Shown: positions 1 through 64,000 of the stretch, one piece after another | Layout: each line of letters opens with the position of its first letter | Numbering within the stretch: position 1 is the stretch's first letter | Source: Eledone cirrhosa | Lineage: Eukaryota | Assembly (NCBI GenBank): GCA_964016885.1 | Contig: OZ024741.1 | Location: 328,600,001 to 328,664,000 of the forward strand | Direction of reading: 5' to 3' | DNA: 64,000 nucleotides | Notes under the pieces: model-generated | The model's database searches: none | Told to the model about the DNA's origin: nothing | Seen by the model: only the letters and a program-made list of their open reading frames with translations | Translations under genes and position numbers: made by a program

Positions 1-39
1 TTTCATTGAGCCACAAAGTGACCGGTTGCAAAACACGTA

Positions 40-480
<441 letters not shown>

Positions 481-483
<3 letters not shown>

Positions 484-1631
484 GATACCTGGAAATCACC
501 CTCTACACTAAAGTCCTAAACAAATTTGGAAACACTCTCCACTTACACATAGAAAGGAACTGGAAGCGATATCTAGATGACTGCTTCATCCTTTGGCACG
601 AAAACATCGAGAAACTTAAAGAATTTCACACCCTTATAAATGGGCTCAACACGAATATTAACTTCACGATGGAATAGAGCCATCAACAACTCCCCTTCCT
701 CGACATCCTCATTAAGATCCATAACAAAAAAACAGAAACAGACATATACTACAAGCCCACAGACTCCAAGCAATATCTTCCTTTCAACTCTTGCCACCCT
801 AGACACGTTAAAATTAATATTCCCTACAACTTAGCCAAGAGAATCTGTACTATAGTCTCCAATAAAAACACCTGCTACTTACGGCTACAAGAACTAAATT
901 ACACACTCATAGGCAGGGACTACCCTGCATCACTAATTGACAATGGAATACAACGTGCCCTAAAACTCAGTACCCAGGACCTTAGACACCCTAAAGTAAA
1001 TCAACCGAAACTAAAAGCTCTTCCATACATCTCCACACACAACCCCCTCAACAATGAGCCCTTTGACACCATCCTCCAGAACATCCCTATGTTGAAAAAG
1101 GACCATAGAATGAACCAAATCCTACGAACACACGATATCATAAAGAGCAAAAGACAATCTAAGTCAATGAAAAACATCCTAACACATGCCAAAGTACTGC
1201 CAACCACAACAACGAAACCCACAGTAAAAAAATGCGATAGACCCAACTGTGGCATTTACATCAACCTAATAGAGGGATCGGAATTCTATTTCAAAGAAGG
1301 ACAACGTTTTATAGTAAAACACAATTTCACATGCGCATCAGAAAATCTAATATATGTATTAACTTGCTCAGGTTGTCGAGAACAATACATAGACCAGACC
1401 AAAAACAGCCTCCGCCAACGCATGACTGTCCATAGATCACAAATTAAAATACGCGAATACAGGAAAATACCACTGAGTGAACACATTGATACCTGTGCCG
1501 CCCCAAATCATGCCAACTTCAGAATCTTTCCCTTCTACAAATTTAAAGATAATGCCATCCACACCCAGCGCATCAGCAAGGAATCTTACTTTATTAACAA
1601 ATACGGACCCCGTCTAAACACTTCTCCCTAA
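481..1631 (+). pseudogene. PLE reverse transcriptase C-terminus + Cys linker + GIY-YIG endonuclease
   Basis: WKRYLDDCF, LPFLD, YYKPTD...SCHP motifs; KKCDRPNC linker; NLIYVLTCSGC...YIDQT...R..H (GIY-YIG). ORFs 357-677 and 1089-1631 share a frame, separated by TAG 675-677. Confidence 0.9.
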
Positions 1632-1787
1632 GACGAACCCACAACATACACGCGTCAACATACATACCTACATCAGCATACATCTCTATCCACATATAAA
1701 CACAATGACATACGTAAACACACATGTTCTATGGTGCAACACAAATATACACAAATTTGCATACATTTTGCACACTGATGGGAACAT

Positions 1788-1922
1788 ACATATTTGTGCA
1801 CAGGTATATAATTTCTGGACACATTCCAGATACATGTGTACAATTTGTGCACAGGTATACAATTTGTGCACAGGTATACAATTTCTGGACACACTCCAGA
1901 TACATATTTGTGCACAAGTATT
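1788..1922. repeat. Minisatellite of about 20-bp units (ATTTGTGCACAGGTATACA) interleaved with TCTGGACAC..TCCAGA
   Basis: Four TGTGCACA-centred units seen directly in the PLE 3' region. Confidence 0.85.
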
Positions 1923-2114
1923 CCAATACGGCAAGGCCTAATGGATCCCCCTTGCAGTACGTACAATCTGGACACACTCACACACACCTTGGTATTATGC
2001 CAATACTATATATAGTTTCACACCTTTTATTATTAAGGTTTTTGATGTTCTATTGAGAGAATCGATTTTACTGAAAATATCGAATAATGTACACCATTTT
2101 ACCAGTAATAAATA

Positions 2115-2188
2115 CACACACATTCTCTCTCACACACACACACACACACATATATATACACACACATACACACGCGTACATTAACATA

Positions 2189-2239
<51 letters not shown>

Positions 2240-2245
2240 AAACAC

Positions 2246-2326
<81 letters not shown>
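2115..2326. repeat. (CA)n microsatellite
   Basis: Direct. Confidence 0.95.
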
Positions 2327-2329
<3 letters not shown>

Positions 2330-3003
2330 CTCCATATAAGACAAGAGCTGAAAAAATATCTTTTAACATGTTAAAATATCCCCCACTCACTTACAGACAC
2401 ATTCCTCCTGACCATCCCTTTACCACGAATTACTCTGCTACACACACACACACACACACACACTTGTCTTAATAGGCATTTGAACTGTCAACAGGCTGCG
2501 GTTCGCACACACAACCCTGCTGACCATTATCACAACAACGAACCTCTTTCCTATTACTACACACACACATATTTGTTGTGAAAGACTTATTTCTCAGTCA
2601 ACCGACACAAACCTACATTTGGCGCAAAATCAATTTTTTACATTCACATGACCTCTACCGACCAATTAAAATTGTTTTGACCACAAGAATTTTTGCAACA
2701 CGAATTGGCGCAAAATTTATTTTAATACCGCTGGAGCCACTTTTTTAACATAAAAACAGGTAGAATTTCCAAAACTAATCAGATTAGAGCAAACATCACG
2801 GACGCTCTATCTCAAAATTATTTTTGAAAAGCATTAGAAATGGGCAACCGGTAAAACTTAAAACCAAAACTGAATACTAACCAATACTATTACTAATTCT
2901 CACTTATTCCTAATTAAACTATTTTTCACTGTGAACAGTTTGTCAGCATTTTCTATTCCGTTTACCAATATATCATAACTTGTGTGTTACACCTCTATTC
3001 TTT

Positions 3004-3086
<83 letters not shown>

Positions 3087-3087
3087 C

Positions 3088-3275
3088 AATTGTTTCTACT
3101 TTTGGCACAAGGCCAGCAATTATCCCAGTACATTACTTGTACTTTATTTTATCGACCCCGTAAGGATGAAAGGCAAAGTTAACCTCGGCTGGATTTGAAC
3201 TCAGAATGGCAAGGCCCGTAACTCCATGCCTCAAAGCATGGTGTCTGACTCTCTACCGATACTGCCAATCCACCG
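3088..3275 (-). mobile_element. tRNA-derived SINE with Nin/Deu-like core
   Basis: Minus strand: A box TGGCAGTATCGG, B box GAGTTCAAATCC, core AACTTTGCCTTTCATCCTTACGGGGTCGATAAA, tail into (TTA)n. Confidence 0.85.
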
Positions 3276-3280
3276 AAAGC

Positions 3281-6200
3281 TTTCTTTATTAATAGCAAGG
3301 GTTTACATTAAGTAGACATTAAAGACAGTACAGGACAATACAGGACGGTACAAATGGGCACTTCTGCGTGTAAAAAAAACAGGATGTAATAAAAAATAAC
3401 AATGAAAAATTCCCCAATAGGGGGGAGATTCCGAGGGACATTTGTGTAGAAAGCCCAGTAATAGGCCATAGTGACCCTGACCACCAGGGCAAGTGCCCTC
3501 TCCCTGTTTTCCACCTTTAATTTACAGACACATACTCAGAGTAGGCCCATTCACTCGGGCCATACTTGCTTCTCTCACCCATCTTTCAACAAAATGCTGG
3601 GAAGAGAGCACTTCCATCTCTACCCTGATTTTCCTTTTCAAATGAAATTTGAAAAGGTTAATCAGGGCATCACCGAAGAGGTAAGTGCTCGTCTTCAGCC
3701 CTTTCAAACGTGTCCACCATACTATCTCTTTTGCCATGGCCACCAGACAGATAAAAACTGCCTGCCCTTCACGGCTAAAGGAAGAGGGTGGGGCAATCCT
3801 CACGATGGACTCAGCTGATAGCCGGATCCGTCCTACACGCGACAGCAGGTCTTCGACATAAACCCACAAGTCAGCAATGCTCGGACTCTGGACGAGTGCG
3901 TGCAGGACGGTTTCGTCGCCCTGCGCGCATCTCAGACAAGCCCGGCTGATGGCACCTCCATGCCTGTGGAGTTTATCCCGAACTGCAAAGCTCCTCGGTA
4001 GCACTGCCAGGCCAGGGGTTTCTGGAAGTTGTCCATAGGCCCCGGCCTGAAAGTTCATCCGTCGAGATTGGCTAGCTGACTTTCGTCGACGCCTAGAGTT
4101 TCTCCAAGTACGTCGTCGCTCTTCCCCTCCACTAATCCTCTATAGAACGCCAAGGTGGAGTTTCCACCGATCACATTGCTCGATTGGTCGAGGGCTGTGA
4201 GCGCCTGAAGACATTGCAGTCTCCAAGCGCTCCCTCTTGGTCTTCGCTTGACCCAGGACTGCAGCTCCGTCAAGGAGACGAGCTGGGGAAAGACACGTCT
4301 AGCAAACAGCGACCACACCTGATCACCGTCGAGGAAGAGGTGGAGATGTCGTAGCCTGAGCGCCTGTCAGCGCATCATCATCCACGGCATACCCAGCCCT
4401 CCACGTAGCGGGTGTTGACAGCAGATGGACCGCCTGACCATCGGAGCGCGTCCCTTCCACAAAAAGCGAAATAGCAAACGCTCCAGCGCACTCAGGCGGG
4501 GCTTAGGACAAGATACGACGAATGCGATGTACGCGTCAGCCACCGCCGCTCGACCTTTCAGGGATAGCTTCCTCTCCGCCCATTTCTGGATGAGAGAAGC
4601 CACCCTGCTCGAGACCTCGTCCCAGTTTTTGTTCGTTATGGACGTCCGGACCAAAACCAGGCCCCTAGCAATTTAACCGGTGTTGGACGGCATCGACCTG
4701 CGTCTCCAGGTGCCGAGCTGCAGGCCCACTGACTTTTCCTGGTTGATCATTGCTCCTGTCACCGCTTCGTATTCTCTTAGTGTAGTGCCGATCGCCTCTA
4801 TGTGTTTGGCGTTCGACACCACTACGGTGACATCGTCAGCATATGCTGACACGGATCTTCCGCATCCTAGTTCGCGCGGGACCCCCCTCAACGTCTCCAG
4901 TTTGTGCAGTAATGGCTCGAGAGTCAATACGTACAAGAGGGACATGAGGGGACATCCTTGGCAGTCCGAGCGCATGATGTTGAACGGTTCCGAAAGGTGA
5001 CTGTTCACTCTCATCACAGAGCAGATGTCGCTGTGCATGGCAGCGATCCAGCCTCTGAAGGCGAGCCCAAAGCCAGCCGCCCTCAGGACTGCCGCTAGGT
5101 AACGATGGTCGACCCTATCGAAAGCTTTCGACTGATCTAAATTGATCAAGGATCCACCCGTGCCAGGTTCTCTAGCTACCTTCTCTACGATGTATCGCAT
5201 GAGGTGGAGGTTGTCGTGGATGGATCTGTCGGGAATGGCGCATGTCTGCGCCTCTCCCACCAGACCACCAACGACAAGCGCCAACCACTTCGCTAGCACC
5301 TTGGCCAAAATCTTGAACTCTGTGTTTAGCAGAGTTATGGGCTAAGAGGTCTTCGAACAAGTCTGGCATCTGTACGTAAAGTTCATAGGGCAGACCATCC
5401 AAACATCAGAGGCTGTTATCGGCTTTTCGCAACACTCCACCTCAGTGGCCGAGAGCCGCGGCAGTCCATCGAGGTAGACACTAATGTCCATTCCTCGATC
5501 CGGCCCGCCGCTGCCCTCGAATAGCTGAGCGAAGTGTCGCTGAAAGGTTTCACACATTTGCCCGGGATTGAGTAGCATGCGCCCGTCGTGGTCCACCAAA
5601 GACCGGATCGTGGTTGTGTTGCCACGACGCGCCTCCGCCACTCGAGCCCATTGAATGGCTTTCGTCCCCCTCGTGTCTGAGAGCACCCACCCTAGCTCTG
5701 ACAACGCAGCCTTCGTGCTTTGCATTGAAGAATTGGTCAAGGGCCAATTTCGCCGCAAGTACGTCGGTCGCGATGCCTTTGCTAAGCGCCTCGTCTAATT
5801 TTCTAACTAGTTCTCCCTTTGCTCTATTTTTTCTCTATTGCTAAAGCCTTACTAAACCTAATGGACTCTATTCTAATCGCTCTTTTCAGAGCAAACCACC
5901 CCGTGTTGTTGACGATGGCCCCGTCAACGCGCGCTTAATTAGTTCGCTAATCCGGTCTCTGTAGGCCTTGCGCGCTGGTAAGGATGCGTTTAGCTTCCAG
6001 TAGCCAGGTCCTCGTCTATGAAGCCTATTTAAGTAAAGCACACAGATCACGAATTTGTGGTCCGTGTAGCTGACTATCTTGAATTGTGGACAGCCTATGC
6101 TAGACCTATCTATTTCCTACAAAATACTCTATCTAGATATGATCTGGATGACCTTATGCGACTTGTCCAAGTACACATTGGCACATTCGGGAAATCCAAT

Positions 6201-8882
6201 CGGTTCCTGTCAGACAGTTCAAAACGCTTGAACAGGTTGGTGAGGCTCTTGCACCCTCCTCCCCTCTCCTCTAATCCCACACAGTCCCAGCGTGCATCTA
6301 CGATCCCGTTCCAGTCGCCCACTAACACTAAAGAGCGGGACGTTCCAAGAAAGGTATCCAGACGCCGGAAGAAATCAGGCCGCCCTGCTCCTGTCGGGGC
6401 ATAGACGGGCACTAGCCTGAAAGCTTGCCCGTCTCCGCTGGTCACGTCCAGCACCACCGACGTACCCTCTGGGTCCAGGAAGATTGCCCGTACGGCGAGA
6501 TCCAAACCTCTCCGAAAAAGCACAGCAACTCCTCCCGGGGGAGGACGGCTGGGAGAAGCGTACAAACGTAGCCGCCGAAGATCGGTGCGAAGGCCCGTGC
6601 TTCGGAGATTCTGGTCTCTCTGATAGCCACTACATATATGTTTAGTGACCTGAGGTCGTTGAGGAGGTGGCCCTGCTTCCATGACGACCCCAAGCCACGC
6701 GCATTTATGCTGCCTATTCTGAGTGAGGTCATGTTGAAATGGAGTGGAAAAGATGGGAAAGACCACTTACCTTACTTCTCGTAGAGGAAGGATGGTTTAA
6801 CCATCCTTTTCACTGTTTCTGTCCTCCTCCGCAAGGAGTATCCTTATAAATCCTCCTGGAGAGTGCTTGTCGGAAGTCTCCGATGTCTTTGGGGAATTTT
6901 TGTTTTAGTGTCGTGTACATTTTCTGTGTGATGCGAGTGATTTGTATATGTGGAGGTGGTGTGAACGTTTGGGTCGTTGTGTAGTCTTTTTCTGTGAAGC
7001 TGGTGTTGTGTTGGATGTAGTGTAAAAATTGGTTTTGTTCAAATTTATTGCTGTGTAATGTGTATCGTTTTGGTTGTTTTGTTTGCGTTTGTTGTAGGTT
7101 TGTCTCTGTTTTGCTTTTTGGTGACGTTTGTGATGTTGGTGATGGTGGTGTTGGGGTTAATGATGGTGATGGTGTTGGTGTTTGTGATGATGGGGTTGGT
7201 GATGGTGGTGTGGATGGTGGCATAGCTGTCCTAACGTTTTTGTTTGATAGTTTATTTGTTTCCCTCTGTATTTTGTTTTTTTGGAAGGGGAAGGAAGGGG
7301 ATTCTTTCTTTTCTGGTTTCTTTTGTTGTTTCTTTCTGATACCGTTTCCAACTCCTCGACGTCTCAATCTGTCTCCAGTTGCGATAGGTCAGGGAGTGGA
7401 AAATTCTCCACAGGCGTTGGTTTTGGTTGTGGTGTGACGGATGGTGCAGGCGCTGGTGCTAGTTCTGGCGCGTTTGGTGGTGGTGGTGTTGGTTTTGCTA
7501 CTGTTGCTGTTACAGTTGCTTCTGTTTTTTCTGCCATTTCTGCTGCTGTGGTGTTGGTGATGGTGGTGTTGGTGTTAATGATGGTGTCACTGGGGTGGCT
7601 AAGAGCGGTGGCCTCAACCTTTTAGCCTGAGAGCAGAAAGCCCTTAGGTGGGTTCCTTCACCACAAACGACGCACCTAGGCCTTCTGCCCTCGACTATTA
7701 CGGTGAGGTGGCTGCCGTCAGTGAGGTCTATTACCTCTGGAATCTCCTAAATGCTTTTTTGGTCCGCTTGGATCAGGAGCTCCATACCAGATCCGGACCA
7801 GTTCTCCTGCTTTTCTTTCGCAATTTCGATTATCTTGGTGTTGGCTTCGATGCCGGAAAGGACGTCAGCCATAAGTCAGAGAATTTCGATGGCAGGTGGA
7901 ACGTGGGTCACCCTGATCTTCACGAGTCTCTGGCCACAATAGCTTGGGACGAGTGTGAAGTCGTTACTTCTTAATGGGGCCATGGAGTGTTCTCTGGCCT
8001 CCTGTGGTGTTTCAAAGAACACGTCCACGGTTCCATATTTCTGCCCACGTCTGATGTGGGTGTTTTTTTGCCCACACATGACCCAAAGCTTTTTGGATTT
8101 GGGACTCGGATGCCCGTTCCACTCGCCGCGATTTTATGTTAATCGTCCGATAAAACACGGTGCATAGGCGCCGATGCTCTATTTTATTAGGTGGGAGGTG
8201 AGGCTGACCATGTACCCATCTTTCTTTACCTCCTGAGTTACCTGGAATGCTTCGCACTTTTTTGCTACTCTGGCAAAAGACAGGGTTTTCTTATTCTCAT
8301 TGTTGCTGTTGTTGTTATCGTTATTTTTGTCATTGTTAATTTAGTTTCAGTTGCGGTGGTGGTGGGGTCAGTGGTGTTCGGTGTGGAAGAGTTCATTTTA
8401 GCTGAATTCGTTTCGATATCACAAGATAATTTATTTTTTATTTTGTTTCTGTTGTCGCTGTGCTGGTGGTGGGGGTGGCGGCTTCAACACCTGCAGTCAT
8501 TGGTAATGGCGGGAAATGAATGTCTGCCTGAGACAAATTTAAAATATTGCTACTGCTTATAGTTTTAGTGTTGGCAAACGTAGTAATATTTACAATGGTG
8601 GTGTCGGTGTGAGGTGTTAGTTTGTGAGGAAGGCTCTCAGCTACTGGGTTCAGCTGTCAGTCGGCCATGAATTTTCAAAGACTTTTTTTTTGTTTGATAA
8701 TTATAAAGGTTTAAATTTTGGGCTCAAGGACCCAATCTTTTTGAGTGTCCTTTTCAGAAAACAATGTGTGTGCACTTATATACAGTTAACAATAGCATTT
8801 TTCATAAATGGCAATTTTAAACAATTGAAAATAACAAACCTTTGCGGAGCTCACGATAATACGATTTACTATGTAGGTCGCC
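3281..8882 (-). mobile_element. L1/Tx1-type non-LTR retrotransposon, ORF1 type A, full-length but decayed
   Basis: 5' end GGCGACCTAC next to (TAA)n; ORF1 remnants; ORF2 fragments MTSLRIGSINARGL, LVGDWN, DQSKAFD, YADD, C-terminal Cys/His motif; 3' AATAAAGAAA; several internal deletions relative to the copy at 33390-36810. Confidence 0.93.
3522..6732 (-). pseudogene. Tx1 ORF2 (APE endonuclease + RT), frameshifted
   Basis: ORF pieces 6442-6732, 6110-6766, 4673-5308, 4367-4654 and 3522-4058 match the plus-strand copy. Confidence 0.9.
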
Positions 8883-8915
<33 letters not shown>

Positions 8916-9103
8916 TGTTTCTACGTTTGGCACAAGGTCAGCAAATACCCAGTGCATTACTGGTACTTTATTTTATCGAACCCGTAACGATGAAAGGCAA
9001 AGTTAACCTCGGCGGGATTTGAACTCTGAATGGCAAGGGCCGTAAATCTATACGTCAAAGCATGGCGTCCGACCCTCTACTGATACTGCCTATCCACCGC
9101 TCT
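8916..9103 (-). mobile_element. tRNA-derived Nin-core SINE, second copy
   Basis: Collinear with 3088-3275; flanked by (TAA)n on both sides. Confidence 0.85.
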
Positions 9104-9115
9104 GAATAATAATAA

Positions 9116-11350
9116 AAGGAGATTAGTGAACAAGAACACACAAAAACTGATTTGAGTATCACAGTTGAAACTCTTAAAGGGCAGGCCAAAAAACTAACCA
9201 ACTGGAAATCACCAGTCCCAGATGGTGTGCAAGGGTATTGGATTAAAAATGTAACATCCCTACACCCGAAACTGACAACCATGTTCCATGGCTGCTTGAT
9301 GCCAGGTGAGGTACCAGAGTGGTTGACAAAAGGTACCAGATTGGTTGACAAAAGGTACCATAGTTCTGGTAATGAAAGACCGAATCAAGGGTAATGATGT
9401 TACCAACTATAGACCTATCACATGTCTGTCCGTAATGTGAAAACTGTTGACAAGCATTGTGTCTGAGGAAATCTACCATCACCTCCACACAAACAACTTG
9501 TTACCGGACGAACAGAAAGGATGCCGAAAGAAGTCCCGTGGTACAAAGGACCAGTTACTTATTGATAAAATGGTAATGAGGAATTGCAAGAGGAGACACA
9601 CTGGTCTTGCCATGGGATGGATAGACTACAAAAAGGCATTTGATAATGTGCCTCATTCTTGGATCACCAAAAGCCTAGAACTCTTCAAGGTGGCAGATAA
9701 CATCAGACAGTTGTTGAGCAAAAGTATGAAGTCCTGGGAAACAGAGTTAACATAGGGTGGAGAATCTTTGGGAGGCGTGAAGATCAAGAGCGGTATCTTC
9801 CAGAGAGATAGTTGGTCCCCTCTGTTGTTTGTCCTTGCCCTGATACCCCTGACCATTATACTGCGAAAAGTGAGAGAAGTATACAAGTTGGGAAAAGGAG
9901 AGCTTACCATCAACTACCTCCTCTTCAAGGACGATCTTAAACTCTTTGGGAAGAGTGAGAAGGAGTTCGATGTACTTGTTCACAGTGTCCGTATTTTCAG
10001 CAATAATAGATGTATGCAATTTGGCATTAATAAGTGTGGAGTCCTAGTGATGAAGAGTGGTAAATTGAGCAGAAGCAACGGAATCCATGTACCAACAGGT
10101 GAGATGATAAAGGAAATTGACACTGAAGAAGGATACAAATATTTAGGTGTTCTGGAGGCAGATGACCTCAAGAACAAAAAAAAAATGAAGGAATTGATAA
10201 GATCTGAGTACATTAGGAGAGTAAGGAGCGTATTAAAATCACATCTAAATAGTAGGAATGTGATAAGTTCAGTGAATTCCCGAGCTGTGTCTGTTATTAG
10301 GTACAGTGCGGGTATTCTGAGATGGAATGTTGCTGAACAAAAAGAAATGGATAGGAAGACTAGGAAGTTATTGACTATCTACAAAATGCTCCACAAGAGG
10401 AGTGATGTCAATAGACTTGACTTAAGGAGATCTGAAGGTGGAAGAGGTCTTATCAGCATAGCGGACTGTGTTCAGATGGAGGAAAACAACCTGCACAAAA
10501 ACGTGACTCACAGTAGGGAGACAATGCACAGAATTGTACTGAAGGAGAGCACAATAGACCAGGGGATGTCCAAGGAGGAAATAACAAGGAGGAAGAGCAA
10601 CCTTCATGAAAAATCACTTCATAGTACCTTCTTTGAGAAAAGTGAATTTAGAGATCCACAGACATGGAACTGGTTAAAAAGAGGAGACCATAAAAAGGAT
10701 ACAGAAGAAATGCTAATGGCTGCGCAAGAGCAGGCCCTCAGAATGATGTGGGTGAAACACCATATTTACAAGGAGGAGGCTAGCCCACTGTGCAGGATCT
10801 GTGAAGAGAGAGAGGAGACTGTGGCTCACATTGTATCCGAGTGTGAACACCTAGATCAGACTCACTATAAAGGCTGGAGACATGATGTGATGGGCAGGGT
10901 GATCCACTGGCACCTATGCAAAGTAACAATTTACCACATTCTGAGAAGTGGTATGAGCATAAGCCAGAGTCTTTGATAGAATACGATCAGGTGAAGGTGC
11001 TATGGGATTTTAGGATACAGAGGGACAAGAAACTGGAACACAATAGGCCTGACCTGGTGGTTTTGGACAAGGAAAACAGATCGTGCCTGATTGTAGATGT
11101 AGCCTGCCCATTCGACGCGAGAGTGCAAGAGGAGGAGAGGGAGAAAATTAACCGATACTAGGACTTAAAGTGGGAGGTAAAAAGGATTTGGAACTGCCAT
11201 GAAGTCAGAGTCGTCCCGATTTTCAGAGGCGCACTTGGTACTAACTCAAAGAGTTTCCAAGGATGGTTAAAGAAAATTAGTCCAGCCCCGCTATTTAGAT
11301 CACTTCAAAAGGCATGCTTGCTGGGAACAGCAAGAACCCTCCGATACGTA
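9116..11350 (+). mobile_element. R4/Dong non-LTR element, D1-related older copy, truncated at both ends
   Basis: [43 protein letters not shown]...C, RPDLVV..D restriction-like nuclease; multiple stops and frameshifts. Confidence 0.93.
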
Positions 11351-11427
11351 ATATTTTGTATTACCCAATTACCAGTAAGAAAATTACCTCAATGTAAAAT
11401 ATCAGATATACTACAGAGCAGAAATAC

Positions 11428-11838
11428 AACAATCAAATTTTTGTTTGATGCATTCAATTGCTGACGATCGTTTCTTGCCTGCAACTAATTCAGCATATAA
11501 TGCTTACATAACATATATATGCAGGCTATCATTATGTATCTGTCTTACCTTAATGCATGGTATTATTAACATTCTTTGTGTAATATACTTGATATGTTGA
11601 CTTTAAGTAATACTCTCTTTCAATATTTTACTATCTTTTCATTGTAATATTATTTTTGTTCTTGCTCGTCAATATGATGTCACTGACACTGTTAATTATA
11701 ATATATCTTAATGAAAGTTCAAAAGACTAGGAATGTAATTACTTGTTTTAATATTGCATATACCTCGATGATGTCTGACATTTGTTTGGAAGAAACGATC
11801 GTTAGCAATTAAATGCATTAAACAAAACTTTGATTGTT
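11428..11838. repeat. About 48-bp inverted repeat pair (11428-11477 / 11790-11838), possibly a decayed PLE pLTR pair
   Basis: AATCAAATTTTTGTTTGATGCATTCAATTGCTGACGATCGTTTCTT versus its near reverse complement; contains GAAACGATCGT(C/T), a hammerhead-like palindromic stem III, but the CTGA core is decayed. Confidence 0.6.
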
Positions 11839-11916
11839 TTATATATTGTATATATATATATACATATAGTGTCGCATTATGTGTCACTCTGATTTGTTTA
11901 TTTGATATTATGTAAA

Positions 11917-11972
<56 letters not shown>

Positions 11973-12029
11973 TTAAGTATATGCGTATGCAACTGTTTGA
12001 AACTGATTACGCACGCGGACGCGCATATA

Positions 12030-12116
<87 letters not shown>

Positions 12117-13489
12117 AGAGAAAGAGAGAGATATATAGATATAGATATATGCGTGCGCGGGCGTGTGTGTGTGTAATCAGTTTCAAACTGTTGCATACAG
12201 TCAGGTAGAATGAGTTGGTATTAACCAACGAAACTTATACATCTGTAATGCCACAGATATAACTGATTATACACGACATTCCATTTTTGTCTTTCAGTCT
12301 TAAATCTGTTTATTCTATGTTGATGTGTTACACAAACTGATTTAATAACAACAAACGTTTCATAGGAAACTATTTAGTTACATTATCTAAAAAGACATAT
12401 AATTTTCACAACATAATTTCCCCATAAGGAAATTATTGTTGTGTTACAAAGAACGGTGAGATATACAGCGACGAAAACGGTAAAACAAAGAATACTGATA
12501 GAAATAGCAGAATTGTGATTTGGAAATTTGGCTGGGGTGGATGTGTTTTATTATGATGTGACAAATGCGAGGGTCGGGCCTGTTGATTTGTAAATTACTT
12601 TAGAGACATATTGCGATTGAAGTTCGACTGGTCGTTTTTCTATAATACAATAAAAGTTAATGGATCCATTCTGATTATGACTACCTGCACCTGGAAATTT
12701 TCTCTCCATGGTGTAGGTCCTTCCAAGGATGTTTGGAGGAAGATAAGCAGTTATCCACACCAAGCATTTAAGTCTCATTGAAGCACGCAATGAAAGTCTA
12801 ACTGAGAACACAAACGTCCGAAAGAGATACGGCAAAGCATAAAGTTAAAAAGTATGGAAGACAATACTAACATCAGCGAGATTTGAACCCCAGATCGAAG
12901 AATGCCGAAACAATATACCAGGACAACGTATCTTCAAAAAACGGGGAATAAGGAAAATATGTTGAACTACTCAAAACAATATTAAACTAAGAACAGGAAA
13001 ATCTCATTTTCTTTACGTGAGTTATATTAAAACTGTTATAATATATTCTACTTTAAATAAAATAAAGTAAAGTCTATAATTACGTTGAGAATGTCGTCAA
13101 CAGTTATAAATTACCGTTGGTAAATTTTCTGAAATAGAACAATCTTCACACATAACACACTCTATATAATCGGTACATAATAAATTCACACAAATCACAC
13201 AATATATCATCAACGAGATTTATATCCAAAATAATAACACAACTTACGTAAAAGAACAAACATTAAAATAACACAAACCACAAACTATAACAAACAAGAA
13301 TGATGTAGCGCACAAATAATGAGTCCGAAATGATATTAGTCTTAAAGGAATCAATCGACAATATCCCAGACCTCCTTCGCTTACCGAGTCGGGTGGGGCT
13401 CGTCAAATTGGACCAAGGAAATAATGTTTTCATTGGCCTTTCAATTACTGATACTATCTAGTGGTCGCAATTTCTGGAAGAAAGAGCAA

Positions 13490-13595
13490 CGGTAAATATA
13501 AAGTCTTGTTCAAGGACATAACGCATCACCCTGTCCGGGAATTGAACTCGTAACCTCACGATTACGAACACAATTCTCTATCCACTAATCCACAA
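13490..13595 (-). mobile_element. tRNA-derived SINE head (CORE-like)
   Basis: Minus: GTGGATTAGTGG (A box), GAGTTCAATTCCC (B box), TGTCCTTGAACAAGAC (CORE-like). Confidence 0.65.
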
Positions 13596-13782
13596 CACCA
13601 ACTATAATAAGAACACACAATAATACACACAGCCGAGGGCCAGGAAAATGTATCAGGAGATGCAGAAAAAAAAACTCGCATGAAATTGTTGAAAAAAATA
13701 ACAATAATTATATTAATACCAAAATAGCACAGTTAATATGAAGCATTGAGATATGTGGCTTCCCCAAACAATCATAGCAGAA

Positions 13783-13783
<1 letters not shown>

Positions 13784-13826
<43 letters not shown>

Positions 13827-13850
13827 ATAGTAGTAGTAGCAGTAGCAGTA
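13784..13850. repeat. (TAG)n microsatellite
   Basis: Direct. Confidence 0.9.
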
Positions 13851-14427
13851 AATAAATAAATAATTAAGATAAAATAAAATAAATTATAGATGAAATAAAA
13901 TAAAATAAATCCTAATAATACAAGAAATATTAATAACTTTTAGTTTTGTTGATGTCACTATTGTTGCTGTGGGTCTGTCTCTTGTATTACATTTATTATT
14001 AAATTATTATTATTACTATAATCACACCAACTTCAACTAATTGAACATAATGTAATAAGAAAAATAACGTAATTTATATTTAATTATAATTAACGGAATG
14101 GAAAATAAAATTAGTGAAAGTAGTCAATCATGTAAATAAATGTTGAATGGGGGAATGATGACGATAGCAAGAAACACAGCAGCTATAGTAATAATAGTAA
14201 TTATAGCAATAATCAGCAGTAAAACTGAGTGGATTTTACCCGGAATGCCATTTTAAGAGTATTCTTTAAAAGATTATATCATTTTTTTTTTATTTAAACG
14301 CAAATAATAATCCTATGACATAGGGAAAGCTATACGTTTAGGAAGTTTGTTTCGCAACCGTTCGGTTCTGAGTCCAGTGAAATGTGGTTGATGTAAATTG
14401 CAGAAGCCCGTCATGTATATATATGCA

Positions 14428-14588
14428 TAACCCGCCCGCTCCTTCAATCTATCTTACTACTCATTCTTTCTTCTGATGAAGGACTAGCGTCTGAAACGTT
14501 AAGACTCTCTTCCTGCTACGTCAAGCGTTAACCAGATATATTCCTTCCATATACTGTACCGATTGTGTTTTTATTTCTGTTTACCTTT

Positions 14589-14592
<4 letters not shown>
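14428..14592 (+). mobile_element. Short hammerhead-bearing element (solo pLTR-like), copy 1
   Basis: TCTT-CTGATGA-A-GGAC TAGC GTCT-GAAAC-GTT-AAGA near 14469-14504; homologous to 52810-52975; ends in (TA)n. Confidence 0.75.
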
Positions 14593-14625
<33 letters not shown>

Positions 14626-15029
14626 CTTTGAAACTTGAGCAGTATCTTCGAGGAAACCTTACATGCTGAGCGCCTGCCACAAAAACTATAGCACTTACCG
14701 CATAATCTCAATGAAACCATCTCTTCAAGGCCACATTCAACAACGTTATCGACCCCAACATAAGCATGTGGAAACCAGATTATTTATATGTATGTATATG
14801 TATATGTTTTAATTGTTATACATTGGTGCCAGTGAAAAACACAAACCTGTTGGTTTTCATTTAAATGTATTATGAATATCTTAACATTTAGTTTAAATAA
14901 TTATTAAGATAGTTGAAAAACTAAGTATTCCCATAAAAGTCCTAATTAGTAGAACATATCCTTTTCAGAAAAAAACACTACACTAACGTATTGTCTGCAA
15001 ACTAAGCCCACAAATGGGTCATCAAATCA

Positions 15030-15613
15030 GTCTATTTATATCTTTTGATGCCTTCCGCATTTAGTGGGAATACTATGATGCATGTCTTAGCAGGAGGTAG
15101 TGGGAGGGAATAGCGGCGGTAGCGATAATGAGGCAGTGGTGGTGGTGGTGGTGCTATGCTAGTAGTACTTAGCAGGAGGTAGTGGGAGAGAATAGCGGCG
15201 GTAGCGATAATGAGGCAGTGGTGGTGGTGATGTGATCGTAGTACTGTAGTGATGGTGTTGAAGTTGAAATAGAAATATAAATTGAGGTAACTTGACTAAA
15301 GATTTTGGCGTGGTAGTGGTGATGGTGGCGGTGGTGGTATTGGTGGTGAAATTATTTGCCTGTCTGTCCACTTAGCCATTTTGCCATTTTTCTCTTTTTC
15401 GACTATAACATTTCTGATCCAAAATTAAATATTAAATATTGGGGCCCTATGACGTAAAGTGATGCGTTGTGGCTTGCTGATCGTAAAAATAAAAAAATAT
15501 ATAATCTTATACTTCATTTGTAATAAGAATTATTCTATCACAGTTGTTTTAAATAAGTAAAAATCAAAAACTTACGGGAGCGATTATATATCCACCATGT
15601 GCATTTTCTTCCC
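15030..15613 (-). mobile_element. Orphan Dong-type 5' leader with no coding body
   Basis: Shares GTCTAT..ATAT.TTTTGATGCCTTCC and AAAACTTACGGGAGCGATT with D1/D2 5' regions; internal tandem duplication of about 60 bp. Confidence 0.7.
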
Positions 15614-15616
15614 TTA

Positions 15617-15675
<59 letters not shown>

Positions 15676-15676
<1 letters not shown>

Positions 15677-18600
15677 AGTTGCATTTATCTTGCTTTATGT
15701 TCATACGAGTTATCACCAAGTCACAACCAGTGACCTCAAGAGACAACAAGGTTCGCCATGTTCAAGAAAGAACATACATATTCACACATGCATCTTTAGT
15801 GTTTAGACTTGTGATGTACTTACATTGACAGAATCTTCCTCAGTATATGGGCAGTTCCCATTAGTACTATCTATTGTATTTCTCCTATACGCGGGTTTCC
15901 TGGGATTTGCGATAAGTAATCATTAGACCCCTTAGGTATCATTCCCAGAGCGCCTACAACCACTGGTATTGTTTTAGTTCTCAATTTCCACATTTTTCCA
16001 ATTTCTATCTCCAGGTCCTTATACTTGCTCAATTTTTCAAATGTTTTTATAGATACATTCTTGTCTATTGGAACAGACATATCAATTAGCAGGCATACCC
16101 TCTTTTGAAAGTCCTTCAATATTATATCAGATCCATTTGCATCTATTTTTTGGTCTGTTTGGATGCTAAAGTTCCACAAGATTGAGATGTGATCTTTTTC
16201 AAGTATGGGAGGTGGTTGATGCTCCCACCAATTCTTTTGATGGGGCAGGTCAAAATACTTACACATTATCCAATGTATGTATTGTGCAGCTCTGTCATGC
16301 CTGTTTAGGTATTCGGTTGGAGCTATAGGACTGCACATTGAAGTTATATGGTCAATGGTCTCTGGTTGTTTTTTGCATACACGGCATAATGGGCTGCATC
16401 CATTTTTTATTATGTTGGCTTGGTAATTTTTTGTTGGCAGACACTGATCTTGTGCTGATATAATCAGTCCTTCAGTCTCCGATTTCAGTCCTGAGGATGT
16501 TTTCTCAGGGTATTTTCCATACAGAGGCTTGTCTTGCCATTTCTTAGCCAGTTTCTGTAGCAGTTCTTTCTTTGCAGTTACTTTTACTTGCTTTGCTTTT
16601 TCTGTGTTTTCCATTTCAGCAGTAAATGGGACTTCTGAAATTTGTAGTTCATTACTGTATCTTTGTGCATCTTTTGTAATGGAATATGATCTTTTGGTGC
16701 TTTCATGTTTCAAAACGAGTTTGATCATCCAAACATGTGATTCCCTTAGATATGTAGATAATCCAATTGTTGCAGTTTTCAACGCAATGTCTAACTGGAT
16801 TGACCCACGTCCTCCTTCTTTCCTAGGGAGATATATTCTATCTATATCTGCCTTAGGGTGATGCATTCTGTGCATGGTTAAGAATTTTCGAATTTTTGTA
16901 TCGAGCCTACGGATCTCTGTGCTTGACCAGTTGATGACATTGTAACTGTAGGTTACTACTGGTATGGCAAGCGGGTTTATGGCATCGATCCTATTCCTTG
17001 CATTCAATTCCGTTCTTAAGATTGCTCTTACTCTGCGGTAACATTCCTTCCTTATCCTTTCCCTCATTGTCGAGTGCTTGATTCCGTCTCCTTCACAAAC
17101 ACCTAGATATTTGTAAATTTTTCCTTGATCAAGTTCTCTTATCACGTTCCCCCCGATCAAGATTAATGTCTGAACTCTTCAGCAGCTTTCCTCTGGTGAA
17201 CGTTGCTTTGGCGCATTTATCTAGTCCAAACTCCATTTTAATGTCATCACTGAACTGCTCCACAGTGGATAATAGCCCTTGCAATTGTTCATCATTTTTT
17301 GCAAATAGTTTCAGGTCATCCATGTAGAACAAGTGATTAATGGTTTTGTCATAGACTTTATATCCATGTTTTGTTTCATTGAGCATTTTACTTAATGGTA
17401 TAAGTGCGATGCAGAATAAAAGCGGTGATAAAGAGTCACCTTGAAAAATTCCACAATTAATATTAACTTCTCCAGCTTCCAGTGATTTTGTTTCACTATT
17501 CAAAAGGAGTGTCGTTTTCCATGTCTTCATACTGAATGACAAAAACCTCCTGACAACGGGGGATATTTTAAAAATCTCTAAACATTTTTCACTCCAACTG
17601 TGTGGCAAACTATCGAATGCTTTTTTATAATCTATCCAAGCAATCGATAGATTTTTGTGTCTATTATGACAATCTTCCAGTATCATTTTGTTAATCAAAA
17701 GCTGATTCTTACAGCCATATGAGCCTCGTTTACACCCTTTCTGCTCAATGGGAAATAGGTCATTTGTTATCAGGTGGTCATATGTGTATTCAGTTAGGAC
17801 TGATGTTAAAATGTTATACATTTTGGTCAAGCAAGTTATCGGTCTGTAATTTTTGGGATTGTTTGTGTCATCATTCTTCGGAAGCAGGAATGTAATGCCA
17901 TTAACTAGCCATGATGGTATCTTTTCTGGTTCCTTAACTATTTCATTGTAATGTTGGGCTAACAGCTCATGAGACTCTGTGAAGGCATTTATCCAAAAAT
18001 GTTGTATTTTGTCTTTTCCTGGGGATTTCCATTTGCTGTTTTTTCTTAGAGCCAAGCGCAACTGTTCAACTGTTATATTTTCCCATATTTGTTCCTCAAG
18101 GTGAGCTGTATCTTTCATTTGTCTGTCTATCCATGGGGCCTGTATGTTATGAACTTTTCCTTCGGCCCAGATCTTTTCCCAGAATTCTTGCACTTCCTCT
18201 TTGGGTGGTATTGATTTAGCAGTTATTGTTGACTTACCAATTTTTCTGTAGAAGTTTCTTTGGTTGTTTTTGAACATATTATTGTCCTTATAGAATCTAG
18301 ATCGTTTTTCAAAGCGCCTTATACGAGCAGATTTGGCCGACACTTTTTGCTTGATTATTTCTATCAGCATGTCTATGTCACTTGTTGATTTTATACTGTA
18401 CTTTCTTTTCAATGTTCTAACTTTAGTTTGTTTAACATGTTCACCTACTTTATAGTTTGTTAAAATTTCTATGTCAGATCGGAGAAGGTTTATTTGGCGA
18501 TTGATGTTCTCTTGCCAAGTAGATTTCTTGTGGGAATTCCTTTGTTTTTTCATCTTCACTCCACATAAGTGAGTGGTGACTTTAGCCGATGCATAATAGA

Positions 18601-20620
18601 GATGATTTAAATCAGTAATGTTTAGTTTGTTTGTGATGATAACGTTTTTGAGAATTATGTTAGTCTTGTGTATTATCTTTTGGTTCTGTTTGGAGTTCTG
18701 GATCTTAGGGAGGGTGTCTCGTTGCCCTATGTCATATTCTTTCATTTTCATCCATTCGATCATAATTTCATCCTTCAAGTTGGCAAGTTCATTCTCATTC
18801 ATTTCTTTATCATTTACGATCTCATTATTTTCATTTGGAGTTTCATCCTGAGCATGCACTCACTCCACTTTTTCGATCTTTTCTTTAATTTGTTCTGTTG
18901 CCAGTGATTCCGCCCCAACCCTGGGATTAGAAGTGTTACAATTTACTTCGTTTTCACTGACACATGTTTCATTTTCCCTTCGCTAACTTTGTGCTAATAG
19001 CTTGATCTGATCAATTTCTATATCAGTTAGTAACTTTTTTCTTACAATATTTCTTCGTATATTGGCTAGTTTGTTACTGTCAATATAGCCTCTGTTTTCG
19101 GGATGTTTCTTTTTCCAGTTGATATATGTCTGTTCTGTATTCGATGTATTTGATGGGTAGTACATGGCAGTGTAGAAAGCCTCAAGGACTTCTTTATTAT
19201 CTTCCCTTGACCATTTTTCTCTCTTTTTCTTTGGATTTCTTGGTGGTGAGCATGGAGGGCCAACAGTAGGAGTATTCCGGTTATGGGAGGTCTCCAGCTC
19301 CGAAGTGACGGGAAGGTTTGAACCATTAGCTGATTTTTCGACCCCAGTCTGGTTCCTCTCTGAGGGACGCGGCCCTTTTTTATCCGGGTGACGGCCGATC
19401 CGGTATGAGATTTTATCATTAGACATTTACTTTATTTTGTCGCGTTTTATCCTTATCCGCCAAGGGGTAATCATTTCGTGTTACCACTTCTAGAACGAGT
19501 GTCAACCAAGACTAGAGGGGTCGTTCTCCTCTAGAGACACGGCTATTCCCCGCCGACCGCCATCCCGGTATTTCTTGGTCACAGGCTTTATTTTTGTTGT
19601 TTTTTTTAAATTGTTATTATCATGAGTGGTTCCTTAATGTGAGCATTGCGTGGCTTAAGAATTAAATTATTAATAATTGTCTTCACTCCAGGCACAAGGC
19701 CAGCAATCACCCAGTACATTACAATAATATAATATACTTTTTGCTGAAGTTGCCTGTTATTGTTGTTGGCTATGTCGGTGGTGGTGCTGGGGCTTTTCAT
19801 ATTGTTGGTGAGGAAGGGGGGAGCCAGCAGTGCCATAGTTGTTGACGTTTGGCCGGTGGCCAGGTCACTAAGTCAATCTATTTATATCTTTTGCTAGCCT
19901 CTCCCTTGTCTAGTGATACCGCCACCTTCCCCTTTCTTAAGTTAACAGGGGAATAGTGGTGGTAGCAATAAAGGAGTGGTGGCGGCGGTGATGGGATAGT
20001 GGTAGCAATGATGGATGTAGTGGTGGCGGCGGTGGCGTTGTCGTTACTGAGTTTTGTGATATGTAGTATCTATGAGTTTGTGTCGCGTATGTTTAATATA
20101 TGTGTTAAATAGACTAGTTTTGTTTGATCTGTAGTATCTATGCGCTTGTGTCGCGTATGTTTAATATATATTGTGTTGACATATTCCCGTAAAATTGGAA
20201 TTAAACATTTTGTTAAAACTTGAGACAATAATAATAGTAATTATTATTATGATGCTCGGATTGGTGGTGGTGAAATTGCCGTTATCTGGCTGTTATATTT
20301 AGTGTGATGGGGTAGGTGGTGTATCAAGTTTCTGGTGTTGGTGAAATTGCTGTGATTTGGCTGTTCTATATAGTGTAGACAGAGGGTGTTTTCTTCCATT
20401 TATAACCATTTTCTTTTTTGAATACAAAATATATAATACAAAATTGAATATTTGAGCGATATAACAATATAATATGGATCCGAAATTTTATGAGACTTGC
20501 TTCGGTGGTTTATGCATCATTTTTACTAAGAATTGTTATTTCACAATTGATTTAAATATGTTAAAAATCAAAAACTTAAGGGAGCGATTTCATTACCTTC
20601 TACCACCACGTGCGTCTTCT
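15676..20620 (-). mobile_element. R4/Dong family D2, full-length
   Basis: 3' end abuts (TTA)n; ORF from ATG 19426 with Myb-like KWSRED..., RT (YMDD), CCHC and nuclease; about 1.2-kb 5' region homologous to the D1 leader, containing a short SINE-tail fragment near 19690. Confidence 0.92.
15820..19426 (-). pseudogene. Dong D2 ORF (Myb-like, RT, CCHC, restriction-like endonuclease), disrupted
   Basis: ORFs 18983-19426, 17129-18859 and 15871-17160 joined by frameshifts; premature stop at 15871; small deletion near 16500. Confidence 0.92.
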
Positions 20621-20621
20621 T

Positions 20622-20714
<93 letters not shown>

Positions 20715-20720
20715 GTTATT

Positions 20721-22687
20721 CCTTGAATCTCAGTCATTGATGTTGGTTAACTGGAAAGTCCGTTGGATTGAATATCAAGCCACTACCTGCAGCCTCAGAT
20801 ATTCAGGACGTATCGGAGGGTTCTTGCTGTTCCAAGCAAGCATGCCTTTTGAAGCGTTCCAAAAAGCGTGAAGGGGCCGATTTTCTTTAACCATCCCTGG
20901 AAACCTTTGGAGATAGTCCCCAGTGCGGCTATGACAATCGGGATCACTTTGACTTCATGGCAGTTCCAAATCCTTTTCACCTCCCACTTTAGGTCCTGGT
21001 ATCGGTTAATTTTCTCCCTCTCCGCCTCTTGCCTATGCTCATACCATTTCTCAGAATGTGGTAGATTGTTTACTTTGCACAGGTGCCAGTGGATCACCCT
21101 GCCCATCACATCGTGTCTCCAGCCCTTATAGTGGGTCTGGGCTAGGTGTTTACACTCGGACACAATGTGAGCCACAGTCTCCTCTCTCTCTCCACAGATC
21201 CTGCACAGTGGGCTAGCCTCCTCCTTGTAGATATGGTGCTTCAACCACTTCGTTTTGAGGGCCTGCTCCTGCGCAGCGATTAGCATTCCTTCTGTAGCCT
21301 TTTTGAGGTCTCCTCTTCTCAACCAGTTCCATGTCTGTGGATCTCTAAATTCAGTTTTCTCAAAGAAGGTACTATGAAGGGATTTTCCCTTAAGGCTGCT
21401 CTTCCTCCTTGATGTTATTTCCTCCTTGGATATCCCCTGGCCTACTGTCCCCTCCTTCAGTACAGCTCTGAGCATTGGCTCCTTACTATAGGTCACGTAT
21501 TTGTATAGGTTGTTTTTCTCCATCTGAACACAGTCCTCTATGCTGATAAGACCTCTTCCACCCTCAGATCTCCTTAGGTAGAGTCTATCGACATCACTCC
21601 TCTTGTGGAACATGTTGTAGATAGTCAATAGCTTCCTAGTCTTCCTATCCATTTCTTTTTGTTCAGCAACATTCCATCTCAGAATTCCCGCACTGTACCT
21701 AATAATAGACACACCTCGGGAATTTACTGCGCTTATGGCATTTCTGCTGTTCAGATGTGACTTCAATACGCTCCTTACTCTCCGAATGTATTCAGTTCTT
21801 AACAATTCCTTCATTTTTTTGTTCTTTATGCCATCAGCCTCCAGAACGCCCAAATACTTGTATCCTTCCTCAGAGTCAATTTCCTTTATCATCTCACCTG
21901 TTGGTATCTGGATCCCGTTACTTCTGCTCAACCTACCCCTCCTCATCACAATGACTCCACATTTACCAATACCAAACTGCATACATATATCACTGCTGAA
22001 AATACGGACAGTGTCAACAAGCACATCCAACTCCTTCTCACTTTTCCCGAAGAGCTTAAGATCGTCCATGAAGAGGAGGTGATTGATGGTAAGCTCTCCC
22101 CTTCCCAACTTGTATTCTGCTCTCACTTTTCGCAGCATAATGGTCAAGGGCATCAGGGCAAGGACAAACAACAGAGGGGACAGGCTATCTCCCTGGAAGA
22201 TACCTCTCTTGATCTTCACGCTTCCCAAGGATACTCCAGTTGATGTCAACTCTGTCTCCCAGGACCCCATACTCCTGCCCAGCAACTGTCTGATGTTATC
22301 TGCCACCCTGAAGATCTCCAGGCTTTTGGTGATCCAGGAATGAGGCACCATGTCAAATGCCTTTCTGTAGTCTATCCATCCCATGGCAAGATCAGTGTGT
22401 CTCCTCCTGCAATTCCCCATTACCATCTTATCAATAAGCAACTGGTCCTTTGTACCACGTGACTTCTTTCGGCATCCTTTCTGTTCGTCCGGCAACAAGT
22501 TGTTTGTGTGGAGGTGATGGTAGATTTCCTCAGACACAATGCTCGTCAACAGTTTCCACATTACGGGCAGACATGTGATAGGTCTATAGTTGGTAACATC
22601 ATTACCCTTGATTCGGTCTTTCATTATCAGAACTGTGGTACCTTTTGTCAACCACTCTGGCACCTCACCCGACACCAAGCAGTCATT
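20721..22687 (-). mobile_element. R4/Dong family D1, 5'-truncated, nuclease core deleted
   Basis: ORF 20795-22678 is nearly identical to the D1 copy at 54627-57785 but lacks VMENSQ...VQEK; (TTA)n on both sides. Confidence 0.95.
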
Positions 22688-22711
22688 ATTATTATTATTA
22701 TTATTATTATT

Positions 22712-22820
22712 TCAACCTCTGTTTTTTTACACGCAGAAATGCCCATTTGTACCGTCCTGTATTGTCCTGTACTGTCCTTAATGTCTACTTTATGTGAACC
22801 CTTGTGGTTAATAAAGAAAA

Positions 22821-22822
<2 letters not shown>
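22712..22822 (+). mobile_element. Tx1 3'-terminal stub (about 110 bp)
   Basis: Matches the Tx1 3' UTR end at 36950-37059 including AATAAAGAAA; embedded in (TTA)n. Confidence 0.9.
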
Positions 22823-22860
<38 letters not shown>

Positions 22861-22872
22861 GTTATTGTTATT

Positions 22873-25800
22873 CCTTGAATCTCAGTCATTGATGTTGGTT
22901 AACTGGAAAGTCCGTTGGATTGAATATCAAGCCACTACCTGCAGCCTCAGATATTCAGGACGTATCGGAGGGTTCTTGCCGTTCCAAGCAAGCATGCCTT
23001 TTGAAGCGTTCCAAAAAGCGTGAAGGGGCCGATTTTCTTTAACCATCCCTGGAAACCTTTGGAGATAGTCCCCAGTGCGCCTATGACAATCGGGATCACT
23101 TTGACTTCATGGCAGTTCCAAATCCTTTTCACCTCCCACTTTAGGTCCTGGTATCGGTTAATTTTCTCCCTCTCCTTCTCTTGCACTCTCGTGTCGAACG
23201 GGCAGGCCACATCCACAATCAGGCACGATCTTTTTTCTTTGTCCACAACCACCAGGTCAGGTCTATTGTGTTCCAGTTTTTTGTCCGTCTGAAATCCTAA
23301 AATCCCACAGCACCTTCACCTGACTGTTCTCCATCACCGCCTCTGGTCTATGCTCATACCATTTCTCAGAATGTGGTAGATTGTTTACTTTGCACAGGTG
23401 CCAGTGGATCACCCTGCCCATCACATCGTGTCTCCAGCCCTTATAGTGGGTCTGGGCTAGGTGTTTACACTCGGACACAATGTGAGCCACAGTCTCCTCT
23501 CTCTCTCCACAGATCCTGCACAGTGGGATAGCCTCCTCCTTGTAGATATGGTGCTTCAACCACTTCGTTTTGAGGGCCTGCTCCTGCGCAGCCATTAGCA
23601 TTCCTTCTGTAGCCTTTTTGAGGTCTCCTCTTCTCAACCAGTTCCATGTCTGTGGATCTCTAAATTCAGTTTTCTCAAAGAAGGTACTATGAAGGGATTT
23701 TCCCTTAAGGCTGCTCTTCCTCCTTGATGTTATTTCCTCCTTGGATATCCCCTGGCCTACTGTCCCCTCCTTCAGTACAGCTCTGAGCATTGGCTCCTTA
23801 CTATAGGTCACGTATTTGTATAGGTTGTTTTTCTCCATCTGAACACAGTCCTCTATGCTGATAAGACCTCTTCCACCCTCAGATCTCCTTAGGTAGAGTC
23901 TATCGACATCACTCCTCTTGTGGAACATGTTGTAGATAGTCAATAGCTTCCTAGTCTTCCTATCCATTTCTTTTTGTTCAGCAACATTCCATCTCAGAAT
24001 TCCCGCACTGTACCTAATAATAGACACAGCTCGGGAATTTACTGCGCTTATGGCATTTCTGCTGTTCAGATGTGACTTCAATACGCTCCTTACTCTCCGA
24101 ATGTATTCAGTTCTTAACAATTCCTTCATTTTTTTGTTCTTTATGCCATCAGCCTCCAGAACGCCCAAATACTTGTATCCTTCCTCAGAGTCAATTTCCT
24201 TTATCATCTCACCTGTTGGTATCTGGATCCCGTTACTTCTGCTCAACCTACCCCTCCTCATCACAATGACTCCACATTTACCAATACCAAACTGCATACA
24301 TATATCACTGCTGAAAATACGGACAGTGTCAACAAGCACATCCAACTCCTTCTCACTTTTTCCGAAGAGCTTAAGATCGTCCATGAAGTGGAGGTGATTG
24401 ATGGTAAGCTCTCCCCTTCCCAACTTGTATCCTGCTCTCACTTTTCGCAGCATAATGGTCAAGGGCATCAGGGCAAGGACAAACAACAGAGGGGACAGGC
24501 TATCTCCCTGGAAGATACCTCTCTTGATCTTCACGCTTCCCAAGGATACTCCAGTTGATGTCAACTCTGTCTCCCAGGACCCCATACTCCTGCCCAGCAA
24601 CTGTCTGATGTTATCTGCCACCCTGAAAATCTCCAGGCTTTTGGTGATCCAGGAATGAGGCACCATGTCAAATGCCTTTCTGTAGTCTATCCATCCCATG
24701 GCAAGATCAGTGTGTCTCCTCCTGCAATTCCCCATTACCATCTTATCAATAAGCAACTGGTCCTTTGTACCACGTGACTTCTTTCGGCATCCTTTCTGTT
24801 CGTCCGGCAACGAGTTGTTTGTGTGGAGGTGATGGTAGATTTCCTCAGACACAATGCTCGTCAACAGTTTCCACATTACGGGCAGACATGTGATAGGTCT
24901 ATAGTTGGTAACATCATTACCCTTGATTCGGTCTTTCATTATCAGAACTGTGGTACCTTTTGTCAACCACTCTGGCACCTCACCCGACACCAAGCAGTCA
25001 TTGAACATGGCCGTCAGCTTCGGGTGGAGGGATGTTAAATGTTTAATCCAATACCCCTGCACACCATCTGGGCCTGGTGATTTCCAGTTGGTTAGTTTTT
25101 TGGCTTGCCCCTTAAGGGTTTCAACTGTGATACTCAAATCAGTCTGTTGCTGTCCCTGCTCACCGATCTCCCTCTGTACTGTCTCAATCCACCCTGCCTG
25201 GGCATTGTGTCTAACATCCTGCTCCCATATTCCTCTCCAGAATGTTTTAGCTTGTTCCGCCCCAAGGATCAAGTCGTTGCCTCTTTCTTTCCCCTCAAGC
25301 TGTCCAAACAGCATCTTCTGGTTGTTGTCGAACATGCGGTTCTGTTTATACTGACTGACTCTGTTCTCGTATCGCCTGATTTTGGCACTCTTTGCTACAA
25401 TGCGTTGCTTCAATTCCTCTATGATAATATTTCGCTTTTTACTCCTAGTTTTGTATTTTATTTCCAGTCTATTTTTAGTGCCTATGTTTTTTAGTGTCCC
25501 ATTCAGTAGTGACTCAAGCTTTCCTATGTCATTTCTCATTTCCTCGATTTGCCCACTCAGTCGCTTCTTCCACCACGGCTCTGCTCTTTCTTGTCTGTTG
25601 TTTCCTCTCGCTTTTATACCAAGTAGTTTCCTCACCGTATTTGCTGTTGCTTTGAGGATATTGTTGCACTGGTGAAGACTCCTCGCCTCAAGGTATGGGA
25701 TGACTTTGTTTACCTTAGCTGTTGTTTCTTTTAACTTTTTCCTGTCTACAAATCTTAGGTTCATAGGTCTCCCACTATCATTGTTCAACTCATCTACCAC

Positions 25801-27742
25801 TAAATTTAGGATGTCAACCGAATCTTGTCCTAGCCCGTCAGCATTCATCTCCTCAGTGGCCGTATCTCTGTTCCAGGTATTATTTATCTCAGTATTCAGA
25901 TCATTGTCTGCTTCGGGTGGTTCTTCCGTTCTCAGGACCTCCTCACCTTCATTTCCCGCCGGCTCGCTTGTCTGGCATACTACACCCGCCATCTCCAAGC
26001 CATCTCCAAGCCATTCTCTCTGCTCAGTTCCTCCAGTTCCAGCTCGCTTATCCACCCATTAGTTCTTATTACCCGAGCCTGCCCGGCCAATTTTTGTTCA
26101 TCTAATTTAAATAAACCAATCTCGTTCCAGATGTTATGCATCCGTCTCCTGTAGCCCCTCTCCTTGGGGTTACTTTTCAGGTAGCATTGCATAACAGTTC
26201 TATTCAATTATTTCGTCCAGTTGGTTCTGGCCCCTTTCCTTCTTCTTCTTCCTCCAACATCAGCAGTATTTGGTTGACAGTCAGGTTCCTGCTGCTGAGC
26301 CAGGGGTCACCTGTTGGGTGAGAGTCTGTCACATGACGTTCTAGTCTCCATTTCACCGTTATTCGAACTGTTTATGTTCGATATTTAAACACTCTTATCG
26401 AGGATTGGCGAATGTATGTTTACATAGCCATCTGTGGATCCGCCATCCCACTTGGCCCTTGTGTGGCATTATCACCACGCTGTATACGGACACACATAAA
26501 CAAACAAACACACGGGCAGAAAGGGCCCCAAAAATGAATAAGCATAAGTTTCATTGTAATGTAGTATTCGAATGTCTGACTTAGTTTTTGTTTTTTAAGT
26601 TTTACTTTTTCCCCCCTCTTCTCTGTCCGTCCGCCTGCTTCTCTCTTCATTCTTATTTTCTTTACGTTTTTGGGGTTTCTTTTTTTGTTTTTGTTTTTCT
26701 CTGTTTGTTTTTCTCGTTTTTTGCTGTTGTTGCTGTGCTGCTTTTGTTGTTTGTTTTTTCTTTTTTCTTTTGAGTCTATCTATATATTTTGATGCCTTCC
26801 TCTTTGTTAGTAGTAGGAATTCTATAATGTGGAAGTGGCAGCCAGCAGAGACTGGCGGCGTTGGCGATACTGAGACAGTGGTGGTGGTGATGTCGATACC
26901 GAGGCAGTGGTGGCGGTGATGCGACCGTATTACTGTAGTGATGGTGCTGTAGCGGTGGCAGCAGCAGTGAAGGAGTCAAGGGGTGGTGGCGGCGGTGATG
27001 GGATAGTGGTGGTAATGATGGCCGTAGTGAGCGGTGGCGGTGAAGGTGAAAATGCTGTTGTGTCTAGTGTACACAGATGATGGGGTGGGTGGTGTATCTA
27101 GTTTCTGGTGTTGGTGAGTTTAGCTGTCCTATATAGTGTAGCCAGAGGAGAGGAGGGGGGGGGTTCTTCTTCTTCCATTAATAGCCATTTTTTATTTTTT
27201 TTTTTTGGATATACAGTGTACAATACAAAGTTGAATATTTGAATATTTGAGCCGTATTACTGTAGTGATGGTGCTGTAGCGGTGGCAGCAGCAGTGAAGG
27301 AGTCAAGGGGTGGTGGCGGCGGTGATGGGATAGTGGCGGTAACGATGGCCGTAGTGAGCGGTGGCGGTGAAGGTGAAAATGCTGTTGTGTTTAGTGTACA
27401 CAGATGATGGGGTGGGTGGTGTATCTAGTTTCTGGTGTTGGTGAGTTTAGCTGTCCTATATAGTGTAGCCAGAGGAGAGGAGGGGGGGGGGTTCTTCTTC
27501 TTCCATTTATAGCCATTTTTTTTTGGATATACAGTGTACAATACAAAGTTGAATATTTGAATATTTGAGCCTTATAATAATATATTTTGGGTCCGAATTT
27601 TTTTGGGGCTCAAGCCGGGTGCTTTACGTAGCATTTGTACTAAGAGTTGTTATTTCACAAATGATTTAAATGTGTTAAAAATTCAAAGCTTACGGGAGCG
27701 ATTTCATGACCTCCGAGCGATTTCATGACCTCCGTCACCTCG

Positions 27743-27743
<1 letters not shown>
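22873..27743 (-). mobile_element. R4/Dong family D1, full-length, disrupted
   Basis: Collinear with 54319-58850; stop near 26208, 11-bp duplication near 26000, frameshift near 23290; tandem duplication of about 320 bp in the 5' region (26924-27570). Confidence 0.95.
22947..26351 (-). pseudogene. Dong D1 ORF
   Basis: ORFs 25980-26207, 23263-26055 and 22947-23252 reconstruct the same protein as 54393-57785. Confidence 0.93.
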
Positions 27744-27811
<68 letters not shown>

Positions 27812-27812
<1 letters not shown>

Positions 27813-29853
27813 TGCATTTATCTTGCTTTATGTTCATACGAGTTATCACCAAGTCACAACCAGTGACCTCAAGAGACAACAAGGTCCGCCATGTTCAAGA
27901 AAGAACACACATATTCACACATGCATCCTTAGTGTTTAGACTTGTGATGTACTTATATTGACAGGATCTTCCTTAGTATATGGGCAGTTCCCATTAGTAC
28001 TATCTTTTGTATTTCTCCTATACGCGGGTTTCCTGGGATTTGAGATAAGTAGTCGTTAGACCCCTTAGGTATCATTCCCAGAGCGCCTACAACCACTGGT
28101 ATTGTTTTAGTTCTCAATTTCCACATTTTTCCAATTTCTATCTCCAGGTCCTTATACTTGCTCAATTTTTCAAATGTTTTTATAGATACATTCTTGTCTA
28201 TTGGAACAGACATATCAATTAGCAGGCATACCCTCCTTTGAAAGTCCTTCAATATTATATCATGTCTATTTGCATCTATTTTTCGGTCTGTTTGGATGCT
28301 AATGTTCCACAAGATTGAGATGTGATCTTTTTCAAGTATGGGAGGTGGTTGATGCTCCCACCAATTCTTTTGATGGGGCAGGTCAAAATGCTTACACATT
28401 ATCCAATGTATGTATTGTGCAGCTCTGTCATGCCTGTTTAGGTATTCGGTTGGAGCTATAGGACTGCACATTGAAATTATATGGTCAATGGTCTCTGGTT
28501 GTTTTTTGCATACACGGCATAATGGGCTGCACCCATTTTTTATTATGTTGGCTTGGTAATTTTTTGTTGGCAGACACTGATCTTGTGCCGATATAATCAG
28601 TCCTTCAGTCTCCGATTTCAGTCTAGAGGATGCCAACCACTGATAGGTTAAAGTTTTGTCAACATCAGGATTGTTAGCTCGCTCTGGGTATTTTCCATAC
28701 AGAGGCTTTTCTTGCCATTTCTTAGCCAGTTTCTGTAGCAGTTCTTTCTTTGCAGTTACTTTTACCTGCTTTGCTTTTTCTGTGTTTTCCATTTCAGCAG
28801 TAAATGGGACTTCTGAAATTTGTAGTCCATTACTGTATCTTTGTGCATCTTTTGTAATGGAATATGATCTTTTGGTGCTTTCGTGTTTCAAAACGAGTTT
28901 TATCATCCAATCATGTGATTCCCTTAGATATGTGGATAATCCAATTGTTGCAGTTTTCAACGCAATGTCTAACTGGATTAACCCACGTCCTCCTTCTTGC
29001 CTAGGGAGATATATTCTATCTATGTCTGCCTTAGGGTGATGCATTCTGTGCATGGTTAAGAATTTTCGGATTTTTGTATCGAGCCTACGGATCTCTGTGC
29101 TTGACCAGTTGATGACATTGTAACTGTAGGTTACTACTGGTATGGCAAGCGGGTTTATGGCATCGATCCATCCTATTCCTTGCATTCAATTCCGTTCTTA
29201 AGATTGCTCTGACTCTGCGGTAACATTCCTTCCTTATCCTTTCCCCCATTGTCGAGTGCTTGATTCCGTCTCCTTCACAAACACCTAGATATTTGTAAGT
29301 TTTTTCTTGATCAAGCTCTCTTATCACGTTCCCCCGATCAAGATTAATGTCTGAACTCTTCAGCAGCTTTCCTCTGGTGAACGTTGCTTTGGCGCATTTA
29401 TCGAGTCCAAACTCCATTTTAATGTCATCACTGAACTGCTTCACAGTGGATAATAGCCCTTGCAATTGTTCATCATTTTTTGCAAATAGTTTCAGGTCAT
29501 CCATGTAGAACAGGTGATTAATGGTTTTGTCATAGACTCTATATCCATGTTTTGTTTCATTGAGCATTTTACTTAATGGTATAAGTGCGATGCAGAATAA
29601 AAGCGGTGATAAAGAGTCACCCTGAAAAATTCCACAATTAATATTAACTTCTCCAGCTTCCAGTGATTTTGTTTCACTATTCAAAAGGAGTCTCGTTCTC
29701 CATGTCTTCATACTGAATGACAAAAACCTCCTGACAACGGGGAATATTTTGAAAATCTCTAAACATTTTTCAATCCAACTGTGTGGCAAACTATCGAATG
29801 CTTTTTTATAATCTATCCAAGCAATCGATAGATTTGTGTGTCTATTATGACAA
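27812..29853 (-). mobile_element. R4/Dong family D2, 5'-truncated
   Basis: ORFs 29085-29789 (GIFQGD, YMDD) and 27953-29185; (TTA)n on both sides. Confidence 0.95.
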
Positions 29854-29922
<69 letters not shown>

Positions 29923-32355
29923 GGCGACCTACATAGTAAATCGTATCATCGTGAGCTCCGCAAAGGTTTGTTATTTTCGTTTGTTAAAAATTGTCATTTA
30001 TGGAAAATTTTATTGTTAACTGTTTATAAGCGCACATACATTGTTTTCCGAAAAGGACACCCAAAAAGATTGGGGCCTTGTGCCCAAAATTTAAACTTTA
30101 TTATTATCAAAACATTTCTTTGAAAAAAATGGCTAATTCACATCTGCACCAAGCAGCTGAAAGCCTTCCTCACAAATTAACACCTCCAACCGACACCACC
30201 ATTGTAAATGTTACTACGTTTGCCAACACAAAAAAAAATATAAGCAGTAGCAATATTTTAAATTTGTCTCAGGCAGACATTCATTTCCCGCCATTACCAA
30301 TGACTGCAGGTGTTAAAGCCTCCACCACCACCACCACCGCGACAACCACCACCCCCACCACCACCGCGACAACAGAAACAAAAGAAGAAAAATATAAATT
30401 AACTCGTGATGTCGAAATGAAATCAAGCAAAATGGACTCTTCCCCACCAAAGACGACTGACGTCACCACCACCACAACTGAAACTAAAATTAATATTAAC
30501 ACAAATAACGATAGCAACAACAACAACAATGACATTATAAAAACGACCCTCAGTTTTGCAATAGTAGCAAAACAGTTCGAAGCATTTACGGTAACTCAGG
30601 AGAATTTAGAAAATGCCAAACAAATGGTAAAGAAAGATGGGTACAGGGTCAGCCTCACCTCACCCCCCCCCCCCACACACACACACCTAATAAAATGGAG
30701 CATCGGCGCCTATGCACCGTGTCGTATCGAACGATAAATGTAAAATCGCGCCGAGTGGAACGGGCATCCGAGTCCCAAATCCAAAAAGCTTTGGGACATG
30801 TGTGGGCAAGAAAAACCCACATCAGACGTGGGCAGAAGTATGGAACCGTGGACGTGTTCTTTGAAACACCAGAGGAGGCTAGAGAACACTCCATGGCCCC
30901 ATTAAGAAGTGACGACTTCACACTCGTCCCAAGCTATTGTGGCCAGAGACTCGTAAAGATCAGGGTGACCCACGTTCTACCGGCCATCGAAATTCCCTGG
31001 CTAATAGAGGCTGTCCTCGCCGGCATCGAAGCCAACACAAAAATAATAGCAATAGCAAAAGAAAAGCAGGAGAACTGGTCCGGATCTGGGATGGAGCTCC
31101 TGATCCAAGCGGACCAAAAAAGCATTGAGGAGATCCCAGAGGTAATAGACCTCACTGACGGCAGCCACCTCACGGTAATTGTCGAGGACAGAAGACCTAG
31201 GTGTGTCGTTTGTGGTGAAGGAAACCACCTAAGGGCTTTCTGCCCTCAGGCTAAAAGGTTGAGGCCACCTCTCCTACCCACCCCAGTGACACAACCATCA
31301 ACACCACCAGTAGCAGAGATGCCAGCAACAACTGTAGCAGCAACAACAGAAGCAACTATAACAGCAACAACCCCAGCAACAGTAGCAAAACCACCACCAC
31401 CTCCACCACCAGCAAAACCAACACCACCACCACACAACGCTTCAGAACTAGCACCAGCGCCTACACCATCCACCACGCCACAACCAAAACTAACGCCTGT
31501 GGAGGATTTTCCACTCCCCGGCCTATCACAACTGGAGACAGATTGTGACGACGAGGAGTGGGAAACGATATCCGGAAAAAAAAAAGAAACCAAAAAAGAA
31601 AAAATTCTCTTCCTTCCCCCTCCAAAAACAAAATACAGAGGGAAACAAATAAACTAAGAAACAAAAAAGTTAGGACAGATATGCCACCATCCACACCAGC
31701 ATCACCAACCCCATCAACCCAAACACCAACACCATCACCATCATTAACTCCAACACCACCATCAGCTACACCACAAAAGTCACCAAAATGCGAAACAGAA
31801 ACAAACCCACAACAAACGCAAACAAAACAAAACAACCAAACACACTACACAGCATTAACTTTGCCTTTCATCCTTACGGGGTCGATAAAATAAAGTACCA
31901 GTAATGTACTGGGTAATTGCTGGCCTTGTGCCTAAAGTAGAAACAATTAAATTTGAACAACAAGCAATTATTACACTACATCCAACACAACACCAGCATC
32001 ACAGAAAAAGACTACACAACAACCCAAAATTCACACCACCTCCACACATACAAATCACTCGCATCACACAGAAAACGTACATGACACTAAAACAAAAATT
32101 CCCCAAAGACATCGGAGACTTCCGACAAGCACTCTCCAGGAGGATTTATAAGGACATCCTTCCTGAGGAGGCCACAAGCAGTGAAAAGGATGGAAAAACC
32201 GTCCTTCCCCTACGAGAAGTAAGGTAAGTAGTCTTTCCCATCTTTTCCACTCCTTTTCAACATGACCTCACTCAGAATAGGCAGCATAAATGCGCGTGGC
32301 TTGGGGTCGTCATGGAAGCAGGGCTACCTGCTCAACGACCTCAACGACCTCAGGT
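29923..32355 (+). mobile_element. Tx1 type A 5' part (5'UTR, ORF1, first about 90 nt of ORF2)
   Basis: Same 5' end as the 3281-8882 copy; ORF1 from ATG 30129 with RRM-like region and CVVCGEGNHLRAFC knuckle, frameshifted at homopolymers, ending LPLREVR at 32227. Confidence 0.92.
31857..31949 (+). mobile_element. 5'-truncated Nin-core SINE inserted in Tx1 ORF1
   Basis: AACTTTGCCTTTCATCC...GAAACAATT is absent from the homologous position of the minus-strand Tx1 copy; ATTAA on both sides may be a target-site duplication. Confidence 0.85.
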
Positions 32356-32372
32356 CGTTGAGCAGGTAGCCC

Positions 32373-35300
32373 TGCTTTCGCTGTGGATCGAAGACTCACC
32401 TCAGGGCCTTCTGCAACGAGAAGACCCTGAGAAAGGTTGAAAACCCCCCTCCTTCCGAATCCGGCTCCACGGCTACCAGCAACAGGACAAGCGGCAACCA
32501 GGAACGATAGGTCCGTGGCACCCATACCCACGCCACGGAAATCAAAAACAGCAGCAGCAGTGGAAATATTAACAACAACAACAGCAATACCAAATGCAGC
32601 TGCAACAGAGACTCCAGTGCAAACATCACCAACAACAACAAGTGAAAGAGTGGAGCTGGTACCCCTCCCCGACCTCACAGAATCAGACATGGAGTGTGAG
32701 GTGGGAGAGGGATGGCAAAAGGTCGTAAGAAGGCACAAACGCAGAAGCAGCGCATCGTCGCCTTTGAAAAGGGAGGAAAGAAATGAGAAAAGGGTAAAGT
32801 CTACTGCAAAGAGACCCACAGGAGCAACACCACCAACACCATCACCACCCACACTAGCACCACCATCACCACCGGCGACAACGCCACCGCCAACAACACC
32901 TTCAACACCACCACCACAAGCACCAACATCGCAAACACAACAACAAAACACACACACCCAGCAACAACGGCAAGAAAATAGCAGAACCACACCCCACCCC
33001 CAGAAAAACAAATGCACGGCAGTATATACACACAACAAGAAACTAATGACTTACATAATTGAACACACAGACATCTCACAACAGGACTACATAATACCAG
33101 CACCAATCAAAACGCCAACTAACATAAGACTGCTAAAAATAGCACAGAAACAATACACAAACATTAAAACGAGATTCCCCAACGCAGTTGGTGATTTCAG
33201 GGACCTAGGAGGAACCATCAATCGAAGAGTATATTCAGACATTCTCTTAGAAGAGCCGACGACCAGCCGAAGGGACGATTCAACGGTCCCTTCACCAGAC
33301 GATCAAGTGAAAAGGGATGTAAAAACCATCCCTCCTCTACGAAAAGTACGGTAAGTGGTCTTTCCCATCTTTTCCACTCTATTTTAAACATGACCTCACT
33401 CAGAATAGGCAGCATAAATGCGCGTGGCTTGGGGTCGTCATGGAAGCAGGGTCACCTGCTCAACGACCTCAGGTCACTAAACATAGATGTAGTGGCCATC
33501 AGCGAGACCAGAATCTCCGAAGCACGGGCCTTCGCACCGATCTTCGGCGGCTACGATGTGTACGCATCTCCCAGCCGTCCTGGATCGGGTGGAGGAGTTG
33601 CTGTGCTTTTTCGGAGAGGTTTGGATCTCGCCATACGGGCCATCTTCCTGGACCCAGAGGGTAAGCTGGTGGTGCTGGACGTGACCAGCGGAGAAGGGCA
33701 TGCTTTCAGGCTAGTAGCCGTCTATGCCCCGACAGGAGCAGGGCGGCCTGATTTCTTCCGGCGTCTGGAGACCTTTCTTGGAACGTCCCGATCTTTAGTG
33801 TTAGTGTGCGACTGGAACGGGATCTTAGATGCACGCTGGGACTGTGTGGGATTAGCGGATAGGGGTGGAGGGTGCAAGAGCCTCACCAACCTGCTCAGGC
33901 GTTTTGAACTGTCTGACAGGTACCGATTGCATTTCCCGAATGTGCCAATGTGGACTTGGACAAATCGCATAAGGTCATCCAGATCATATCTAGATAGAGT
34001 ATTTTGTAGGGAAATAGATAGGTCTAGCATAGGCTGTCCACAATTCAAGATAGTCAGCTACACGGACCACAAATTCGTGATCTGTGTGCTTGACTTAGAT
34101 AGGCTTCATAGACGAGGACCTGGCTACTGGAAGCTAAACGCGTCCTTACCAGCGCGCAAGGCCTACAGAGACCGGATTAGCGAACTAGTTAAGCGGGCGT
34201 TGACGGGGGCCATCGTCAACAACAAGTGGTGGTTTGCTCTGAAAAGAGCGATTAGAATAGAATCGATTAGGTTTAGTAAGGCTTTAGCAATAGAGAAAAA
34301 TAGAGCAGAGGGAGAACTAGTTAGAAAATTAGACGAGGCGCTTAGCAAAGGCATTGCGACCGACGTGCTTGCGGCGAAATTGGCCCTTGACCAATTCTTC
34401 AATGCAAAGCACGAAGGCTGCGTTGTCAGAGCAAGGGTGCGTGCTCTCAGACACGAGGGGACGAAAGCCGTTCAATGGGCCCGAGTGGCGGAGGCGCGTC
34501 GTGGCAACAAAGCCACGATCCGGTCTTTGGTGGACCACGACGGGCGCATGCTACTCGATCCCGGGAAAATGTGTGAAGCTTTTCAGCGACACTTCGCTCA
34601 GCTGTTCGGGGGCAGCGGTGGGCCGGGTAGAGGGATGGACTTTAGTGTCTACCTCGACGGACTGCCGCGGCTCTCGGCCACTGAGGCGAAGTGTTGCGAA
34701 AAGCCGATAACAGCCGCTGAAGTAAGGGAGGCAATGACTGGCTGCACAAGGGGTAAATCGCCTGGTTTGGATGGTCTGCCCTATGAACTTTACGTACAGA
34801 TGCCAGACTTGTTCGGAGGCCTCTTGGCGGACGTCTACTGCAACTGGCAACAGAACGGGAGAATTCCCAGTTCTGTGAGCCAGGAGCGGTGGCACTGCTG
34901 AGAAAGGATCCGAACAAGGGGGATAACATAGATCATTTCCGGCCCATAACTCTGCTAAACACAGAGTTCAAGATTTTGGCCAAGGTGCTAGCAAAGAGGT
35001 TGGCACTTGTCGTTGGTGGTCTGGTGGGAGAGGCGCAGACATGCGCCATTCCCGACAGATCCATCCACGACAACCTCCACCTCATGCGATACATCATAGA
35101 GAGGGTAGCTAAGGAACTTGGCATGGGGTGGGTCCTTGATCAATTTAGATCAGTCGAAAGCTTCTCGATAGGGTCGACCATCGTTACCTAGCGGCAGTCC
35201 TGAGGGCGGCTTGCTTTGGGCCCGTCTTCAGAGGCTGGATCGCTGCCATGCACAGCGACATCTGCTCTGTGGTGAGAGTGAACGGTCACCTGTCGGAACC

Positions 35301-37058
35301 GTTCAACATCATGCGCTCGGTCCGCCAAGGATGTCCCCTCTCGTCCCTCTTGTACGTATTGACTCTTGAGCCATTACTGCACAAACTGGAGACGTTGAGG
35401 GGAGTCCCGCGCGAAGTAGGATGCGGAAGATCCGTGTCAGCATATGCCGACGATGTCACCGTAGTGGTGTCGAACGCCAAACACATCGAGGCGATCGGCA
35501 CTACACTAAGAGAATACGAAGCGGTGACAGGAGCAATGATCAACCAAGAAAAGTCAGTGGGCCTGCAGCTCGGCACCTGGAGAGGCAGGTCCATGCCGTC
35601 CAACAGCGTCGTCGGACGCTGGACGGACGGACCGGTTAAATTGCTAGGGGTCTGGTCCGGTCCGGACCTCCAGACGGACAAAAACTGGGACGAGGTGACG
35701 AGCAGGGAGGCTTCTCTCACCCAGAAATGGGCGGAGAGGAAGCTATCCCTGAAAGGTCGAGCGGAGGTGGCTAACGCGTACATCGCGTCTGTCATCTGCT
35801 ACCGCCTGACCGTCGTACCTTGTCCTAAGCCTCGTCTGACTGCGCTGGAGCGTTTGCTCTTTCGCTTTTTGTGGAAGGGACGTGCTCCGATGGTCAGGCG
35901 GTCCATCTGTTGTCAACACCCGCTACGTGGAGGGCTGGGCATGCCGTGGCTGATGATGCGCAGGCACTCGCTCAGGCTACGACATCTCCACCTCTTCCTC
36001 GACGGTGATCAGGTGTGATCGCCGTTTGCTAGACGCGTATTTCCCCAGCTCGTTTCCTTGACGGAGCTGCAGTCCTGGGTCAAGCGAAGACCGAGAGAGA
36101 GCGCCTGGAGACTGGAATGTCTTCAGGCGCTCACAGCCCTCGACCAATCGGGCAATGCGATCGGTGGAAACTCCACCTCGGCGTTCTATAGAGGATTAGT
36201 GGAGGGGAAGAGCGACGACGTACTTGGGGAAACTCTAGGCGTCGACGAAAATCAACTAGCCAATCTCTTCGGAAGAACTTTCGGGCCAGGGCCTATGGAC
36301 AACTTCCAGAAATCTCTGGCCTGGCAGTGCTACCGAGGAGCCTTGCCAGTTCGGGATAAACTCTACAGGCATGGAGGTGCCGTCAGCCGGGCATGTCCGA
36401 GATGCGCGCAGGGCGACGAAACCGTCCTGCACGCACTCGTCCAGTGTCCGAAAATTGCTGACTTGTGGGTTTATGTCGAACACCTGCTGTCGCGTTTAGG
36501 ACGGATCCGGCTATCATCTGAGTCCATCGTGAGGATTGCCCCGCCCTCCTCCTTTAGCCGGGATGGGCAGGCAGTTTTTATCTGTCTGGTGGCCATGGCG
36601 AAAGAGATAGTATGGTGGACACGTTTGAAAGGGCTGAAGACGAGCACTTACCTCTTCGGTGATGCTCTGATTGACTTTTCCAAATTTCATTTGAAAAGGA
36701 AAATCAGAGTAGAGAGGGAAGTGCTCTCTTCCCAGCATTTTGTTGAAAGATGGGTGAGAGAAGCAAGAATGGCCCGAGTGAATGGGCCTACTCTGAGTAT
36801 ATATCTGTAAATTAAAGGTGGAAAACTGGGAGAGGGCACTTGCCTTGGTGGTCAGGGTCATTGTGGCTTTTTACTGGGCTTTCTCCACAAATGTCCCTCC
36901 GAAGTCTCCCCCCTATTGGGGAATTTTTCATTGTTATTTTTTGTTACATCCTCTGTTTTTGTTTTTTACACGCAGAAATGCCCATTTGTACCGTCCTGCA
37001 TTGTCCTGCACTGTCCTTAATGTCTACTTTATGTAAACCCTTGTGGTTAATAAAGAAA

Positions 37059-37059
<1 letters not shown>
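32373..37059 (+). mobile_element. Tx1 type B from the ORF1 zinc knuckle to the 3' end
   Basis: Starts at TGCTTTCGCTGT (CFRC knuckle, as at 38490); ORF1 ends 33354; ORF2 33390-36810; 3' UTR with AATAAA then (TTA)n. Confidence 0.93.
33390..36810 (+). pseudogene. Tx1 ORF2 (APE + RT + C-terminal Cys/His), best-preserved copy
   Basis: INARGL, SET, VYAP, DWN, LDRVF, TDH; KSPGLDG, FRPITLLN, QGCPLS, YADD; CPRC..ETVLHALVQC; frameshifts near 34885 and 35130-35170, stop at 36016. Confidence 0.95.
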
Positions 37060-37108
<49 letters not shown>

Positions 37109-40100
37109 GAATGCCATGGTTGACGGAGGCTCGGCTCTGTAAGGTATAGTACTTTTTAACAGCTATAACAATTGTAAATTGTTTAAAACTTTAACCAAAT
37201 TGTAGATAAAAACACCCTCCTCCTCATGAGAGGGGTCTTTCTGTCCGTTATTTGGCCCTTCGGGGTTAAATAACCGCTTATTGGGGTTTTGTGCCCAATA
37301 TTCATTTTAAACCCAAAAAAAAACGTGACTACAAAAAAGAATTTTCACCAGTCACTCCCACTCATTCTGTCTTCTTCCTCAATCGTCACTACATCAGAGA
37401 GAAGATTGTCTTTCTTCCTCCCTTCTCTAAATGTGGTGTCGCCTATTTCGCAAGCGACGCCATTAAAGAAAAAGAAAAAATATAGTTTCTGGTAGCTTTC
37501 ACCAAGAGAACGTGCATTCCGTGAAACATTTCTCCACGACGACGACAACGACAAAAAATGTGTGCGGTAAATACGGAAAACCATTTCATTCGTCTGACGT
37601 CATGAAGAATAGCAGCAGCAGCCGTAATAACAGCAGCAGCAGCAAGAGTAACAAGGAAAACACGAGTAGCAGCCGCAACAACATCAGCAGCAGCATAAAC
37701 GACAACAGCAGCAGTAGCAACAGCAACAACAACAGCAGCAGCAGCAACATCAACAACCACAGCAATAGCGGCGGCGGCGGTCGTAGTACCAGCAGCAACA
37801 ACAAAAGTAACAGCAGCTCTGACGACAACAACAACAACAAGAAAGAAAAACCAATCTCGTTTCCAGGTATCGCAAAGAACCTGGAAACCATCCTTATAAT
37901 AAATGAGGAATTACAAGAAGCAAAGAAGATGGTGACGAAAACCGGACACCGAGCAATCTGCAAGGCAGCCGAAAAGTTTTTCGAAACCCAACAGCACTGT
38001 ACGGTCACGTACCGTACAGTAAGCACAAAATCACGTAGGGTTGAAAGAGCCACAGAGGCTCAAACACAAAAAGCCTTAGGGTCTGTGTGGCAGTGGAAAA
38101 CGCATATCACCCGAGGCAAGAAATATGCCACCGTGGACGTGCTTTTTGCCACACCCCAGGAGGCAAAGGCTCAATCCTTAGTGACCCTAAGGAGCGAGGA
38201 AATTGTGTTGGTGCCCTCCTACTGCGGGCAAAAAATTGTGAGAGTCAAACTGACCCCCAGCACACACACCCTGGATGGCCCCTTCTTGGCTGGCCGCGTC
38301 TGTCCTCGTCGGAATCGAGGACAAAAGAACTGTACTGAAAGTACAAAAAAAGTACGAGAAGATTGGGTCGGCTCCTCCACTGAGATCTTAATTCAAACCA
38401 ACCAGGAGTGCATCGAAGCTATCCCGGATGTGATAGACTTCGATAACGGCACTCAACTGCCCATAAGTGCTGAGGGCAAACGCCCGAAATGCTTTCGCTG
38501 TGGGTCGAAGACTCACCTCAGGGCCTTCTGCAATGAGAAGAAGCTGAGAAAGGAGAAAACCCCCCCTCCTTCCGAAACCGGCTCCAGTGCTACCAGCAAC
38601 AGGACAGGCGGCAAGCAGAAAGGATAGGTCCGTGGCACCCATACACACGCCACGGAAATCAAGAACAGCAGCAGCAGTGGAAGTATTAACAACAACAACA
38701 GTAATACCAACTGCAGCTGCAACAGAGAATCCACTGCAACCATCACGAACAAGAACAAGTGAAAGAGTGGAGCTGGTACCCCTCTCCGACCTCACAGAAT
38801 CGGACATGGGGTGTGAGGTGGGAGAGGGAGGGCAAAAGGTCGCAAGAAGGCACAAACTAAAAGCAGCGCATCGTCGCCTTCGAAAAGGCAGGGAAGAAAT
38901 GAAAAAGGGTAAAGGCTACTGCAAAGAGACTTACAGCAGCAACACCACCAACACAATCACCACTCACACTAGTACCACCATCACCAACGGCGGCAACCCC
39001 ATCGCCAGCAACAACAACACCTTCACGACACCAGGCACCAACATCGCAAACACAACAACAAAACACACACACCCAGCAACAACGACAAGAAAATAGCAGA
39101 ACCACACCCCACCCCCAGAAAAAGAAATGCACAACAATAAATACACACAACAAGAAACTAATGACTTACATAATTGAACACAAACATTTCACAGCACGAC
39201 TACATAATACCAGCACCAATCAAAACACCAACGAACATAAGACTGGTAAGAATAGCACAGAAACAATACACAAACATTAAAATAAAATTCCCCAACGCAG
39301 TTGGTGATTTCAGAGGCTTAGGAGGGACACTCAACCGGTGGGTATATTCGGATATACTCACAGAACAGCCGACGACCAGCCGAAGGGACAATTCAACGGT
39401 CCCTTCACCAGACGATCAAGTGGAAAGGGATGGAGAAACCATCCTTCCTCTACGAGAAGTAAGGTAAGTGGTCTTTCCCATCTTTTCCACTCCATTTCAA
39501 CATGACCTCACTCAGAATAGGCAGCATAAATGCGCGTGGCTTGGGGTCGTCATGGAAGCAGGGCCACCTGCTCAACGACCTCAGGTCAATAAACATAGAT
39601 GTAGTGGCCATCAGCGAGACCAGAATCTCCGAAGCACGGGCCTTGTCACCGATCTTCGGCGGCTACGATGAGTACGCATCTCCCAGCCGTCCGGGATCGG
39701 GGGGAGGGGGGGAGTTGCTTTGTTTTTTCGGAGAGGTTTGGATCTCGCCATACGAGCCATCTTCCTGGACCCAGAAGGTAAGTTGGTGGTGCTAGACGTG
39801 ACCAGCGGAGAGGGGCAAGCTTTCAGGCTAGTGGCCGTCTATGCCCCGACAGGAGCAGGGCGGCCTGGTTTCTTCGGCGTCTGGAGAACTTTCTAGGAAC
39901 GTCCCGCTCTTTAGTGTTAGTGGGCGACTGGAACGGGATCGTAGATGCACGCTGGGACTGTGTGTATTAGCGGAGAGGGGAGGAGGGTGAAAGAGCCTCA
40001 CCAACCTGCTCAGGCGTTTTGAACTGTTTGACAGGTACCGATTACATTTCCCAAATGTGCCAATGTGGACTTGGACAAATCGCATAGGGTCATCCAGATC

Positions 40101-42622
40101 ATATCTAGATAGAGTATTTTGTATGGAAATAGATAGGTCTAGCATAGGCTGTCCACAATTCAAGATAGTCAGCTACACGGACCACAAATTCGTGATCTGT
40201 GTGCTTGACTTAGATAGGCTTCATAGACGAGGACCCGGCTACTGGAAGCTAAACGCATCCTTACCAGCGCGTAAGGCCTATAGAGAGCGGATTAGCGAAA
40301 AGTAAGGCGAGCGTTGACGGGGGCCATCGTCAGCAACACGGGGTGGTTTGCTCTGAAAAGAGCGTTTAGAATAGAGTCCATTAGGTTTAGTAAGACTTTA
40401 GCTATAGAGAAAAATAGAGCAGAGGGAGAGCTAGTTAGAAAATTAGACAAGGCGCTTAGCAAAGGCATCGCGACCGACGTACTTGCGGCGAAATTGGCCC
40501 TTGACCAATTCTTCAATGCAAAGCACGAAGGCTGCGTTGTCAGAGCTAGGGTGCGTGCTCTCAGACACGGGGGGACGAAAGCCGTTCAATGGGCCCGAGT
40601 GGCGGAGGCGCGTCGTGGCAACAAAGCTACGATCTGGTCTTTGGTGGACCACGACAGGCGCATGCTACTCGATCACGGGCAAATGTGTGAAGCTTTTCAG
40701 CGACACTTCGCTCAGCTATTCAGGGGCAGCAGCGAGCCGGATTGAGGGATGGACTTTAGTGTCTACCTCGACGGACTGCCGCGGCTCTCAGCCACTGAGG
40801 CGGAGTGTTGCGAAAACCCGATAACAGCCGCTGAAGTACGGGAGGCAATGACTGGCTGCACAAGGGGTAAATCGCCTGGTTTGGATGGTCTGCCCTATGA
40901 ACAGATGCCAGATTTGTTCGGAGGCCTCTTGGTGGACGTCTACTGAAACTGGCAACAGAACGTGAGAATGCCTAGCTCTGTGAGCCGAGGAGCGGTGGCA
41001 CTGCTGAGAAAGGATCCGAACAAGGGGTATAACATAGTTAATTTCAGGCACATAACTCTGCTAAACACAGAGTTCAAGATTTTGGCCAAGCCGCGCGAAC
41101 TAGGATGCGGAAGTTCCGTGTCAGCATATGCGGACGATGTCACCGTAGTGGTCTCGAACGCCAAACATATCGAGGAGATCGGCACTACACTAAGAGAATA
41201 CGAAACGGTGACAGGAGCAATGACCAATCAGGAAAAGTCAGTGGGCCTGCAGCTCGGCACCTGGAGAGGCAGGTCCATTCCGTCCAACAGCGTCGTCGGG
41301 CGCTGGACGGAGGGACCGGTTAAATTGCTAGCGGTCTGATTCGGTCCGGACCTCCAGACGGACAAAAACTGGACCGAGGTGATGAGCAGGGTGGCTTCTC
41401 TCATCCTGAAATGGGCAGAGAGGAAGCTATCCCTGAAAGGTCGAGTGATGGTGGCTAACGCGTACATGCCATCCGTCATCTACTACCGCCTGACCGTCGT
41501 ACGTTGTCCTAAGCCCCGCCTGACTACGCTGGAGCGTTTGCTCTTTCGTTTTTTGTGCAAGGGACGCGCTCCGATGGTCAGGCGGTCTATCTGCTGTCAT
41601 CACCCGCTACGTAGAGAGCTGGGCATGCCGTGGATGATGATGCGCAGACACGCGCTCAGGCTACGACATCTCCACCTCTTCCTCGACGGTGATCAGGTGT
41701 GGTCGTCGTTTGCTAGACGCATCTTTCCCCAGCTTGTCTACTTGACGGAGCTGCAGTCCTGGGTCAAGCGAAGACCGAGAGGGAGCGCTTGGAGATTGGA
41801 ATGTCTTCAGGCGCTCACAGCCCTCGACCAATCGGGCAATGTGATCGGTGGAAACTCCACCTTGGCGTTCTATAGAGGATTAGTGGAGGGGAAGTGCGAC
41901 GACGTACTTGGGGAAACTCTAGGCGGCGTCGAAAATCAACTAGCCAATCTCGACGGAAGAACTTTCGGGCCGGGGCCTATGCACAACTTCCAGAAACCCC
42001 TGGCCTGGCAGTGCTACCGAGGAGCTTTGCTAGTTTGGGATAAACTCTAAAGGCATGGAGGTGCCGTCAGCCGGGAATGTCCGAGATGCGCGCAGGGCGA
42101 CGAAACCGTCCTGCACGCACTCGTCCAGTATCCGAGCATTTCTGACTTGTGAGTTTATGTCGAACACCTGCTGTCGCGTGTAGGACGGATCCAGCTATCA
42201 GCTGAGTCCATCACTTACCTCTTCGGTGATGCCCTGATTAACTTTTTCAAATTTCATTTGAAAAGGAAAATCAGGGTAGAAAGGGAAGTGCTCTCTTCCC
42301 AGCATTTTGTTGAAAGATGGGTGAGAGAGGCAAGAATGACCCGAGTGAATGGGCCTACTCTGAGTATGTAAATTAAAGGTGGAAAACTGGGAGAGGGCAC
42401 TTGCCCTGGTGGTCAGGGTCACTGTGGCTTTTTAATGGGCTTTTTCCACGAATGTCCCTAGGAAGTCTCCCCCGATTTGGGGAATTTGTCATTGTTATTT
42501 TTTAGTTACATCCTCTGTTTTTGTTTTTTACACGCATAAATGCCCGTTTGTACCGTCCTGTATTGCCCTGTACTGTCCTTAATGTCTACTTTATATAAAC
42601 CCTTATGGTTAATAAAGAAAGA
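37109..42622 (+). mobile_element. Tx1 type B, full-length, decayed
   Basis: Starts after (TTA)n; ORF1 with Ser/Asn-rich N-terminus and CFRCGSKTHLRAFC; ORF2 from 39502 with frameshifts, a deletion of about 420 bp at 41090 and another at about 42212; ends AATAAAGAAA. Confidence 0.93.
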
Positions 42623-42792
42623 ATTATTATTGTTCTTTTTTTCTTCTTCTGCCTCCTCCTTCTGCATCATTCTTAAATTAGAAACGATTATTTGAAGCTA
42701 ATATATGTGTGTGTGTGCTTTCCCCTCCCAAATATTACTGAATTTGTGCCTGCACTAGATATCATTATTGTGGTCGTTTGCATTGGAAAACA

Positions 42793-43641
42793 TACATTTT
42801 AAATTTCCAATTTTCTGAATTCTACTTTTCATCAACCGCCTTTTTCCTATATATATATATACTATTAATAATGAGTTCAAACCTCACGCAGTCCTTTACA
42901 ATGAAATAGCTCAAAGAAATATTTCCGAGCCGTGTAATACAAGTTAATATAAATTAATATATTTGATAAACACAAATACCAACATATCCGTGTTTGTATT
43001 GTAAACGACTAACGTTAGCTAGATTGAAAAATACTAATTATAATAATATAGTTTGCCTGTCTCGATTTAAAATAATAAATCAATAAAAACAAAGCATATT
43101 GGCAAATGGCCGTGGTACTTGGACAAATTTAAATTTCAAAATCAAACCTGTTCCGTAGACAGGTTTAAACCTTAAAATCCAAATATGTTTCGAAAAATGT
43201 AAAAAGTGGAAGAATACCGCATTCTATCTCCTCAGCAAGCACCAGAAAAATTGATATGTTCCACTTCAAAATATTTAAAAAGACTGTTTAACGCACATGG
43301 TTTTTCACATACGGTTATCCAGTGTCTAGCTGCCCCATACTCGTGCTGCTAGAAATAACAGCCGTTTATATGGGGCTAAATTTAGCTCTACGTAAGGAGC
43401 AGTGATACAATTAATAATGAGTTCAAACCTGAGGCAGTTCTTTACAATGAAATATAAATTAATATGAAATTTAAATTTGTCCAATCAAATTTGTTTTTAT
43501 TGATTTATTATTTTAAATCGAGACAGGCAAACTGTATTATTATAATTAGTATTTTTCAATCTAGCTAACTTTAGTCGTTTACAATACAAACACGGATATG
43601 TTGGTATTTGTGTGTATCAAATATATTAATTTATATTAACT

Positions 43642-43713
<72 letters not shown>

Positions 43714-43761
43714 AAAAAAGCGGTTGATAAAAAGTAGAATTCAGAAAATTGGAAATTTAAA

Positions 43762-43766
<5 letters not shown>
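42793..43766. repeat. Foldback structure: inverted arms 42793-42860/43710-43766 and 42936-43093/43490-43646
   Basis: Reverse-complement matches read directly; also a direct repeat ATTAATAATGAGTTCAAACCT..TTTACAATGAAATA at 42864 and 43410. Confidence 0.85.
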
Positions 43767-43801
<35 letters not shown>

Positions 43802-44047
43802 TTGCGAGGTTTTTTATATGAAATCGTGTGTCGAAACAAATATTGTTATACTTGGGGAGGGTCATATTTGTGTAATATTGCAAGAATTAATAACAGAACA
43901 CACTCACTGTTTGGTTGGTTTTCGCTTTTCGCTTCTGTGTCTTTTATATCGGTAATCTAATTTATTCGGTCCTCAATGTTGCCATTTACTGACCAACGGT
44001 CAAAAATAATACAGATACAATATAGACACAAACACATATATATAGTT

Positions 44048-44090
44048 TATCAAAGTTCTTTCGTTGCACATCTGCAACATCGTCAGTGGT
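44048..44090 (-). ncRNA. Hammerhead ribozyme motif
   Basis: Minus: ACCA-CTGACGA-T-GTTGCA GATG TGCAAC-GAAAG AA CTT-TGAT; 6-bp stem II, imperfect stem I. Confidence 0.75.
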
Positions 44091-44358
44091 GCTAGTGTTT
44101 CCTCCCGTTACATTGTATGTCTACGCCATTTTTATTTAGTCTGTCTATATATTTATTTATTTATTTGTTTGTTTGTTTATTTTATTTTGTCTTCTTTGCG
44201 CATGCGTTTGCGTGTGTGTATAGTGTTTTGTTTGATGTGTGTTCGTGATTGGGTGAATGTGTATCGGTTAATGTATTCTATATTTACTAGTGTGTGTTTA
44301 TATGTCTTTGTTGTTATTGTGCTTGTGTATGTATTTATTTATCTATTTATTTATTTAT

Positions 44359-45329
44359 TTATACTTCTCTTAGGTCAGTGTTGTTTGTTTGGGTGTTGTT
44401 GTTATTCCATTCATTCTTTCTGTTTAATCTTGGCCTTCTAAGTTCTATTTCAATGGCCTCTCTGATTTGCCTATCTGCTGGGTCATTTCTATGTTTAGAT
44501 ATTATTCTAATCTCTATGTTGTCTATGTTACCGTTGTGTTGTTGTCTGGCATGTTCGTATAGTACTGACCTGTTTTTTCGTCCTTTTAGTTCCCCCCAGT
44601 GTTGGTCTATCCTTTCACCTATGCTACGAGCTGTCTCGCCTATGTATGTTGTTGTCATGTTTCTGCAAGTACCCTCTGTACATCTTATGCTATAGACTAC
44701 GTTTCTAGTTTTACAGTTTATCCGGGGGTTTACCTTACATATGATACATTTCCTATTAGTACAGTGGGTTTTTTTAAAAGGGTATGTTTTGCTGATCAGA
44801 GATTTTATGGTAGTTCCTGGCCTTTCTACCACTTTAATCTTTAAGTGGGTCTTTCTCAGGGCCTTTCTACACTGGTTAGCTAATTTCCATCCAGGGGTAG
44901 CGTCCACAAACATGACACTCTGGTATCTCTGGTTGTCGTACCATGAGGAGGCTTTCCCTAACTTATGTTTAGTCCTATCTAAGCTATTCCATGATTTGCT
45001 CCTGTATAATGGGCAAATTCCTTTCATGTCCAGTTCTATGAGGGTTTTATACTTCTCCATGGCTCCTTCGTATACTCTGACTCTGTCTCTTTGGTTGTAG
45101 CCAGAGAACTGCATGCGGTGGATGAAGTGTTGGATGTGTCTTTCCATTTCTGTTGGGTCGCACATGCGGGACACATTATTCATCACTCGTACCAAATCTG
45201 CGATCAGAATATTAAACTTAGCACTACTGGACATTGCTGAGTTTTTGAGTATCAGGTATTTGGAGGCCATGGGTTTAGCATAGTGTGAGTGGAGAATTTG
45301 GGCTCTCTCGTCTATAGTGTTAATCGTGT
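44359..45329 (-). CDS. PLE RT thumb + GIY-YIG endonuclease (open but 5'-truncated)
   Basis: HYAKPMAS...CTNRKCIIC...C..RNVVYSIRC...YIGETARSIGER..QH...RQIREA..LN; the first about 23 aa of the called ORF come from the inverted pLTR. Confidence 0.85.
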
Positions 45330-45509
45330 CTATATATATGTGTTTGTGTCTATATTGTATCTGTATGATTTTTAACCGTTGGTCAGTCAATGGCAACATT
45401 GAGGACCGAATAAATTAGATTACCGATATAAAAGACACAGAAGCGAAAAGCGAAAACCAACCAAACAGTGAGTGTGTTCTGTTATTAATTCTGGCATTAT
45501 TACACAAAT

Positions 45510-46232
45510 ATGACCCTCCCCAAGTATAACAATTTATCTCTCGTCCACACCGCTCTCATCCGCGCCCGTGCTATCCCCCGCTCCACCACCCTTACCCCAC
45601 GCCACCGCACACCCACCCACCGTCTCCCCTTCCCCATCACCTACCACCCCTCCACCGCACCCCTCCACCGCACCATCCGCCGCCTCTTCCGACCCCTCCA
45701 CCTCCCACATCTTCCCAACCCCACCACTCCCCTCCTTCAAACGCGCACGCAATCTCCGCACCCTCCTCGTCCACAGCTCCCTACCCCCCAACCCACGCTC
45801 CGTTCCCCCCCCCCCGGTTCCTTCCCCTGTTCTAGGCCCCGCTGCAACACCTGTCCCCACATCACCAACACCACCACCTTCCAGGGTCCCAACGGCCACC
45901 CTCTCTCGGTCCGGCATGCCTTCCGCTGCACCTCCTCCAACCTAGTCTACGGACTTCATTGCACGAGGTGCAGCGCGACTTATGTCGGACAGACGGGACG
46001 CCGCCTGGCGGACCGAGTGACGGAGCACCTCCGGGACATTCGTCTCGGGGGCAGTTCCCCCATAGCCCGCCACTTTGGTGGCCCTGGACACTCCGCACGC
46101 CATCTCACAGTCTGTGGCCTACTCCAGTGCCACGGTACACCCGCCCATCGCCTTACGGTCGAACAACGTACTATCTTCATCTTACAGACCCACACTCCCC
46201 CCGGCCTGAACTCCCCACCCTTATTCCTTTAG
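45510..46232 (+). CDS. Chimeric ORF: Naiad N-terminal MTLPKYNN fused to Neptune linker + GIY-YIG
   Basis: First 8 codons lie in the inverted Naiad pLTR; the rest is Neptune-like; one internal frameshift in the linker is likely. Confidence 0.65.
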   Translation: MTLPKYNNLSLVHTALIRARAIPRSTTLTPRHRTPTHRLPFPITYHPSTAPLHRTIRRLFRPLHLPHLPNPTTPLLQTRTQSPHPPRPQLPTPQPTLRSPPPGSFPCSRPRCNTCPHITNTTTFQGPNGHPLSVRHAFRCTSSNLVYGLHCTRCSATYVGQTGRRLADRVTEHLRDIRLGGSSPIARHFGGPGHSARHLTVCGLLQCHGTPAHRLTVEQRTIFILQTHTPPGLNSPPLFL

Positions 46233-47678
46233 CGTTCGACCGCCCCCCTCCCCCACTTATCCCCCACTAACACCACTAACACACCCCTCCTTTTCACCGC
46301 CCACCCCACACTAACAATACGAACACCTCCACTCCACTCCACCCCTCATCTGACCACCCTTCCCCAACTAACATACTAACATCCCTTCCCTCCCCTCTTC
46401 TCCTCCTCCCCCTCCTTATCACACGCACACACTTACACCACCCACCCCACACGCAACTAACATCACTAACACCCTCCAACCCCACGCACACGTACCCACA
46501 CACCCTCGTACACCACCAACTCTACACACCCTACCCCCACTAACCCCCACTCACACCTGCATTCCACCCCTCCCCACCTCCCGTCTACTAACACCCACTA
46601 ACACCTCCTCACCAAACTACACACACACCAGTACACCACACTCCCTCCATAGAACCACACACACCCTTCTCTCCCCACTCCACACTCACTCATCCCACTA
46701 ACACCCCTACTAATACACACACACACACACACACACACCCTCCTCACTCCAACTCTCACACCTACCCATCCTTGCCTCCCTACCATTCCGCTGACTGCTG
46801 CTATGCCCTTCCGACCACTGTCTCAGCACCAACTGACCACAGCACTTCCACTGCTGACCACTTCCTGTTGCGCGCGCACCCCACATCTCTCCTCTTCCGA
46901 CCACCGCTTCTTGGATTACCCACACGCGTTTTAACTTCCAACCAAAATCTCCATACATCCGTGTAACTTACCACTTTCAACCATCGTCTTACACCACCAC
47001 CTATATAACTCACCCACACACACATCCCAAAACAATTTTTTTTATCCACACGCCACCCACACTCACAACACGCTTAAACCACACACACGTGCTTCCCACC
47101 ACATATTTACACCCTCAGCCCCCTGATTGCTCTCCCCCCACCCCTATCCACACACGCACAGACCCTCCGACACACAAAAACACCCCCCACACACACCTTC
47201 CTGAACATGCAACCCCGTTCTTCCTCCAACCCTCACTTTCACATACACACACGCACACCTAACCACACACACCACCTTCAGCCCTCCCCGCTCGGACACC
47301 CCGTCTCCCTCTCCCCACTCCACCCGCCACCACCTCTACTCACCCCACACCCTTCCACCACCTGTTTACCCCCCTTTTAATTTCAGTTTATTTTGATCAT
47401 GCCTTTATTTTTAAATGTTCTCATTCCTTGTATTTTGATCATGCTTTATTTTTATTTATTATTTATTATATTTTTGTCTTTATTTGTTAATTTTTCATTC
47501 GCACCGTTTCCTTTCGCTATATGTCTCTCCACCACTCCCCTACACACCTTTTGAACTCTCACCTGAAGTAGGGCTTATGCCCGAAACGTCGTCCCCCACC
47601 TACCCCCCACTCCCCTGAGCGTGAATTTAATAAACATTTGTCGTACTGCCTCTCTGTTCTGTCCCTGTTCAATTTTTC

Positions 47679-47680
<2 letters not shown>
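45537..47680 (+). mobile_element. Penelope-like element (Neptune-like), 5'-truncated, extremely C-rich
   Basis: PITYHP, PCSRPRCNTC linker, NLVYGLHCTRC..YVGQTGRRL..R..EH...P.GLN; long 3' region, hammerhead-like motif, AATAAA, then (TA)n. Confidence 0.88.
47561..47592 (+). ncRNA. Minimal hammerhead-like motif with one core variant
   Basis: AC-CTGAAGTA-GGGC TTAT GCCC-GAAAC-GTC-GT; palindromic ACGT stem III. Confidence 0.65.
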
Positions 47681-47732
<52 letters not shown>

Positions 47733-47827
47733 CTTATATATGTAAACATACATACTTACATATGTATATATATATGTGTGTGTATGTGTGTGCGTGTGTG
47801 TGTGTGTGTGTGTGTATGTGTGTGTGT

Positions 47828-47872
<45 letters not shown>

Positions 47873-47909
47873 TGTGTGTGTGTATCAGGGTATCTATGTA
47901 TTATGTACA

Positions 47910-48060
47910 TACCGTATTTCTAGGCGTCGAAATAAGTCTCAAAAATCTTCCATGCGTACTGGATGCCGAAACTTGTTTATTAGTTTTTTCAAATGTTTGT
48001 TTATCAAAATTAGGGCGCGTCCTCGATGATGAAGCGTCTTCAACGCTCTAAGTACACAGT
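47910..48060. mobile_element. Decayed pogo/Tigger-like MITE
   Basis: Left end TACCGTATTTCTAGGCGTCGAA and right end GCGTCTTCAACGCTCTAAGTACACAGT resemble TACCGTATTT...AAATACGGTA termini. Confidence 0.45.
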
Positions 48061-48074
48061 TAAAGTTTTATTTA

Positions 48075-48262
48075 TGTATAAAAAGTTCTCAACACATATG
48101 TATTCTACCTAAGGCTTCAAACCCCAACTAGCATGGGACATAGAACTTCTATATCAGCTAAGTTAGTTATCTTCAAGCTAGCAGGTTTAGAATGTTTTTT
48201 TCCTATGCTAGTTAGAGCGTGAAACCTAAAGTAGTGTAAATATGTGTTGAGAATTTATGCAC
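48075..48262. mobile_element. Small foldback/MITE
   Basis: TTCTCAACACATAT/ATATGTGTTGAGAA and AACTAGCATGGGA/TCCTATGCTAGTT inverted pairs. Confidence 0.6.
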
Positions 48263-48300
48263 AGATATACACACACCCACAAATAGCTACATATATATAA

Positions 48301-48388
<88 letters not shown>

Positions 48389-48571
48389 ACACACACATAT
48401 ATATATATATATAATATATATAATGTGAATAATGGTCTATCTATTTTAATACTGGTCCAATCCTGATATATATATATATATATAGTAAGTTATTCCGGGT
48501 TGCATCTGAGGTAACCACAGTAGGTAAGGTACTTAATACATAGCAGAGTATAAAAGTTTTAATATAGATGA

Positions 48572-48620
48572 GATTCTACAGGACTAGAACTGTTTCATTC
48601 TTTAGAAATCATCAGGAATC
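48572..48620 (-). ncRNA. Type I hammerhead ribozyme motif
   Basis: Reverse complement of 48858-48906 with about one difference in loop III. Confidence 0.8.
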
Positions 48621-48857
48621 TGGCTTTCCAAAATAAATGTTGTGGTATTTATATCTTTTCAGGTGGTAGGAGGGGGTGGGGAGTGGGATGGGTGGAGGTC
48701 ATTGGTTAAAATCTGAACTTGTTTATAGAATTCTTTCTGCCTTTGTCAATCTAAATATAAATAATAGCTTTAACGAATTAGCTTTTAATGAATTCCCTTT
48801 TCTTTCAACCAATGACCTCCACCCATCCACTTCCACAACATTTATTTTGGAAAGCCA

Positions 48858-48906
48858 GATTCCTGATGATTTCTAAAGAATGAAACAGTTCTAGTACTGT
48901 AGAATC
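48858..48906 (+). ncRNA. Type I hammerhead ribozyme motif
   Basis: GATTC-CTGATGA-TTTC TAAA GAAT-GAA-ACAGT TCTAGT ACTGT-A-GAATC: 5-bp stem I, 5-bp stem III, GUA site. Confidence 0.85.
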
Positions 48907-48909
48907 TCA

Positions 48910-48972
<63 letters not shown>

Positions 48973-49123
48973 ATACTTTGGGAGGGTCATGTTGCCAATA
49001 AGAAACACACGCACCAGTTGCTTTCACTTCAATTTAATTTATTAAATATTTATAAATTTACAAATTTATAAATTTCTGGTTGGTTGGTTGGTTCCACAAC
49101 CAGATAGTTGTTTATATATATAT

Positions 49124-49168
49124 AGTCATAGTTCTTTCGTCACACACTCTGTGACCTCTTCAGTGACT
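49124..49168 (-). ncRNA. Hammerhead ribozyme motif, mirror copy
   Basis: Reverse complement of 51284-51328. Confidence 0.85.
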
Positions 49169-49473
49169 GGGGATTTCTTTCTTCGTTTCTGTGCCTTTCC
49201 TTTCTTCTATCCTACGCCATTTTGTTTGTGTGGGGGTTGCGTGCTCAGTTTGCGCATGCGCCACATCCGGGTGTCTGTGTGTGTTTGTGTTCATTTTTCT
49301 ATTTTTCTATTTATATTTTTCTATTTGTTTGTTTATTTATTTATTTATTGTTGGTTGGTTGTTTGTTCTATGTGTGTGTGTGTTTTCATTTTGTCTTGTG
49401 TGTGTTTTCATTTTGTGTGTGTTTTCAATTGTAAGTTGTTTGTTCTATGTGTGTGTGTGTTTTCATTTTGTCC

Positions 49474-50007
49474 TTAATTGTAAGTTGTGATGTTGCTGTT
49501 CCACTCATATTTTCTATTTAATTTTGGTTTTAATTCTTTTATGCTTACTGCCTCTGTAATTTGCCTAAACATTGCGTCTTTCTTGTGTGTGGATTCTATT
49601 TTTATTTCTATGCTCTCTAATTTACCCCTGTGTTCTATCTTAGCATGTTGGTAGAGCACAGATGATTCTTTACTATCTTGGAGGTCTCGCCAGTGTTCAT
49701 TTATTCGTTCCCCTATACTACGAGCTGTCTCACCTATGTACACTACATTTTTGTTTCTACATTGTCCTTCAGTACATCTTATGCTATATACTACATTTCT
49801 AGTTTTACAGTTAATATGGGGGCTTATTTTACAGGTTATACATTTCTTATCTATACATGAGGGTCTTTGGAACGGGTATGTCTTGCTAATAAGTGTTTTT
49901 ACGGAGGTACCAGGTCTTTCTACTATCTTAATATTGAGATTATGTTTCTTTAGGGCCCTTCTAAATTTGTAGGCTAGTTCGCCTCTAGGGGTTGTATTGA
50001 TGAACAT
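49474..50007 (-). CDS. GIY-YIG endonuclease domain, mirror copy
   Basis: Reverse complement of 50445-50978. Confidence 0.85.
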   Translation of the reverse strand: MFINTTPRGELAYKFRRALKKHNLNIKIVERPGTSVKTLISKTYPFQRPSCIDKKCITCKISPHINCKTRNVVYSIRCTEGQCRNKNVVYIGETARSIGERINEHWRDLQDSKESSVLYQHAKIEHRGKLESIEIKIESTHKKDAMFRQITEAVSIKELKPKLNRKYEWNSNITTYN

Positions 50008-50444
50008 TACACTCTGGTATTTATTGCTATCATACCATGAGTTTATTCTATTGGCCTTGTTCTTAGTTCTTTCTATTCTAGTTCTTTCTATTCTAGAATA
50101 GAAAGAACTAAGAACAAGGCCAATAGAATAAACTCATGGTATGATAGCAATAAATACCAGAGTGTAATGTTCATCAATACAACCCCTAGAGGCGAACTAG
50201 CCTACAAATTTAGAAGGGCCCTAAAGAAACATAATCTCAATATTAAGATAGTAGAAAGACCTGGTACCTCCGTATTGATGAACATTACACTCTGGTATTT
50301 ATTGCTATCATACCATGAGTTTATTCTATTGGCCTTGTTCTTAGTTCTTTCTATTCTAGTTCTTTCTATTCTAGAATAGAAAGAACTAAGAACAAGGCCA
50401 ATAGAATAAACTCATGGTATGATAGCAATAAATACCAGAGTGTA

Positions 50445-50978
50445 ATGTTCATCAATACAACCCCTAGAGGCGAACTAGCCTACAAATTTAGAAGGGCCCT
50501 AAAGAAACATAATCTCAATATTAAGATAGTAGAAAGACCTGGTACCTCCGTAAAAACACTTATTAGCAAGACATACCCGTTCCAAAGACCCTCATGTATA
50601 GATAAGAAATGTATAACCTGTAAAATAAGCCCCCATATTAACTGTAAAACTAGAAATGTAGTATATAGCATAAGATGTACTGAAGGACAATGTAGAAACA
50701 AAAATGTAGTGTACATAGGTGAGACAGCTCGTAGTATAGGGGAACGAATAAATGAACACTGGCGAGACCTCCAAGATAGTAAAGAATCATCTGTGCTCTA
50801 CCAACATGCTAAGATAGAACACAGGGGTAAATTAGAGAGCATAGAAATAAAAATAGAATCCACACACAAGAAAGACACAATGTTTAGGCAAATTACAGAG
50901 GCAGTAAGCATAAAAGAATTAAAACCAAAATTAAATAGAAAATATGAGTGGAACAGCAACATCACAACTTACAATTAA
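50445..50978 (+). CDS. GIY-YIG endonuclease domain of a Naiad-like PLE (5'-truncated)
   Basis: CIDKKCITC...NVVYSIRC...YIGETARSIGERINEH...RQITEA...LN; homologous to 44359-45329. Confidence 0.85.
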   Translation: MFINTTPRGELAYKFRRALKKHNLNIKIVERPGTSVKTLISKTYPFQRPSCIDKKCITCKISPHINCKTRNVVYSIRCTEGQCRNKNVVYIGETARSIGERINEHWRDLQDSKESSVLYQHAKIEHRGKLESIEIKIESTHKKDTMFRQITEAVSIKELKPKLNRKYEWNSNITTYN

Positions 50979-51181
50979 GGACAAAATGAAAACACACACA
51001 CACATAGAACAAACAACTTACAATTGAAAACACACACAAAATGAAAACACACACAAGACAAAATGAAAACACACACACACATAGAACAAACAACCAACCA
51101 ACAATAAATAAATAAATAAACAAACAAATAGAAAAATATAAATAGAAAAATAGAAAAATGAACACAAACACACACAGACAC

Positions 51182-51240
51182 CCGGATGTGGCGCATGCGC
51201 AAACTGAGCACGCAACCCACACACAAACAAAATGGCGTAG
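51182..51240 (+). promoter_or_regulatory. Putative pLTR promoter: ETS-, NRF1- and YY1-like motifs
   Basis: CCGGATGT, GCGCATGCGC, AAAATGGCG upstream of the hammerhead; the NRF1- and YY1-like motifs recur at 44198-44206 and 44124-44133. Confidence 0.55.
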
Positions 51241-51283
51241 GATAGAAGAAAGGAAAGGCACAGAAACGAAGAAAGAAATCCCC

Positions 51284-51328
51284 AGTCACTGAAGAGGTCA
51301 CAGAGTGTGTGACGAAAGAACTATGACT
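51284..51328 (+). ncRNA. Hammerhead ribozyme motif
   Basis: AGTCA-CTGAAGA-G-GTCACA GAGTG TGTGAC-GAAAG AA CTA-TGACT: perfect 5-bp stem I and 6-bp stem II. Confidence 0.85.
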
Positions 51329-51541
51329 ATATATATATAAACAACTATCTGGTTGTGGAACCAACCAACCAACCAGAAATTTATAAATTTGTAAATTTAT
51401 AAATATTTAATAAATTAAATTGAAGTGAAAGCAACTGGTGCGTGTGTTTCTTATTGGCAACATGACCCTCCCAAAGTATAACAATATCGGTTTCAACACA
51501 CGATTTCAGATAAAGAATCTTGCTAAACAAATTCAGAAACG

Positions 51542-51581
<40 letters not shown>

Positions 51582-51642
51582 AAACAAATTATAAACGTAA
51601 ACATGTAAGTATGTTTTTGAAACGGTGGGCGAGTTTGAAATT

Positions 51643-51862
51643 AGAAATTAGAAATTATAAGCTTTCACCGTATTTTAGACTAAATAAATTTCTAGCCTGA
51701 TAGTGGGGTTTATAACCCTCGGAGAAATGGAAAAATATGAGTGTTGCCTCCCATGTACGGCAACACTCATCTTTTTCCATTTCTCCGAGGGTTATAAACC
51801 CCACTATCAGGCTAGAAATTTCTTTAGTCTAAAATACGGTGAAAGCTTATAATTTCTAATTT

Positions 51863-51864
<2 letters not shown>
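51643..51864. repeat. Near-perfect hairpin element (arms about 105 bp, 10-nt loop TCCCATGTAC)
   Basis: AGAAATTAGAAATTATAAGCTTTCACCGTATTTT...GTGTTGCC / GGCAACAC...AAAATACGGTGAAAGCTTATAATTTCTAATTTCT. Confidence 0.9.
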
Positions 51865-51910
<46 letters not shown>

Positions 51911-52185
51911 GATTGAACCAGTATTAAACTAGATAGACCATTATTCAACAGAGCTATTGATACTTGGGATAGTGCGGCTGAGAACAGAGTCTACAGCTAG
52001 TTCCAGAATACTGTGTTCGGTTATTGGGTGAGATGTAAATCGGGCCGGGTGGTGGTGGGATGGAGGTGTGATATAGGTCGAAAAGTGGTCTACTACTTTT
52101 GTAGGGGCTATGCATATCTTTATTAGAAGAGTCGGAAATTAGCTGCCGAAACGGCAAGAGCCCAGCCGTTAAACACCGACACTTA

Positions 52186-52220
<35 letters not shown>

Positions 52221-52224
52221 GTGT

Positions 52225-52263
<39 letters not shown>

Positions 52264-52809
52264 GCGACTAACCTGTAACTTTCCAGACACTCCCGCACCC
52301 ATTGTAGGGTTTCAGACTAAATTAGAAATTGTCATGCGAAAGTAATATGGGTGGTGTTGTTCAGAAAGACGAAGAGATAAAAACAAATATACCGAGTGGT
52401 GTTTAGTTATGCTTAGCAAATCGTTAAATTATATAAACATAATGGGGGAACCAATTCTGCCTTTGGTTCAATAATATTGCCAACCAATTATAGATCAGTA
52501 AGTGATAACATTTTCGATCGCGGAATTAAAACAAGGTGTAGATATTGGTAATAGGATACGAACATAGTGACCAGTTTTTTCCAATTACCTGACCGATCGA
52601 TATAGAAATAAGGCCAACTGCCACATCATTATAAAAAGAAAACTGTGTAGGAATATGAAATGTGTTATTCTTTTACAGTTAACAATACAGACATTCATAC
52701 TTACATACATATAAATATATATATGAATAAATATAGACAGAGAGAGAGAGAAAGAAAGAAAAGATTTATGTGAGGTGTATGCGTATCTAAAGACATTTTT
52801 TGCAATTCC

Positions 52810-52975
52810 ATCCTGCCCGTCCCCTCAATCTATCTTATTTTCCATTTTTTCTCCTGATCAAGGACTATCGTCCGAAAAGTTAAGACTCTCTTCCTGCTGT
52901 ATCAAGCTTTAACGTAATATATCCCTTCCATATACTGTACCGATTGTGTTGTTATTTCTGTTTACCTTTTACATA
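52810..52975 (+). mobile_element. Short hammerhead-bearing element, copy 2 (core mutated)
   Basis: CTGATCA-A-GGAC TATC GTCC-GAAAAGTTAAGA; collinear with 14428-14592. Confidence 0.7.
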
Positions 52976-52976
52976 C

Positions 52977-53051
<75 letters not shown>

Positions 53052-53052
<1 letters not shown>

Positions 53053-54121
53053 TAGCAGAGGTACCCGGCGTTGCTCGGATATTAAATATCAGTTGTGTAT
53101 ACCATTTATGTCAATACTTCAGTGCTGCTTCGAAAATTATACTTTTACAAAATCATCGGCTTTTTCCAAAAGGGGGCTCCTGCCCCCAGGGGTGCGCTAC
53201 CCAATATGTGCCAATTCTGATAGTTAACATTCATCTGTAGGACAAACGTAAACCCATGTGTCAAGTTTTGTGAAAATCGGTTACGAACTCCAGAAGTTAT
53301 GACGTTTTGTTGCATTGCACTGCAGTGCTTCAGTTGACTCCAAGAAAGTGGTTAAAGTGGTTAAAGGGGTTATCTACCGGGGGGCCCTATAATCAATATC
53401 TGGAAAAATGACAGTGCCCATGACCATCCGGAGTACATAAGTAACCCATGTCTTAAGTTTGGTGAAAATACTGTAGAAATGCAAAAGGTTTATACATACG
53501 CGTGTGCGTTCGTGTGTGTGTGGGGGGGGGGGGATGTATTTGTGTGTGCGTATGTATGTGTATGTCCTTCGGGGCATACGTATGTACTGGCCTGAATCTT
53601 TACTATTTACTTTTACTATTTTAATAATCTCTGTCTTTTTCGTTTTCAAATTTATTTACATCATTCTTAAACTCCGGGGCTGGAAATCATTCTGTTATAT
53701 CAAATAGAATATTAGTCTAACGACTCCATTTATACCATAAACATGGTCTTGTCTTTGCATGAAATTGTTCTTAACGCTCCACATAACGACGTAGTATCCT
53801 CGCTTTTTTCCCGTTCATTGCCAGGGAACGTCTTCACGAACCAAAATATCGTCTTCCTGTTTTCATTCGGTTGCAACGTTTCTCGAAATATTTACCTCTG
53901 CGTTCACAGATTACTCTCAGTTCAATTTGAATGGGAAGTTCCTGTTTCATTGATTTTCTCCGTAATCATGGAAGCTTGTAGCTTGAACGTTGACCCAACG
54001 CCTCCTCGGGTCATTCTGCATAACTGTGCACATTTTCGTTGCATTCCATCAAGCCATTTCGACGTTTATCCGACTACACCTACATAGACAACGGCCGACC
54101 ACTTCCAATTTATATATTAGA
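53052..54121 (-). mobile_element. Non-autonomous Helitron
   Basis: Minus strand begins TCTAATATATAAA and ends CCGAGCAACGCCGGG hairpin + TACCTCTGCTAG; inserted between A and T; internal AAGTTT(T/G)GTGAAAAT repeats. Confidence 0.85.
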
Positions 54122-54247
54122 TTTGTTTATATATGAATGACAAAAAGAAAAATACAAAATTACACATGAATTGTTTCTACTAAACCTTCAATTTAAGACA
54201 CAAACTACATATTTTATAGGACTGCAGCTCACACCTTCTTCTTCTTC

Positions 54248-54306
<59 letters not shown>

Positions 54307-54318
54307 GTTATTGTTATT

Positions 54319-57300
54319 CTTTGAATCTCAGTCATTGATGTTGGTTAACTGGAAAGTCCGTTGGATTGAATATCAAGCCACTACCTGCAGCCTCAGATAT
54401 TCAGGACGTATCGGTGGGTTCTTGCTGTTCCAAGCAAGCATGCCTTTTGAAGCGTTCCAAAAAGCGTGAAGGGGCCGATTTTCTTTAACCATCCCTGGAA
54501 ACCTTTGGAGATAGTCCCCAGTGCGCCTATGACAATCGGGATCACTTTGACTTCATGGCAGTTCCAAATCCTTTTCACCTCCCACTTTAGGTCCTGGTAT
54601 CGGTTAATTTTCTCCCTCTCCTTCTCTTACACTCTCGTGTCGAACGGGCAGGCCACATCCACAATCAGGCACGATCTTTTTTCTTTGTCCACAACCACCA
54701 GGTCAGGTCTATTGTGTTCCAGTTTTTTGTCCGTCTGTATCCTAAAATCCCACAGCACCTTCACCTGACTGTTCTCCATCACCGCCTCTGGCCTATGCTC
54801 ATACCATTTCTCAGAATGTGGTAGATTGTTTACTTTGCACAGGTGCCAGTGGATCACCCTGCCCATCACATCGTGTCTCCAGCCCTTATAGTGGGTCTGG
54901 GCTAGGTGTTTACACTCGGACACAATGTGAGCCACAGTCTCCTCTCTCTCTCCACAGATCCTGCACAGTGGGCTAGCCTCCTCCTTGTAGATATGGTGCT
55001 TCAACCACTTCGTTTTGAGGGCCTGCTCCTGCGCAGCCATTAGCATTCCTTCTGTAGCCTTTTTGAGGTCTCCTCTTCTCAACCAGTTCCATGTCTGTGG
55101 ATCTCTAAATTCAGTTTTCTCAAAGAAGGTACTATGAAGGGATTTTCCCTTAAGGCTGCTCTTCCTCCTTGATGTTATTTCCACCTTGGATATCCCCTGG
55201 CCTACTGTCCCCTCCTTCAGTACAGCTCTGAGCATTGGCTCCTTACTATAGGTCACGTATTTGTATAGGTTGTTTTTCTCCATCTGAACACAGTCCTCTA
55301 TGCTGATAAGACCTCTTCCACCCTCAGATCTCCTTAGGTAGAGTCTATCGACATCACTCCTCTTGTGGAACATGTTGTAGATAGTCAATATCTTCCTAGT
55401 CTTCCTATCCATTTCTTTTTGTTCAGCAACATTCCATCTCAGAATTCCCGCACTGTACCTAATAATAGACACAGCTCGGGAATTTACTGCGCTTATGGCA
55501 TTTCTGCTGTTCAGATGTGACTTCAATACGCTCCTTACTCTCCGAATGTATTCAGTTCTTAACAATTCCTTCATTTTTTTGTTCTTTATGCCATCAGCCT
55601 CCAGAACGCCCAAATACCTGTATCCTTCCTCAGAGTCAATTTCCTTTATCATCTCACCTGTTGGTATCTGGATCCCGTTACTTCTGCTCAACCTACCCCT
55701 CTTCATCACAATGACTCCACATTTACCAATACCAAACTGCATACGTATATCACTGCTGAAAATACGGACAGTGTCAACAAGCACATCCAACTCCTTCTCA
55801 CTTTTCCCGAAGAGCTTAAGATCGTCCATGAAGAGGAGGTGATTGATGGTAAGCTCTCCCCTTCCCAACTTGTATCCTGCTCTCACTTTTCGCAGCATAA
55901 TGGTCAAGGGCATCAGGGCAAGGACAAACAACAAAGGGGACAGGCTATCTCCCTGGAAGATACCTCTCTTGATCTTCACGCTTCCCAAGGATACTCCAGT
56001 TGATGTCAACTCTGTCTCCCAGGACCCCATACTCCTGTCCAGCAACTGTCTGACGTTATCTGCCACCCTGAAGATCTCCAGGCTTTTGGTGATCCAGGAA
56101 TGAGGCACCATGTCAAATGCCTTTCTGTAGTCTATCCATCCCATGGCAAGATCAGTGTGTCTCCTCCTGCAATTCCCCATTACCATCTTATCAATAAGCA
56201 ACTGGTCCTTTGTACCACGTGACTTCTTTCGGCATCCTTTCTGTTCGTCCGGTAACAAGTTGTTTGTGTGGAGGTGATGGTAGATTTCCTCAGACACAAT
56301 GCTCGTCAACAGTTTCCACATTACGGGCAGACATGTGATAGGTCTATAGTTGGTAACATCATTACCCTTGATTCGGTCTTTCATTATCAGAACTGTGGTA
56401 CCTTTTGTCAACCACTCTGGCACCTCACCCGACACCAAGCAGTCATTGAACATGGCCGTCAGCTTCGGGTGGAGGGATGTTAAATGTTTAATCCAATACC
56501 CCTGCACACCATCTGGGCCTGGTGATTTCCAGTTGGTTAGTTTTTTGGCTTGCCCCTTAAGAGTTTCAACTGTGATACTCAAATCAGTCTGTTGTTGTGC
56601 CTGCTCACCGATCTCCCTCTGTACTGTCTCAATCCACCCTGCCTGGGCATTGTGTCTAACATCCTGCTCCCATATTCCTCTCCAGAATGTTTTAGCTTGT
56701 TCCGCCCCAGGGATCAAGTCGTTGCCTCTTTCTTTCCCCTCAAGCTGTCCAAACAGCATCTTCTGGTTGTTGTCGAACATGCGGTTCTGTTTATACTGAC
56801 TGACTCTGTTCTCGTATCGCCTGATTTTGGCACTCTTTGCTACAATGCGTTGCTTCAATTCCTCTATGATAATATTTAGCTTTTTACTCCTAGTTTTGTA
56901 TTTTATTTCCAGTCTATTTTTAGTGCCTATGTTTTTTAGTGTCCCATTCAGTAGTGACTCAAGCTTTCCTATGTCATTTCTCATTTCCCCGATTTGCCCA
57001 CTCAGTCGCTTCTTCCACCACGGCTCTGCTCTTTCTTGTCTGTTGTTTCCTCTCGCTTTTATACCAAGTAGTTTCCTCACCGTATTTGCTGTTGCTTTGA
57101 GGATATTGTTGCACTGGTGAAGACTCCTCGCCTCAAGGTATGGGATGACTTTGTTTACCTTAGCTGTTGTTTCTTTTAACTTTTTCCTGTCTACAAATCT
57201 TAGGTTCATAGGTCTCCCACTATCATTGTTCAACTCATCTACCACTAAATTTAGGATGTCAACCGAATCTTGTCCTAGCCCGTCAGCATTCATCTCCTCA

Positions 57301-58850
57301 GTGGCCGTATCTCTGTTCCAGGTATTATTTATCTCAGTATTCAGATCATTGTCTGCTTCGGGTGGTTCCTCCGTTCTCAGGACCTCCTCACCTTCATTTT
57401 CCGCCGGCTCGCTTGTCTGGCATACTACACACGCCATCTCCAAGCCATTCTCTCTGCTCAGTTCCTCCAGTTCCAGCTCGCTTATCCACCCATTAGTTTT
57501 TATTACCCGAGCCTGCCCGGCCAATTTTTGTTCATCTAATTTAAATAAACCAATTTCGTTCCAGATGTTATGCATCCGTCTCCTGTAGCCCCTCTCCTTG
57601 GGGTTACTTTTCAGGTAGCATTGCATAACAGTTCTATTCAATTCTTTCGTCCAGTTGGTTCTGGCCCCTTTCCTTCTTCTTCTTCCTCCAACATCAGCAG
57701 TATTTGGTTGACAGTCAGGTTCCTGCTGCTGAGCCAGGGGGCACCTGTTGGGTGAGAGTCTGTCACATGACGTTCTAGTCTCCATTTCACCGTTATTCGA
57801 ACTGTTTATGTTCGATATTTAAACACTCTTATCGAGGATTGGCGAATGTATGTTTACATAGCCATCTGTGGATCCGCCATCCCACTTGGCCCTTGTGTGG
57901 CATTATCACCACGCTGTATACGAACACACATAAACAAACAAACACACGGGCAGAAAGGGCCCCAAAAATGAATAAGCATAAGTTTCATTGTAATGTAGTA
58001 TTCGAATGTCTGACTTAGTTTTTGTTTTTTAAGTTTTACTTTTTCCCCCCTCTTCTCTGTCCGTCCGCTTGCTTCTCTCTTCATTCTTATTTTCTTTACG
58101 TTTTTGGGGTTTCTTTTTTTGTTTTTGTTTTTCTCTGTTTGTTTTTCTCGTTTTTTGCTGTTGTTGCTGTGCTGCTTTGGTTTTGTTGTTTGTTTTTTCT
58201 TTTTTCTTTTGAGTCTATCTATATATTTTGATGCCTTCCTCTTTGTTAGTAGTAGGAATTCTATAATGTGGAAGTGGCAGCCAGCAGAGACTGGCGGCGT
58301 TGGCGATACTGAGACAGTGGTGGTGGTGATGTCGATACCGAGGCAGTGGTGGCGGTGATGCGACCGTATTACTGTAGTGATGGTGCTGTAGCGGTGGCAG
58401 CAGCAGTGAAGGAGTCAAGGGGTGGTGGCGGCGGTGATGGGATAGTGGTGGTAATGATGGCCGTAGTGAGCGGTGGCGGTGAAGGTGAAAATGCTGTTGT
58501 GTTTAGTGTACACAGATGATGGGGTGGGTGGTGTATCTAGTTTCTGGTGTTGGTGAGTTTAGCTGTCCTATATAGTGTAGCCAGAGGAGAGGAGGGGGGG
58601 GGCGTTCTTCTTCTTCCATTTATAGCCATTTTTTTTTTGGATATACAGTGTACAATACAAAGTTGAATATTTGAATATTTGAGCCTTATAACAATATATT
58701 TTGGGTCCGAATTTTTTGGGGCTCAAGCCGGGTGCTTTACGTAGCATTTGTACTAAGAGTTGTTATTTCACAAATGATTTAAATATGTTAAAAATTCAAA
58801 ACTTACGGGAGCGATTTCATGACCTCCGTCACCTCGTGCGTCTTCTTCCC
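54319..58850 (-). mobile_element. R4/Dong family D1, full-length, nearly intact
   Basis: (TTA)n on both sides; 5' leader of about 1.07 kb; single long ORF. Confidence 0.96.
54393..57785 (-). pseudogene. Dong D1 ORF (Myb-like, RT FMDD, CCHC, PD-D..K nuclease) with one nonsense mutation
   Basis: 1052-aa ORF stops at 54627-54629 (CAA>TAA relative to the copy near 23180); frame continues to RYVLNI at 54393. Confidence 0.95.
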
Positions 58851-58870
58851 TATTATTATTATTATTATTA

Positions 58871-58936
<66 letters not shown>

Positions 58937-58937
<1 letters not shown>

Positions 58938-61900
58938 AGTTGTATTTATCTTGCTTTATGTTCATACGAGTTATCACCAAGTCACAAGCAGTGACCTCAA
59001 GAGACAACAAGGTCCGCCATGTTCAAGAAAGAACATACATACTCACACATGCATCTTTAGTGTTTAGACTTGTGATGTACTTATATTGACAGAATCTTCC
59101 TTAGTATATGGGCAGTTCCCATTAGTACTATCTTTTGTATTTCTCCTATACGCGGGTTTCCTGGGATTTGCGATAAGTAATCACTAGACCCCTTAGGTAT
59201 CATTCCCAGAGCGCCTACAACCACTGGTATTGTTTTAGTTCTCAATGTCCACATTTTTCCAATTTCTATCTCCAAGTCCTTATACTTGCTCAATTTTTCA
59301 AATGTTTTTATAGATACATCCTTGTCTATTGGAACAGACATATCAATTAGCAGGCATACCCTCTTTTGAAAGTCTTTCAATATTATATCAGGTCTGTTTG
59401 CATCTATTTTTCGGTCTGTTTGGATGCTAAAGTTCCACAAGATTTGAGATGTGATCTTTTTCAAGTATGGGAGGTGGTTGATGCTCCCACCAATTCTTTT
59501 GAAGGGGCAGGTCAAAATGCTTACACATTATCCAATGTATGTATTGTGCAGCTCTGTCATGCCTGTTTAGGTATTCGGTTGGAGCTATAGGACTGCACAT
59601 TGAAATTATATGGTCAATGGTCTCTGGTTGTTTTTTGCATACACGGCATAATGGGCTGCATCCATTTTTTATTATGTTGGCTTGGTAATTTTTTGTTGGC
59701 AGATACTGATCTTGTGCTGATATAATCAGTCCTTCAGTCTCCGATTTCAGTCCAGAGGATGCCAACCACTGATGGGTTAAAGTTTTGTCAACATCAGGAT
59801 TGTTAGCTCGCTCTGGGTATTTTCCATACAGAGGCTTTTCTTGCCATTTCTTAGCCAGTTTCTGTAGCAGTTCTTTCTTTGCAGTTACTTTTACCTGCTT
59901 TGCTTTTTCTGTGTTTTCCATTTCAGCAGTAAATGGGACTTCTGAAATTTGTAGTCCATTACTGTATCTTTGTGCATCTTTTGTAATGGAATATGATCTT
60001 TTGATGCTTTCGTGTTTCAAAACGAGTTTGATCATCCAATCATGTGATTCCCTTAGATATGTAGATAATCCAATTGTTGCAGTTTTCAACGCAATGTCTA
60101 ACTGGATTAACCCACGTGCTCCTTCTTTCCTAGGGAGATATATTCTATCTATATCTGCCTTAGGGTGATGCATTCTGTGCATGGTTAAGAATTTTCGAAT
60201 TTTTGTATCGAGCCTACGGATCTCTGTGCTTGACCAGTTGATGACATTGTAACTGTAGGTTACTACTGGTATGGCAAGCAGGTTTATGGCATCGATCCTA
60301 TTCCTAGCATTCAATTCCGTTCTTAAGATTGCTCTTACTCTTCGGTAACATTCCTTCCTTATCCTTTCCCTCATTGTCGAGTGCTTCATTCCGTCTCCTT
60401 CACAAACACCTAGATATTTGTAAGTTTTTTCTTGATCAAGTTCTCTTATCACGTTCCCCCGATCAAGATTAATGTCTGAACTCTTCAGCAGCTTTCCTCT
60501 GGTGAACGTTGCTTTGGCGCATTTATCTAGTCCAAACTCCATTTTAATGTCATCACTGAACCTCTTCACAGTGGATAATAGCCCTTGCAATTGTTCATCA
60601 TTTTTTGCAAATAGTTTCAGGTCATCCATGTAGAACAGGTGATTAATGGTTTTGTCATAGACTTTATATCCATGTTTTGTTTCGTTGAGCATTTTACTTA
60701 ATGGTATAAGTGCGATGCAGAATAAAAGCGGTGATAAAGAGTCACCCTGAAAAATTCTACAATTAATATTAACTTCTCCAGCTTCCAGTGATTTTGTTTC
60801 ACTATTCAAAAGGAGTGTCGTTTTCCATGTCTTCATACTGAATGACAAAAACTTCCTGACAACGGGGATATTTTGAAAATCTCTAAACATTTTTCAATCC
60901 AACTGTGTGGCAAACTATCGAATGCTTTTTTATAATCTATCCAAGCAATCGATAGATTTTTGTGTCTATTATGACAATCTTCCAGTATCATTTTGTTAAC
61001 CAGAAGCTGATCCTTACAGCCATATGAGCCTCGTTTACACCCCTTCTGCTCAATGGGAAATAGGTCATCTGTTATCAGGTGGTCATATGTGTATTCAGTT
61101 AGGACTGATGTTAAAATTTTATACATTGTGGTCAAGCAAGTTATCGGTCTGTAATTTTGGGGATTTTTTGTCTCATCATTCTTCGGAAGCAGGAGTGTAA
61201 TGCCGTTAACTCGCCATGAAGGTATCTTTTCTGGCTCCTTAACTATTTCATTGTAAAGTTGGGCTAACAGGTCATGAGACTCTGTGAAGGCATTTATCCA
61301 AAAGTTTTGTATTTTGTCTTTTCCTGGGGATTTCCATTTGCTGGTTTTTCTTAGAGCCAAGCGCAACTGTTCAACTGTTATATTTTCCGATGTTTGTTCC
61401 TCAAGGTGAGCTGTATCTTTCATTTGTCTGTCTATCCTATGTTATGAACTTTTTCTTCGGCCCATATCTTTTCCCAGAATTCTTGCACTTCCTCCTTGGG
61501 TGGTATTGATTTAGCAGTTATTGTTGACTTACCAATTTTTCTGTAGAAGTTTCTTTGGTTGTTTTTGAACATATTATTGTCCTTATAGAATCTAGATCGT
61601 TTTTCAAAGCGCCTTATACAAGCAGCTTTGGCCGACACTTTTTGCTTGATTATTTCTATCAGCATGTCTATGTCACATGTTGATTTTATACTGTACTTTC
61701 TTTTCAATTTTCTAAGTTTAGTTTGTTTAACATGTTCACCTACTTTATAGTTTGTTAAAATTTCTATGTCATATCGGAGAAGGTTTATTTGGCGATTGAT
61801 GTTCTCTTGCCAAGTAGATTTCTTGTGGGAATTCCTTTGTTTTTCATCTTCACTCCACATAAGTGAGTGGTGACTTTAGCCGATGCATAATAGAGATGAT

Positions 61901-62004
61901 TTAAATCAGTAATGTTTAGTTTGTTTGTGATGATAATGTTTTTGAGAATTATGTTAGTCTTGTGTATTATCTTTTGGTTCTGTTTGGAGTTCTGGATCTT
62001 AGGG
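58937..62004 (-). mobile_element. R4/Dong family D2, 5'-truncated, frameshifted
   Basis: ORFs 59081-62015 match D2 at 15820-18720. Confidence 0.94.
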
Positions 62005-62361
62005 CTGCGAGCCACCTCCCCACAATGTCATGGTGTATCTAACTTTTCTTTTAGGTCTTACTACGGCTGATTTCTTCCAGAGAGAAAGAAAGAGATGGAA
62101 AAAGGCAGAGAAAATTCATCCCCGGAGGAATAATAAAAAATGTTTACACGGCATATTTATTTTTTGAAATCTAAAGCTACCGATCCAAAATCAGTAATTC
62201 CCGAAAACTTTCAAATATATGCTGTTCTAGCATGAATATTATGCTATGGGGCAGCTGTCCACAAAGTAAGATATACTTGCATATCCCTGCTCATATAAAC
62301 ACATAAATACATGCATACATACATTACAGTTGATATTTTTTTTATTAAAGCGTTTTCATAT

Positions 62362-62451
<90 letters not shown>

Positions 62452-62753
62452 CGAAACATAAGTCAATTGCATGAACTCATAATCCTTTATTTACTGCTTT
62501 ATTTGTATGAGATTGTAAATAAGACAAAAGTATTAGAACAGGGGGAAATAACTCACCGAACGCAATAGTAAATAGACCGTTTTGGGGCCTCAGGGATCAC
62601 ATTTTTCAAGTTAGAGATTTGAAATCTCGTCTATTTGCTTCCTTGGCACATTTTACATAGGTGTGTAAATGTTCATATCCGTCCGACCACGTCTACTACA
62701 ATTTAACCGTGCACAATTGAATTTCAACCACCACACATTTCACAAATATATAT

Positions 62754-62786
<33 letters not shown>

Positions 62787-62787
62787 A

Positions 62788-62910
62788 TCCCGTGTTTAAT
62801 CGGGAGTAAGCACATTAAGTAAGGTACTCAATAGACAATAAAGTAAATAATGATTAATATAGAAATGGCTTCTACAGGACTAGAACTGTTTCATGAAATT
62901 ATCAGTACTG
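62788..62910 (-). mobile_element. Decayed relative of the 48490-48620 hammerhead element
   Basis: Shares GTAAGGTACT.AATA and TTCTACAGGACTAGAACTGTTTCAT; stem II region deleted. Confidence 0.65.
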
Positions 62911-63042
62911 TATATATATATATATGTGTGTGTGCATGTGTGTGTGGAAATGTCCGTAGGGGTGAGAAAGAAACAAGGAAAACAGTGCTCAATCGGGAAG
63001 AGAACTAATATAATCTATTATTTATCTACGTTCATACAATAT

Positions 63043-63136
<94 letters not shown>

Positions 63137-63429
63137 ATATATACATATACATATATATACATATACATATACATACATGTACATATATATACATTATACA
63201 CATATACTCATTATTAATACATATTAACTCTTTATTCGCATATATCATCAATTCAACCAATATACAAACTTTAACTTCACATTATTTTTCTCAAATCCTT
63301 CTACACACAAACCTTAATAATTTTTCTCTTCGTTAATTTTGAAATTGCCACAATACATACATTTCTTTTTTTGACGTTAGAATATTCATCCACAATTATT
63401 ATTTTTTTCTCTCTATCTTCATACATAAT

Positions 63430-63845
63430 TTCCCTTCGTTAATTTTCAAATTCCTTTAATTTATACATTATCTTCCAACGGTTCCCAACCTCTCTATGTT
63501 AAAACAATATATCTTTTTCTCAGTTATAAAAACTATCTCTTTCTCTCTATCACCCACCTCTCCCTCTCCACCTTCACTCTCATCTCCTACCCCTTTTTTC
63601 ATCCTTTCCACCACCCCCCTCCCTAAATAAAATATTTTTTCCTCGCACATATCCTCCCTTCGTTAATTTTCAAACTTTTTAATTTATACAGTATCTTCCA
63701 ACGGTTTTCAACCTCTCTATGTAAAAAATATATCTCCTCTCAGTTATAAAAACTATCTCTTTCTCTCTATCACCCATCTCTCCCTCTCATCTCCTTCCCT
63801 TTTCATCCTTTCCAACCCCCCCACTCTCTAAATAAAATATTTTTT
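63430..63845. repeat. Tandem duplication of a pyrimidine-rich unit (about 225 bp, second copy shorter)
   Basis: CCCTTCGTTAATTTTCAAA...AAATAAAATATTTTTT twice. Confidence 0.85.
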
Positions 63846-63949
63846 TCCCAATATCACACATCAATCTAAAACCACTTTTCATATGTTGATTTAAAACTAC
63901 ACTATCCACAAGTGTTTTTTAGCCTTCATATCATGTTCTCCTGTTTTAT

Positions 63950-64000
63950 CTGATGAAAACACAAATATTATTGCATGATGATGTTTGTTTTTGAAATGCG
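63950..64000 (+). ncRNA. Possible hammerhead motif cut by the window edge
   Basis: CTGATGA, long stem II (CAAATAT/ATGTTTG), GAAATGCG; cleavage site and stem I partner lie outside the window. Confidence 0.45.

Follow-up and report, generated by a model that had tools for sequence, protein, structure and literature searches.

How two deeply separate kinds of non-LTR retrotransposons come to begin with the same 5′ leader is the question raised by a 64 kb stretch of the Eledone cirrhosa genome (hereafter the window), which is a nest of both kinds within TAA/ATT microsatellites. One kind, referred to here as Tx1, is of the APE type, and the other, Dong/R4, is of the RLE type. A sequence-only reading had proposed that a promoter/first-exon module was exchanged between them, and the proposal was followed up in the window and in the 3.0 Gb genome of which it is part. 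The account that we consider probable is that the leaders of Tx1 and Dong/R4-type elements are one and the same 5′ UTR by descent, which was likely captured once from an old Tx1 and set ahead of Dong's own UTR, was afterwards likely handed from one deep Dong lineage to another, and likely acts as an internal RNA polymerase II promoter.

The Tx1 kind has an ORF1 and an ORF2 with APE, RT and a C-terminal zinc motif. The Tx1 copy at 32373-37058, with which Tx1-B is 92% identical, encodes APE, RT and zf-RVT, and the Tx1 ORF2 of locus L183 contains Exo_endo_phos, RVT_1 and zf-RVT, with L1 ORF2p as its best PDB matches. The Dong element D1 has a single ORF in which RT is followed by CCHC, RHD and PD..D nuclease motifs (read as motifs); Pfam finds RVT_1 in it and no Exo_endo_phos, and the best PDB matches are R2 proteins. 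Both labels are kept from the sequence-only reading and are presumptive: a protein search for the Tx1 label returned three proteins, none of them named Tx1, and the RT tree was built with unnamed homologs only. Dong is present in the window as two lineages, F1 (with D1) and F2 (with D2), whose RTs share ~35-47% amino-acid identity; the F2 ORF has no blastn match to the D1 ORF, yet their 5′ regions are 77% identical over 459 nt. The coordinates of these elements are collected in the table.

Table. Elements, leaders and microsatellite tracts of the window (positions counted from its first nucleotide)
Feature	Positions	Strand	Remarks
Tx1-B (TB) 5′ leader/UTR	37109..37330	+	the most diverged of all leaders in the family; core GCTCTGTAAG at 37134-37143
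Tx1-B element, APE-RT type, decayed	37109..42640	+	92% identity with the 32373-37058 copy
(ATT)16 target/tail, upstream of TB	37061..37108	+	
Tx1-A (TA) leader up to the ORF1 ATG at 30129	29923..30131	+	
Second TA leader	8670..8882	-	heads the Tx1 copy 3281-8882
Dong F1 (D1) leader, putatively captured	58617..58850	-	core GCTCCCGTAAGT at 58812-58801
D1-leader ATG, putatively homologous to the old Tx1 ORF1 start	58619-58617	-	
Dong F1, full length	54319..58850	-	ORF 57818-54627: RT, CCHC, RHD, PD..D motifs; APE absent
D1-type leader with tandem 5′ duplication	27252..27744	-	heads the F1 copy 22873-27744
Dong F2 (D2) leader, putatively captured	20390..20620	-	after (AAT)/(AAG)n and into F2 in 25/25 loci
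Native Dong 5′ UTR kept in F2	19440..19590	-	73-76% identity to L339/L340/L353/L364; covariation with outgroup Dong
Dong F2, full length	15676..20620	-	RT lineage distinct from F1
"Orphan" (OR) leader	15016..15613	-	3′-truncated copy, older F1-type Dong subfamily
(TAA)n tract between the F2 3′ end and D1	58851..58936	no strand	
Tracts like the (TAA)n at 58851..58936	15617-15675, 20650-20720, 27745-27812, 29854-29922		

Within Tx1, TA (29923-31863) and TB (37109-38490) are ~92% identical in ORF2 DNA and differ in their leaders and ORF1s (ORF1 ~45-54% at the amino-acid level), a pattern that reads as 5′ swapping within Tx1. A weak MBD-like match is seen in the TA ORF1 (30533-31657; E 0.005-0.007, below the cut-off). 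The window also holds a near-perfect palindrome (97%) of 2.5 kb at 48965-51487, centered on a 278-bp tandem pair, and copies at 3071-3275 and 8896-9099 of an abundant non-coding 200-nt repeat that occupies the same ATT tracts at many loci. A fragment of the latter repeat lies inside the D2 spacer (19656-19722).

The motifs quoted in the sequence-only reading for five leaders are all present in the sequence, those of D2 (from 20620), the orphan (from 15613) and D1 (from 58850) on the minus strand and those of Tx1-B (from 37109) and Tx1-A (from 29923) on the plus strand. Used as queries, the leaders each yielded 1466-1793 first-look candidates, figures that should not be taken for copy numbers. 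In 137 of the 140 loci that were fetched, the leader runs on into the body of its family. The microsatellite in front of it has a constant orientation, ATT before 55/55 Tx1 (TA/TB) leaders and AAT/AAG before 81/85 Dong leaders, and these flanks also record the target specificity of Tx1 and the TAA-repeat insertion of Dong. For TB, (ATT)n precedes the leader and the TB body adjoins it in 30/30 loci, with an A-rich ATGG at +214..+220 in 25 of them; for TA, (ATT)n before the start and an ATG at +207..+209 were found in 25/25. Moreover, full-length copies across many chromosomes begin at the same few bases. Because of the body continuation and the consistent (ATT)n or (AAT)/(AAG)n flanks, all five leaders are true family 5′ ends. 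The sequence-only reading had allowed that the module might be an independent small element inserting beside both families, and the orphan leader, which stands in the window without a body, would suit such an element. The chance of this is next to nil, since every leader variant goes with a single type of body and a single orientation of the microsatellite, and since loci that continue into a body do not fit a SINE-like unit with its own tail and body-free occurrence. The orphan itself comes from an older Dong subfamily of F1 type and is a truncated copy of its 5′ end; a D1-like body follows leaders of its type in 27/30 loci.

Homology between the Tx1 and Dong leaders had been argued from Tx1-B, and this direct pair turned out to be weak. 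Over 120 nt, TB and D1 align above chance (z 4.8, 0/1000 dinucleotide shuffles; z 3.1, 9/1000 block shuffles), and TB and D2 reach z 1.8 (53/1000 block shuffles). With a profile of 15 Dong leaders, TB scores 3.7 bits or not at all, against a reversed-background maximum of 4.9, and it is undetected by an old-Tx1 profile as well. It is through other families that the proposed shared ancestry was borne out. The Dong core, sought in Tx1 orientation, has 331 overlapping matches, versus 0 in the reversed control; it occurs in a family (TC) with Tx1 ORF1, APE and RT on the same strand in 8/8 fetched loci, and the search uncovered a further Tx1 family (TD, one locus). A group of 30 old ATT-flanked leaders has same-strand Tx1 coding in 20, none in nine, and same-strand Dong coding in one, which carries an AAT flank. 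Old Tx1 copies are fragmentary, and old Dong copies with leader and near-complete bodies are those of L269-L271, L273 and L274. A Dong-only profile detects 11/11 old Tx1 leaders at 17-61 bits (4/15 planned rows were left out, their anchor having been missed), the highest score anywhere in 1.35 Mb of reversed DNA being 4.9; it gives TC 18 bits, TD 14.6 (core only) and TA ~6. Three old Tx1 leaders score 35-40 bits with a profile built on four young Dong leaders, and the TA leader scores 19-25 bits with the old-Tx1 profile.

In alignments, old Tx1 and Dong copies are 69-75% identical over ~170 nt (75% at aligned positions for Tx1 L309 and Dong L294), and with the core removed L309 still matches four old Dong leaders at z 12-22. 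TB is linked in through TD (z ~12) and TA (z 3-6). The alignment extends from the core (~+25..+45) to an A-rich ATGGA(A/G) at ~+210..+230, which is the Tx1 ORF1 ATG, and collinearity stops at the old Tx1 ORF1 start. With these families other than TB, the alignments strongly confirm that the Tx1 and Dong leaders are related by common descent. Chance or convergence on a short host motif within AT-rich sequence could be invoked for the young TB-D1 pair (only z ~3 with block shuffles) and for TD, which resembles Dong mainly in the core, and it is possible for parts of the TB-D1 match. As a general explanation it is extremely improbable and is refuted for old Tx1 versus Dong, whose similarity persists over ~170 nt with the core taken out and whose older copies are closer to each other than the young ones.

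The ATG at ~+210..+230 opens ORF1 in TA and TB (open frames reach 570 aa in TA), and no conserved frame follows the leader ATG in Dong. The sequence-only reading had seen in the ATGGCTA of Dong, with the C/A-rich sequence after it, a resemblance to a decayed ORF1 start. The match of ATGGCTA to Tx1-A is coincidental, since at this place older copies of Dong have ATGTTTA or ATGGTTA. The Dong counterpart of the old Tx1 ORF1 start in the alignment is a second ATG, 10 nt further downstream, and ATGGCTA is a derived upstream ATG. Nor did a decayed ORF1 come to light past the ATG. Five Tx1 ORF1 probes gave no tblastn match at E<0.01 in 85 Dong 5′ regions, and nucleotide similarity is weak, with z <3 in 48/56 Tx1-Dong pairs (1/9 Dong rows left out) and higher values mostly in CCA-repeat rows.

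The direction of transfer was approached with an outgroup of 80 Dong-related loci from metagenome contigs, on which the leader profiles found nothing (best 7.0 bits, E 0.53). In the 13 of these loci with a visible AAT-type flank, ~135-310 nt precede the projected ORF start (by subtraction); leader-bearing Dong elements have ~1050 nt or more ahead of the ORF. A remnant of the native Dong UTR lies directly before their ORF, 0.1-1 kb downstream of the leader: D2 19580-19480 and L340/L353/L364 share 73-76% identity (with the L190 copy, E reaches 1e-10), the old F1 element L271 is 80-85% identical to L364/L365/L340 in this region, and the remnant of the old L270 begins ~90 nt past the leader ATG. 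Since outgroup Dong lacks the leader and the native UTR survives inside, the leader is an addition to Dong with Tx1 as the likely donor. The suggestion that Dong captured a Tx1 5′ end is thereby supported, and on this comparison the transfer likely ran from Tx1 to Dong; Tx1-B and Tx1-A are not the donors, the closest being an older Tx1 lineage. Gains at the front end recur in the Dong group, since an outgroup element on the F2 side (L389:84-167) begins right after the microsatellite with a tRNA-like head (Rfam tRNA, 30.3 bits), as does L342:10-95 (by eye); capture of a Pol III head is possible in both.

Transfer from Dong to Tx1, or from a third source to both, for example a first exon of the host or an element now extinct, was weighed against this direction. 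The leader tree has no outgroup, and at L181:762-1124 (G000:C2, ~324243260-324243620) an old Tx1-type leader precedes the 2A-like peptide GDVESNPGP together with a PHD finger (Pfam E 1e-4, below the cut-off), a combination described as typical of other APE clades of CR1/L2/Ingi type (PMC3708506). It was seen in 1/16 related loci and is probably a nested fragment, possibly a third clade bearing the leader. These points leave room for the reverse or third-source history, which is nevertheless very unlikely given the short, leaderless UTR of outgroup Dong and its remnant inside, the greater diversity of Tx1 than of Dong leaders, and an ATG that opens ORF1 in Tx1 and no conserved frame in Dong. 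In the leader tree (177 AT-rich columns, midpoint root, 2/33 rows left out), a branch (99/97) has all 14 Dong leaders to one side of it, and the Tx1 leaders show the greater depth.

A Tx1-to-Dong transfer is followed, in the trees, by movement among Dong. In the leader tree D1 pairs with D2 as its sister (100/99), and the F2 leaders do not form a clade (monophyly rejected, p-AU 0.00135); in the RT tree, monophyly of F1+F2 is rejected (p-AU 0.0003) and outgroup elements fall between them. The 5′ module is discordant with the RT tree, in the manner by which recruited 5′ UTRs are recognized, and this discordance indicates that the leader was exchanged between Dong lineages more than once. It is thus likely, judging from these trees, that the leader later passed between two deep Dong lineages.

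As for the mechanism, the presumably captured piece is ~220 bases long and heads two distantly related Dong lineages, and Tx1 occupies the same TAA repeats. Read-through from a neighbor would not simply fuse the two, because they face opposite ways in the microsatellite. Instead, a TAA/AAC-like tract immediately downstream of a Tx1 ATG may have received a Dong element in sense orientation, and a chimeric RNA driven by Tx1 could then have been copied in cis, amounting to 5′ transduction; RT template switching would be an alternative route. Either way, the Tx1 leader would have been placed ahead of the native Dong 5′ UTR and later exchanged between Dong lineages. A relic (AAT)3+ tract in the spacer (window ~20250, minus strand) is present in 23/25 D2 and 15/35 old-leader loci and in 0/30 D1 and 0/30 OR loci; such a tract fits a sense-insertion capture. 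Three loci taken up as capture intermediates (L303, L304, L306) turned out to be internal deletions.

What the leader does is suggested by its position and composition. An internal RNA polymerase II promoter is the simplest reading, and a likely one, because of its extreme 5′ position, its origin in an L1-group UTR, the uniform starts and the lack of a consistent fold (z -2.9 to +1.0). A 14-nt core, YGCTCYCGTAAGTT, is kept across eight leader groups, the rest having drifted to ~60% identity, and would bind a host factor, either a transcription factor or U1 snRNP. It lies 26-43 nt from the 5′ end depending on the family, and is therefore not a fixed-spacing DPE; its lower divergence within families was set aside because copies had been picked as best matches. 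The core contains GTAAG in 111/115 TB/D1/OR/D2 loci and in 0/25 TA loci, and GTAAGT fits the 5′ splice consensus. The cross-clade transfer of the proposed promoter/first-exon module stood, and its first-exon part did not. A pattern search of Dong leaders, covering ~56% of possible acceptor starts, for sequence lost right after the core gave 26 matches versus eight in the control, only two of which are leader copies, with deletions and with neither junction ending at AG. Splicing at the core is unsupported because this search gave no spliced retrocopy lacking a GT..AG intron from the core donor. Contigs aligned to D1 and D2 showed no joint at the core donor, with no usable baseline for truncation points; one contig set, under a second organism code, covers parts of both regions. 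U1 binding without splicing is possible. No ribozyme or snRNA match was found with Rfam on the leaders, the outgroup loci and the D2 native UTR, and an HDV-like ribozyme descriptor matched 0/140 own loci and also 0/36 outgroup 5′ ends, so that it had no working positive control. Eight outgroup elements (L350, L351, L352, L356, L358, L360, L361, L362) share, in the first 300 nt after (TAA)n, a 5′ motif that is conserved, contains repeated units and appears to be structured, a candidate for an as yet undescribed ribozyme; the four of the eight loci that were scanned had no Rfam match for it.

The native UTR remnant inside F2 has properties of its own. It covaries with the outgroups (95% of cells paired, 11/28 pairs compensatory, among six related rows only), at a level reached in 0-1/500 shuffles; a single-sequence fold of the window's copy gives z -0.1, which counts against strong structure in that copy. 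An (AAT)4 no more than 30 nt from the native UTR of F2 marks 36 distinct loci, a hand count from 92 overlapping matches. Of these leaderless starts, 23 fall at an A-run directly before the first helix, two at a longer A-run, seven upstream and four downstream; 30 internal F2 starts among loci fetched for other reasons are scattered, with none at the native-UTR edge. Because these 36 loci start at or near the native UTR, the leader is not strictly required. In a tree, most of 20 leaderless copies are intermixed with 23 leader-bearing ones, a sample biased to the window's D2 and with 2/25 D2 loci left out, and seven of the 20 form a young group (93/91) with no leader-bearing member. For leaderless copies as one clade, p-AU is 0.11, with eight changes versus a shuffled mean of 14.6 and one long row. 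Starts at the native edge may reflect RNA processing, an exonuclease stop, A-microhomology or a leaderless sub-lineage.

These observations could be turned against a promoter function. The leader captured from Tx1 might act at the RNA level, through U1 binding or as a first-exon donor, in stability or in translation, or be a passenger, with Dong RNA arising from read-through and being defined by the retained native structure. The prevalence of GTAAG outside TA, the compensatory pairs, the preference for the native edge in 23/36 loci and the self-cleavage of Bombyx mori Dong and Ascaris R4 at their 5′ ends, as described in PMC3774820, speak for it. It is nonetheless unlikely: no spliced retrocopy was recovered in the pattern search of Dong leaders, GTAAG is absent in 25/25 TA loci, the leader has no consistent fold, leader copies seem far commoner than native-edge starts (1637 first-look candidates, which are not copy numbers, vs 36 loci), and the A-run at the native edge is microhomology to the target that could itself produce the start peak. 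A bolder extension of the promoter account would have a portable promoter module cross the deepest non-LTR split, from APE to RLE, in a shared microsatellite niche and then be traded among Dong. F2 would have two modes, with a captured Pol II promoter upstream and, ~1 kb inside, a retained ancestral self-processing RNA of no Rfam class that yields leaderless copies, including a self-spreading young sub-lineage. We offer this as a tentative idea of rather low probability. Altogether, the favored reading is that of a 5′ UTR shared by descent and likely to serve as a promoter.

RLE elements tested so far are excised from host co-transcripts by a 5′ ribozyme, according to PMC3774820, and the gain of an L1-group 5′ UTR documented here shows one way in which an element of this type could acquire transcription of its own. 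It shows, too, that clades occupying the same target can exchange parts. Moreover, the 14-nt core offers a ready test for a host promoter element across the eight leader groups, and leader-bearing and leaderless F2 copies provide a natural comparison of promoter and ribozyme modes.

Each of the two partners has described counterparts. Like B. mori Dong and Ascaris R4, for which PMC3774820 describes self-cleavage by an HDV-like ribozyme at the exact 5′ end, the Dong elements here have a single ORF with RT and restriction-like nuclease motifs and a TAA target; unlike them, they have at their 5′ end, ~1 kb ahead of the ORF, an unstructured AT-rich leader of probable Tx1 origin. The Tx1 elements share two ORFs, an APE-RT-zf ORF2 and a strict target preference with the target-specific Tx1-clade elements described in PMC4640811, but their ATT microsatellite target is shared with Dong in opposite orientation and they are the likely leader donor. 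In Octopus vulgaris, Dong-R4 and L1-Tx1 are listed as recently active (PMC13282606), the same two groups being co-active in one genome; the words "UTR" and "promoter" do not occur in the main text of that paper. No APE-to-RLE 5′ capture was found in the literature searched, the scope of which ended short of Repbase reports and most subscription papers. The closest parallel is mammalian L1, whose 5′ UTRs are internal promoters that have been recruited repeatedly, according to PMC3600994. There, families swap or recruit 5′ UTRs so that 5′ and ORF2 trees disagree, as the leader and RT trees do here, and young 3′ ends recruit older 5′ ends. Such 5′ swapping is also seen here within Tx1, between TA and TB. 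Recruitment of 5′ UTRs within L1 is thus already known, and within the literature searched the cross-clade APE-to-RLE case is new: unlike in L1, the module has crossed the divide between APE and RLE elements and later changed hands between two Dong RT lineages, and the recipient retains part of its own UTR.
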